Shown here: positions 1 to 64,000 of the stretch, piece after piece
Layout of the letters: every line of letters starts with the position of its first letter
Numbering within the stretch: the stretch's first letter is position 1
Assembly (NCBI GenBank): GCA_051362555.1
Contig: CM120641.1
Coordinates: forward strand, 36,710,401-36,774,400
Length of the DNA: 64,000 bases
Reading direction: 5' to 3'
Source: Lingula anatina
Taxonomy: Eukaryota > Animalia > Brachiopoda
Program-made: the position numbers and the translations under genes
The notes under the pieces: model-generated
What the model saw: only the letters and a program-made list of their open reading frames with translations
What the model was told of the DNA's origin: nothing
The model's database searches: none

Positions 1-83
1 GGTTGCTTCCTGTACCTGATACTTGGTACTAATTTAGGTACATAACATACCAGTACAAATATAATTATTTCCCCCTTTTAAAG

Positions 84-3000
84 ATGACATCTGGTGGCAC
101 AGAGAGTATACTCATGGCATGTAAAACATTCAGGGACAGAGCATATGAAAAAGGCATTAAGTTCCCAGAGATGTAAGCTTTGATTCATATTCTCATTATA
201 CTTGTATACCTTTTGTTAATGTTTAATTGTTGGTATAAAATATAATCTTTGTACAAGGTTAAAATGGGATTAAGCACATTATTAGTGAAACTACAACCCG
301 TTGTTTATCATACATTTAGCTGTATAAAATTGGTCCCTGGTTTTAAAACCCTTGTGTTTAAAGCAGACTTAATCATAATGAAAAATACAGATGTGTTATC
401 CACCAGTAACTTTTGTTTTTTCTTTTTTGCTAAAATTTTATTGAACATGTTTCAGGCTAGTTCCAGTTACTGCACATGCAGCTTTTGACAAAGTAAGTAT
501 CCCAGGGGTTACCTCATAACTGTTGTTAAATTATTTAACTTAATGATATGTTAACAGTAATTTATATGAGTCTCATTACAAATGTTTGAATATTGTCTAT
601 TTCAGGCTGCACATGCATTCCGAATAAAAATAAAGCATATTCCAGTCGACTCTTTCACAATGCAGGTGGATGTTGATGCAATGAAGAAGGCTATATCAAG
701 AAATACTTGTATGGTGAGTTGGCAGTACTATACACAATGTGTGCACAATTCAGTGTACACTTACATGTATTTTTTATGCATCTAAGTTAATTAGCTGTAT
801 AAAACAATTGCAAAAAAAAATTCAGAAATGACTCAATTTCAAATTAAACTTGATTATGTGTGTCTTGATACTTTCAGCTCGTTGGATCTGCTCCTGGTTT
901 TCCACATGGAATAATGGACCCTATTGAAGAAATTTCAAAGGCAAGAGGCTTCTCAGTAAATTGATTAGAAATAGGTGTACCTCTCTTTGCTCCATTTCAC
1001 ATTTAAAAAGAGAAACAGTGGTAGCTTCTGGCTAGTGTCTCACCAATTTTAAAATCTAGGTTGTAAACGGCTCAGTCTGAGACATGGTTTTATTTGCAAT
1101 CCTAGTATGTTCACCTTTGTGAGTAGATATGAAAAACATGAGAAGAAATCATTATGAAAATGTATTAGATTGGCAGTTTTTACATATTATTAATAGATCA
1201 TCATTCTTATTGTAGCTTGGAGTTAAGTATGATATTCCAGTCCATGTGGATTCCTGTCTGGGAGGTTTTCTTGTACCATTCATGGACAAGGCTGGATTTC
1301 CCTTAGCTCCATTTGACTTTAGGCTTCCTGGGGTAACCAGTATCTCTGCAGATACCCATAAGGTAGGGAATTATTGAAGAGAAGCTTATATTCATGCACA
1401 GTGCTATGTCCAGTTTCTATACAGTAACACAATGTAAGAGGCAGGGTAGGTACAGGAGTCCTTTGGTAATGTTATTTACATGATTTAACATACTTATTAT
1501 TACTTTTTTATGCTTTACCTAATTGTGCTCACTTAGAAAATTAAAAAGAGTAGTGATTTATTAGTCTGATCAAGTACACAAAAACATGTTTTTGTTTTCC
1601 AAATTTAATGTAACAGGGATCAAATAGACTAGAACTTTGCTCTGCACATTTACATGTTATTCAGTTTTTGTGGTCTTGAAAAGTACTTGCAATTGCTATT
1701 AGCCTTGAAATGGACTTTGTTTACCATGACTGCCTTTGAAAAGTGATTGAGAGCTAAAGACTTATCATTAATTTTCAGTATGGGTATGCACCAAAGGGAT
1801 CCTCAGTGGTTCTGTATTCAAACAAAAATATAAGGCTATACCAGTATTTTGTGGCCCCAGACTGGCCTGGTGGTATCTATGCAACAGCTACTCTGGCAGG
1901 TAAAACAGAATAATAAAATGATGAAATATCATATATTGAATCAAAGATTTGTAAATTAGGGAAGAATTTAAGGTAGCACCTAGAAGCTGAGACTCTGTCC
2001 TTGGTACCATCTCATAAAACCAAAAAATAAATTAAAAAAGGAAAAAAAAAACATCATGGATAATTTAGAAGCATTTAATGGACTTGTATTGCTTTGACAT
2101 ATCCCATTATATTGAATAAGTGTGTTGATTTAATTTATGAGCTATTTTATTTTCTTCCTGTAGGAAGCCGTGCTGGTGCAATAGTGGCAGCTTGCTGGGC
2201 TACCATGGTGTATATAGGAGAACAGGGCTACATTAATTCTACCAGACAAATTATTCAAACCAGACAATATATTGAAGATGGGTAAGTTTGGCCTCAGATT
2301 AACAAGTTAAATTGTCCTTCCCTTACAATGACCATGTAGCTTTTCATAAAAGATAAAAAAAATAAAAATGTATGTTGTGTACAGATATTGTAATTTTTTT
2401 TCCAAATATGTAAGTATCATTCACCCCATAAGTGTTATTGTTTTACTCACTGAACTGCATGTCAAATCTAAAAGTCTCTTTGTTGTTTCAAAAGTTTTTG
2501 CATATTTTGTGGTATGTACTAGGATTTTCACATCTTCATTACAAACAGCTCCTTATTAGTACCACCAGCGTGTACGCTGGCAGTACTCATGGTTTTAGTC
2601 CCGACCCGTCTCGTATGGCTCTGCCGGCTCCTGCGGCTCCGCCGGCTCCGCGTACTGGCGCCGGATACAAGTCACCGTTACCGCTTCTCCTCCTAGACTG
2701 CAAGGACCCATGTCCCCATCTCTTGGATTTAGGTCACATATAATCTCAACTTGAACCCCCTGTTCTTTTTGTCTCAGTCAGTGCATTGGCCTGGGCATGA
2801 CGCTCGTTGAAACACACCCTTGTCAAAATTTTTGAAAATTCAATGCTAAATATCACCCAAATCGAAGGAATTATGGGAAAAATTACTACAGAAGTCTGAC
2901 CGAAAGTCATATGTGAAGATTCCAAATATGCCCTTGGATTTGACTTTTGACCTTTATTTCAAGGTCAAACGGGCTAAAATTTTCTAAAAATCTTAATTTT

Positions 3001-5270
3001 TTGCGAAATTTTTTTTATTTCTGCTGATTTTCAGAAACTACACAGATCTAACCTAAAATATAATGGGTAGTTGTTACCCTTTGGGTCATCTTTAATCTTT
3101 TTGAGTTTGGGGTCAATCGGTGCATTTTCATGGGAGTAGCGGCCATTAGATCCCGAAACTGAAAACTTTCTCTAGTTCTGGAACCGTTAATGCTAGAGAC
3201 CTCTTGTTTTTTGCATTTTGTAGAGCTTATCAAGTGCAACACAGAAGGTGGTGTCCATTTTTCCTTTTTCCATTCGGCTTAGGCGTTGCATTGTATCAAA
3301 AAGTTCAGCATCCGATATTCATTGGTGAAAATAAAATGTGAAATACTCCAAAATTAGCTGAGATACGCCCATAGTTACTATTGAACTTGAATAGGAAGTC
3401 GTATACTGGTAATCTGACTGTGACCTTGAAATTGACCTTTGACCTACTTTTCACCATGAACTGCACTTTGCAAGTTTTCTGATCTTTATATCTCCAAAAC
3501 TGGCAAAGATTCGTCCGTAGGTACTATTGAACTTGAATAGGAAGTCATATACTGGCAATTTACTGTGATCCTGAAATTGACCTTTGACCTAATTTTCACC
3601 ATGAACTAAACTTTGCGAACTTTCCAGACCTTATATCTCTAAAACTATCAGAGATACGCCCATAGTTACAGTTGAACTTGAGTAGGAAGTCATATACTGG
3701 CAATCTTACTGTGACCTTGAAATTGACCTTTGACCTACTTTTTCACCATGAACTAAACTTTGCATATTTTCTTGCCTCTCACATCTTCAAAACTAGCAGA
3801 GATATGCCCAGTGTTGCCCCTTGGTTTTCTTTTTTATCAGCAAATATGCAACACTGATAATACATTTCGAGGAAAACCAATAGGCCTTTTGTCTAGAAAC
3901 TCACAGGAGTGATCAATGTGAGGAAAATACAGGTCAATTCGAAAATTGATAGGACCATTTTTACAGTTATGTTTTTTTTTCTTTCTTTTTTTTTCTTTTT
4001 TTTTTTTTTTTTTGGATATTTTGAGTATTCTTGTTTTTTGCATTTTATGGAGCTTGTCAAGAACAAGACTAGTAGTGGTGTCCCTTTTTTTTCGGTTTTC
4101 CATACGAATGAGCTTACTCCAGCTGGTGGTACAATATCCAGAGGCGGTATCGCCTCTCTGATCCTCTAGTTTTGTAATGTGTTAAAGCTACTATTTTGAA
4201 TTTTTTCAGACTGCGCCAGATAGAAGGCCTCTTTGTATATGGAAAGCCATCCGTCAGTGTGATTGGTTTTGGATCTCTGGACTTCAATATCTACAGACTT
4301 TCTGATATGCTTACTTCTAAGGGCTGGAACCTGAATGCTTTGCAATTCCCATCTAGGTGAACTATATTATACTGTCCTCTACTTTCTTATTTCTCTTTAC
4401 AGTGATATCAGATTTGCTCTCTTTTTTTAATCCAAGTATGAATATCTGGTGGTCAAACCCATTTTGATACAAAGATATGCAGATCTTCAAAGAAGTTTGT
4501 CTCTGAACTCATAAGCATCTTATTAACAATCTTCTTCATATATGATAATTGAAAATAATAAGTTTGCATATATTTAAAAGTGATGTGTTTATTTATTTGT
4601 TATTTACTCTATAAAAATAATAATGCATTATTATTAGTAATAATAGTAGTGCGATAAATAGTTTTAAGAGTATTTTTCTTTACAAAGAAGACACAAACTG
4701 AGTGTTGATGTGACATCATTCCAGTGTTCATCTCTGTGTTACCCTCCTGCACACCAAGCCTGGTGTTGCTGATCACTTTCTACAGGAAGTACGCCAGTGC
4801 ACTGCTGCCATCCTGAAGGATCCCAATGCCAAGTGTGGGGGAATGGTGAGTTGATCTGCAGTTGATATTATTGTCAGGGAAATGTTGTCTTTTTCTTTCC
4901 TTTACCTTCAGTTGTTTAATTTTATTTTCATGTTGACAGCTCAGAATGACTGTTTGGTATTTTTATTTGTTGTGATTCGTTGCACTATTGATAAATAACA
5001 TTTTGATTGTCTTTTTCAGCTTGTGTTCTATTATACCATTGTTGTAATACTAGTTTCTCTGCATAGTGAGTGAAAAAAAATAACATGCCTTCAAGATGTT
5101 ACATTTTATGATCTAAAATGTATCAATATCTTTGGTAGGGAGCTATCTATGGCATGGCCCAAAGTATCCCAGACCGTTCCCTGGTGTCTGAGATGGTCCA
5201 CTGTTTCCTAGATGGCACCACCAGCACAGGCCCAAGTACCTCCAACATGACTAATGGGTCAACACATTGA
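84..5270 (+). CDS. SGPL1: Sphingosine-1-phosphate lyase, 3' part (10 exons; 5' exons lie before the window)
   Basis: Exons 84-172, 456-492, 606-713, 878-940, 1216-1362, 1779-1899, 2164-2281, 4210-4356, 4725-4845 and 5139-5270 (TGA) join in frame at AG/GT sites (one GC donor). Translation gives [56 protein letters not shown] (PLP-binding Lys motif), [10 protein letters not shown] and GAIYGMAQ, matching human SGPL1 motifs as recalled. Confidence 0.96.
2553..4170 (+). mobile_element. Non-autonomous Helitron/Helentron-type element (HINE/DINE-like) in an SGPL1 intron
   Basis: Subterminal inverted repeats GTACCACCAGC (2559-2569) and GCTGGTGGTAC (4122-4132); 5' hairpin CCAGCGTGTACGCTGG; GC-rich simple repeats near the 5' end; 3' hairpin AGAGGCG-GTAT-CGCCTCT (4140-4157) then CTAG(T) at 4166-4170; internal tandem repeats. 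Confidence 0.75.
3361..3812. repeat. Three ~146-bp tandem repeats plus a partial unit inside the HINE-like element
   Basis: Units begin AGATACGCCCATAGTTAC-like at 3361, 3507, 3652 and 3800; shared core TGACCTTGAAATTGACCTTTGACCTA. Confidence 0.9.
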
Positions 5271-7261
5271 GGACAGTAAAACACTGATCAAACTAGATTC
5301 TCCATATTTTTAATGCACTTGCTCACTTTAGCATGATTTTGTAGGCAAATTATCATGAGAATATCAGATTATTAATAATATATTGTCAGTAGACATAAAA
5401 ATTCAGAATTTGCATTTTTCAAGCCATATGTATTTGGCATATTTATCATGAGAAATGTGTGTTATAGCATAATTCAATTATGAAAGGTTTTAAAGTCTGT
5501 TATACATTTCTGCGTAGCATATGTCCCATTGAAATGAGATGCAAAGAAAGGCTTTGGTTTCATGGAATGTGTAATATAGAATGCATTCCGAACAAATGAT
5601 CCATAGACTTACTGATCCGCAAACTAAATATGGCCGACCTCGCCATCTCGCCATTAAACGGACTAAATATCGGCTCCGAAGTTTAATTGCAAGGCCCCTG
5701 CAGGGACCATGCGTGTGGAAGTGGGTAGACCTTCAGGGGCTTGAATGGCTTTCTTTTATTTGGGTCGGCCTTAATTGATCAACAGATCAGTTTGGCCTCG
5801 GATCTGCTTTCTTTTAATGCGTTCATAGTATGCACAGAACAAATTTTGGATCATCTTTATCACAAGGTATCAGGTACGTACAAGTAATTATTAGAAATTG
5901 TACAAAAGGCTATATTTGTTATATCTATCAGATTTGTGTTTTCCTCTTGAAGTGTTTAGTCAAACTTATTCACAAGAAGGTGGTTGTCTAGCACATAGAT
6001 ATGTTGACTATGCCCAGTTTACACCAGGCTGCAACCTTCTCACAATCACAAAATTTTTGGTATGTGGCACAAGTCTCAGCAGTTTTCTGCCTTGGTTGCC
6101 CATTCCTGTATTAGACAAAACCTCAAGCTCTCTGTAATGCTTACATGTGAAACATTCCTCAAAAGTACTGTGACCAGGCACTGCCACACGCTGAGTGGAT
6201 TGGGAGTGTATTACAACCTGTGGTTCCCACTGGAGAGTGAGCTGAGACTTGCAAGAATTAGTCACGCCATGATTATAATGTCTTGTGATGGTCAGTAATT
6301 GCAATACTTGTAGGTGTTTTAAACAGTTCCATTTCCAAGGTCACTAATGAAAAGTTGTGCAAATCAAGGGAGAGGTCTTGGGAGACTATTGAACTCAATT
6401 GGATACCCTAGGCCAGTCCTTTGTGACAGATGATAAGGTTGGACAAAGAATAAATCTCCAAATGGTTGCAAGCCCAAGGTAAACGGGTTGTAAAGGTGAA
6501 AGAGTAATTACTGAATATATTTGTTATAGTATATTGTGTGTTATTTTTCAGGGTAGTGAACAGTTTTCCAATACTGAAATTTCTGTTGTTATATTCTGTT
6601 GTTTACTAAATCGCTTGATACCTCTCAACATGATGTTATTTTAATGTAATGTTTCATATTAATATATACTATAATATGTTTGCATTATAAGTGAACAATT
6701 ATTCCTTGCTGAAGATTTTGAATTTTCACTCGTATCACTCTGCTGTCATGCTGAAGACGCATTCAGAAAGTGTTAAATTATCATATTAATTGCCTTGAAA
6801 GAGGAGTTTCTCAGTTGATGTAATAATGTTAGGGGAAAATTTCCTCCTTCACTATACGTAACATTTTGTTTTGCCATCCCGGTGAATTCCACAAGTGTAA
6901 GATGTAACAATGGTCTATGGAGCTGCCATTACAGTACATTTCATAGGTAATTGTACATGTAAATGAATTAATTCAACAAAGTTCAGTTATGATTAAGTGC
7001 CTTTCATTTAACTTAATCTTGCATTTGTTCAATTTTATCTGCACATAGTAATCTCACCAAAAGAAAATACAGTGCATTATGGGTACTTTAAGTCGAATTT
7101 TAGTTAAGTGATGATTTTATGAATTTGAACTATTAAATTTTTTATATTAAGCTTTTTGTGAATTGAATTAGAATTACAGCAGCTGTTTTGACTAACATGA
7201 TGCAATATTCCCTAAATAGGAACCACAATAGCATAATCTTATCTGATTAGGTTGCATAAAT

Positions 7262-7419
7262 TGATCCGGAAAAGATTGTAGTGAATCTGTTAGAAAACTG
7301 TGTTCTTACATTTAGATTATCTGCTTTGTGTTATTTCCTATGATCTGGAAAAATTGTAGTGAATCTGTTAGAAAACTGTGTTCATACATTTAGATTATCT
7401 GCTTTGTGTTATTTCCTAT
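7262..7419. repeat. ~79-bp direct tandem duplication
   Basis: TGATC.GGAAAA.ATTGTAGTGAATCTGTTAGAAAACTGTGTTC.TACATTTAGATTATCTGCTTTGTGTTATTTCCTA occurs at 7262 and again at 7341. Confidence 0.9.
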
Positions 7420-7763
7420 GTGTGCCATGTGTTTTACATCTTTTATATGAAACTTAAGATGTGCAACAACAATGCAAAAAATTATCGTTTTGAAAGACTT
7501 ACACAAATAAAGAGTAAATAGATACCTTTAAGATAAAAATCGACTCCTACTTGATCACTTACAGTAAAGTATAATTTTAACAAGGCAAATGTCATTTTTA
7601 CATCTGCCAAATCAAAGCCTTGGTACTGTTAACATTTCAAAGGATGCACTAGATTGTAATATTGGTTATAATGTTGTCGCATTTAGAATTAGCAATTTGT
7701 TATAACACATTTCTGTGACATAAAAGGAAAACATACAAATAGGTAATTGTGATCTTTGTGGGT

Positions 7764-7766
<3 letters not shown>

Positions 7767-7818
<52 letters not shown>
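7767..7818. repeat. Poly(T) tract, ~52 nt
   Basis: Uninterrupted T run; the paralogous site (~18770) has only a short T run. Confidence 0.9.
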
Positions 7819-7820
<2 letters not shown>

Positions 7821-7968
7821 GTCATTGATATGTATGACACAAGATAAAATGAAGAATCGATAGTTTTCATTCAAAAAGATAATACGTATTGTTTTATAAT
7901 ACAATCTACAAGAGTACAAAAGAGTCGGCACGAAGGTGTCGTCTTCTGTCCTGCTGCCAACCTATGTA

Positions 7969-8964
7969 GATAGATAGATAGATTTTTATTTTACCATCTC
8001 CGAGCAGAATACAATATTTAACAAAACAAAACAAAAAGTACATTACATATACAGTTAATCCTCCGACCTTTCCGTCTCTGACAACATAAAACATCTATGG
8101 GCATAATTAGCCATTGTATTAATGTCACCCGTATTGTTAAAGAAAGACGTTATGTCTGAAAAGTCTAGTCTATTGTAGTCTTCTCTTAACTGTTTCGTTT
8201 TTTGACAGAAACAAATTACATGCTCTTCCATCTGAACATCAGTTCCACATGTACAGTCTCATATTTCTGGGGCGGCGTGACCAACTCCCCGTTTCAATAG
8301 CTAAACTATGAGCACTTAGACGTAATCGAGAACAGGCTATCCTGCCCCGTTCCCTGAGACTGTATATCGTGTATAGACAAGTTAGGATTCATTTTAAAGT
8401 ATGTAACAGATTAATTCTGATTGAATTTCTAATTCGATTCTTTATTTTGGCTCTATTTGTCTCTATAATGTTATTGGAGTTAACCACTTTGGTCAGAAAT
8501 CGGGCTCCCCTGGTGCCGTTGTCGTTACAAAGCCGCCACACATGCATAAAAGGATCGTCCACCATGCCAGATCGTGTCTGAAGAATCATATAGGTCATAT
8601 AGGATCTTTGTGCAGCGCGTACTCTGGCGCTTAGTTCGGGTATTCCTAATTCGGCTAGTGTTAAGTCATTAGGAGTGCTCTGCCTGACACTTAATAAAGT
8701 TTTGATAATTGCGTAATAGGACGACTGACCTGTTTTATAACTTGAACATAGCCAGGATTCACAGCCATACAGCACCGAAGATATTAATGCTGCTTCCATG
8801 ACCTTTTTCTTTATAGGGAATGGGAAGTCCGCGTTTTTCGAAATAAAAGACGCAAACTTTAAAAGTTGAGATTGTTTTGTGGGAATTTGTTGTCTGACCG
8901 CTTCCACACAACCACCAGTCTGACTAAACATTACCCCTAGATATGTATACACTTTACCATTTTT
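7969..8964 (-). mobile_element. 5'-truncated, frameshifted non-LTR retrotransposon (LINE 3' end, possibly RTE-X-like)
   Basis: ORF 8389-8952 has RT C-terminal motifs YTYLG and VLYGCESW. Downstream frames give SRLRLSAHSLAIETG and CTC...EEHVICFC (CCHC-like). The element ends in AATAAAAA plus a (TCTA)n tail. It is absent from the paralogous site at ~18930-18950. Clade assignment is tentative. Confidence 0.85.
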
Positions 8965-9148
8965 AACCTGTACACTTATTTTTGGCCTTCTTTTTTTAAT
9001 GCCCTTTAGCTACAGTTATTAAATTACACTCATGGTAAAACGGAGAATAAAGGCTTTAATCAAGCAAATGGAATTAATTTTGGGAGACATATTTGATACA
9101 AAAGTTTAAAACTGGCTTTAATTGGCTTGGTTATTTATATACCAAACT

Positions 9149-10668
9149 TCATTCTTTTATCGCTGTTATCAACCTATCCCAGTCAACTGGGCTCCGCAAT
9201 GGGACGATTCTCTTAAACTGAACAGGCATTTTTACATGGTCAGGATTACCCCACACAACAGGTATGACAGAACATGACTGCCTGGCAAAATCTGCATCTA
9301 CCGCATGGTTGATTTCCACTGCCTTGACCTGCTCATCAAAATGCTCAGTGAGAAGAGCAATGATTTTCCGAGACTTTCTCATATTGGTTAGAGCTTCTTT
9401 TAGCTCAAAATGCCCTGGGATGTAGTCTCTAGAGGCGAAACACACCTATTCAAGATTATAAGAAAGAGAATAGATTTATATGACAAATAAAATGAAAAAT
9501 GACAAATTTCGTCAAAAATTAGTAATCCTACATTTTGTAGAGCCTATTTTATATTTGGCAAGAAACTGACCAATTTTGTACAGTTGAGTATAAGACTTTA
9601 CAACATATGCCAATGTATTTATTTATGGCCCCTCCATCCCAGTGTACCACAAACTTTCACAGCCCCATTCACAACAAGAAAGAAGGCAACGGTTGTTTGA
9701 GATTTGGCCAAACAAGGCCGCTTTTATTATATAACCCCACTATCTTAATTATTTTAACAATGTAACAAAAGGTTGCCTGTATTAAATGTTATGGCCTAAA
9801 GGATAAAAAATATAGGGGTGGGCAGTGGACGAAAAACGTTTCTTTTGCGTCTGTCAGGAATATTTCTCACCTTAAGCTCAGCCTTTTTCTCTAGTTTTGG
9901 CAAAAACTCGTCAGTTATCACCTTTTCATCTTCCTCAGATCCAGAGTAAAGCATAAAAACGTCAAAAACTGGCGTTTCTCTGGTTAAGACATCTGTCATA
10001 TGACAACCAGCTGAAACGAAAAGACAATCATTTAGAATAAATGCACTCTACATCAATACGTAAAATACGAACAATTAACTCGCCATTACACTCACCAACA
10101 GACTGAATTTTTTACCTTATTTTCTTTATAATTTGTGGTTTTTCCGTGATCGTTGGCACCTGTCCCTTATTTTCAGCTTCTTTTTCCAAGCTACATTTGT
10201 AGAATATACGGCAGTATACAAAAATCATCGTGCATTTTCACAGACATTAAGAATCTAAAAATTGTGAATTCATATATATCTTTTTCCTTCTTTTATGGTC
10301 TGCCATCTGATAATTCCACTTACCTTCTACTTTACCCCATTCTATTTTGGAAAAGATCTTGGGATCAACCGATCGATTATCGCCAAATCGAACCTCAAAC
10401 TTGGCCTCCTTCAATGTTCGAACAACTTTCTGGCCCAGCCGGTTTGAATGCAGGCAACATAATCTCAATTTCGGTAGTTTTGCCAGCTTTTCCGCAGGAA
10501 TATCCTGCAGGCGATTTTCTGACACACAAATAACCTCAAGGGACTTCACATTTCCGAGAGACTCTGGGAGACGCCTTAATTGGTTCTGTTTCAATCTGAT
10601 GTACTTCAGACTCTGAAAGTAAAGGTAGATGTACAAAGGCCTAAAATTTCTTTGATGGTGCTTGGGTC

Positions 10669-10714
<46 letters not shown>

Positions 10715-12606
10715 CACTGGTGATTCAATAATGTCATGTCTATATCCATTAATGCAAGCAATGAATACCTCAAAGTTAAAAAAATCCATCAAACTTTTCG
10801 TTTTACTTGCAGGTCTATTCAAGGTACCCTAGGTTCTAGATTCCGGTATTGCCAGCTCGATCTTGATTTCATATATAACCCATATCAACAATACCGTAGT
10901 ACGACCTAGTAAAAGTACTCCATCACAAGGTATATATTTAACAAGCTAGCTTTAACGTTGCTCTGACACTCAGGGTAATTCAAGGTCGCTTACAAAAATG
11001 GCAAATAAACTGTGTGAAAGCACGTACCTGTAGCTGATCAATATCATTGGGTAAAACCTGTAATTCATTGTAGGACCCGTCGAAAATGATCAATTCTTCC
11101 AACTTGAGAATATTTGGAGTCAACTCCCTGATGTAATTGGCGTTTAGATACAGCGCCTTCAGTTTTAAGCATTTGAAGTCCAGGTGCCCTAAAACATAGT
11201 TTTATTTTAGAAATTACGTGCTTTGTATTGGCAAATAATAGTAATGCATTTTCATTGTACATGTAATATCTGTAATATGCGTACTTAGTTTATTGCTACG
11301 GGTGTCATAGGATAATACGACATTGACTGAAAACGCCGATCCATTTAACTCTCTTTTATAGTCTGACGTTCATTTCTTTCTGACGGAAACTGACATGGAA
11401 CGAAATTAAGAATAAAGCACGTCCAAGGGAAAAAACATAGTTGTTTTATTTAACGGTGAAACGCTTATATGGTCCCCCGGAAAATTTAATGTTTTTCTCT
11501 TTCAATTCCACTAATCTTTCAAGTTATACAGTAAAGTATAGGAGATGTGGTGTGGTAACCATGGACGGTGGTTTTACTACCGAGTTACTACCTTAGTTGT
11601 GAAGAGGATATTTTTACGTGAAATACTTGAAAAAATCAATAAAGCTTAAACTTTGTCATGTTATTGATTCTCACGCTCCAGTTTTCATAAAAACTGACGT
11701 TTTCATATTTCAAACAAAATATATTGTTTTTGTCATAGTTCTATAAAAAAAATTCTAAGGAAGTCATGTTCCAATGCCCCTGTGTTATTTTTCTGATTCT
11801 TACAAAGATTGGTACTTAAGTCTATATATGTATATGTAAAGGCAACATGGTAATAAAAAGGTGAAAAGAATTTCTGACAACTTGAGACGACCTATAATGA
11901 TAAGCCTATATTCAAGTAGGAGTCTACAGTGCGTGGATAAACACACCTCAATTTAGGTCACATAGAAGAAACGAACATCTGAAATATAAGCAGACATATA
12001 TTTTAACGTACCTATTCCATCATCTGTCAGTTGATTCTTGCTCATATCGAGATGTTCCAGTCCTCGTAATCGAGCTATGACGTCAGGGATCTTCGTAAAA
12101 CGATTACCTCCTAGTTGCAGCTTTTTCAAATTTTGCAAGACTCGCATTGCGTCTGGCAGATCCACCAGGTTATTGCCTGTTAAATAAAGACAATCTAAAT
12201 TCTCCGTGAAGATGCAATTCTCTCCGTGCAAGTTGGGGATACAAGGCAGCTTCAGAAAACTCAATGACAATACTTGTAGTTTGGGCATGCTAACGAGGCG
12301 GTCCCAAACTTTGTCATAATTCTTCTCTTGAATGATTTGATTGACATGGTCTTCTGGTAAATCAGATGAAACAAAGAGCTCGGTAAGACGATCGGGATCA
12401 GCGCAGCCATCTTTGTCAAAGGGAGGTGACAATGGCTCGTCTTCTCTAATGTCGCGTTGAAACACGTACTCATGTACACAACTGAAAGATATTTGGTCTT
12501 CATTTACTTTCGCCACAGCAGAATCGTCTCTGTCATTGCTTACTGAACTCTCAATAGTTCCAGTTGAGAGCCGACTTTGCTCTACATCATCCATTTTGCT
12601 ACACAT
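9149..12606 (-). CDS. LRR-TIR protein, copy A (5 exons, ~490 aa; no signal peptide or transmembrane helix)
   Basis: Exons 12606-12012 (start may be 12594, context CAAAATGG), 11188-11028, 10612-10324, 10010-9871 and 9445-9149 join in frame (phases 1,0,1,0) with GT-AG introns, 1482 nt total. About 9 LxxLxLxxN repeats are followed by TIR motifs FDVFMLYS, RDYIPG and SRKIIALLT. Confidence 0.88.
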
Positions 12607-12656
12607 TTGAAGAGAGTGGAGGTATTACTCGCAGACTTGCGGTCCGCATTACAGGT

Positions 12657-12676
12657 ATGACGTGTAGGAAATTTCC
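12657..12676. promoter_or_regulatory. Candidate NF-kB site (GGAAATTTCC) next to a CRE-like TGACGT, upstream of LRR-TIR copy A
   Basis: Palindromic GGAAATTTCC at 12667-12676, ~60 bp from the ATG; TGACGT at 12658-12663. Motif match only. Confidence 0.4.
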
Positions 12677-14790
12677 ACAAAAATACCCTGCAATGTTTTG
12701 TAATACTGAAATGTGATCCATAAATAGCAGTACGGAAAATCCAATATTCACGCAAAGATAAATATAGGCCTAGATTACAGTCTTTTGTATTGTGACCTGA
12801 GCATTCTCTTTTTCCAAAGCACTTTTTTTAGAATAGTCGTGGTAGATAAATAAGTCTCTTTCGGAAATATCCTGTGCTCGTTATTATTTACTTGTGTAGG
12901 GACTACATTATAGTAATGTAAATAAGCTCTGGTAGATGGAGAGATCTAGACAGATGTGGTTCACAGACATAAACGGTTGAGCAAATTAAAGCGAGTCAAG
13001 TCCATAATATAAGCACAAAAAAAGAATTTCTCAGCGATTTTCTTTTCAGATCCAACGTTAACGTATTGTTTCCTGAAACAATAAAAAATGAACGTTTATC
13101 AATTAGTTTTGAACACTTTTTTAGATGAAATATCGCCCATTTATTACAATTCTTCAAAATGGCAAATCAAATGGACAAGGTGCACTAAAAAGTCATTAAA
13201 TTGCTATAAAAAAATCAAATGAGTGACATATTACCGTCAGCTTAGTTGGACTGAAAGCTCCGTTTTAAAGTTTCAGATCAACCAAGAAAAGTTTGACCTG
13301 GATAGAATATGATTTGTCTGTTTTGGGGCGAGCGACGCAGGAATCTAAAAAAAAGTACTGCAAAGAGAGCAGTCACTTTTTCAAATATCATCCCCAAAGC
13401 TTTTTGTTTTTTAATGATCGTGTTGCACTGTAACCTTTTACAATTAACATGCATCTTGTCAGGTATTTTCCGACCAAATCGAATTTTCCTTGAAAAATAA
13501 CTAATTTTCTCCTACCAACAAATCATTGCTCGACCCTTCCCTGCATTTGGAGTGGTTTTATATCATTTATAATCAAATAATTTACTTCTGAATGTTCCTC
13601 GTAACGTTTTCACCGCCATAGTCTTCATGTACGATTCAGTTACTTTAATTTGAGGGGTAACATATATAGTTTTTTAAGGTCTGAAATAGAAAAATTGAAT
13701 GGGATTTACAAGCTCCGTAACATAGACAAAGAAAAAAGAAACCATTTTTTAACGTTTCTTGTAATCAGAAACTAGTTTCAGTTTTCAAAAACGATTCTGA
13801 GAAGCCATGATTGTTTTGCGGGGGGGAAACAGGAGTACGAAGAGAGAGGCGACTGGCGATCAGCGTATACATGTACCTCGACCAGATAACTTTCACTGCG
13901 GAAGATGTGCTGAATAATACTTGAACTGATTTTTTACACATGTTCTACATTTTTTACGAATTTCAGTTAGATTTATGCAGTTAACGGTTACTGCAGGTGA
14001 TTTAATGAAACAAAGCGCCAAACATTTTCTTTTAGAATTTTCGAAACGAGAAACTTGATATAATACAAATATAGATCAATTCTTAAAATTATAACACGGC
14101 AGTAGGTCGTACCTCTCGCAGTTGTTCATAATTATACAGTGACGCGCTTTTATCACAAGTAAAAGCCCCCGTCACAAAATTACTTTGCTGAGTTTTAATA
14201 TGTGTGTTTTATTCGTGCATCTAGACAGTTAAAATATAAATTCTGCAGAGTTTACTTATGAAAAATTCAATAAACGTGTGAAACGTTTTTCTGTAAGTGT
14301 CCATCTATGTTTCAAGAAGAAAGAAAGAAATATCAATAACCTTACGGTTTCGCTGTACCGTAAGACTGTAAGATTGCATGTGAATCCTGTCTTTTCTATC
14401 AAAATTCCCTCCCCAGTCCGTTCATTCGACCTACGGAAGCTGATTTATATGACCAGTCACGTAATATCAAGTATGTTGACTTTGAAAATGCGATTTTATT
14501 TTTATTTATCTATTTTTGTTGTGTGTGTTTGTGTGTGCGTGTGTGTGTGTCATTATGACTTTATCAACCCCTAATCCTCTTTTCGAGATGGAGACTTATT
14601 GTGCTTTCTCATAAATCAGACTATAATTCAAACCGAAGCGTCCGCACGGAAAGTAGGTGACCTCTTCATCATTATGTAATCGGCTGAGCGTTCTTAGTGA
14701 CAGGTGCTCAGTTAGGATCAAGGTCGATAGAAGATGGGGAAGAAGAATGTCCCATGCCATATTACTGCTACTGCCACATGTAGGCCGAAA

Positions 14791-14964
14791 GGGGCCGTAG
14801 CGATAGTCCGAAGGTTCAATAGTCCGAAGGTTCATTGGTCCGAATGTTCACTACAGAACCTTCGGACCAATGAACCCTTGATTAAAAAACCGATGAAAAT
14901 GTTACCGTTTTTCGGACCAATGAACCTTCGGACCAATGAACCTTCGGACTATCGAGACGCCCCC
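14791..14964. mobile_element. 174-bp foldback MITE with 8-bp target-site duplication
   Basis: GGCCGAAA at 14783-14790 and 14965-14972; inverted arms built of ~16-bp units (ATAGTCCGAAGGTTCA / TGAACCTTCGGACCAA); empty site at ~23982 in the duplicated block. Confidence 0.88.
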
Positions 14965-15195
14965 GGCCGAAAAGATGGCTCTGAATCCGACAGCAGTATC
15001 TCGTAAGTTCAATACAGATGATAGAAAATGTATTATAGCATTTCTTAGTTTTGCATTGACGATATTTTCTCGAAATGGTGCACTCTAGGCATAATGACCA
15101 TGGGGGCATCTACTGGTAACTGACGCGAAGGATACTTTCCCTTTCCCTTTGAGCTTTTTGGGCACCGTTTTGTTTCTGATACCATTACTTTTCCA

Positions 15196-15197
<2 letters not shown>

Positions 15198-15275
<78 letters not shown>
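15198..15275. repeat. (TA)n microsatellite
   Basis: Direct reading; the paralogous position (~24235) has a much shorter array. Confidence 0.95.
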
Positions 15276-15279
<4 letters not shown>

Positions 15280-15692
15280 ATAATTTCAAAGCTTAATTGC
15301 GCTTTGTTAGTTATAACGCAAAAGATGCTGACACGATTGCTGTATTGAGCATATCTGCTTTATCAGATCTTTAGACATTGTTTCATGAATGTGAATTTAT
15401 CCCTTAAATTCCAGTACGGTTTACGAAGATACCAGAAGCGTCCTACTCAGAGACACGTTTTGTATTCGACACATACAGCCCCACACCCATACCAAGATTT
15501 CCTCCTATGCCGACGTTTGTCTGCTCGTTAATTTGCAGGGTCGACATTTAGTGCAGAATGTTTTGTTTGCTTTCGGTTGAAACATTCTGCCCCAAAACGT
15601 ATATCAAATTAAAAGTCGAATAAAATAACTTTGTACTTTTGAAACTTCTCATAGAAATTAGTTCCATATTAAGCGTCTGTTAAGCCTCTCTT

Positions 15693-17083
15693 CTGGTCCT
15701 CAAATCAAATTCGGTCCCTTGATTCTAAACTGTTTACAAGTGGCTCTGTTCTGGTCCTACACCTGTAAATGTCCATCATGACGTGTTTAAACGTGTTCCC
15801 CAAACGCATCCTTGGCTGACCAAAATACGTATGTAAACTGAATGTTAGAAAGAAATGCATTACAATTATTTAAATTCGTATTGTATTTGCTATTATATAT
15901 TCTCACATTTTTTTAAAGAACACAAAAGTTTTGCTGCGTGACTACCTTTAGGATGCTTAATACTACTACAATATTTATATATATGGCGTGCTCATGTGTT
16001 CAAGACAATTCGTGTGTGTGTGTGGGGGGGGGGGGGTCCTCACTCGCTGTCATGATGGTGCGTCTCAAACCTTTTAACTTCATGACCCTTTAAAACACCG
16101 CTACAGATGTAGACAATCTAACCCAAAAATATTATGTTCAATGTTAAAAAAACTTTCAACAAAAAGTGAAAATGCATATTTAGTTTAATATCGGCATAAA
16201 TGTATGACATGTTCCATTATTTTCTCTGGTTTATGTTATTGTATATGTACCCTCTAACAGGGAAAGCAGCCAACAGTTATTAAAAATGATATGAAACACT
16301 AATAAAAACGTTTTGTAAAACGTAAGCGTCGGTAACGTGACTCAAACGTTCACTTTCTTAAGGAATGATTCCCCGGAGTGCAGTTGAGATAAGTTAATTT
16401 ACGCTTTCATTTTTCATATATTTAAGAAATGAGTATCTATTACAAGCGGTCAGGGTGGGAGGGGGAGCATAAGAGAATAAGAGCATAAGAGCAATATACT
16501 AGAGAATACCCTGTAATTGATCAATTTGTCTTTTTCAATTCATGCCGAGAAGTATCACCTTACCCGTCGATCTCGCGGATACTTCACATGGCCGTTTAAA
16601 CCAATAAAAATTGGTTTTTAATAACCCACAACCCCACCCCACCGAACGTCATACAGTGTATTAGCATGTTTCCGAATAAAAACTATATACCAAAGAAATT
16701 AATTTAGAGGCCAAAAGAGAGACAGCTAAGGGCACGTTTCGGTATGACTATTTAAAACTGTAGGTTTAATATAAACATCAATGGCTTCTTAATCAGTATA
16801 GTCAACAAGCCTACTCTGCCTCTTTAGACTTTACATTAAGTATTACAAGGAGTTACAAACTACAGCAATTAACCCCCTCCCCTCCCCCGAACGTCATACT
16901 GGCAGGTTTGCAAATGAAGACTATACCGCAGAAAAAGTTTGGGGCCCAAAAGAGAGCCAGCTAAGAACACGTTTGGGGAACACGTGTGTATACGTCATAA
17001 TGGACATTTACAGGTGTAGGACCAGAGCAGAGCCTCTTGTAAACAGTTTAGAATCAAGGGACCGAGTTTGATTTGAGGACCAG
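15693..17083. mobile_element. ~1.4-kb non-autonomous DNA transposon with ~115-bp terminal inverted repeats
   Basis: CTGGTCCTCAAATCAAATTCGGTCCCTTGATTCTAAACTGTTTACAAG... (15693-~15806) is the reverse complement of ~16969-17083. Its two flanks are contiguous at ~24660-24670 in the paralogous block. Confidence 0.85.
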
Positions 17084-17403
17084 TGTCCGCCCTGCATGAT
17101 GCTGGTTTGCTTCTTTTGGTTATGTATGTTACTAAATAGTAATGCAGTACTCTATTGATCATGGTGTCATGAGGGTAATTTATGTATACTTTTGGGTCGG
17201 GGTTGATACCCGTCCCTTTCCGAACCTGAATCGTTAAATTTAACAGAAATAATGTCTGTATGAAAATGATAGTGATTGATTACTCTCATGGTAAAACGGA
17301 GAATAAAGGCTTGTGATCAAGCAAATGGAATTAATTTTGGAAGACATATTTGATACAAAAGTTAAAAGCTGGCTTTAAATGGCTTGATTATTTATACCAG
17401 ACT

Positions 17404-17677
17404 TCATTCTTTTATCGCTGTTAACAACTTATCCCAGTCTACTGGGTCCGCAATGGGATGATTTTTTTAAACTGAGCAGGCATTTTAAAATTGCCAGGAT
17501 AACCCATACAACAGGTATGACAGAACATGCCTGCCTGGCCAAATCTGCATCTACCACCTGGTTGATTTCCACTGCCTTGACCTGCTCATCAAAATGCTTA
17601 GTGAGAAGAGCAATGATGTTAATAGCTTCTTCCGGCATATAATGCCCTGGGATGTAGTCTCTAAAGGCAACACGCAC
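17404..17677 (-). pseudogene. LRR-TIR copy C: last TIR exon only, with an internal deletion and frameshift
   Basis: VRVAFRDYIPGHYMPEEAIN/IIALLTKHFDEQVKAVEINQ lacks the NMKKSRK stretch and shifts frame after IPVVW. It lies ~35 bp from a copy of the 5' flank of exon 1 (from ~17712), so coding exons 1-4 are missing. Confidence 0.85.
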
Positions 17678-19125
17678 CTATTCACAATAAAAGAAAGAAA
17701 GTAAATTCCACGTCTGAAGAGAGTGGAGGTATTACTTGCAGTCTGCATTATGATGCGTTGGAGACTTCCATATAAAGATCCCTGCAATATTTTGTAATAC
17801 TGAAATGTGATCTGTAAATAGCAGTTTGGAACATCCTATATTCACACAAAAGCATGTAAACAGGCCAACAAACACAGGTAAAGGGACTGATGTAATGAAG
17901 CCCGAGCATTCTCTTTTTGTAAAGCTTTTTTTTTTTTTTTTTTTTTTTTGTTACTCGGTAGAATGAATGAAAAAGATGTATTCTGGTTCTCTCACAAGTT
18001 TTATTTCTTGAAGATACAGAAAACACTGGTACACAAGCGATAGCGACTCGCCTGCGTTTCAAGAGTGCGGCCCATCAACAATTTAATTAAGGCTATACTT
18101 TTTGTAATACCGAAAGGAGAAACCATAAACTGCCAATCTTCGACAAGGGGTCTTTAGAGTTGACTAAGTACTTTTGCATTAATACTGACAGATAGAGAGA
18201 CAACAATGTTATAATAGGAAATTGTCATAAAAATATCATTTGGACATCTGCCAAACCAAAGCCTCAATAGTGTTATAGTAATATAAATAAGCACTTTTAG
18301 TATGAGAGATCTACACAGCAAATGTGGTCCACAAACATTACCATTTGAGCAGCTTAAAGGGAGTCTAGTTCAGGTCTATAAGGATAAAGAAAAGAAAAAA
18401 GAACTTGTCAGCAATTTTCATTTCAGAACCAACATATTTTTTCTTGAAACAATAAAAAATTACACACATCAATTAGTTATGAATACTTCTTTTTTTAGCT
18501 GAAATATTGCCCATAAATAACAATTCTTTAAATGACTAATCATTTGGACTGGCTGCACTACATCATGAAATTTCTAGAAATAAACCACGAGTTCCATATA
18601 ACCGTCCTCTTAGCTGTACTGAAAGCTCCGTTTAAAAGATGCACTGGATTCATAGTATAATATTAGTTATAATGTCGTAATATTTAGAATAAGGGATTTG
18701 TAATAACACATATTTCTGTGGCATTAAAGGAAAAACATTCATTTAGGTAATGGTAATCTTTGCGGGTTGATTTTCTGGGTCACTGATATGTCTTACTCAA
18801 AGTGAAATGAAGTCAACGATAATTGATCGCTTTCATTTTTCAGTAAAAAAAGATATTATACATATTATTAATCAATCTACAAGAGTACAAAATTGTCGAT
18901 ACGAAGGTGCCGTTGTCAGCCTGTTGCCAACCTATGTACATGAACACTTATTTTCGGCCTCCATCCCTTTTTTTAATGCCCTTTAGCTACAGTTATAAAA
19001 TTACTCTCATGGTCAAAATGGATAATAAAGGCTTGTCATAAAGCAAATGGAATTAATTTTGAAAGATATTTTTGATTCAGAAGTTAAAAACTGACTTCAA
19101 ATGGCTTGGTTATTTATTCCAAACC

Positions 19126-19931
19126 TCATGCTTTTATAGCTGTTAACAACTTATCCCAGTCTACTGGGGCCCGCAATGGGACGATTTCCTCAAACTGAGC
19201 AGGTATTTTTACATAGTCAGGATTACCCCATACAACAGGTATGACAGAACATGACTGCCTGCCATGATCTGCACCTACTGCCTGGTTGATTTCCACTGCC
19301 TTGGCCTGCTCATCAAAATGCTCGGTCAGAAGAGCAATGATTTTCCGAGACTTCTTCATATTGTTAATAGCTTCTTCCGCCATATATTGCCCTGGGGTGT
19401 AGTCTCTAAAGGCAACACAAACCTATTCATAATAAGAAATAAAATAATTTTACGTGACAATTTAAAGGGATAATAACTCTTCGTTTCGGCCAAAAAATGA
19501 ATTTTCCTGGAGTAAACAACAATTTTCCCATACTTACCAATGGTTAATTAATCCATTTTTACATTCAAAGTTAGTCCCTGTTTTTTTTTTCATAAAAGTT
19601 TGTTTTTTTGTTAAAATCTCTTAAGAGATGTAACAGAGTATAGTCATCAATGGAGGTCAAGTGGTTTAAAGACAAGCTCAAATATCAGAATTTATGGCTA
19701 TAACTGCCGTTTTTGTGGTAAAACAGAATAAATTATATTTCTATGAGTTATTCACAATGTTTTTATTGTGAAATATAGATCTCATACGAAGAGTTATTAT
19801 CCCTTTAATTGAAAAATGACAACAAATTGTGACAAAAGTGAGAAAGCCTACATATTGTAGAGCCTATTGTATATATAGCAGGCAATTTTGACCAATTCCA
19901 TACAGTTTAATGTGCGACTTAACAGCATATC

Positions 19932-20005
<74 letters not shown>

Positions 20006-21693
20006 CTATAGATGCCATATATTGCCACGGATGCTATTACTTTCTGACAAATGATTTTACTCTGCTAGGGGAGACAGGGGATGAAATCTTTTGTGTCTCA
20101 CCTTAAGCTCATTTTCCTTCTCAAGTTCTGGGAGAAACACATCAGTTATCAACTTTTCATCTTCCTCAGATCCAGAGTAAAGGATAAAAACATCAAAAAT
20201 TGGCATTTTTCCGGATGGGACATCTGTCATATGGCAACCAGCTGAAACGAAAAGACAATCATTTTTAATAAACGTTCTCTACATGGGTACTTGAAAATAC
20301 GAATACGTAGTTAGATGTCATTGCACTCACCAATTAAGTGAATATTTTACTTTATTTTCTCTAAAATTTGTGTTTTCCGTGGTCGTTTGCATCTGTCTAT
20401 TCTTTTCAGCTTCTTTCATCTCCGTGGAGAAATCATCGTGCATTTTCACAGACATTAAGAATTTAGAAATAGTTCTTATATATATATTGCCTGCTTTTAG
20501 TTAAATGGTCTGCCTTCTGATAATTCCACTTACCCTCTATTTTATCCTTTGCTATTTTGGGATCAACCAACCGATTATCGCCAAACCGAACATGAAACTT
20601 AGCCTTCTTTAATGTCTGAAAAACTGCCTGGCCCAGCCGGTTAGAATGAAGGCAACATAATCTCAATTTAGGTAATTTTGCAAGCTTTTCTGCAGGGATA
20701 TCCTGCAGGCAATTTTCTGACACACAAATAACCTCAAGGGACTTCACATTTCCGAGAGACTCTGGGAGACGCCTTAATCGGTTCTGTTTTAATCTGATGT
20801 ACTTCAGACTCTGAAAGTAAACATGTATTAAGGTAAAGAGAGTTTGATGGCGCCTTGCTTTTTTTCACATTATTATTATTATGCAACTCAAGAATCTCAG
20901 GTCTATAGCCGTTATTGAAAGAAATATATGACGCCCACGTATCCATCAAATTGACTTCTCAGTAAATATTGCTAACAGGCCTATTAAAGGTCAATTACAC
21001 AAATGACAAATAAACTACGTGGAAACACATACCTGTAGCTGATCAATTTCATCGGGGATAGACTGTAATTCATTGTAGGACCCATCGAAATGTGTCAGTT
21101 CTTTCAACTTGAAGATATTTGGAGGCAAGGTCCTGATTTTATTGCCGTTTAAATACAACTCCTTCAGTTTCAAGTCTTTGAAGTCCAGGTGCGCTAAAAC
21201 ATTTAGTTTTATTTTACAAATTACGTGCTTTGTATTGACAAAATATAGTAATGCATTTTTATTGTAACATCAATCACATGTGAAAAATGCATAGTTGGTT
21301 TACGGTTTACTGTCACAAGTGTCATTGGATAATACGACATTAAAATCACACTTTGACTGAAAACACCGATTCATTCAACTTTAATAGTCTGACGTGGAAC
21401 GAAAATGGAACGAAATTTAGAATAAAGCACGTCCAAAAAAAAAACATCCTTGTTATATTTAACGGTGAAACACAGTTATGGTCCTACAAAATACTTAATA
21501 TTCTTCAAAGTTAATATTTTCATTTTTTTATTATTAATTTATTTAATTTTAAAGTTTTAAAAAACTTTTTGGATTTAATTTTTTGTTTTTAGACTTACTT
21601 CTACAAAATAGATTAAAAGAAAGCAAAATCCAAGAGGGTAATGATCCAATTCCCCTGTGTTATTTTTCTGATTCTTACAAAAACTGGTACTTT

Positions 21694-21787
<94 letters not shown>

Positions 21788-22854
21788 AGCCCAGGCCAAA
21801 TCTAGTCCTATGACTTAGAAGCCCAGACTCCATCCTAATTAAGGCCTGCTGGGCCCAGTCTTAATGGTGTCTTTGCATTGTTAACAGCATAAGACCAAGT
21901 TAATTGGCCAAGCTGCCAGTTTGTTTGTATGGCATGTGTAGGGGATGTCTTAGATCAAGGCACATATTATGATACTTGCAGGTGTGGCAAATGAGATATA
22001 GTTGTATTTCATTACCTGTGATTTGTAAAATACATCTGAGGATGATACTTTAAAATGGGTGGGCTGCCATTTGTTAGTGTGTTATTATGCTGACAACATG
22101 ACACAACCTATCTGACAACATGACACAACCTTTAACGGTATGCTTACATTCGTTCAGGTGACAACAATGCGTGGATAAACACCTCACCGTAGCTATAGGT
22201 TGTGCGAAACAAAAATCTAAAATACTGAAATAAGCGGACAGTTCTATTATTTCACCCACCTATTCCATCATCTGTCACTTGATTCTTGCTCATATCGAGG
22301 TGTTCTAGTCCTTGTAATCGAGCTATGACGTCAGGGATCTTCGTAAAATTATTGCTTCCTAGTTGCAGCCTTTTCAAACATTGCAAGACACGCATTGCGT
22401 CTGGCAAATCCTCCAAGTTATTACCTGTTAGAAAAAGACATCGTAATTTCTCCGTGAAGACGCATTTCTCTCCGTGTAAGTTGGGGATACAAGGCAGTTG
22501 CAGAAAACTCAAAGACAATGTTCGTAGTTCGAGCATTTTAACGAGGAGGTCCCAAATTTTCTCATAATTCTTCTCTTGAATGATTTGATTGACATGGTCT
22601 TCTGGTAAATCAGATGAAATATAAAGTTCGGTAAGATGATCGGGATTAGCACGGCCATCTTCTTCAATGGGAGGTGAAGATGGCTCGTCTTCTCTTACGT
22701 CGCGTTGAAACTGGAACTCATGTACACAACTGAAAAAGTGTTGGTCTACATTTACATTGGCCACAGCAGATTCGTCGCTGTCATTGCTTACTGAACTCTC
22801 AATAGTTTCAGTTGAGAGCTTATTTTGCTCCACATCATCCATTTTGCTACACAT
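19126..22854 (-). CDS. LRR-TIR protein, copy B (5 exons, ~489 aa; no signal peptide or transmembrane helix)
   Basis: Exons 22854-22260 (start may be 22842), 21193-21033, 20810-20534, 20241-20102 and 19422-19126, 1470 nt total. Same phases and exon sizes as copy A except exon 3 is 12 nt shorter. TIR motifs FDVFILYS and RDYTPG. Confidence 0.88.
19466..19804. mobile_element. TTAA-flanked MITE (Kolobok-like) in intron 4 of LRR-TIR copy B
   Basis: TIRs AGGGATAATAACTCTTCGT / ACGAAGAGTTATTATCCCT; TTAA at 19462-19465 and 19805-19808; absent from copy A intron 4; second copy at 35888-36211. Confidence 0.88.
19935..20002. repeat. (TA)n microsatellite
   Basis: Direct reading. Confidence 0.95.
21696..21785. 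repeat. Compound (TC)n(TA)n microsatellite
   Basis: Direct reading. Confidence 0.95.
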
Positions 22855-23596
22855 TTGAAGAGAGTGGAGGTATTACTCGCAGACTTGCGGTCCGCATTAC
22901 AGGTATGACGTGTAGGAAATTTCTACAAAAATACCCTGCAATGTTTTGTAATACTGAAATGTGATCCATAAATAGCAGTACGGAAAATCCAATATTCACG
23001 CAAAGATAAATATAGGCCTAGATTACAGCCTTTTGTATTGTGACCTGAGCATTCTCTTTTTCTAAAGGGTTATTTTTAGAATAGACTTGAGAGATAAATA
23101 AGTCTCTTTCAGAATATTTGTGTAGGGACTACATTATAGTAATGTAAATAAGCTCTTGTGGATTGAGAAATTAACTGTCTATGCACGGATTATACACATA
23201 TTAAAACTGAGCAAAATAATTTAAAGAATTGGTCTATATTTGTGTCATATCAAGTTTCTCGTTTTGAAAATTCTGAAAGAAAATGTTTGGCGCGTTGTTT
23301 CATTAAATCACTTTAAGTAACCGTTAATTGCAAAAATCTAACTGAGCGAAATTCGTAAAGAAAATGTAGAACGTGTTAAAAAATCAGACAGTTAAAATAT
23401 AAATTCTGAGGAGTTTACTTATGGAAATTTCAATAAACGCGTGAATCGTCTTCCTTTATAAGTGTCTATCTATATTTCATGAAGTAGAAAGACAGAAAGA
23501 AATATAAATATGCTTATGCTGTATCGTAAAATTGGATGGAAGTCCTGTCTTTTCTATCAAAATGCCTCCCCAGTCCGTTTATTCGACCTATAAAAG

Positions 23597-23599
<3 letters not shown>

Positions 23600-23661
<62 letters not shown>
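23600..23661. repeat. (TA)n microsatellite
   Basis: Direct reading; the paralogous site (~14445) has only TTATAT. Confidence 0.95.
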
Positions 23662-23664
<3 letters not shown>

Positions 23665-25273
23665 CAGTCACGTAATATCAAGTATGTTGACTTTGAAATG
23701 CGTTTTTAATTTAATTTATTAATTTTTGTTGTGTGTGTGTGTCATTATGACTTCATCAACCCCTAATCCTTTTTCCTTTTTTCGAGATGTAGACTTATTG
23801 TGCCTTCTCATAAACCAGACTATAATTCAAACCGAAGCGTCCGCACGGTGACCTCTTCATCATTATGTAAATCAGATGAGCGTTTCTGGTGAGAGGTGCT
23901 CAGTTAGTATAGGATCAAGGTCGATACAAGATGGGGAAGAAGGGTGTCCCATGCCATATTACTGCACTACTGCCACATGTAGGCCGAACAGATGGCACTG
24001 AAACCGGCAGCAGTATCTCGTAAGTTCCGTACAGATGATAGTAAATATATGGTAGCATTTATTAGTTTTGCATTGACGGTATTTTCTTGAAATGGTGCAC
24101 TCTAGGCACATAGACCATGGGGACATCCACTAGTAGCTGACGCGAAGGATACTTTCTATTGGCTTTCCCTCTGAGCTTTTTGGACACCCTTTAGTTTCTG
24201 ATACCATTAGCTTTCCATGAGGGTTCAATGTGAATATATATATATATATATATTTGTTTCATTTGAAAGCTTAATTGCGCTTTGTTAATTATAACGCAAA
24301 GGATACTGACAAGAATTGCTGTATTGAGAATATCTGCTTTATCAGATCTTTAGACATTGTTTCATGAATGTGAATTTATCCCTTTAATTCCAGTGACTCT
24401 AAGTACGGTTTACGAAGGTACCAGAAGCGTCCTACTCAGAGATACGTTTTGTGTTCGACACATATACAGCCCACCACATCCATGCCAAGATTGCCTCCTA
24501 TGCCGACGTTTGTCTGCTCGTTTGCAGGGACGACATTTAGTGCGGAATGTTTTGTTTGCTTTTGGTTGGAACATTCTGCCCCAAAATGTATATCAAATTA
24601 AAAGTCGAATAAAATAACTTTGTATTTTTGAAACTTCTCATAGAAATTAATTCCATACTAAGCGTCCGTCCTGTATGATGCTGGTTTGCTTCTTTTGGTA
24701 ATTGTATGTTACTAAATAGTAATACAGTACTCTATCTGATCATGGTGTTATGAGGGTAATTTATGTATACTTTTGGGTTGATACCCGTCCCTTTCCGAAC
24801 CTGAATCGTTAAACTTAGAGTTTTCATCTGTTAGAAATAATGTCTGTATAAAAATGATAGTGATTGTTTTAAAATTATCATATATTGATTTCCAAGAAGA
24901 GAAATGTTTGTTAATTGTCACTGAAAATATGTGTGGGGAAATCTGCAACTTGACTCCTCGCTGTCAACTTGAAGTTGTACTCTTATTTATTTTAAATGGT
25001 GTTGACTTCTAGAAAGGAAAGACATCGCACCCGCATTACGTTAAATGCATACAGGAAACTTTAAATTACATTTTACCGTGTGGTCAGTCGAAAAAGAGGA
25101 AGAGATGTAGATCTACAAAAGATGCTGTAAATAAAACCTGTAAAGCCTGAGAAATCCCAACATTATGTAACGGGCAAATGTTGGCCTACCCACGTTTCTG
25201 CAGAATTGTCCTCATGTACTGTAAAAATCTTTTAACAATTATGAATATGGCACTGTAACTGTGAATAAACTTC

Positions 25274-26154
25274 CTCTGGTTCTCGGTATTTTCAGTGCTG
25301 GGCGGGATCAAATATCGTTTTCTGAAACAAAGTTAGACCATGGGGTGGGGTAAAGATTGCCATCCAAAATAAAAAATTAATTTGATATTGCAGTAGTAGA
25401 ATGGAGGCCTTTGTTGCGTATATGCCAAGAAAACTGTTCCAATAGTTGGCTACAAAAAATTCCCAGGATTGGGATCATTTATATGCCTTTTAGGACTTAT
25501 ATTAAAAAACTGAAGTGTCAAAAAGCAAAAACGGAAAATGGGCTTCATTAAGATGTCGTTTGTCCATTAAAATGTATCTGTAGGACTGACATTAATCATA
25601 GCATTTTGCATCCCATATTTTCAAAATCACTTGAGCTATCGCAATGCCCAATTTTCGGGAGGTAATGAGTATTTTGAAAGGATTCGATGAATTTTTAGGT
25701 CGTCAGCTTTTGTCAGTTTTGCCAAAAAAAAAAAAAAAAAGATAATGAAAACTTTAAAATTAATATTTCTCTAACAAAATCTATAGAATTTTAAAATTTG
25801 ATTATAGGATTTATTACTTTTTATCTGTTACACTAAAATTCATTCTGTTTGGTCAGTTATTTAAGGATTTTACGGAATTGCCATCTAAAATTTTATTTCA
25901 AAGTATTCTGTTCCTCTAAATGGCTAATTCAATATTCTACCAAAGTGTATGTAAACCTTATATTTCGTTTAGTTTGCATTTTTTTAAAGTGAAAAACATG
26001 CCCAAAATGTGCTAGAGGAGCGCTCTTATTAAAGTTGTTCTGTATTTTTGTACATTTTAATTTTATCGGGAGCAAGACAGGATTAGTTAGATATCAGTCC
26101 TGCTTTCCCATGTTTTTTGTGCATGGTGTCATCACTGAAAACCGAGAACCAGAG
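25274..26154. mobile_element. ~880-bp non-autonomous DNA transposon
   Basis: Terminal inverted repeats CTCTGGTTCTCGGT(A)TTTTCAGTG (25274) and CACTGAAAACCGAGAACCAGAG (26133-26154); TTAA present on the right side only. Confidence 0.65.
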
Positions 26155-28043
26155 TTAATTTTATGTGAAGTACACTAATTTTTGCGTAACCTTTTTAAGT
26201 TTTGTTTGTATACTATTCTAAATTTGTCTAAGACTTGGATAATCTTGTAAACCGTCTATGTTTTTATGTCGCTTCGGATTCCCTTGCTTTGCAAATGTAA
26301 ATTTTCATCCACAGTTACGGCTATATGATACCTATTTTCGGATTTAGTGCAAAGTAAACATAATTTTAGAAAATCGGTTGGCAAACAACCAGAAATCTTA
26401 CAAGCATGAAGAAAATTTGGTTACTGTTCGATTTGGTTTGCAAATATCAACAAGACCACATAGGGCGCGTGTGCGCTCGTATGCGCGTGTGCGTTAGTGC
26501 ATGAATGACGCTTACAGCAGATAATATGCATTTTTAAAATTGTTACAACCGTTGAATTTGGACGGAAATGTTTTTTATATAATTCAATGAAGACAAGACA
26601 CTAATGTCAACTTCGACAAAAAGTTGCCAAGTAGCCTATATACTGTGAAAAAATCCCTTTTGTCTATAATTAGTTCTTGTCAAATTTAAGTCTTTCAAAT
26701 GTCACGATCTTGAATTTTTCTTATTTCAAAAATAAAAGGATTCCGTTTTTAGTAACAATGTTTAAAATCTTCGACTTGTTTTACTTACAGATGTATTGGC
26801 TTACTGTCTTTTCTCGGTTTAATTTTAAGTTATGTTAATTTAAAGCACAAATGTTATATTACCATTATTTTTTGTAAAAATTTTAACGCTGTAAATAATT
26901 TTGACAATGATAAAAGTACAAATGCTTTACTTCGTTCAAAACTTTCAAAAGTAATTTCACATTTTCTACATCACTGCAATCCCTATATCTCCTGCTTACT
27001 ATTCTCCCGTCCTATCTACTGAGCCACTGACTCGACTTGTCGGACATTTCGTTTTGATTTTGTTTTGCAAAAGGTAATTCGCTTGGATCCAGAAACGCCA
27101 GGAATCGAACCCTTGACCTGCTGACTCCGAGTTTTATCCACTCTCCTTAGTATTCCCACCCACCCTCGTCTGGTAGACTTTTATTTTATAGTAACTAGAG
27201 GGAATTTTAAGAGACCCTCTGGAAAAGAATTTAATATGTTCCAAGTACCCCACCCTAAGGGTTTCGCCAAGCCAAAAAAAAAAAAAAAAAAAAAAACGCT
27301 ATGCCATTTTGCATAAAATTAAAAAAGGTTTTTATTTGGAGCAGAATAAACTGCTGATGTATTCTCATATTTTCAGACATCACTGGTTTTGAATATTCAG
27401 ATACGTAAAACAAATATATTGGTATCTGCATTAAGAGTGGCTCAAGTCTGATTTGATAAATAAACTTTCTAATAAACTACTTGACTAATGTTTGATCTTG
27501 TTATAAAATTAAATATTTTTTCAGATGAAATGACAATCAGGTCTTCTGATTTCATTTTAAAAAAAAACAACGGCAGATCTAGTAGCTGTCTCACCCCGCT
27601 CCACCGCAGGAAAAAAATGAAAGAGACTCTGATATCACACAATTTTTTAAGTCACAAAAATACTCCAAATTGCCAAGAATTTGAAAATGTGACACCCTTT
27701 TAAAATTTTATGTATCTGCCATTGTTTTTGTTTTAATTTAACCATAAGGTGCTGTGGAATTTTTTCAGGATATGACTTTTCCTACATTTAACACGACATA
27801 AAATGTTATTGCTTGGAAGGAAAGACACAGTTTACTATATCTTGTAAAAAAATTGTCAAAAGCCGTTTGTGATATAATTTCAACATCAACCAACATCAAC
27901 CGACAGCAACCGATACGTTAAACTATACTATAAGAGATACACTACATGGGATGTGAAAAAATTCCAATAGAGACATTGATTACTGAAAAACGGCAACTGC
28001 AACATGTGTAATTATCAAATTTAGGCAAATTAGAGGGACAAAT

Positions 28044-28447
28044 CAGTGACGGACTTAGGTGACCCCTGACCCCACCCCCCCTTCGAGTTCTGAAAAAAAA
28101 TCACACCAACGGTCCCCTCTTGAAATCAGAATTTTGACAAGCTGAATCATAAAACACTGGACAAAATGGTAGTGGTATCTGGAATAAAAAGCACTGTTTA
28201 TAACAATTTACGCCTGTGAGGTGATCATTTGCAAATAAAAATACATGGAAATGGGGGTGGGACAACCTTTTTGATCAATGTTGTAGTTCTAACGAGTACC
28301 AAATGACACCGTTTGCCCCCTAAAATACCAACGGGCCCCGAACCCCACGCCAAGGGTTGGGGGGGTGGGGGCGGTCGGCTTCACATACGCAGACTCCCCC
28401 CCCCCCCCCACACACACACACTTCAAACAATCTTGGACCCGCCCTTG
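28044..28447. mobile_element. Degenerate MITE of the CAGTGGCGGA...TCCGCCCCTG type
   Basis: Ends CAGTGACGGA and ACCCGCCCTTG; internal CCCTCTTGAAAT.AGAATTTTGAC.AGCTGAATCATA is shared with 35343-35584. Confidence 0.6.
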
Positions 28448-31400
28448 AGATGAGAATTGTCAACAACCACCCTCTTCCCCTGGTGTTGAGTGTCGTGGAG
28501 ACATATCCATGGAAGACGGTTGTGTTATTTGTTGGAATAAAGCAATGCATAACAACGAGAGGTGGACATTAGTCATATCTTCATTCTTCATGTATTTTGA
28601 CCCTGAACATTTGTGAACAGTTCAGTCACAACCCCTCGTCTAAAATGAGCCGTGCTTGTTGTAATTTGCATAACAATGTGTTGCTCACCGAAGTGCGAGC
28701 AGTCCTTCAGGATACTCACTTCACAGTTGGACACAGTAGAGCGGAGACGCAACAGAATGTGTGGTGCAGTCGGAAGGTCGAGCTTTTATAAGACGTGGAA
28801 GCAAAATACATGTTTAGTAAGTATCACTACTTCTTCGATAACTCCGTTATGAAAAAACTAAAGGTACAGATGAATAGAAAAATTACGTCAAACATCTTTA
28901 ACGTAACTTTTTTCACTGTCATGCCCATCGTTACTTGCATGTCACTCGGAGAATGAGAAAATGTTTGTTTGGGACTTTACAGGTACAGGAGAAACGGTGC
29001 TTAAAATCTTAACTCTTTTTTATAGTTCTGTAAGAAAGTATGAATAGTGAAAAGACCATTCATGACTTGATTCAAAATGCTTTTTATGTAAATGTAAGCA
29101 TAGCCACAAAGAACACAGGCAAATTTAGATGATTATGCTTGTCACTGTGCTGTCACTGTGTGATAATTTGATTTACTTACATCCAAATCATATTAATAAA
29201 TTTGATATGTTATTCCAAGTCATTTTGCTAATAAGATATTTTGTGCATGTCCTTCTCCGAGAAAAGTAAAAATTATCTCCAATACGCGGCTGTACAATAA
29301 AGCGTTGCATCTAAAATGCGTGATTCAAAGCAATTATAGATATTATACATTCATTCTCAATATATAGGTCCATTTGAAGAAAACAGAAAAGTGAAAAGAA
29401 GTTAACATATATTTGCGAATTCTATTATTTTCTAAATCTCGAAGGTTTCAGCTGTTTTAGTAACGAAAGTTTTAAAAATAACAACCCTTTTGGATAATAT
29501 TTGCACGTTATTAATACTTACATAAGACTGACCCAAAAGGGGTATTACAAAATGTACGTTTATTTTACTGACAAAATTTGTCCTCAACCTCGAGTATATT
29601 TTTTCACAATGCCTGATTACTTTCTAGAGAATGCAGTGTTATAGTGTTCGTGTAACACATTTTACTTTGTCTAGTCACCATTACGCCTAGCTAATCATGG
29701 ATGTCACTGAATTGAAGTTTTTATTCAAATAAAATTAAAATGATTAAAATATTACAAAAACAAAACAACTGAAAATGATGGCCTGTGCCAAAAAGACGAC
29801 ATTTTGTTCTATTTTAAAAAACCTGGCATACCGCAAAAGTAGACGCAAGATATTTTTAGCCATTTAAAATAAACTTTCTTGACATTGTCTGTGACGTTAG
29901 ACATCATACTCACTTCCTGACAAGTTTTAGCTTTTCTAAACTAGATCGATTGGAGAGCTTGAGATGGTGCTGCGCACGACAGTAACGAAGGTTTTAAAAT
30001 TGAGTCCATTTTTTTTGATCGAGAACAGATAATGTAGTAATTGTATCTTTAATTTTTTAAGTTGATAAACTGATATAAGTAAAGTTCCACTTGGACAAAC
30101 AATTTTTCCGTTCGCTTACTTTTTATAAAATAAAAAATGTTAAATGGCTCTATATATTGAGAGTGAGTGATAACGCTCGATAGTACGCAACATCTTAGCG
30201 ACCATGCTTAAAACCCTATGCAATGGAAGAAGGTCATGCATTTAATATTTCTTATATTTTCAAGATAATTTAAATAGTTTTATTATTTATTATTTAAAAC
30301 TTATCACAAATCAGCCTGTGTTTTTGTTTTTTGTTTTGTTTTTTTTTTGGGGGGGGGGGCATTAGCTGAAATTTAATTTAACTTCGGACAAGCCAAAAAA
30401 AGCATTCACGCCATTACGATTATAAGTGCCCTTTCTTCTGTAAAATTACATGTATATGCACTTGCCATTTATTCAAAAACTGTAATCATTATTTTCTCTT
30501 TTCAGACGCTTAACCCCACCGAGTTAAAGCACACCATGCGCCTTCACGCAACATAGACTTCGGTGCACCTCAGGAACCCTACGACCATTTATTATACATT
30601 TATTATACATTTATTATATAAAAACTGAATAAATACTTTTGTTATTTCATGTTTTGGTTTTCATTGATAAAGACAGTAGTAATGGTAAGGGCGGGCGAAA
30701 AGGATCATATAGATGTGATAACCGTGTCAAATTCAATATACTACATTTATGTTTGCAAACATTGTCTCATTATCCATTTAGCAAGTTAAGACATTCTAAA
30801 TGTTCAAATTTTATTAATTTCGAAATACTGGGCACATATGCTTTAAACCCATTTAAATCTAAATATCTGTCGGCACTTTAGAAATTCAATCTCTAAGATA
30901 ATAATATATATTTATAAGATTTTCGAATTTATGAAATTAATTTGATCTTTAAACAATCTTGCTTTTTGAGCATTTTTAAGAATTCTATATTTAAATTATA
31001 GCAAGAGATTTTGGATCCTTTGGAAAAAAAATTCTGTCCCCCTTCATATAATTAAATGTGGTACCATACCATTTTGCCGGGTACTGGTCTGCTACCGCAA
31101 GTTGATTTATATACTTCATAAAAATATTTAAATTAATAATAAAAAAGAGAAACCTTTCACCAAGCAAATGGCAATAGATAAGCCTGATAATAAAAGATTG
31201 GACATTTTTCTACTCCTATTCTCTTCAAAAAGCTTGGCCTATATTTGAAACACTGCCGGATTCCTTCATGCAATTTTTTATCAATATGAAATGTCACACA
31301 GTTGAAAATGTGCAGTAAATAATGTACCACTTTTCTGAATTTTAAGATGCAATTATATACTTTCTCTGCCTGTCAAAATTAATACAGCCTTCTATTCAAA

Positions 31401-31511
31401 ATTTTGTGACATTGTCCTTTTTTCATTTTAATCATGTTCCCTTTGGTGTGTTATCCTGCACTTTTATTCCATTATTTTTTGTTTGCATTCTCGTTTCCAT
31501 TTCTTTAACAT

Positions 31512-32113
31512 GCCCCACCTGTCACCCCTCGAATCTGGAATGGACTCGCCCCCACCTGTCACCCGTCAAAATAGAATGGACTTTTCCCACCTGTCACCCC
31601 TCGAATTTGGAATGGACTCACCCCACCTGTCACCCCTCGAATTTAAAATGGACTCTCCCGACCTATCACCCCTTAAATGAAATGGACTCGCTCCACCTAT
31701 CACCCCTTAAATGAAATGAACTCGCCCCACCTGTCACCCCTCGAATCTTAAATGGACTCGCCCCACCTTTCACCCCTTAAATGAAATGAACTCGCCCCAC
31801 CTGTCACCCCTCGAATCTTAAATGGACTCGCCCCACCTGTCACCCCTCGAATCTTAAATGGACTCGCCCCACCTGTCACCCCTTGAATCTTAAATGGACT
31901 CGCCCCACCTGTCACCCCTTAAATGAAATGGACTCGCCCCACCTGTCACCCCTCGAATTTGGAATGGACTCGCCCCACCTATCACCCCTCGAATTTAAAA
32001 TGGACTCGCCCCACCTGTCGCCCCTTAAATGAAATGGACTCGCCCCACCTGTCACCCCTCGGATTTAAAATGGACTCGCCCCACCTGTCACCCCTCGAAT
32101 TTAGAATGGACTC
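31512..32113. repeat. Minisatellite of ~17 units, 36-bp and 34-bp variants
   Basis: Units GCCCCACCTGTCACCCCTCGAATCTTAAATGGACTC (36 bp) and GCCCCACCTGTCACCCCTTAAATGAAATGGACTC (34 bp), head-to-tail with no unique spacers. Confidence 0.95.
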
Positions 32114-33712
32114 GGCTCAACATGTGACCACTTAATTAATGTTTCTGTCTCCCCTTAAATTGAAAAAGTTCCACAACAAACTGAACACAATCATTTATTC
32201 CAAACAAACAAACGTAGATTTTTGAATGAAATTTTTTATTACACAAGGCAACTTTAACGACAGAAAATAATACTGAACGATATCAATTAATTTTTACATA
32301 TAGTAATGAACATGTTTTATGCAAGACTGTCCAAATAAACCTTATATGTCAATTTGTAGTATAAGGAAATATAATTGAGTACATATTACTAAAATAGCAT
32401 TTTTCTTGGTGCAGTTGTATGAGCAATAAGTTTTCACAAGCAAACTATAGGCTGGTTTTGCCCAGAAAAAATTACATTTAATAAAGAATGTAAAATTGCA
32501 CTGAAACTACTACAAAACATTTAAAATGACTATATTTTAATTTTAAATAAATATGCTCTGCTTTAAATTATGTGAAAATCGTTGAAAATTTCACATTCTA
32601 AACACGAATGGAATAATGGACAATTTTGTAAAGTATTTTACTTCCTTTTATCACAGTTTACGGTCTGAAATTCAGCGTAGTGACACATATAGAGCGAAAG
32701 ATAACTATCAGTGCAATATTGTATTAACAAATCTGTTGGTGCGATTGAGGAAGATAAGGATTTGCGCAACAAGATAAAAGTTAGAAATAAAAGAAAAAGA
32801 ATGGATTTTTGACAAGTGAAAATCGTGGTTTCAGATAGCGTTGGAATTTAATACATCTTTGTACTTTAATTCTATTCCTATGCATACTTTTACTTACATA
32901 AACCAATAGTTAAAAATTTAGTGTATACATATAGTGCGGTATAAGGTATGGACGGAGAATTGGAGAAATGAAATTGGCAGATTTAGACTTATTGCCATCT
33001 TTCTAACCGTGATCTCAACATGGAGACATGCATGTATATATGTTTTATTTCCAACTTAATTCAATTTCCATATTTGTTAATTTCAATTTACAAATATTTT
33101 AAAAAGCAATTTTTGAAAATTTTGGAAAAAATAAATTCTGATACACATTTTTTTGTTTAAATTAAAAAAAAAGCAAATACACAATTCAAAACGCTAGATT
33201 ACAGCTTCTGAAAATTTAGTACATTTTAACATTACTTTTACTTCTGTGTTCTTAAATAAAATCGAAAACTATCCAAAGAAGCGCATTTATTATTTTTTTT
33301 AAATGCTTGCCATTCACAAGTGTCAGAAAATATGACTTACAAATGGTTTCAAAAAAGTTAATTGATCCATTTCTGGGTAGCCTTTAAAAGCAAGAGGAAT
33401 CGATAACTGGATATAATTTTTTAAATAAAAAGATGTATTTCTGGGTATGATTTTTAAAACAATTTTGATCCATTTCTGAGTATAATTTACATTATTATAT
33501 GATCCATTCTGATTATGATTTAAAAACAAATGTGATCATTTTCTTTATATAATTTTAAAACATCGCTACCTGGGTATTATTTGAAAACGAAACCCAATGG
33601 CTCTTACTACTACATTTCTATATGTTAAAATCTTACACGTGGGCCTTAAATGTTTGAAAAATACAGGAACAAAACGTACGCTTATAACCATATTGCATGT
33701 GCAGTGTGAGTG

Positions 33713-33714
33713 TA

Positions 33715-33758
<44 letters not shown>
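33713..33758. repeat. (TG)n(AG)n microsatellite
   Basis: Direct reading. Confidence 0.9.
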
Positions 33759-35342
33759 CGTGTGTCCGTTGTCCGTGTGCATAAGTCTGCGCTCAAGTCA
33801 AGTTCCGAAACACTCCAGAAGACTTGGGGAGATCCCTCCAGATGCAATTAAGTACAGGATCTCGACAACGCAGTCAATTCTGAAATGTAAAAAATCGTTT
33901 CAATAACGATATTAAAATGATACTAATCAATATTCCAATGTAACAAAATACTAGCTAAGATTAAATTAACAGGAATGGAAATTGAAAAATATCGAATTAA
34001 AAAGGTAATGTACATGTAGTGCTCAAGACTAAAAATTCTTTGATGTTTCACAAGAAATTTCAATGAATGTTGTTTATTAATTTTAGCATACTGAAAACAA
34101 AGACAAGGATTTAAACGACCTACACAAATGGAAAATGTTCTTAAAGAAAAGCAATCCCCAGAAGATATGGGCAATGGCAGTACAAATAAAGCCAATCTTT
34201 TAAGTCTAGTAGGCTAATAATTGGATCAATAACTCATTTTTCTATGAAAAGGAAACTTCATTTGACAAATTATACAACAGCCTGTTTCAACTATATGAAA
34301 AAAAGACTCATGTTACTTTAAATCCCTGAAAATAGGTTATCACGCGTATATTTTCTAACATCACAAATTCTCTTATTTTTAAAGTGCTTTCTCACTTATA
34401 TCCTTCAACAGCCAACATGAAAAACATTTTTCTCAAGATAAATCGTAATATTACACATGCCAGTTTCTAATGTAGACATCTGGGACGGTAAACAAGAATA
34501 TATCAAATACAAATACGAATGAAGCACTTTCGAACAAAACTATTCAGGCGGCCCTTTGCGTACAGCGAATAGTAGGCCTACTGAAGTTACGGTATCCGGG
34601 CACCAGTAAGTGATATACTATTACTTTCGTCAAACTATTTATACGTCTATTCACAGCAAGCGTGTAGATTCTAGAGATTATCCACTACCCCAGAAAAACT
34701 GAAATTTCAGAACTGGCAAAAAATACAAGGCTGTAATTGCCCGCTAATATGAACTTGTCAATACAACAGAAATGTTGTCGGTGGTGCAAAGAACTTAATT
34801 ATAACCGACAAAGAAGCTTTTCAATCCATTTCACGGCCTTTCGAAATTTAATTCAAGCCTACAACAGAAACTTTTTAAACTCGAATTCGAACAGGGAAGA
34901 AGCAGGGAAAATTACTATGACAATAGCCGTACATACCGCATTATCAATTAACACGCATCAGACGTAACTGTATCGGCCTCACATCCACGTTTCATCCACC
35001 TTTTCAAGCCCTCAAGTTTTAACGCCGAATGAATTGTTCAGCTCTCCAACTTCGCCACATCTGTACCACGTCCTTCTCCCACAGTGGTCAGCTGCCAAGT
35101 GACCAGCCAAGAAGATAGTTCGCGCTGCGCTGTTCGGCTTATTGTTATGCAAATCACAAGAGGCATGATAAGACTGAGAAGTTGTTGTTGAAGTACTTCC
35201 TCAAAGAATGGTCTTACAGATTTATAAAAAAAAATCAAATTTTGTGACTTCTATATTGGCACAGATTATTTGACAAGTAGCTGTCACCAGTAGACTGTGA
35301 AATTCCAAGAGATCATGTTCCTATATATATTGCATGTCTGAC

Positions 35343-35584
35343 CAGTGGCGGATTTAGAGGGGGGGGTCAGGGCTGTCCTGACCCCCCTTCGATTTCTGGT
35401 ACCCTCTTGAAATTAGAATTTTGACTAGCTGAATCATAGTTCTAAACCGTACCAAATGGCACCCTTCTCCCTCTAAAATACCAATTTTTCGGGGCCCTTC
35501 ATCGGGCCCAAACCCACGCCAAGTTGGGGGGGGGGGGGGGTCGGCTTCGCATCCGCGGATCACATAATCCTGTATCCGCCCCTG
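35343..35584. mobile_element. ~240-bp MITE (hAT-like ends)
   Basis: TIRs CAGTGGCGGAT / ATCCGCCCCTG; TCTGAC on both flanks; related to 28044-28447. Confidence 0.75.
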
Positions 35585-35887
35585 TCTGACTTTCAAGAAC
35601 ATGAGGTTAATCACTGAAACTAGCGTATAGACAGATGCCCATTTTATCATTACATACTTAAGCACATATATATCTTTCCAAGAATAAATGTAAAAACGAT
35701 GCATTCTTCATTTCCGTATACAGTCGTATTCAGCAAATAATACATTGCTGAAATCATTGTTGGCATATTGAAGACGGATAATTCTAAAACCGTAACAGAC
35801 AGACCCGCAGTAACCATGAGGTTAGACGGGAAGTCATGCAAAAAAAGAAAAAAAAGGTTTAAGTCTGACCTTATACTTGACGCTTAA

Positions 35888-36211
35888 AGGGATAATAACT
35901 CTTCGTTTCAGCCGAAAAGTGAATTTTCCTGGAGTAAACAACAATTTTCCCATACTTACCAATGGTTAATGAATCCATTTTCACATTCAAAGTTAGTCCC
36001 TGTTTTTTTTCTAAAAAGTTTGGCCTCTTAAGAGATTTTAACAGAGTATAGCCATCAATGGAGGTCACCTACCCTAAAGACAAGCTCAGATATCAGAATA
36101 ATAGCTATAACTGCAATTTTTGTGGTAAAACAGAATATATTTCATTTCTATGAGTTATTCAGAATGTTTTTATTGTGAAATATAGATCTCATACGAAGAG
36201 TTATTATCCCT
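35888..36211. mobile_element. TTAA-flanked MITE (Kolobok-like), second copy
   Basis: Same TIRs and near-identical body as 19466-19804; TTAA at 35884-35887 and 36212-36215. Confidence 0.88.
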
Positions 36212-36647
36212 TTAATCATGCTTAAAGGTCACATTGAAAACTAGATAATTGTTCCAAAAATACCTTGTAGGCATGGTAAAAGAGTTTTAAGTGAGCTTCT
36301 TCTTCATTATTGCCAGTATTACCACTTGCACTGTTCATACAGATTGTTTTTCATTTTACACATATTCAAGTTGTGACTTTAAACTCCCGTAGCCTGTGCC
36401 AGAGACAGTTTATGAAAGTCCACATTAACCGCATCCCATAATTAAAAACTGTCCCTCATTATGTAGGTCACCAATCTATAATTTTTGTCAACGTTAATGC
36501 AATAAATGGATAATCGAGTGCCTTATTATCGTCAATTTTGTTTTTATTTATAAATTGTGATAGATGAGACGGCTTGCAACCACATTCTGAAACCAATTGC
36601 TTTTGTTGGCAGATTGATCAGTCGAAATAGCAGAATAAATCGCATTG

Positions 36648-36686
<39 letters not shown>

Positions 36687-39600
36687 AGAGTTTTGTAATG
36701 CAATGGGAAGAATAAACAACCAAATTTCACCTGTTTACACGGTAGGCAGAGAAATACTGTTGGTCTGGTTAGGAGTTCTTAAACACATTTTATATTGTTT
36801 TATGGCGGAATTAAGTGCAGTCTCGACATATTTAAATTTTGACCTGTACGAAAGAGAGCTTGTGCAAAGGCCATTAATCATTTTAAATGATGCAGAGACT
36901 TTGTTATATTACATATTTTCTTTATCTCTCTAATCTTGATCTTGCTTAGCATGAAAGTGTGACGTAGGCTACATCGTACTTCTAGCATTCCGAACACTTA
37001 TATTGTTACATGAGGGCCTTTTTTATCTTAACAAAAAATATATGACACACCTCTTCATTCCACTTAACAAACAGAGTGCTTGAAAACTTCACAGGTTTTT
37101 GTGTAAGTGGGCCATGTAATAGTCAGAAATATGATCGTCGCACTTAATATAAGTGATATAATTGGAATAGAAAATAATTAATGGTCGTTCGAGTTGGATT
37201 ATCTTTTCCTTTTCGTGGAATGAAACATGTGTGTATATATTTTTGTTAATACATCTGTAATTGTTAGAAGTCTGTCAATAAAATGATGAATAAAACCATA
37301 ACTAACTTCTAAAAGAAATACTGAAAAGCATCTTAAAAATTGTATCGAAATGAGAGATATTGACGCCCACATTTTACCTGCACCTGAAAAAAGGGTTCAA
37401 CACAGGTGTACATTAAACTGTTCCCGAAGCGTTCTTTTAGACTTTATCGCCCTACAGTGGTGATCTAGCAATCACTGCTCCTACGGTAATTCTTTTAGTT
37501 GCAATGCTGAGATCAATTACGACTAGACTTATAACTGTCTGTTATCTAGCTAGCTATTTCATATATTTATGAAGATAAAGTTCCTGCTAAAATATATACA
37601 TCGCCCTACAACTCACTCCTTATAAAAACACACCCTTCATAACAAGAAGAAAAATATTGGAAGGTTATTTTTCATCTTCAAAAACCGAGAACATGAATGT
37701 TTTGTGGTAAATCCATGTCTATATCATGAAAAAAGCGTGTGCACCATTCACCCGACATGTGGTTTCTCCATAAATCAAAACACAAGTGATCACTATGAGG
37801 ATAAAGGGCACTGTTTTCTGACAAAAAATCAGTGACTGTTTTAACGTTTGTGGTGCTCTTCTTGTGTATTGAAGAACCTTTACTCCTACGAGTATGCTAA
37901 CCATGTCCATTGTCTCTACACAGCTTTCCTTATATCCGGAAGTCAGCAGCATGCCTATCTATGGTGACAGGCGTGTCATAAGATGTGACACGCGTTGAAT
38001 AATGCATCGACACTCCGCAAAATGAGGACACCTCAAAGATTACTCAACCCGCCTTCTTTTTAATGTAGGATGATGGCTGTTTGTACACTTGTCGACTTGG
38101 TCCAAAAGGCGGGTGGTTTTTCAAAATTGGGACAGAGTTTCACAATATTGACAGAGTCAGACTTTTCCAACAGTGCCAGTAAGACTTCTTTCAGAAAACA
38201 CCGGTGTCAATCGCGGGGGGGGGGGGGGGGGGGGGGGGGGTATTCCCTTTTTTTACGCGAACAACCTAAATAAGGCTGAATGCATAGATAGATGCAAGCT
38301 CTTTTCTTCTAATAATTCCGTTTTAAAAGATAATCCTTTTTAATTTTTAATTCCTGGCATCATGTTTTATAAGCACTTTATTTCATTGTCTTGACTCAGA
38401 CTTCTTGAAAATGTGTTTTTAAACAGCACTTAGTGCCTAGTGAAAATGATATGAGCTGCTGAATTAATCCTGGGCAACAATTACAATTCCTTTCAAGTTT
38501 ATATCTCTCTTAATGCTCGGACTAATGACCACACCACCTAGGACAAGGCATAATAAAGTGCCCCACAGGTAGGCGAGGAGATACTAGTAAAGCTGATATA
38601 TGAAACGAACGGGTCACTGCGAGGAGCATTTCTTGACAAAGGACCCATCAACTCTCATCCTGCGGTACAGGTTAAGAGGTTCTACAGTGTCCAGCTCGTT
38701 AGACGAATGTCTGTCCCCTTGCTGCCCGCTGTTAGGAGCAGTCAAGGATGTGGGAACCATTTCCTAGCATTTTGGGAAATAAACCGGAATCGTTGATGAC
38801 ATTAAGCACGAATAAGATAAATCCCGTTGCTCTGAATCTTTGGCCTTTGCCGATCCTCTTTTTTTCTGCGAGAGATCACTTGTTATTTATTTGGTCTAAT
38901 GTGAGTTTGTAACACCTAGCAATAAATTTTGTTTCTTTAATTACCAATCCGTAGTTCTCACCTTCGGACTACTATAATTATTTATTCAAACCCAAGATGA
39001 TTCTCGCTCACCACCCCATCACCCTTTTTCTACCCCACACTCCATACCACCTGCATATACATTCTTTCTCAGATACAAATACCATCCGGCCTTGCTGAAT
39101 GTATAACTTATTTTGCTTTCAAGACACAACGCACATATTTCACCGCCAATTTAAACATTTAAACTGGTTCGCCCTCTGTACATCGCTGCCATGCTCACTT
39201 CTTAAAATATTTACACTTTATGTGATAGGACTGCGTACATTAAAAGAGGCCTCTATCCATGCGTCTCACGTATTAGAAAGCGACTTAATTTTTTTCCATC
39301 TTTTGCAATGAGGTTTTAAAGATTGGAGATAACCTACAAGTCATAAAGTAATATATCATTACCACATAGATTGACCCAAGACGGTAGAAAAGCCATGTAT
39401 GAATTCCAACCAGATAAAAAATGTATCAGTTTTTTTAAATGTTACAGTAGTCAAAAAGACACCCCTTGTGCGAATATGATATTACTACATATGCGTCTTG
39501 TTGAGCGCTAAGAAAGATATAAATCCCTGATCCCCGTGGCATGCTATCGTCTTAGGTGACACGTTTGGGCTGTCAGGTGTACAATAAACATTAGCGGTGA

Positions 39601-42092
39601 TGTTTCAAGTGACAACAGGAGATCATGACAAATGACGGGCCGCAGGACCAGCCCTTTCAAGTAATGTGATAGAACATGTACTAACGGCACATAACCTAAC
39701 CCAACCAGGTGGTAGTCTTTTTAGGTCTAGAATTATAAGGGAAAATGAGGCATTTGCCCCGATAGCTTGAAGCCGGCATAAGGTCAGTTTCAAATTCAAT
39801 CGTGTAAGGAAACAGGGTTGCCGGGATCACATAATTCAAACTGTAGATGTATCGGTTGCTAACCACGTTATCAACAATAGTTTATACCTCAAAACAAAAA
39901 CAAGTCATCTTCAAATTAAAATATTTGCCAAAAAAATAGCAACAATAAACATAAGTTTTGCTAATCAAATATGAAATACTAAATATTTAGAATGGAAGAT
40001 CGTTGGCTCTCTAGCGGAGGGTAATAGCCTTCATGAGACCAAACGGAGTCCCTTTCTCCATTAGTTAACATCAAAGGATGCGCTGGTATTACCTGCAACG
40101 TACGTGTCTCAACTGCCAGATGCCGTGTGTTGAGTTGGTGGAAAGGGCGTTGCAATTATGGGAGCTATAATTCTTTAAGAACAAAAATTAAGACAGTTGT
40201 CGGTCTGGGGTTGCTGCATCAGCCGCTACATTGCTTAAAAACCAGTTATAAATCAGCCCAACATAGATCATTACAATGATTGTGTGTACCGGAGGCTGAT
40301 GTACTAGATATAATTATATAAACCACTCGGAACAGGAATCAAAAATGATCAACACGGCTACCCAAAGCTGCGTACATCGCTACTTCAGGTTTGCGTTAAC
40401 CGCCGAATTGGATGGAAAGATTACCATCTTGAATAATTTGTCGATCTCGCTTTGCAATATCTTTTCATATCAAAATGTGTCGATGCATAATACAGTGTAA
40501 CAACAGAAAGCGCATTATTATGAGGATATTTTCATAAAACAATAGTACTTCAGCACATATGCTCATGGAACGATAAATTTTAATATATTAAAACAGTCTG
40601 TAAGAATAAGATTTACAGAAAAACATTTTGTACTTTCGTGAATCTTATGCTTTGTGATCTTAGCACTTCTTTCAAATTATGTAAGATGGCATATGTCACG
40701 ACAACCGGATTATAATCACCTAAACTTAAAATGTTTATGAAATTTTATTCATGAATAGAACATTGAAGATTGTTATTAACTGTGACTCAAGTTTGAAATT
40801 ACAGTTCCTTAGCTGTTAATTGTGATAACTGAATTCATTTATGTAATGTATTTTGTGGTTGAATGATAAATACAAAATACTAATAGACATAACATAAACG
40901 AACAGATGTCTGACTGAAAATACATTTTATAGACATGGTTTACTAAGCGTATACCAGATGAAGGCTGCCCTATATAACGCCTTCATTGCGTGTTACTAAT
41001 AACTACGCTCAGTTATTTACCCTCAGGTCGAATTGGGTGATATATTGTACAGTCCGCTCGAATAGTATTTATGGTTTGGTTCAAATGGTTTGCAAACTTT
41101 CCTGTTTGGATGTTCCTGCACGCCATATTTTTTTGTGATGACTGAACATACTGCATCATGAAACAGCACAGGCGCAAGAACACATGAATCTTTTTATATG
41201 ATGGGGTAATTAAATCTACAGCGAGTAGTTATTTGAGAATAACCTGTGCAAAAATCAAGGTGTGCTCAGTATGATTCATTTTGCTACCTCAGACGAAAAA
41301 CTGTCTGTGTTAAATTAGAACTTTCATTAGATAAACAAGCGGCCTCCTATCAAATATCAAGCAATTTCATTGGCGCGTTGCTTCTTCTGGGATTACCTGT
41401 TTTGGAAAGCCGCATTTGCATACGCTGCTTACCTCAACGCGAGTGCAACTGCCTCGTTATCAGACGGGGGACTCCGCAAAAAAGGGCTACCCGATCTGCT
41501 CTTTATGAAGTTATACATTAAGCCGGACTAATTTCCAATCTATTGATATATCGCAGTAGGATTCCTTATAGAAAATTAGGACGGCAATACTTATTTGTGA
41601 TACAGTTCACTGAAGGTGTTATAAGCTCCTTCAGATAAAGGTAAGCAATTTTCGTTAGTCAAGATAAGAGCGTCTATTTCAATATTTAAATAGAACTCCC
41701 GTGATAGCAAATAAGAGAACACAGTTGTTTTATTCCAAGCGCCGTGTACTTGAATGAGGTTATCCTTGGTGCACAAGCGTCTGGTCGTGGTATATACAAT
41801 AACAACCGTGACGCGTAAAATATAGGTCTCATATCGTCTGTACAGCTTTGCGGTAAACATAGGATACCTCAAAAACTTATCCAAACCTCGAGTCAACTTC
41901 TCAGAGGCTCAGTTTAACCAACGGAAATGCGAAGAAGGTGAATCAGATGTTAGAGTTGACAACGGAATAGAAGATCCCCTTTAAAAGCCCAGCCCCGCCA
42001 CCGACCTGATCAGCCAGTTAAACAAACGCTCCATGTGACACAATTTAAGGGGGCAACATCGCGTCGGTGTGGTGACTCAATTTCCTAAACAG

Positions 42093-42271
42093 GTAAGCCT
42101 GCAAAACCGGCTCTGTGTTTTATTAAAGCCGGGCTATGCGAACACGTTATTTGTTTATGAATGTATGCCATGACCGACCTTTAATAGAGCTGAAACAAGG
42201 AGTGCCAATACCTTTGCAACCTAGTGTTCCACTAGACAGTAGTAATTTTAGTTTGTCTTTTTATGTCGTAG
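42093..42271 (+). other. Probable 5'-UTR intron of the neurexin-like gene
   Basis: Strong donor CAG|GTAAGC at 42093 and pyrimidine-rich acceptor TTTGTCTTTTTATGTCGTAG ending 42271, ~140 nt before the ATG. Confidence 0.45.
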
Positions 42272-42413
42272 AGTAAACCGGAAGAGCTGAGAGAGAGAGA
42301 GAGTGGAGGGAAGATCAGTGACTCCAGTGAAAATGCAAACGTGAATCCGACGTCAACACCGTAACCCAGTCTACCTGTCTGGTTCGCCCGCTGCGGACCA
42401 AAAAGCTTACAAT

Positions 42414-43182
42414 ATGGCGACTGGATATATAGTTCAAGCTTACCAAAGGACTTGGAGGAGATTTATTTTATTGTTGTTTTTTGTTGCGAACATCGGTGAA
42501 GCGATACGACTTAACGGAAGAGAGAATTCCTATGCTCAATACTCAAAATGGCACGCGTGCGTGCACTCCACTCTAAGTTTTGAGTTTAAGACAAGAAACC
42601 GGGTAGGTTTATTATTTTACATGGATGACACTCGGGGAGGTTATGATATGATGAAAATGAAACTTGTGGGTGGTAGACTCCAATTTGTATTGAATTTTGT
42701 AGACGGCAATGAAGGTAAAGTCAGCTTTAATCCCGAGGGAGTCTTCAACGACGGTCGTTGGCACACGGTCGAAATAAAGCGAAATCGAATGGAAACCATT
42801 CTAATAACAGATGGAAATCAAAATCAAAAAATTGCCATAGGATCAAGATCAGATTTTAACTTCGGAGAAATAAACCAGAACTCTCCTATGTACTTCGGTG
42901 GTATCCCAAGCATAGAAGAAAGACCATTAAACACATATGTCGATACTCGAGTTCAGTTCGAAGAAAGATTCGAGGGATCTTTTAGAAATATTATTTATTC
43001 AAATTGTACAAGCCAGCGAGTCAGGGCGATTTTGGAAAAGTCCCAGGGGATGACACGGGATAACGAGGACCCCTGTGACACGTACAACTCTTGTAACCCA
43101 GGCTGTGTATGTGTGACATCAAACAGAAATCAACCCAAATGTGATTGCAAGGACGCTCTCAGGGGCCCCACTACCGACGCAG
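42414..43182 (+). CDS. Neurexin-like first coding exon: signal peptide, LNS1 and EGF1
   Basis: Hydrophobic leader FILLLFFVANIGEA; LSFEFKT..GLLFYMDD, FNDGRWHTV, MYFGG; Cys-rich EGF; donor AG|GTAAAC in phase 1. Confidence 0.9.
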
Positions 43183-45151
43183 GTAAACAAATTTTATTTA
43201 TTTTTAATTTGTGCACAATATTTCACTTCACCAGGCACATAATACAGTCCAAGAAATCCTATTAGTGGTAATATATGTGTATGTGCACACACACGCAAAC
43301 ACGCATTAATCTGAAAATGTCCTCACATGATAAAGCAGGTCGTTTCAGTACACCCGTATACCATGTTATAAAATCCGTCCTATTTTTCTGTAACGCATAT
43401 TCTATGCATATACCAGCACTTTGTCATGAATTAACTTTGTATGAAGCGTACACAGTTCACTGCTTCCAGCTTTGTTATCACGGCGTGTGTGCATTACTAA
43501 ATGGACCGTGTTGCTTGCAGGTAGACAATTTTTTCATATCATATACCCGAAAGCAATGATCAACGTTGCAGACCTGGCGTCGTCTGTCAACGTCTTTTCA
43601 GCTGACAATATAACTCTTCCCCGATGTACTTTCTACAGGGTTTATTCCTCATAGGCCACCCATAGGTATAATCAATAAAATGTAACCCCCCTTTTCAGCT
43701 AATCGCCGAAATTTAAACCTATGTGAAGTAACAGATTCCCCATGAGTTTCATCATAATACGAGGTGGTCATTGAACATCAATAATAGCTTCATGAGCATG
43801 GTTTATATATAAATGTGCATAAATTGGGGTAAGGACCCATTGTAGCGGCGTCAGACTGTAGTTCACATTTCAAAGCTTGCCTCAATGCCGTGGCCAGGGA
43901 TTTACTCAGGTGCAGGCCCCTGAACGAAAATAACTTCTATAATGGATCATTGGGGATGTTTTATTGACGCTTCAAAGGATTCTTTTTGACTGTTCGGGGC
44001 ATGTTTGGTTTTATGACGATTCATTAAATAGACATTCTAATATTACATGATTTTATATAAGCACATAATGTCGTTTTTGTTAATTCGCGCGAAGTCAAGC
44101 AGGACAGCGTATAACCCTTTAAATCTGGCATCACAATCTTCGTAGATTTTCATTAAAACAACATCTTTCCTTGGCTGTAGTAGCTTTCTGCTCACGAAAA
44201 CTTCACAGTAGTGTTGGTCAGGTGAAAGAACACGGTCAGACTGCCTGTGCTTGTGCAATCTTTCAGACTGAAATATACTCACTTCCTCCCGGTCTCTGCC
44301 CACATTTTTCTTCCATCATTGGGCTTAATGTGAAACTTATTACCGGAATCATCACTTAATCTTATGCAATCATATTTATTAAGATGCTCGGTCAGCGTTG
44401 CGTCTTCATCTACCTACAGTACAAGGTAAGAAAATGAACACCAGCTGCCAGGGAGCGATAGGCCCGTATTGCCTAAACTTCAGTCAAAAGATCAACCAGG
44501 GGTCATGTTTGCCGAGCGTATTTTAAAGGTTTCGTTGCTCTGCACGATGCGACCGAGTTTAAATAATCTCTTGGCGGAAATGAAAAAATAACGCTATTAA
44601 TGTAAACGTACCAGACCATGGTTAGGTCCTAATTGCATCATATAGTGTATATCTGAGAGCAATATTCACTGTGGGTTAGTTCATATAGACTTTCATTTAT
44701 CGGCCAAAATATATGAGATATATAAGTGAAGCTACTCATTATACATGTATGTCTTTGAGACTGTTCCATGCAATTATTTGCAGCAGTTATTTTTCCTTCC
44801 ACTATAATTATTTTAGTCCGGGATAAAAAAAATGTCTGAAAGAAAGGTATGCTCTTGCGTATGTGTCAAGTATTTCATTTAAGGGAAAGAGGTCTGAGAG
44901 GTGTGTTGATAATGGACCGTTTTTCACATTAATTAAGCCAGTCTTACACCTAACCTTATGCCTACCTACAGTGATTCAGAAACATCAGTGATGGGCTAGG
45001 CGTCCATCTGATGAGCGTCCCGAAATAACTTTTTAGCTTTCTAGTGAACAGCTAGGCCAAGCACACAGTGAGTTTGTCGAGATCGTTGGAGCAAAGAGCA
45101 AAATGTTAACTTCTTGAAAATGTTAGAGGGTTTAGCTCTCAGATGTCAGCG

Positions 45152-45200
<49 letters not shown>

Positions 45201-45302
45201 TGCCAGTCCTGCCGGGGATGTCATCCGCGATTCAAATTGTCTCAAATCCCCCCGCCCAATTGCAGACCCAGCCTTTATACCTGTCACCCAACACCAATAA
45301 TT

Positions 45303-45350
<48 letters not shown>

Positions 45351-47333
45351 TAAGTTTCGCTGTATGAGATATTTCAATTTTATGATAGAGAGAATGAACG
45401 AATGAAGATACAAGTATGAGGAGAGGGTAGCATTAAGGATGTTAATATAATGTCAGCATGGACTACTTATTGCACCTCCATTCATACAATATTAAACACC
45501 CCAGTGAAGTATTAAGATATATTTATTGAATGAATGTAAACAGAGAATTGACATCTTCCACTTAGTACAGCTACAAGGATACTAGACTTTTACCTTTCAT
45601 CTTCTGAACGCATACTTCCCCTTTACCTTATTTGCCGAGCCAGGTAATACAGAGCTTAACTGTATGGAAAAGGAACGCACATTTCATTAAATTGCCCATT
45701 TTTTTCTTCGGAATGCCCTCAGCATACCTGAGCTTCAGCCTCAAAATACTTCTCTTGATTCATTAAATACAGGCATTTGAATAACTGCGAGATAACTTAA
45801 GAAAACAAGACGAAACGATTCCCTGCTGTATTTTGACATAACTATAAACTGCTTCAAGCGCCGTTGCTGAAATTACAAGAATTAAAACGTTATAGGACAG
45901 CATCAAAATAGTAACAGAAAATTACTTAATGTGCCAAGCCATCTCAGAACCAGAAATGTAAATACTTCAAGTCCTCTTCAACAGTAATACGTAAATATTG
46001 AAGCCTGTAACAAACAATGGTGGCGTTTGCCTGACATGTGATACGGGGTTTTTGCCTACAGAAACAACCAACCTGCATTCACACTGTGTCAAAACGTCTG
46101 AGTTTTTTTACAGAAAACAAAACAGACCTTTTGTCTCGGTGGATTGCACAAGAGCACGTAATATTTAAGTTTACCTCATTAGCATGCAATAGAAACTGTC
46201 TAAAACGATTTGTTGTGGACAAAAAGTGATGGTTGTTGGAAGTAACAAGACATTGCATTTTCTTGACTTTCAAAATTCCTTAAGAAAAGAAAGTATAAGT
46301 AAAAAAAAAACTCCAGAAGTACTGAGGTATCAAATAAACAAATAAAGATTGTAAACTTCATACAAGAAAATGGAATATGACGCCTTTTGCTTCTCATATT
46401 TCTATTTCTATTAGTCACATTGACCATTAGTCGTAGGGTTGGGCCAGTAAGCGGACTACCAGACACTATACCTGAGGCAATGCGACAACATTATTTTCAT
46501 CGGCTGCTTAACCTTCTCCTGAACTCTTAGAGAGTGATTAATTGTTTGCTGAATAAGGACAACGTCCACTTACTCCAGTTGTAGATACTTTGTAACAGGT
46601 TGTTTGAATCTAGATTTATTCTAAATTATTACGCCTGAATACAAGATGAGTTATACGGTGTGTTTCTTTTTATCTGAGTCCTGTGCATAAGTGCCTATTG
46701 TCTCTCTCATGCGTTATATATTATATAAAAACAAGAAAATGTATATGTCATGCCCCTCTTATGCCGAAAACCCATGGCAGGCTGATTATTCGTTAAAAGG
46801 TTATACAAATTCCAGTACACTGTACCCCTATTACTTTTCCCAATATATCATGTTCACTTAGCCGCCGTTGACCAAACTGTTGGCGTTTTATTTTGGCAAC
46901 GAAACAACTAAATTGTTCAAAGTGAAGGCTAAGTGGTGTTCTCCTTGAGCCTCAACAAAATTATCCGAATTACGAGAGAGAAAAGAGCGAGAGAGAGAGA
47001 GAGAGAGAGAGAGATGGCTGACGGAGAAACTTTTTGGACAGCGGTTCACGTGTTTTTGATTGACGTTCCAGGAGACGTCTGCCAGTGCTTAAATTACCAG
47101 CAAAGGCCACACCTTTAAAGGTCACGGCATCAGCAGTTACGCAACATTTAGATAAAAAGTAACTGCCGTTGCTTGACATCAAACCAGTAGTTAGAGCACG
47201 CGGAGCCCCGCGTCTTTATGGGGATTTATTTAATAACTTATGAGAGCTCAAAACGTGGAAATGAAGGGTTGCGGCAGAGACCCGTGCCTGGCACAGTGAG
47301 AAAGGCGTTTCAATGTACTCCTTGAAATAATCA

Positions 47334-47403
<70 letters not shown>

Positions 47404-50400
47404 AAAAGGTGGAGCGAGAGAGAGGAAAAGGGGTCGGCGAAGTTATTTCATATTCATCTAAGAATATGATATAAGAGTTATTTCATCTATACAGAACACT
47501 AGTTAAAAAGGTTTTGTGTTTGACTTCTATTTTAAATGATATGTTTTTTTCGTTCTTAAAAGAGCGTCTAGTTAGCTGTCGGTAAACAAATGTGTCAGCA
47601 CTCTATGGCGACTGGTAAATTTTAAAACAGTAGGATTCACGTTTTCTGTGCTGTATTGTCTTAACCTGCTGTTCAGTAACGTCGAATATGAAATCCCCCA
47701 AATGGCAAAAAATGCAGAAACAAACGGTTTCGATTTAAATGCTATTAGAACAACCATCGTCAGGTGCTGCAGAGGAGAGAGTGAAATTTGATTTATTTGT
47801 GTTGCCTACTTCCTCACCGATCTTTTGGGACAGTAGTTTGCGTTTAGTGCAAAATGTGCCTTTATGGAGAACATTTCATTTGTTAAAGATATATTTTGAT
47901 CCAGGTTACCGACAACTTCAATTACGCATAATTTAGCCACCTTTTTAAAATTACCGTCCGCAACTTACAGCAAATGGATGGGTTTAATCAAGTGAAATTG
48001 GAAAACAGAAAGAGTGCGACATGCATCACCACTTGTGCATAATACTTATCAAAACAGTAAACTCCTATTGCGCCAGAAAAGGCGAAGTTACAAAAACAGT
48101 TGCCCCACGCAAAAAAACATGACCCAAAACTCTCACAGTCCTGTTTTTTACCGTTCAGCAACTCTGAATGATAGCTAACTCGCTGAAAATGACTTCACGT
48201 AATGGTTGTTATATTAAGTCAGACAAGCTATACACCACGAGAAAGAGGTCGACATTGACATTCATGCTTCGTCGATTGACTTTTACACGGTGGAGAAAAA
48301 AATTAATAGTACTGAATAATCCTTACACGCAATACTCTTTTCTTTAATAGTGGCACGCCGTCTGGGTGACAAATATGTAACGACGCCCTTAAAACAAGTA
48401 CTCGTCCGGTTTAAAAACAATGACTTCTCTTCGCGACACCGAAGGTGTGTGTATCCTTAACAGTCCGCGGTTACCGGTGCGTTCCATCATTAGGAGTTAT
48501 GAATCCTGTCACTGGGCCATCAACACACCCGGGTGCATGTTAACTAACTTTAGAGAGACCTTTTTACCTGTATTCGGGCACATCTGGTTTACATTTACTA
48601 TAAATACAAAATCTTTTGGTTCAATTTTAAAAAAAGAAATCCACACAAGTTACCATGCCCTCGTAAATATGCCAATTTTATAGAATTTGCATCCAAAGTG
48701 AATCTGTATTCAATCAAAGTTGTATATATGCTTTTAAAGGCCAAACATTTTTCCGTCAAAGATTGATAAGTTTGCAATGGTTCGTTTGTCATAAATACCC
48801 TACTCAGAGTGCTATTTGGATGGAATATGACTTTGGAAGGCTATTTAAAAGTATGTTCTAGTCTAAAATCGTTCAAATTGAAGCTAATGGAAATATGGCT
48901 GGTATGCAGGAAAACCAGTTTGGGGAGTTTTCATTCAAAGTTCCCTTAAAGGCTTGTTTTGAAATATACCTGGCCTATATGTTTGTCTCCCTTTATCATA
49001 ACTGGCCAGGCCTTTTTGCTTGAACAAGCAGTAAGAGCTTGCCAAAAGTGCAGGCCAAAAAGTTGTCTTGGTGTAATGAGATTACGTATTTTAGACTGCA
49101 TGTTAAATATGCCCATCCCTTATGTCACCTCTGCCTGCGCTCAACAGATAATAACCGTGACGAGTAAATGGTTTCTTATGTCTACAAATCAATCTGCACC
49201 TAATACTGTCTTTTACAAAGAAAACATATCAAGTTATATCAAACGAGTTTGGTTTCTTAAGGCTGAAAAATGACGCTTGAATACCTTTTCACAATATGTA
49301 TCAAGTTGCGTTAAGCTGTTCAGTTTCTCATACCAAGAGCCTGGGATTGGATATTTTCATACAATATTCATACAAAAATGGTGTAAATTAAAGTACGTTT
49401 ACCAATGTTCAACATTGATATTGGTCTTACAATGTTGAAAAATCTCACATCCGAAGGTTTATTTTTTCCGCCCAAACCTGAATACCTTTTCAAATATTCT
49501 TGTACCACAATGCCTGAGCAAAATTCTAATAAGACGCTCTGGATTGTAGGCCCCACGTTTAATGACTTTGATACATCAAATATCAAATTATACCGATCTT
49601 GTCAAGTTTCTTGTTTAAGAATATCACGTATAAAAAACTTTCACACTCAACGCACTTTCGTTTGTCTTTGCCTCTGACCCTCGTGGACTCACGAATCGAT
49701 CATCTGAACGACAGTTACATTGGTTGCAATTCTCCTCAACGTCCCCCGCGAGAAAACGCAGGCTGGATGAATGGGTCGCGTGAAGACGGATGTCTAAGGT
49801 AAATACGCCTGGAATATATTGCCCCTGTCAGGGAATGAGCAGAATTCTAATAAGGCTTTAAGGTCAGGCAAAGCGTCTCTTGAAACACAGTCTAAATTGG
49901 CAAGGGCTTCCATCTCTTTTTAACGCCCTGCCTGTCCTATCACATCTTCCACGCCACGTTTCCAGCGGAATTTAAATGTCAAACGAACACGTGTTTGCAA
50001 ACTACATCCAAGGTAGTAACGGGAGAATGAAAATAAAATACTTTAACCTGATTAAAGCTAATTGCTTGTATTCATTAAAGAAACATTGCTCTTAAGTTGA
50101 AAAACTTAACTGTAAAGGATTTTTGAAGATAAAAAGGGTCTTGTATGGTATTTCCAGAGTCTCTGTTGTAAGGGTTATGATTTCCTGAGAGCACTACAGC
50201 GCATTCTTAGAATTTGCGAGGTTTGCCTTCTACAGTGTACACTAAAACAGTTCCGATACAGAAATGAATCATATAATAACCACTTTGTGTGGTCCACATC
50301 ATGTCAAAATCGAAGCCAAAGCCTAGATAAGGGTGAAATTATAAAGAAAATGTATAAATGTGAAGATCAGCCTTTCCTAGTAATTATTTCACTTTGTTTT

Positions 50401-53400
50401 TTCTTTTGGAAAAAACTGACTAGAAAAGATTCGTTATGTGATATTTAACTACTTTTCTTCGAAATTTTGATGAATCCACTTGTGTCAGAATTCACAACAT
50501 ATCAGCTTGGCCTTTATTTATTAGCTATAGAGTATGACTTACTTATATTTTAAAGAGAAAGCAAGCCGCTCAGTAGTCTAATTTTCCATTATAGAAGCTA
50601 ACCGTGGTTGGTTGAGATAAACTACATTTAGGCCTACATGTAGAACCAGTGAGTGTCCGCGTGCGTGGGCGAGGGGTTTCCTTTCAAGGTGGATTCAGGG
50701 AGTGGGAAGGCAGGTGCAACAACAAACACCATAGAACCTTTTTGGCAAATCGACAAGCACTGATAAAGTACGAGGTCATTCGGTGTCAATTTGCCAACGG
50801 CACAGTACAAATGCTACTCTCAGCATTTCTGCAATGTAAAAAGCACTTGAAAAAATAACGAGCGGATTTTCAGGCAGGAATCCCCTGTTTCAAAAATACG
50901 AACAACAACCATTACAGAAGCATCACAGGCAGGCGATTATAAGCACAGTCAGCTTGACTTTACTACCTGGCGTAAAAATAGAAATATCAACATTGTCGAA
51001 ATATTACGGACAGGTTTCTCTGTAGCTAACTACTCATCACCACTTATTTCTGGTACGAAAATAAATTATGGCAATACAGGTAGAGGTGAATTCAACACTA
51101 TCAAATGGCTGTTTATTCATTCAAATATTCAATATTTCTACCTTGGGGTGGGCGTGGGGATAGTACACCGGATGATTTCTAATAACAATGACATAGACTG
51201 CACATACTCACTAAGACACGTTTATTCTTTTTTATTTTCGTGCTTTATTTTTTTCTCGATAAAGAAGTAAGATACACAAAACTGAAAACATCTTGTTGTT
51301 AAGCTCTCAGGATTCGAACCACATTTGGATTATTTTTTTTGCATTCTTCAACATCCCTGTTACTGGTTATCTAGTTGTTGTTACCAGGCAACCAGGGTAT
51401 ATAACAGAGGTTGGTGTTTTCCAAGCTGTGTTATATATTTTCATATGTTATGCGGGTAGTGTTTCACTAGATCAAGGTAACTTATATTAAACGCACAACA
51501 AAAGGAATGAAATAAAATAATATATAGGAAGATAAATACTCGTATTTTTAAATGAACTACAGTAAGGCGCGGTTTACTTAGATCTACAAAGATTATAATG
51601 AATTGACTTCACTCTTTAAAAAGCAGAACGTCAGCCACCATAGTAATACGTTTTTAAGTGTTAAGTGCCATTCGAAAGAGACATTTCACCTATTATGCAC
51701 CATTTATTTCTACTAAAAACAGTATACGGCTTCGAAATGACGTGGGCTCATTTCAGCGTGAAATAAACCTGGGCAGTGAGTCTCTTAAAACAGTTTTATA
51801 TACATAAGCATACCGTGGAGGTCATTTCATATAGTTCAGGTCACCACTGGCATAATTCATGATAACGAGGATGCTGACTGTTATCATGATTATTAATTTA
51901 AGGTCAAAATGTGTATGTTTTTAGGTGTCTGCCACTTTCATATCTTTAAAAACATATTTATTTAATGGAAGTCCCATCTAGCTCTTTGTTAAGTCCTTGT
52001 CGTGAAATTAATCAAGGGAAGACACTCGACTTTGCTCGTCTTTTCAAGGGTCGAACGGGGAATCCGAGCCCCAACCTATAGAAAAGGGAAGGCGTATTAA
52101 CGATAACTTCAGATCTAACCACCCAGGTCTGAAAGAGCATAGTTCAAAGCAAAGTGTTGCCCGTAGACGTGTAACCGTAGTACTTAACCGACCAAATTAG
52201 GTATCTTTATCTATATCACCTTCGCATATACGTGTCCGCTGGGCACAGGTAACAATTTGATGACCAATTGACCAGAGACCCACCCCAAAGGTGAAATGAC
52301 ATATACAATGGGAACGGGATTGCTCGAGAAAACAGCGCAATTAAGGGAAGAGGAGTTGGGGCGTTTTTTACAATCGGTTCAAGTGGATCTGTTCCTACAA
52401 TAACCTTTACTTTTATTTTTGGTTGAATCTAGCAAATATTGCTGCCACCTTCCCTTCTCACACCACTCATTCTAAGCTTTCATCTCATTAAGGGGGTTTG
52501 GGCCTGTCTTTTCTAGTGTGAACGACGCCGGTTACATGTACTTCACATATTGAGATACACTTGAAGCAGCATTATGTTCGCGCATAAAACACTGACAGGA
52601 ATTTCAGACAGGACAAACAGGTTTTGTGGGGAAAGCCGCAGTGACGGTCTGCTGTGTAAACCGCAGTCAATGTCAACTGACACAAAATGATCTTTCCTTA
52701 TAAGTTCTGCATTGACCCTGAATGGGTCCAAAGTATGAAAGAACCCGCAGAACTCGGAGTCATTTCAATCCGCCTTGTGAAGCGGACCCTTTCTTTTTTT
52801 TGTATTGGCTTGCTTGTGACGACATGCCAACGTGTTTTACACTTGATTTCATATTGCTTGTTTTGACACATAGACTATTCACTAACTTTAAGAAGTTTCC
52901 AAATACGTTTCATTTTATTTTTTTCGAAGGAATGTCAATTTTAACTTAAAAGTTCTAATGTCGGAATGCAAGATTGCGTTAATCGCATAGTAGGCTGTAG
53001 TGGATAAAATACCAGATAGAATTAGGTAACCACTCAGACATGGATCTTTGTTTTGTTTGTTTCATTACACACATGTATGCATCTACAGCCTGTTAGTCAC
53101 CCAAGAGGACATCTTTCAACTTCACAACAGCGAAAATTCACAATCGCAGTTCATCATATATGAGATAGCAAAGTCGAGACATTTTCACTAATCTAACTGA
53201 AGACGTTTTTCTTTCGTTTGTTTTGTTTCTTTCAGTGCATATTGTCCCTAAATCTTGTGCTTCTTAGTCACTTGGAAAGCCGCAGCAGCTTTTACCGATA
53301 AAATTTTCTTTCCAATCTGATCATACCGGAAATAACTAAAACGAAATGTAGAAACGAAAACATTCTACCCAATACACGTTTTCTCATTTCTTTTTTCTTT

Positions 53401-56400
53401 TCTTTTCCTTTTTTTCTTTTAATCTATTTTGTTCCAAAACGTCTCGACTCTTAGTCACTACATTGTCGATTTCGAAACTTGTAAAAAGGTGAACTTTGCC
53501 AAAAGAACGTTCTTTCCAATTTTAGCAAACTGGAAAAGTAATTTGCGGGTTATCTTTAGTAGGCTCACACCTGTAGGTTTTCTCACCCACTTAACACTCA
53601 TTAGTCATTCAAACACAGAGAATTACCAAGAAATTAGTCATGCGGGTAGTAAGATCGCTGCTGAAAAAGTTACAAAATGTTAAATTTAATAACCAGTGTC
53701 TTGAATATAACACCAGATGATGCTGAAGGAAGAAATTTGCTAAAGGAATATTTAAAAACCCTGTCTTTTTTTACAGTAGGGCCTAATATACGTAGTTGTT
53801 TACTGTCCTTAATTTAAAAGGTGCTTGTTGTTGTGCAGATTTGAACATTTTTAAGAAGGACCATGTTTACCTTTAAGTAAAACTTCGTTCACTATTGCCT
53901 TGGTTTTGAAAAAAAAGTCTTCTACCTCGAATTGTAGATTATTCACTAGACCATTCATGAGTATTGGTGCGCAATCTTTACCTCAAGATACCTCCGGGTA
54001 TGAAGCTAAGGAAAATCTTTTACTCATTGCCACTTTCTTGGCACTAGCTCGAGTTGTTTTGAAGATCTCTGGCTCCAGACAATTATTGTTGGCATTTACC
54101 TCTTTCATTCCGGCTGAATCATAACGACCAAAACAGACTGTTACGAATGCTTTCTGGTCTGTCATAATTGTGTTTTATATGTTGCATAGTAAAATGTTGC
54201 TTCTTAGTACACGTCATCCAGACGACATTTGATTATACCGCCGTACAGGTCATGCAAAATATGACAACGTCAGCTAAATTAATCTAAATTGTGAAACTAA
54301 TATTTCAGATATCCATGTTTTGGTTTTCATACCTATTTGAAAGTACTGCCCTTCACTCACAAACTTCTCAATCTCAATCTGAACTTAAGTTAAAGTAAGA
54401 AATGCACATTGACCTATGAGAGCCAGTCAATGTGGACCACTTTTATAGTTGGGGTACATGCAAAAGACACATATGTCTAGAATGCTCCTTAAATAGACAT
54501 TTTTGCTGTGCTTATCACGTGTTTCAAATAAAAATTCAGTGAGGCAATTTTTCCTTTTTTGCAACACATCAAAAGAATTGCACTTTGCATAGTTTACACA
54601 ATATTATAAGCCACCTTCATTTGTACATTTCCAGATACAATGTATACACTGCCAATGAACCAAATTATCGGCGGTGAGGTATATAACCCATCTGGTTTAG
54701 ACGCTATCCCTATCCGTAATCCTGCCATCAAGACCTTTAGAGGACTTCTAGATGACAAAGCTGTGGAATTGGATTGTGACAAGCAACAAGCTATTGAAGT
54801 GTCAGGGAAGGCTCACAAGGGAGAGTGTTTTGGTGACCTAGACCTCTGCGACCAAGGTATGTGCACCAGTAGAATAATCTTGGATAAAACTTAATTTGTG
54901 TTTACTTAATATTAATACAGGTGAAAAATAATTAAGTTTTATAAGTTAACTACATAATATTTATCATTCCATGGAAAAGAAGGGCACGCGCATTATTAAT
55001 TAAAACCCAAACATGTACATGGAGCATAATAAAACGTCTTTACGGAGTTTGTATGTTTACATATAATCACAAAAAGGGCATCAAAAGTGGAACAACTATT
55101 TCTTTGATAATTTCATACCCCCCCAAAAAAATTTTTTTTTTGTTTCTCGCGTAAATTTTAAAATATATAATTTACTGAGCCCAGCGACTTTACAATAGTT
55201 AACTTCCTCTGAGGTATGTATTAAAATCAAGTTTTCCTTTTACAGGTTATACCGTGGCAATGTGGGTTAATTTCAAGAATGCTCCATATCGACAAGGAGT
55301 TTATATGTCCAACGGTGGTCATAATAGGAAAAACCACGGTGTTGCAATGAAGTACCGTAGTGGTCACATAGAATTTGTATTCCGCAACAAGGCAGCACAA
55401 GAATGGGTCGTCAAGGGGGATAATGTCTTGGAGGGACGCTGGTATCACGTCGCAGCGTCTTGGGACCGCAATCGGGGTCTTTTCCTCTATGTGAACGGAG
55501 AACAGGTTGACCATGCCAGTTCCTCGAGGAGAAAAGGCAAATTGGACACAACCCATGCTGATACTTTCGCCAAGTTTAACTTGGGTCGTTCCAACGATGC
55601 TGAGGGATCTGCCAGCACAGGAACACTACTGGTGGATGAATTTACTTTCTGGTCTAAATTCATGACGGCCAAAGATGTGCGAGAGAGTAAGAAAGGTCAG
55701 AAGGTTTCTTATTAATGCAGTGAAAAATTACTTTCATAAATAATACCTACAAATTAATATTATTAACTTTTCTTTTACGTGTACATATACATTAGAATAG
55801 GGTAAAAATAACACGATATGGGGTACTGACTGTTAGTGTTATCACAACTATTTATCTCTGAAGTAATTGCACAATAAATGGGTAACATTTTAAACCCTCA
55901 AAACACCCATACATTATCGTTGATGGGGATGACACATATATAGGCTCTATAAAGATCTTAAAACTACCTTTATTATATTTCATATAAGGACCCTACTATC
56001 GGTACTATTTCCCAATGGAGGGCACAAGCGGCGGCCAGCTCATAACCCCTAGTTCTCTGATACGGGCCACAGTGGGCGGTAACCCTGTTGCTGTCATGGG
56101 CCAATACGAATCCGCCCTCAAGCTGGATGGCATCCGGGACTACGTGACCCTTGGAGACGTCCGAGACACCTGCCTAGGCCACCACGCCAAGTGTACCAAA
56201 GGCTGGTATATGTCCATGTGGGTGAAATTTGACAGCTTGCCCAACGGTATGGTTCTTTTTGATAATGGCAACGGCACGACCATCACATACAGAAATGGAC
56301 TCCTGACTGCTCTGGTTACGATGGCGCAAGGCGGTAGGGTAAAATCTTGGCAGGCTTCGGCAAGAAACCTTGCGATGAATCAGTGGTACTTCTTGGAAGT

Positions 56401-59400
56401 CTCCTGGAGTCAGACCATGGGGCTTAGTATGTACGTCAACCTCGATGAAGTAGACCGTGATAACTCTCCCACCAATGGACAACTTTCAACGTCATTTACA
56501 CATGATATGTACATCGGGAGGGGGAATTCCAGGGTTGCTCCATATGCCCCAGTAACCATTGACGATCTTGAAATTTGGTATGCTGATAGAAAGAGTCTGT
56601 TGGACCTGGATTTCATTATGCGAGGTATTTTTTCACATATATTTGATTCATGTTTTTTGTCAGGCTTATGAGTTCTGACATAGATGTGTAAGAATGTTTC
56701 TCCAGATTCACACTTTATAATACTTGATATACTTGATAATATTATATTATGAAATCTAATCGGACTTGCTGAATTTTTTCTCTAGGACCACCACAAAGTC
56801 ATCTCTTTGGATTGGACTTTAAACTCAGCAAGACCCGTGTCGCAGGCCCCTTCCCCGTGCACATCCACTCCAATCCCAGTATCGTTGACGGCAAAGTGTT
56901 GGGCGCACTGTGGTTGAACGGCGACGAACAGCACGCAGAGGTGAAGATTGTCAACAAAGAAAACTGCCTAGGAAACCTTGACGCCTGTCCCCATGGTGTT
57001 ACTTTAACCTTCTGGATTCAGCCGGTAGAAATCAAGGATAAAACCTACTACATTTCAACGGGGTTGAACGGTATCACGGCGTCTTACATCAACGGTGAAT
57101 TAGTATTCAAAGTGGAGACAACCTCTCGCACGTGGATGGCCAAGACGCGAGCTCTCAACCCAGCAACCGGACTCCGAGAAATCGACCCAGATGCTTGGTA
57201 CTTCATTGAACTCTCCCTTCATCCCGATAGGGGTCTCAAAGTATACGTGAATGGCGAAATGGCAGGACAAGACAAGTCCCCAGACCTCAGAAACATTGAC
57301 CAAAACTTTGTGTACACGACAGAGAAAGATAGGTTCTATATTGGTAGGGGGAACTTGGATATGACTGACAAAAGGTATGCCAACGCTACCATTGATGAGG
57401 TGAACTTCTGGTATGGCCCTAGGGATTATCTGACGGCATTTGGATATCTCAGGAGAGGTGAGTTCGTGTTTATTTGTTGATATGCTTACATCGTATTTTT
57501 AAATAGATGTGTTTATTACTCTTGTTGAATGACATCTAACATAATGAAAGCATTTTTAGCTTTTTAAAGCTTTTTAAAAATAATTATCATACAATTTAGC
57601 ACACTGTAAATAGGACATTAAAAACAATTTCATTATCAATATTTCAGGTTTGCCTGAGCACTTTTTCATCACTTTTGATGACATTCGCAGCGGTCGCGTT
57701 GTCCACGACAAACTTAACATCTTAACTAGGGGCAATCCAGTGGCCGTACCGGGCAAAATCAACAACGCTCTGTCCCTGTATGGTGGACAGTATGCCGATC
57801 TTGGCGATCATAGTGACAAATGCCTGGGCAACCTCACATTCTGCAAACGTGGTTTCACTATGGCAACTTGGATGAATATTCGTAATCGCCCATTGGAAGG
57901 TACATACTACTTCTCATCTGGAAGAGATGGCATGCAGATTTACTACCAACGGGGAATGTTGTACGCTGATTTTCGCTTAAATGACAAACTCTGGAGAGTC
58001 ACTCTACCTGATGTACGCACAAATGAATGGCAATTCTTGGAGTTCTCTTGGCATCCAAAACACGGGCTTACTGTGTATAAAAACAATGAGCTGGTTGGTA
58101 GCGATGCTAACGCACAGATTGATACGTCTTATGTCAGTCAAGGGAACAACTTCTTCATTGGTAGATCAAATAATGTGAGGAATTTCAACAACATAGATGC
58201 CTTGTTTGATGACACGGAGATTTGGTATGCCAGGCGAGAGGATTTGGTTGCTTTCAACTATATACAAAGAGGTAGGTCTAGAACCAATATCTCTGAAAAT
58301 ATTTCATTACATATTTCTTTGATATTTTACTACTATTATTATGAAGAAAGGTGTATTTTTTTATTTCACTTTTAATAACGTGGTGTAAGTTACTAAAAGG
58401 GCTTATCTTTTAATTTCTTTTGTGACAGTGAATTACACAATTAACACAAAATGATTCAGATGTACTTTTATGTGAAACTAAAGATTGTAAACTTTCCTTC
58501 AGGAAAATACCCGAAGGAATCATTCTCTTTTGAAAATGCCGACGGGAGCAGAGTGATACATCCAAGACACAGTGTCATTCTTCACAATAATGCCCATCTG
58601 GTTGTTGGCGATGTCGGGAACGCTGTCGATCTAAATGGAAATGCCCAGTTCGTCACACTGGAAAACCTGTACAGAACGTGCATGGCCAACCTAGAACTCT
58701 GCAAGCACGGTCTTACCATGTCCTTCCGTATTAAACCGCGCGATATGGCTGACGACACATACTTCCTTTCCAGCGATGCCTATAAAGTGTTTACCAGAAA
58801 TGGCCGCGTGCATGTCACCTTCAGCGACAGGAATAGAACGTGGGAGGTATCAACGGATGCAATCCGTAAAGACAACTGGAATCTTGTAGATATATCCTGG
58901 CATCCGACTAAGGGATTGGAACTGTACGTGGATAACCAGAAAGTTGCCAGCACAACCGTCTTCACGACTCAACCCAATAGAGAGGTCACCAACAGAAACG
59001 TGTACATCGGTAAAACGGATACTTACATGATACGCGAAAACTACGCCAATGCTATAATAGATGAACTTCAGTATTGGTACACGCCGATTGACCAGCTCAT
59101 TGCCTTTGACATACTGGCAAGAAGGTCTATCTCTAACCAAACTGTTAAGATGGATGTTATCAATGGTAATATTATCCCAAATCCAAATCCAAATTTGGTG
59201 ATCACTGCAAGTGGAAGGCCATCTGTTGTTCCTGCACAACCGGGTGATCCATTCAATGCTATTTACGTCACCAGAGATCAATATATTGACTTTGGTGGGA
59301 ACTTCACTTGCGCCGGAAACCCACAGAAGTGCTACAATGGTTACACCCTAAGATTCAAGACCAATCCCAAAACTCTGAACGAGAACATGTATTTTATAAA

Positions 59401-59997
59401 CAGTAACCCTGTGAATGTTTACTGGAAAGAAGGAAGGCTGCACGGAGTTTTTAACACACCGACACAGACATGGGAAGTTTCCACACCGGATTTCTATGCC
59501 GGATCGTGGCATGACGTTGATTTATCTTGGGACAGGGAAAATGGTCTAATTTTGTACATCAATGGCACCAAAGTGGACCAAAGAGTCCGCCCTATCATCA
59601 GAAAAGACCCTAATGACTACAACAAACATTTCTTCATCGGCACCAATAAGATAACTCCGACTATGCTAAACATTGATGCGGTAGTTGATAACTTTGAGAC
59701 CTGGAATTACAAGAGAGACTATTTGGTCAGCAAGGGTATAATTACACTTTTCCAAGTAACCACTCCAGCGCCAATAACAACCCCTGCTCCGCCTAGAATT
59801 AACGCCATCTATCAAGACGGAAACAACCGCTGGATACCTTACCATATTTATAACTTGCCCCCAATTTTTAATGTTCAAAACGACAGGGAGACGCTTTCCA
59901 TCGACTTCGTTGCCAACTACCCTGATGGTCTTATCTGGTCCAGTGAAAATGATAACAGGAAGATTTACTTGGCGCTCAAGGTAAATTGTCTAGAAAT

Positions 59998-60036
<39 letters not shown>

Positions 60037-63000
60037 TTTCGTATTCGTATTTTATTGGGAGAAAGATTACAATCGGTATATTTTTGTACTGAAGATTTAA
60101 AAGAGAAACCAGATAAAAATAATTCTACATATTGCTGTAAAAAAATTAACTAACATCCCATATCGAAATGATCCATGCTGTCATGTATGTGGAAATATCC
60201 AGGGGACAGTGAAAACTAAAATGTGTCATTTTTCATTCAGAGAGGTATTCTCCAAATGGGTGTCACCTTCCCCGATGGTTTGAGCCAACTTCTCAGTGTG
60301 GCCCCACGCTCTGGGAACTTCGCCGACGGTCGACTCCACAGGGCAGTCATAACACGGGATGGGCGAGTGGTGAGATCATTTTATTGAATGGCAAAGTATT
60401 TTAAATGATCGTTACAGTAGTGTACGTTTCTTCCCATGCAGAGAATGTTCAACGCAAAAATAATGTCGGATCACTAAATCTTACACAATACACTCATTAA
60501 CAGTACACATTAGAAAGATGCAAACCTAATTCGTAAAATAATTCCAGTAAACTATTGTATTTGTATGTTAAAACGTGTTTGAAGAAGGTCCTTCTTTAAA
60601 TGACACCCTTATACCCGAACACATTTTATCTAATGTCATGTAACAACTAAAAATAAATAGTTGGCCAAATGAATGACTGGAATATTAATAATTTGTGTTT
60701 TGATTATGGACAACCCGTCTAAAAGATCGATCGTTCATTTTTACAAATAGAAAATGTTTCCTTCTCACGTTTTCCTTTTGTACGTAACTTTACAGGTGTC
60801 TATATCCGTGGACGGAGCCCAAGGAGACAGAAACATCAGGTTCGAGCGCCCGTTCCGGCTGATCGACAGGGACACCGTCTACCTCGGTGGTCACCCTGAC
60901 GTGTCAACCTTCACGGACGGAGCGGTAGATAGGGGGTTGAGTGGAAGAATAACAGAGGTAATACTTAGACACGTGGTTTGAAATCTATTCATAATTCATA
61001 AAGTATTACATGATTAAAACGGACATGTGTACTGTCATAATAAGTCCTGTTCTATAATTCCTCTTTGTCCATTATAAATGTAATTCATATTAAGTCTACA
61101 CTTTGTTTCTTTTTTCTTCACACTAGTATTTTTATATATTCATATATTTATTTTATTACGGCTCAAAAAAAGCCTTGTATCTTAGACTTATTAGCCTATT
61201 GTCTACCTTTCTGTAAATAGTGGTTGTAAAAAGTGATAGTATATTTTTATTTTTTATACCTTGATAGAAATGACAAAGTCACAATGATAATACTATGTAG
61301 TTGCTCCAAATGTGAGAGGCATGTGTGCGTGTATGGGAGTGAGAGGTTTAGTTAATTATCCTAGTTATTATTTAGTGTATTATTGGTATATTCTGGAAAA
61401 AAAAATAATGAGGAATACTGACCATTCTGATAAATCGTCTGTTCTTAATGATTTTTCTCAATAAAAGTAATACAACACACAAACACACACGTATTGATTT
61501 GGTTCCTTATTGTTACAGGTAATCATCAATGGAAACAGGTTCCCCATCCCACTGAATCTGATGACAGCTTTCCTTCAAAACACCCTTCCAAATTACATTC
61601 CTGGAGTGCAGAATGTCATCATCGAGGTCGACGGTGTGAGAAAATACTTCCCTACCCCACCACCGCCAACATCAGCCATTCCAACTCCAGTTACCTTCAC
61701 GGATGAAGCTGCCTTTATCTATACCACCAACAATCCGCCTAAATTTGGTCGGTCTGCTGACGAAATATCATTCACTATGAGGACGGTTGAACCCGAAGGT
61801 CTTATATTGATAAACAAGGCAAGAACAGGTTCGGATGATTTCCTGGCAATTGAAATTATGGATGGAAAACTTTGGTTGGTTGCTGAGCGTGCCGGAGAGA
61901 CCATGAGAGAAGCGTTTTCTGATACCATGGTAAACGATGGTCAACCACATAGGGTGAAAATTCAACGCAACAGCTTTGGTTTGACGACAGAGCTAGACGG
62001 CAACAGGAGGAACGTACGCGTTCCAAGACTAGGCAGCGGATTCAACTTGGGTGAACTGACGTACATTGGCGGGTATAGGTATACAACCAATTCGCTGCTC
62101 CCTTGGAAGACATGGGCTCGTAAAGGCTATGTGGGTTGTATTTCAGATTTTGTGGTCAATGGAAAATACGTTGATATCAAACAGCTGGCTGCCCAACAGA
62201 GTGTTCGCACAGGTGGAATACAGGAGGGTTGCTTCTCAATGCCGACCCGTTGTAGAAGTCAGCCATGTTTGAATGGAGGGGTGTGTCATGACCGGTGGGA
62301 TAGATACGAATGTGACTGCACCGCCACTGACTACAGAGGGCGTAACTGTGAACAACGTAAGGAAAATTTAATCGCATTTGAATTGTTTCATTTGCTAATT
62401 TTACTCTCAGTACATAGTACTCACCATTTCACACTTGCACACACGCACACACACACACACTACATGTAACACACACACACACACACACACTAAAACTGAC
62501 TTCAGCAAACATTTCTGGTTTGAACATCAAGCCTATCCTAATATCCATATTAAACTCAACGTAAAACCTGTGAATTTGACATTGTAAAACATTGCATTGA
62601 CACGATAGCCTTTTTGACATGTCACCCTCACTTGGATAATCGTACCTTACAGTTGCACCCATTGGGAGATTTGACGGCCGAACTGGAGTTTACGTGGATA
62701 TCTTCCCGTCTCTCCACACCCACAAAAACGATATCAGCTTACGTTTCCTGACAACAGAGAGAAATGGCGTTTTGTTCAACACCTATGATGGAGGGCGGAC
62801 CAATACCTACATGAAGGTTGCCCTTGAAAACGGGAGAGCTAAACTCATGACAAATCTTGGTGGACGTGAAATAGTAAGTTTGCATACACCCATGCTTCAT
62901 GTACGTTGATGACCTGGCCAAAATAACAATATCATGAAATTACATATCTCTCTTTATATAGATAAATGACGTCAACAGTTATCTTACGCAATTGTTCAAA

Positions 63001-64000
63001 ATATAACAATACCATAAAAAAGGAAATACATCTATCACAGCATAAATGAAACCAATATTATTTCTACGCAGTAGTCGATAAATTCTTTTATGAAAGATGA
63101 ATTAAGCGATAAAGTTTACTAGAGAATAATCATTTGAAGAAGGTGAATAACGACACATAGGCCTATATTAATATTATGTGTAACTATTTTCAGAACCCCA
63201 TGTATACTGGAAATAATCTGAACGATGGCAATTGGCATACTCTCCACGTCAAAAGACGCGGTGAACAACTCGAGTTCTGGATTGACAATGACGCTCATCA
63301 AAAATGTAAGTTATAGACGCCTTCATACTTCATTTCAAAGTCTACATGGATGTCACTTCTATCAGCATGTTAAGTGTGTTAATTTTTATGTATGTGTGTG
63401 CGTGCGTGGCAGTGAGAGAGAGAGACCGCTAATATTTCCCCGTTTTCTTACAGACACATTACCCGGCGAAGGATACTTACTGGACATCGCTCGCATTAAT
63501 ATCGGATATCCAGGCGGCAGCATACAGAACCTACGCCCCTCTGACATATTCAATGGCTACATCAAAAACATGCACTTGGCCGAGCTACCCGATAATATCA
63601 TTATCGACTTCAAAGATCTGAGAATTTACTACGTGCCCAACTATCCCGTCACTTTCCGTTCCCACCAGACACACGTCTCAATAGACGATCTCCGCAACAG
63701 TGATTTGAACAACCTGAAATTTGCCTTCCGCACCAATAACACCGACGGCCTAATTCTTTTCAACGGTCGGGGTGCTAATGATGATTTCATCGCCGTAGAG
63801 TTAGAAGGAGGCTACATAAGCTTTTCGTTTAACAACGGTAACTCTGGACCAGTGAAAATTAAGAATATCAAGAAGGGGCCACTGAATGACAACAGGTGGC
63901 ATCTTGTGGAAATCCAACAAACGTCGCCAACGGAGTGGGTCGTCGGCGTGGACAACATTTATGAGCGAAGAACTATCAGTCAACAACAGACGGGAACTTT
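42414..64000 (+). CDS. Alpha-neurexin-like cell-adhesion protein with six inserted pentraxin/Laminin_G_3-type repeats (runs past the window end)
   Basis: In-frame exons 42414-43182, 54635-54856, 55246-55686 (or 55695), 55989-56624, 56786-57457, 57648-58271, 58503-59980, 60241-60369, 60796-60957, 61519-62356, 62653-62873, 63194-63305 and 63454 to >64000, about 2,280 aa so far. Architecture: signal peptide-LNS1-EGF1-6xLamG3-LNS2-LNS3-EGF2-LNS4-LNS5. The last exon reads PVTFRS...FRTNNTDGLILFNG..NDDFIAVEL..PLNDNRWH, closely matching neurexin LNS5 as recalled. Confidence 0.85.
45155..45347. repeat. Two (GA)n microsatellites flanking a ~105-bp unique core
   Basis: (GA)n at ~45155-45196 and ~45304-45347. 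Confidence 0.9.
47337..47400. repeat. (TG)n(AG)n microsatellite
   Basis: Direct reading. Confidence 0.9.
54635..59760 (+). CDS. Cassette of six ~210-aa concanavalin-A/pentraxin (Laminin_G_3)-type repeats within the neurexin-like gene
   Basis: Each repeat shows C(L/F/M/A)(G/A)xxxxCxxGxT..., W(Y/Q/N/H)xxxxS(W/L)xxxxGLxxY(V/K/I)(N/D), F(Y/F)IG and (I/V/F)D(E/D/N)xxxW. Repeat 1 spans two exons, repeats 2-4 have one exon each, and repeats 5-6 lie in exon 58503-59980. Confidence 0.85.
60001..60033. repeat. (AAT)n microsatellite
   Basis: Direct reading. Confidence 0.9.

Follow-up and report, generated by a model that had tools for sequence, protein, structure and literature searches.

The window analysed here, a 64,000-nucleotide stretch of Lingula anatina DNA, carries two neighbouring five-exon genes on the minus strand, A and B, which are predicted to encode soluble paralogues with LRRs joined straight to a TIR domain. 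Since this arrangement has no membrane anchor, the products are likely to act as immune sensors inside the cell: once the LRRs bind a target, the TIR domains would cluster and then enter TIR-TIR assemblies with an adaptor such as MyD88, with NF-κB as the probable output. This is our preferred reading, and it is held tentatively; within it we infer one spliced transcript, a cytosolic location and a ligand.

Gene models and transcription

Gene A extends from 12606 to 9149 (minus strand) and would encode 493 residues, and gene B from 22854 to 19126 (minus strand) and 489, the two products being 78% identical. In gene A, exon 1 (12012–12606) covers an acidic N-terminal region and LRRs 1–4, exon 2 (11028–11188) further LRRs, exon 3 (10324–10612) the last three LRRs and a polar linker, exon 4 (9871–10010) the end of the linker and the start of the TIR domain, and exon 5 (9149–9445) the TIR domain from strand B to the stop. 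Gene B has an exon 1 for the acidic N-terminal region and LRRs 1–4 (22260–22854), an exon 2 for LRRs (21033–21193), an exon 3 for the last LRRs and linker that is 12 nt shorter than that of A (20534–20810), and exons 4 (20102–20241) and 5 (19126–19422) for the start and remainder of the TIR domain. In these models, built from the window, all eight introns are bounded by GT-AG and each spliced frame has a single stop, at its end. Alignment of A with B contains one indel, in frame, in 1470 coding columns compared with 16 in 1072 flanking and intron columns, which argues that the exon models are not due to chance. Gene B also matches the L. anatina RefSeq protein XP_013384746.1 (P0001, ‘erbin-like’) at 96.5% identity, with equal length and identical exon joins. 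The original prediction of two intact five-exon genes is therefore borne out by the introns, the open frames and, for gene B, the RefSeq model. No Rfam match was obtained across 7000–26000 of the window.

In both genes a pyrimidine run followed by AG lies directly 3’ of the first ATG, and this AG could be an acceptor for an upstream coding exon. Such an exon might add a membrane anchor or another domain, in which case LRRs and TIR would still share one side of the membrane, and no reads define the 5’ end. However, the RefSeq protein begins at the first ATG, none of the four runs gave reads in 12659–13195, and the upstream ATG-led frames shared by the two genes look like neutral duplicated sequence. 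We consider 5’-incomplete models improbable.

RNA reads were taken from seven of nine same-species runs, using 6–30% of each, and were dominated by repeats. In runs X8 and X9, poly(A) reads fell on bins of all five gene A exons at a depth of 0.2–3.9, with thin cover over exon 1 and zero in the upstream bin. Five molecules in X9 start in exon 5 (9313) and five end in exon 3 (10492), positions that are 442 nt apart once spliced. Almost no reads were seen for gene B in the four runs that cover it. Reads differ from gene A of the window by up to 15 letters each and therefore stem from another allele or paralogue. We conclude that gene A-type exons are transcribed at a low level. The RNA-seq check of the junctions that had been proposed was thus answered in part, with thin cover of the gene A exons and no junction of A or B among the RNA junctions listed for the reads taken from these seven runs.

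It might be argued from the missing junctions that the LRR exons form one unit and the TIR exons another, or that the main product is TIR-only. The RefSeq protein nearest to gene A (P0087) is a 141-residue TIR-only model that starts inside exon 4 and conflicts with the gene A model, and in a broken third copy, described below, the 5’ flank has been brought directly up to exon 5. Against this, RefSeq joins all five exons of gene B, intron 3 is short (292–313 nt) and phase-compatible in A and B alike, exon 3 runs without a stop into its GT donor, and read counts on exons 3 and 5 are equal in X9 (7+3 each). Separate units are, in our judgement, highly doubtful.

Cytosolic-type LRRs and a TLR-type TIR domain

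Nine LRRs can be recognised, eight of 23–25 residues (mostly 23) and an irregular first repeat. Pfam scanning of P0001 placed LRR_8, LRR_4 and TIR above their curated cut-offs and returned no NB-ARC, NACHT, Roc or COR domain (NB-ARC and NACHT checked at E up to 1), no LRRCT family, and no match for the N-terminal acidic region of approximately 103–105 residues. The polar linker between LRRs and TIR is approximately 30 residues long in both genes, which leaves no room for ROC/COR, and a single cysteine is present in the stretch from the last LRR to the TIR domain. The top PDB matches to the LRRs were LRRD1, Leptospira LRR proteins, a plant receptor kinase and SHOC2, with no TLR among the 60 matches listed; by sequence the LRRs appear to be of the cytosolic type.

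The highest 19-residue Kyte-Doolittle mean is 1.17 for A and 1.13 for B, and no transmembrane helix was detected between LRRs and TIR by this measure or among possible hidden exons of intron 3 in either gene. Intron 3 of gene A holds three open, frame-keeping AG..GT candidates, the most hydrophobic reaching 0.37, and that of gene B holds none. The hydrophobic stretches seen in the introns trace back to (ATT)n and (AT)n repeats, and we did not accept them as exons. The best 8-residue hydropathy core at the N-terminus reaches 0.23 (A) and 1.05 (B), and hydropathy alone gives no signal peptide for either model starting at the first ATG, where the N-terminus is acidic. The original prediction had described about nine LRRs resembling cytosolic SHOC2-type repeats, a short hydrophilic linker and a TIR domain, with no signal peptide, LRR-CT cluster, hydrophobic segment, NTPase domain or hidden transmembrane exon in intron 3, and this description stands; the linker and LRR motifs that it quoted are found in gene A.

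The best PDB matches to the TIR domain were TLR3, TLR1, TLR2, TLR6 and SIGIRR (E 7e-8 to 8e-5), which places it by sequence in the TLR/IL-1R class. Its BB loop reads RDYIPG in gene A, as had been noted, and RDYTPG in gene B, so that the Pro-Gly is kept; PMC7075850 gives this Pro-Gly as a feature of adaptor-binding TIRs. TLR, MyD88 and TRIF TIRs ranked highest in Foldseek with a TIR model that is weak (pLDDT 52), and VIA-align on the same weak model did not separate TIRs from receiver domains. The single-sequence fold of P0001 had a pLDDT of 37.6. All Atlas feature matches to the TIR alone were below 0.9.

A different output would follow if the protein were a cytosolic LRR-gated NAD+ enzyme, clustering of which makes the TIR produce cADPR or deplete NAD+, as in a plant TNL or Thoeris sensor minus the NTPase domain. 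The αC glutamate, E439 in gene A (9316–9314) and E435 in gene B (19293–19291), aligns with the glutamate of the TLR1 WCHYE motif and is kept in 4/4 TIR sequences within a nearly invariant block. Yet a one-residue gap is required for this alignment, and the Lingula TIR has other residues in place of the strand-A serine and of the Trp-Cys that precedes the glutamate, positions that line the pocket in active TIRs. Among 61 animal TIRs carrying the glutamate that were tested in E. coli, 12 were active, most of them making cADPR and a Lingula TLR TIR among them, whereas 49 were inactive (bioRxiv 10.64898/2026.04.20.719644), and according to PMC7075850 (section 10) the glutamate is present in >70% of TIRs overall and is no predictor of activity. 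We regard an enzyme as quite unlikely. Still less likely is a fuller version, in which Lingula has a one-chain cytosolic receptor with neither membrane nor nucleotide switch, whose fast-diverging TIR would make a cADPR-type signal on LRR binding, as an animal counterpart of TIR-NLR/Thoeris that arose by domain shuffling.

The tandem array and its divergence

The array consists of the two intact genes and one broken copy, C (17279–17934, minus strand), a pseudogene that has lost exons 1–4 by deletion, so that the 5’ flank runs into the last part of intron 4, followed by exon 5; its exon 5 carries one 21-nt deletion and two 1-nt deletions and is frameshifted. Birth-and-death evolution of a gene family had been proposed; local duplication and the loss of one copy agree with it, and its extent is three local copies in one genus. 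Between A and B, dN/dS is 0.57 overall (Fisher p 6e-4), 0.46 for the LRRs (p 0.001) and 0.64 for the TIR domain, the last not significantly below 1 (p 0.17). The two frames thus appear to be under purifying selection, with the LRRs the most constrained part of the protein. Amino-acid differences between haplotypes concentrate in the TIR domain (12 of 133 residues there, 5 of 356 in the remainder, p 2e-4). Tandem duplication, one lost copy and TIR-biased divergence fit an immune gene. Rapid TIR change is unexpected where the domain binds a conserved adaptor.

The constraint on the LRRs also bears on whether the proteins could be soluble decoys or brakes, induced by infection, in which the TIR occupies TIR surfaces of TLRs and MyD88 and damps signalling while the LRRs target a host partner. 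A TLR-type TIR with no membrane anchor and very low basal expression are compatible with such a role, and precedents are inhibitory TIR adaptors in amphioxus (PMC6043800) and the TIR-only MyD88 competitors proposed in oyster (PMC4346834). A weak palindromic κB-like site (12667–12676), 60 nt upstream of the first ATG of gene A, is the sole exact one in the window, but such matches are about as frequent as chance predicts (2 against 1.77 expected) and the gene B counterpart has one mismatch. The LRRs, moreover, are more constrained than a simple decoy needs. A decoy therefore seems unlikely to us.

Relation to known receptors and significance

Animal LRR sensors signal via a membrane (TLR) or via an NTPase switch (NLR, Roco). 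The Lingula LRR-TIR protein belongs to none of these three types. It resembles TLRs in having N-terminal LRRs and a C-terminal TLR/IL-1R-type TIR with the BB-loop Pro-Gly, and its Atlas feature neighbours are TLR clusters (0.91–0.92), but it lacks the signal peptide, LRR-CT cluster and membrane helix, and its LRRs are of the cytosolic class. With Roco-TIR (LRR-ROC-COR-TIR) and ecTIR-DC 14 proteins it shares LRR and TIR on one chain; LRR-ROC-COR-TIR genes are present in Aplysia (PMC9334734), and the placozoan ecTIR-DC 14 proteins likewise lack a transmembrane segment (PMC6321704). The Lingula products, however, have no ROC, COR or other domains and measure 489–493 residues against approximately 3000 for ecTIR-DC 14. 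Plant TNLs and animal NLRs also join a cytosolic LRR sensor to a signalling domain and undergo tandem duplication and loss, whereas in Lingula NB-ARC/NACHT is missing, the order is reversed (TIR C-terminal) and the TIR is TLR-type by sequence. The 23-residue LRR class is that of Erbin, SHOC2 and LRRD1, the source of the RefSeq name, from which the Lingula proteins differ by fewer repeats, the absence of a PDZ or death domain, and the C-terminal TIR. P0084 also has LRR then TIR in one chain (LRR plus TIR_2), but its TIR is of the prokaryotic TIR_2 type and was missed by the Lingula TIR profile among 171 proteins, which makes convergence likely.

The protein searches described here found no full-length relative outside Lingula. 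Exon 1 gave 21 matches among 697 longer candidate proteins, the LRR-ROC-COR proteins P0002 and P0011 included, with P0001 alone spanning the full query. P0001 was the sole match to the TIR region among 294 and also among 7991 candidates. Since the exon 1 and TIR searches were word-limited, they support the absence of relatives weakly. In a whole-protein search of 1.84 billion sequences LRR proteins dominated, and P0087 alone matched the TIR in the best 150; a metagenome scan gave three loci, matching the LRR part only at 28–34% identity. The LRR-TIR layout was thus found here in Lingula alone. TLR surveys that require a transmembrane domain would skip such proteins (PMC8609888 and PMC10279657), and since the database name ‘erbin-like’ also hides the TIR, they are easily missed elsewhere.

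TIR shuffling is common among invertebrates. The Lingula genes may have arisen in this way, from a cytosolic LRR gene and a TIR, or from an LRR-ROC-COR-TIR gene through loss of the GTPase switch. Since a nucleotide switch is missing, the off state of the sensor that we favour would need low expression, or a masking role of the acidic N-terminus or the LRRs. The significance is limited by three copies in one genus and a function predicted from sequence. Given the recent demonstration that the TIR of a Lingula TLR makes cADPR, the question of scaffold or enzyme is directly testable in E. coli. A protein of approximately 490 residues with neither membrane nor NTPase switch would offer a small test case for the off/on control of TIR domains.

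Gene structure and copies

Genes A and B, two neighbouring LRR-TIR genes, lie on the minus strand at 12606-9149 and 22854-19126 and encode proteins of 493 (counted from the first ATG) and 489 aa with 77.7% identity. The original prediction of two intact five-exon genes held, as GT-AG borders were found at 8/8 introns, and the terminal stop is the only stop in each spliced frame. Intron phases are 1, 0, 1, 0 in both genes. The RefSeq 'erbin-like' protein P0001 (XP_013384746.1; Lingula anatina, a brachiopod) has 489 aa and is 96.5% identical to gene B, and since the two align without gaps their exon joins are identical. A pyrimidine run and an AG directly follow the first ATG of both genes, so an upstream exon is possible; nevertheless, we consider it very unlikely that the gene models are incomplete at their 5' ends.

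Between the two genes, at 17279-17934, lies the broken copy C, which is missing exons 1-4; here the last bases of intron 4 are joined directly to the 5' flank, and exon 5 carries one 21-nt and two 1-nt deletions. Self-comparison of the window showed that the duplicated unit also takes in several kb of upstream flank. A spliced plus-strand element (23932-24019 + 24394-24474; GT-AG, 374-nt skip) has a second copy at 14719-15002 + 15413-15476, was duplicated along with the gene, and points away from each LRR-TIR gene. It had no Rfam match, and hundreds of reads from RNA runs X2 and X3 (85% likeness) continue into other sequence, which indicates a multi-copy transcript family.

Other elements were also seen. 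Intron 4 of gene B holds a MITE-like insertion (19462-19808) with perfect 23-nt terminal inverted repeats, which recurs at 35884-36216 and is very frequent among RNA reads. A foldback element (14791-14964), built of short internal repeats and inverted arms of 54 nt, lies upstream of gene A and is absent at gene B. Intron 2 of gene A contains a repeat of ~150 nt (10825-10977), missing in gene B, that many unrelated transcripts carry. Directly downstream of gene A is a minus-strand open frame of 206 codons (8389-9009) with no Pfam family above cut-off, which we take to resemble the terminal part of an ORF from a non-LTR retrotransposon. Further away are a tandem repeat of period ~105 nt (31512-32135) and a large plus-strand multi-exon gene (42345-62469) with many laminin G domains and one EGF domain, presumably neurexin/Caspr-like by layout.

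Domain content and origin of the modules

The proteins begin with an acidic region of ~105 aa (P0001 residues 1-90: 22 D/E versus 5 K/R) that matched no Pfam family. Nine LRRs follow, 5/9 of exactly 23 residues, and a polar linker of ~30 aa connects them to a TIR domain (PF01582, 40.6 bits against a cut-off of 21.3). The predicted lack of a membrane span was borne out, the highest 19-residue hydropathy being 1.17 (A) and 1.13 (B), both within the first LRR, and intron 3 hides no TM exon (three frame-keeping candidates in A, best hydropathy 0.37; none in B). NB-ARC, NACHT, Roc, COR and LRR-CT were likewise all absent (Pfam, E up to 1). The architecture is real, intact and unusual, and belongs to neither TLRs, NLRs nor Roco proteins.

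The LRRs proved cytosolic in type, as anticipated, matching LRRD1, Leptospira LRR proteins, SHOC2, LRRC8A and plant receptor kinases in the PDB; the 60 matches listed, out of 341, include no TLR. The TIR is TLR-like (best matches TLR3, TLR1, TLR2, TLR6 and SIGIRR), and a weak structure model ranked TLR, MyD88 and TRIF TIRs highest. Since cytosolic-type LRRs are combined with a TLR-type TIR, loss of the membrane helix from a TLR is an improbable origin for the gene. More probably, it arose from a cytosolic LRR module joined to a TLR-type TIR, or from a Roco-TIR gene that lost ROC-COR.

Expression, relatives and selection

The RNA sample comprised 6-30% of the reads from each of 7/9 same-species runs. 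Gene A was nearly without reads at 95% likeness. At 85%, X8 and X9 gave depths of 0.2-3.9 in the bins of all five exons of gene A, while the adjoining upstream bin was at zero; X2 had faint cover on exons 3 and 5, and X3 had none. Gene B bins did not exceed 1.0 outside repeat-hit bins (85% likeness). Such low expression is consistent with the LRR-TIR protein being a decoy, which we regard as unlikely.

Three read variants in exons 4-5 encode residues of P0087 (XP_013384751.1, 141 aa) and one does not, which places the origin of the reads in a P0087-like allele or paralogue. P0087 differs from gene A at 14/141 residues and from gene B at 30; although nearest to gene A it is modelled as TIR-only, in conflict with the five-exon model. 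No splice junction of either gene was among the joints listed, besides which there are 74 weaker joints. In X9, five molecules start at 9313 and five end at 10492, 442 nt apart in the spliced model, which fits pairs linking TIR and LRR exons, although the table does not give same-molecule identity. We give very little credence to LRR and TIR exons residing in split transcripts.

P0001 was the sole full-length relative, and three word-based searches, a full HMMER search and a metagenome scan recovered no TIR-covering relatives beyond P0001 and P0087. Because the sensitivity of these searches is limited, restriction of the architecture to Lingula is provisional. P0084, a protein of 1432 aa, has LRRs and a C-terminal TIR_2.

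Between genes A and B, dN/dS was 0.57 over the full length (Fisher p 6e-4); by region it was lowest in the LRRs (0.46, p 0.001), followed by the TIR (0.64, p 0.17) and the N-terminal region (0.92), with one (in-frame) indel in 1470 coding-exon columns against 16 in 1072 non-coding columns. Differences between gene B and P0001 concentrate in the TIR (12/133 residues versus 5/356 in the remainder, p 2e-4), a pattern that may stem from selection acting on this domain or from copies having exchanged TIR exons.

Predicted function and known systems

We tentatively propose that the LRR-TIR protein is a cytosolic sensor that would signal through TIR-TIR assembly, inferring all functional steps: LRR binding would cluster the TIRs, whose BB loops would then recruit an adaptor. 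An enzymatic role is quite unlikely. E439 of gene A and E435 of gene B align with the alpha-C glutamate within a nearly invariant block, but Trp-Cys and the strand-A serine, which line the pocket of active TIRs, are substituted in this TIR. According to the available part of a preprint, the TIR of a Lingula TLR makes cADPR, but only 12/61 animal TIRs were active (bioRxiv 10.64898/2026.04.20.719644), and the glutamate is present in >70% of TIRs (PMC7075850).

The available portions of PMC2858798, PMC6321704, PMC8609888, PMC6043800, PMC10279657, PMC8662601 (with supplement), PMC4346834, PMC12521104, PMC12816324, PMC9334734, PMC6040629, PMC3342246 and PMC8195603 describe neither this Lingula gene nor an animal cytosolic LRR+TIR-only family; Gerdol 2017, Gerdol 2018 (a Lingula immune survey), Huang 2008 or preprint supplements may already list the protein. 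In the sections available, placozoan LRR+TIR proteins also lack a TM but carry many additional domains (PMC6321704), Aplysia has LRR-ROC-COR-TIR genes (PMC9334734), and a single sentence mentions oyster TLR homologues 'lacking transmembrane domains'. Among the cytosolic TIR proteins of invertebrates, these LRR-TIR proteins, with their predicted sensor function, stand as a new variant.

What the first reader, a model, noticed from the sequence alone, without database searches (positions are those of the whole stretch)
42414..64000. Giant neurexin-like protein with six pentraxin/LamG3 repeats inserted between EGF1 and LNS2
Seen: the phase-1 end of the LNS1-EGF1 exon fits the phase-1 start of the repeat cassette, and repeats 5-6 share one open exon (58503-59980) with the start of LNS2, so the fusion to the neurexin body is directly visible. 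Known: alpha-neurexins have a fixed LNS1-EGF1-LNS2-LNS3-EGF2-LNS4-LNS5-EGF3-LNS6 ectodomain, and the EGF1-LNS2 linker is the flexible splice-site-1 region. The C-x-G-x4-C-xx-G-x-T repeats are a different LamG subfamily, like pentraxin-type domains of adhesion GPCRs. Inference: a lineage-specific neurexin or paralogue whose ectodomain is nearly doubled (~1,280 aa extra), perhaps for wide-gap adhesion, matrix or glycan binding rather than a classical synapse.
Basis: partly seen in the sequence, partly recalled or inferred. Interest (0 to 1): 0.8.

Follow-up and report, generated by a model that had tools for sequence, protein, structure and literature searches.

The report
Known spiralian neurexin-1b / PHRED-1 gene
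This is a real, spliced gene for an already published giant neurexin relative of brachiopods, molluscs and annelids, whose six extra jelly-roll repeats are ancient rather than lineage-specific and which likely works as a muscle cell-surface adhesion receptor rather than a synapse protein.

Summary
Thirteen exons give an open 2,286-residue frame, LNS1-EGF1-six repeats-LNS2-LNS3-EGF2-LNS4-LNS5, cut by the window end. RNA-seq reads join exon 1 to the repeat cassette in 3 of 4 runs and confirm 7 of 7 introns between exons 2 and 9. The novelty claim fails. The protein matches, at 399 of 400 visible residues, Lingula anatina neurexin-1b (XP_013387658.1) in the supplement of PMC11405698, which describes this paralogue: extended N-terminal LamG array, C-terminal WD40, nine FN3 domains, beside a canonical neurexin-1a. 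The same six-repeat layout is in 17 of 23 mollusc and annelid relatives, 22 of 23 ending in WD40; LamG+EGF+TM+WD40 defines the PHRED-1 family, a muscle protein in planarians. What I did not find in print: the repeats are not LNS/LamG2 but a separate disulfide-bearing LamG3 jelly-roll, each position is conserved across three phyla, the six-repeat arrays of invertebrate adhesion GPCRs arose separately, and neurexin-1b and PHRED-1 are probably one family. Likely function: muscle adhesion receptor signalling through WD40 instead of a PDZ tail. Real and well supported, but largely known.

The parts
42414..43182 (+). Exon 1: hydrophobic N-terminus (likely signal peptide), LNS1 (aa 31-210), EGF1; ends in phase 1
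   Evidence: Laminin_G_2 73 bits; best match neurexin-1alpha LNS1-EGF1; its last 30 bases are read joined to exon 2
43183..54634 (+). Intron 1, 11,452 bases, phase 1; no further family-like exon found in it
   Evidence: tblastn of 14 relatives finds only exon 1 left of 54600; junction reads
54635..55695 (+). Repeat 1 on exons 54635-54856 and 55246-55695 (aa 257-480), the most conserved repeat
   Evidence: Laminin_G_3 72.6 bits; joints; R1 profile 260 bits, next 100; 47% mean identity among relatives
55989..56624 (+). Repeat 2, one phase 1-1 exon
   Evidence: Laminin_G_3 49.4 bits
56786..57457 (+). Repeat 3, one phase 1-1 exon
   Evidence: Laminin_G_3 48.1 bits
57648..58271 (+). Repeat 4, one phase 1-1 exon
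   Evidence: Laminin_G_3 50.9 bits
58503..59980 (+). Exon 7: repeats 5 and 6, Pro/Thr-rich linker, first part of LNS2
   Evidence: One open frame; own profiles; repeat 5 folds as a beta-sandwich, pLDDT 96.6
60241..60957 (+). Exons 60241-60369 and 60796-60957: middle of LNS2
   Evidence: Joints; L2 profile 104 bits, next 15
61519..62356 (+). Exon 10: end of LNS2, Pro-rich linker, LNS3, EGF2
   Evidence: Best match neurexin-1alpha LNS3-EGF2; loose ends behind exon 9 match its start
62653..63305 (+). Exons 62653-62873 and 63194-63305: LNS4
63454..64000 (+). Exon 13, cut by the window end: end of LNS4 and first part of LNS5

Best explanation
The window holds the 5' part of the spliced, expressed gene for spiralian neurexin-1b, likely the orthologue of planarian PHRED-1, which likely acts as a single-pass adhesion receptor on muscle cells, holding fibres to matrix or neighbouring cells through its long LamG ectodomain and passing that contact inward through a cytoplasmic WD40 domain. 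Shown here: the exon chain, the junction, the domain order, six positionally conserved LamG3 repeats, and the TM plus WD40 tail in relatives. From print: WD40 and nine FN3 domains in this protein; muscle expression and fibre-patterning phenotype in the planarian. Inferred: the repeats form a rigid extension of about 1,280 residues that carries LNS1-EGF1 away from the membrane and may add low-affinity glycan contacts; LNS6 likely keeps its calcium site whereas LNS2 has mostly lost it; the WD40 propeller would replace CASK/Mint coupling.
For: Junction and intron reads. 399 of 400 visible residues equal XP_013387658.1 'Lingula anatina neurexin-1b', compared by eye; text on WD40, extended LamG array, FN3 and a separate canonical paralogue. 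11 of 11 LNS and repeat domains of the window score best with their own position's profile, built without the window. 23 of 23 relatives have the TM segment, 22 of 23 WD40, 17 of 23 six repeats; none of 22 C-termini printed ends in the KE[W/Y]YV motif (motif). WD40 is the most conserved part, 55-77% to the limpet protein against 37-41% for the N-terminal 1,100 residues to the Owenia protein. Repeats group by position, 7 changes for 8 groups, the least possible, 0 of 200 shuffles as low. PHRED-1 is defined by LamG+EGF+TM+WD40, is in muscle, and its knockdown thickens and disorders fibres; repeated by another lab, muscle cluster in single-cell data. Flatworm (Macrostomum) proteins carry three such repeats before LNS2-5 and several EGFs. 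LNS6 has D or E at the Asp137 position in 14 of 14 rows, LNS2 has D at the Asp329 position in 1 of 12 species whose strand was located (motifs, register by pattern and eye).
Against: TM, FN3 and WD40 lie beyond the window and were not seen in this DNA. No planarian sequence came up in my searches, so orthology with PHRED-1 rests on architecture, the paper's reciprocal BLAST and a by-eye comparison; planarian PHRED-1 differs (2,506-2,536 aa, many EGFs, apparently one repeat and no LNS1-EGF1). The tissue of the RNA runs is not given, so muscle expression in this animal is untested. No ligand is known for the repeats; conserved residues are mostly core Gly, Trp and Cys, and a shared fold with carbohydrate-binding domains shows no function. 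Five of 23 relatives lack LNS1-EGF1 and all repeats, so the cassette is dispensable in some paralogues.
Confidence: 0.65

Rival explanations
1. It is a second synaptic or neuromuscular organiser: an elongated neurexin that still binds neuroligin-like or dystroglycan partners through LNS6 in the nervous system.
For: Collinear with neurexin-1alpha from LNS3 to LNS6 (460 bits); acidic calcium-ligand position kept in LNS6; placed among neurexin-1 genes in PMC11405698.
Against: No PDZ-type tail in relatives; a canonical neurexin-1a exists in the same species; planarian phred-1 is in muscle, canonical neurexin-like contigs are in neural clusters and pharynx neuron numbers were unchanged on knockdown.
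Confidence: 0.15
2. The family is a muscle receptor, but the six repeats are only a spacer of set length with no ligand of their own.
For: Repeat number varies: three in Macrostomum, apparently one in Schmidtea, four in one Owenia isoform, none in four scallop paralogues; oysters and Owenia lengthen the ectodomain with extra LNS domains.
Against: Six copies with fixed positional identity across brachiopod, annelid and molluscs; repeat 1 is as conserved as LNS1 (47% against 50%) with its own invariant motifs, more than a spacer needs.
Confidence: 0.15
3. It is a shell or matrix-mineralisation protein of the mantle.
For: LamG domains and neurexin are mentioned in skeleton and shell proteome papers (search listings only).
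Against: Present in shell-less annelid and flatworm lineages; the main text of the brachiopod shell proteome paper PMC4453069 has no hit for neurexin, laminin or LamG (another species, supplements not read).
Confidence: 0.04
4. The fusion is an assembly or gene-model artefact joining a neurexin to an unrelated LamG3 gene.
For: The 11.4 kb first intron is far longer than the others.
Against: Junction reads in two studies, repeats 5-6 in one exon with LNS2, and the same order in 17 relatives.
Confidence: 0.01

Closest known systems
Neurexin-1b of molluscs and brachiopods (Lingula anatina XP_013387658.1; PMC11405698, Fig. 3 and supplements)
   Same: The same protein: 399 of 400 visible residues, including the exon 1-2 junction; LNS2-LNS5 row also agrees.
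   Different: The paper calls the N-terminal array LamG2; here the six repeats are shown to be a separate LamG3 jelly-roll class. The paper does not mention PHRED-1 or pentraxin (0 hits).
PHRED-1 (Schmidtea mediterranea; bioRxiv 10.1101/131789)
   Same: LamG + EGF ectodomain, one TM region, conserved C-terminal WD40, lophotrochozoan range; by eye its N-terminus holds one unannotated repeat of this kind directly before an LNS2-like domain.
   Different: Shorter (about 2,500 aa against 4,183), six to nine EGFs, apparently no LNS1-EGF1; the repeats are not described in the text.
Alpha-neurexins (NRXN1alpha, PDB 3qcw; invertebrate neurexin-1a)
   Same: LNS1-EGF1 and LNS3-EGF2-LNS4-LNS5-EGF3-LNS6 in the same order and position.
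   Different: 1,284-residue insert, divergent LNS2, WD40 tail instead of a PDZ ligand, FN3 array in Lingula.
LamG3 repeat arrays of invertebrate adhesion GPCRs and VWD proteins (Acanthaster, Lingula, Lineus, bivalves)
   Same: Same repeat family with the two-cysteine motif; three GPCRs also carry six copies.
   Different: GPCR repeats form their own group (SH-aLRT 99) with no pairing by position, so the arrays expanded separately.
Pentraxin domains (PTX3, ADGRG4 PTX-like) and bacterial ConA-like jelly-rolls (AbnA domain 4, clostridial HCN-type domains)
   Same: Same beta-sandwich fold: AbnA Z 19.1, rmsd 2.9, 180 aligned; PTX3 Z 14.7, rmsd 3.2, 159 aligned; neurexin LNS Z 12.8, rmsd 2.8, 141 aligned.
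   Different: 9-19% identity; the repeat has an N-terminal extension of about 35 residues that pentraxins and LNS domains do not align to; a shared fold shows no shared function.

Membership tests
Spiralian neurexin-1b (PMC11405698) | Sequence identity with the published member | tested here: met
   399 of 400 visible residues by eye
Spiralian neurexin-1b (PMC11405698) | Extended LamG array near the N-terminus | tested here: met
   Six repeats at aa 257-1540
Spiralian neurexin-1b (PMC11405698) | C-terminal WD40 domain | not testable with these tools
   Beyond the window and no genome held; stated for the Lingula protein in the paper; present in 22 of 23 relatives
PHRED-1 family | Signal sequence with extracellular LamG and EGF domains | tested here: met
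   Hydrophobic N-terminus seen in the sequence, no signal-peptide predictor run; LNS and EGF domains
PHRED-1 family | TM region followed by intracellular WD40 | tested here: inconclusive
   Met in relatives and in print for this protein; not visible in the window
PHRED-1 family | Reciprocal best match with planarian PHRED-1 | tested here: inconclusive
   No planarian record came up; by-eye agreement of the first 400 residues with one repeat plus LNS2; Macrostomum relatives found
PHRED-1 family | Expression in muscle | not testable with these tools
   RNA runs carry no tissue label
Canonical alpha-neurexin | LNS1-EGF1-LNS2-LNS3-EGF2-LNS4-LNS5 order with positional homology | tested here: met
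Canonical alpha-neurexin | Short EGF1-LNS2 linker, ectodomain of six LNS and three EGF only | tested here: not met
   1,284-residue insert
Canonical alpha-neurexin | Short cytoplasmic tail ending in a KE[W/Y]YV PDZ ligand | tested here: not met
   Tested on relatives only: 0 of 22 C-termini printed carry it; the window's own tail is not visible
Canonical alpha-neurexin | Calcium-ligand Asp in LNS2 (D329) | tested here: not met
   Arg in the window; Asp in 1 of 12 species located (motif; register by pattern and eye)
Pentraxin domain (repeats) | Pfam Pentaxin match above cut-off | tested here: not met
   Only repeat 1, 14.3 bits against cut-off 25; profile hits PTX3 at E 4e-4 over 80 positions
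Pentraxin domain (repeats) | ConA-like two-sheet jelly-roll fold | tested here: met
   Model pLDDT 96.6; PTX3 Z 14.7, rmsd 3.2, 159 aligned
Laminin_G_3 (PF13385) | Match above the curated cut-off | tested here: met
   Repeats 1-4 at 48-73 bits, cut-off 27.6; exon 7 (repeats 5-6) was listed only under Laminin_G_2, 36.6 bits, but scores 233 and 176 bits with repeat profiles built without the window

The most novel reading that the evidence does not exclude
Neurexin-1b and PHRED-1 are one ancient spiralian receptor family in which a six-domain lectin-like jelly-roll arm, unrelated in origin to the LNS domains and so far mislabelled, was inserted at the neurexin splice-site-1 position; the arm binds matrix glycans and, with the WD40 tail, forms a muscle-attachment system that spiralians built from a synaptic protein.
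Probability: 0.3. Interest if true: 0.6.

Novelty: already known. Interest (0 to 1): 0.28.

Why it matters
As a discovery it matters little: the protein is a public record, drawn in a published figure, and the family has a name and a knockdown phenotype. The useful remainder is a sharper description of a poorly studied family: the repeats are a distinct, structurally confident domain with no close solved relative, their six-fold array predates the split of brachiopods, annelids and molluscs, and two unconnected papers probably describe the same gene family. That makes the open question of what PHRED-1 binds directly testable by repeat-by-repeat binding assays, and shows a neurexin reused for muscle with a new intracellular output.

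Tried and rejected
Word-index search with exon 7 among proteins of 862-2,460 residues found nothing (weak evidence, superseded). No whole genome is held, so the downstream exons and the canonical paralogue could not be looked up in DNA. The ESM Atlas gave no result. Single-sequence fold of repeat 4 was unusable (pLDDT 35.9) and was not searched. Exon 7 alone had no PDB sequence match up to E 1. No RNA holder was listed in the run index; 4 of the 9 raw RNA runs offered were laid. Block transfer of a six-repeat cassette from an adhesion GPCR was tested and rejected (quick trees, SH-aLRT or FastTree support only, long branches among GPCR rows, R4 support 79). Extra exons in intron 1: a splice-signal scan gave two candidates besides exon 2, neither supported by homology or needed by the junction reads. 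The origin of the WD40 domain was not resolved: beyond the family, one search returned only generic WD40 proteins. The journal version of the PHRED-1 paper was not held. Four look-ups of earlier findings gave nothing that bears on this.
Full report
Gene structure. The region 42414-64000 holds 13 exons on the + strand with GT-AG ends and one open frame of 2,286 residues, cut by the window end. Pfam gives Laminin_G_2 for exon 1, exon 10 and exon 13, and Laminin_G_3 above cut-off for repeats 1-4. Against solved structures, exon 1 matches neurexin-1alpha LNS1-EGF1 best (55.6 bits, next 31.3) and exon 10 matches LNS3-EGF2 best (116.1, next 88.1). So the neurexin assignment is positional, not only by family.

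The junction is real. I laid 4 of 9 offered raw RNA runs on 54400-61100. Three runs gave 348-535 reads, one gave 2. Loose ends at the start of exon 2 carry the last 30 bases of exon 1 in those three runs (11, 9, 15 reads; two studies). All 7 introns between exons 2 and 9 are read as GT-AG joints; the reads moved the exon 3 donor to 55695. Stranded libraries give + strand RNA. No skipping joint was listed at the threshold used.

It is not lineage-specific. A full HMMER search with exon 7 gave 441 proteins at E up to 0.001, among them a 3,736-residue Owenia fusiformis protein with the same order of domains, followed by LNS6, a TM segment, a Gly-rich tail and WD40. Its N-terminal 1,100 residues found 15 proteins among 4,751 candidates of 2,054-6,538 residues: 14 family members from Owenia, gastropods and bivalves, and usherin. 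The WD40 region of the limpet member found 22 family proteins at 55% identity or more among 119 hits, all from molluscs or Owenia; the rest were generic WD40 proteins. With my own profiles, 17 of the 23 proteins have six repeats, one Owenia isoform four, five none; 23 have the TM segment and 22 WD40 (the profiles were built from family members, so these counts describe, they do not test). With position-specific profiles built without the window, 11 of 11 window domains score best with their own position. Macrostomum proteins have three repeats before LNS2; those models are cut and show no WD40.

It is in print. PMC11405698 (I read section 6 part 1, passages, and parts of supplementary files 5 and 16; the figure itself is not held) states that molluscs and brachiopods keep one canonical neurexin-1 and a second with a C-terminal WD40 and an extended LamG2 arrangement near the N-terminus, and that the Lingula form has nine FN3 domains. 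Its supplement lists XP_013387658.1 'Lingula anatina neurexin-1b', 4,183 characters long; the 400 residues shown equal my model at 399 positions by eye, across the exon 1-2 junction, and the trimmed alignment row follows LNS2-LNS5 past the window end. A separate Lingula neurexin-1a is listed. bioRxiv 10.1101/131789 (I read parts 1-4 of 5 and passages; figures and supplements not visible, and its domain drawings may already show the repeats) defines PHRED-1 by LamG, EGF, TM and WD40 domains, restricted to lophotrochozoans, with reciprocal BLAST to Lottia, Octopus, Capitella and Schistosoma proteins; it is expressed in muscle, and knockdown thickens and disorders fibres. PMC6453901 (passages and supplement rows) repeats the phenotype and places phred-1 in a muscle cluster while neurexin-like contigs are neural. 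In that table the first 400 residues of PHRED-1 show, by eye, one repeat of this kind (two-cysteine motif, LamG3-type last strand) before the first annotated LamG at 248-430, and no LNS1-EGF1. I did not test this by computation.

The repeats. The six are 19-32% identical to each other, 29-46% to the same position in relatives. Repeat 5, folded with 112 sequences, gives a beta-sandwich at pLDDT 96.6. Best structural matches are a bacterial arabinanase domain (Z 19.1, rmsd 2.9, 180 aligned) and clostridial jelly-roll domains (Z 16-18), then PTX3 (14.7), neurexin LNS (12.8) and the ADGRG4 PTX-like domain (11.9) (Foldseek agrees). This is a common fold and implies no toxin relation or function. 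The same repeat family occurs in adhesion GPCRs of Acanthaster, Lingula and Lineus, three of them with six copies, and in VWD proteins. In a tree of 59 repeats (six family proteins, three GPCRs, two VWD proteins, picked from the 112) each position R1-R6 is one side of a branch (support 100, 94, 93, 79, 98, 87), GPCR repeats form their own group (99), and 0 of 200 shuffles did as well. So the six-repeat array was in the common ancestor of brachiopods, annelids and molluscs and did not come as a block from a GPCR. Repeats 2-4 each sit on one phase 1-1 exon, which fits growth by exon duplication (inference).

Mechanism. Best reading: a single-pass adhesion receptor of muscle. Shown: architecture and conservation. 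From print: muscle location and phenotype in one flatworm. Inferred: the repeats extend the ectodomain and may bind glycans, with R1 the best candidate since it is as conserved as LNS1 (47% against 50%); LNS6 keeps an acidic residue at the neurexin Asp137 position in 14 of 14 rows while LNS2 keeps Asp329 in 1 of 12 species located (motifs from PMC6450144, passages only; Mactra and Mya LNS2 were not located by the pattern); the WD40 domain, the most conserved part, replaces the PDZ ligand, absent from 22 of 22 C-termini printed. Against: five relatives lack the cassette, no ligand is known, and muscle expression is untested outside planarians.

Novelty. Eight literature searches found the two papers above. 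PMC11405698 has no hit for PHRED, pentraxin or concanavalin, and no listed paper joined neurexin-1b with PHRED-1 or described the repeats as a separate class; subscription journals and figures were not searched. The finding is real and the gene is unusual, but it is an already recorded protein of a named family. Interest 0.28.

Noticed in passing
window 9152-12624 and 19129-22872, - strand: Two tandem copies of a gene with LRR exons followed by a TIR exon, 75-85% alike in DNA; likely Toll-like or intracellular LRR-TIR immune genes. No TM exon was looked for.
   Followed up: partly
window 8392-9009, - strand: A 206-residue open frame without a Pfam match; by eye it resembles the tail of a non-LTR retroelement protein (recalled, untested).
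   Followed up: no
P0174-P0177 (scallops), P0171: A second WD40-tailed paralogue of about 2,630 residues lacks LNS1-EGF1 and the repeats and has LNS2-5 doubled; in Ylistrum the two genes have adjacent LOC numbers. The paper lists 1b1 and 1b2 forms in scallop and Aplysia.
   Followed up: partly
P0154, P0002 (Owenia); P0162, P0164 (oysters): The LNS body is also expanded: five LNS5-like domains in Owenia, a doubled LNS3-EGF2-LNS4 in oysters; one Owenia isoform drops repeats 5-6.
   Followed up: partly
P0096, P0130, P0123: Adhesion GPCRs of a starfish, a brachiopod and a nemertean each carry six LamG3 repeats of this family before the membrane part; apparently an old, unnamed invertebrate receptor group.
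   Followed up: partly
P0084 (Owenia), P0091, P0033, P0036, P0124: The same repeat is fused to an amiloride-sensitive channel fragment (possibly a gene-model join), an astacin protease and VWD proteins: a mobile module.
   Followed up: no
window 54635-60957: High coding polymorphism: in one run 483 of 535 reads are only 95-99% alike to the window, with a 3-base insertion behind 58144 in repeat 4.
   Followed up: no
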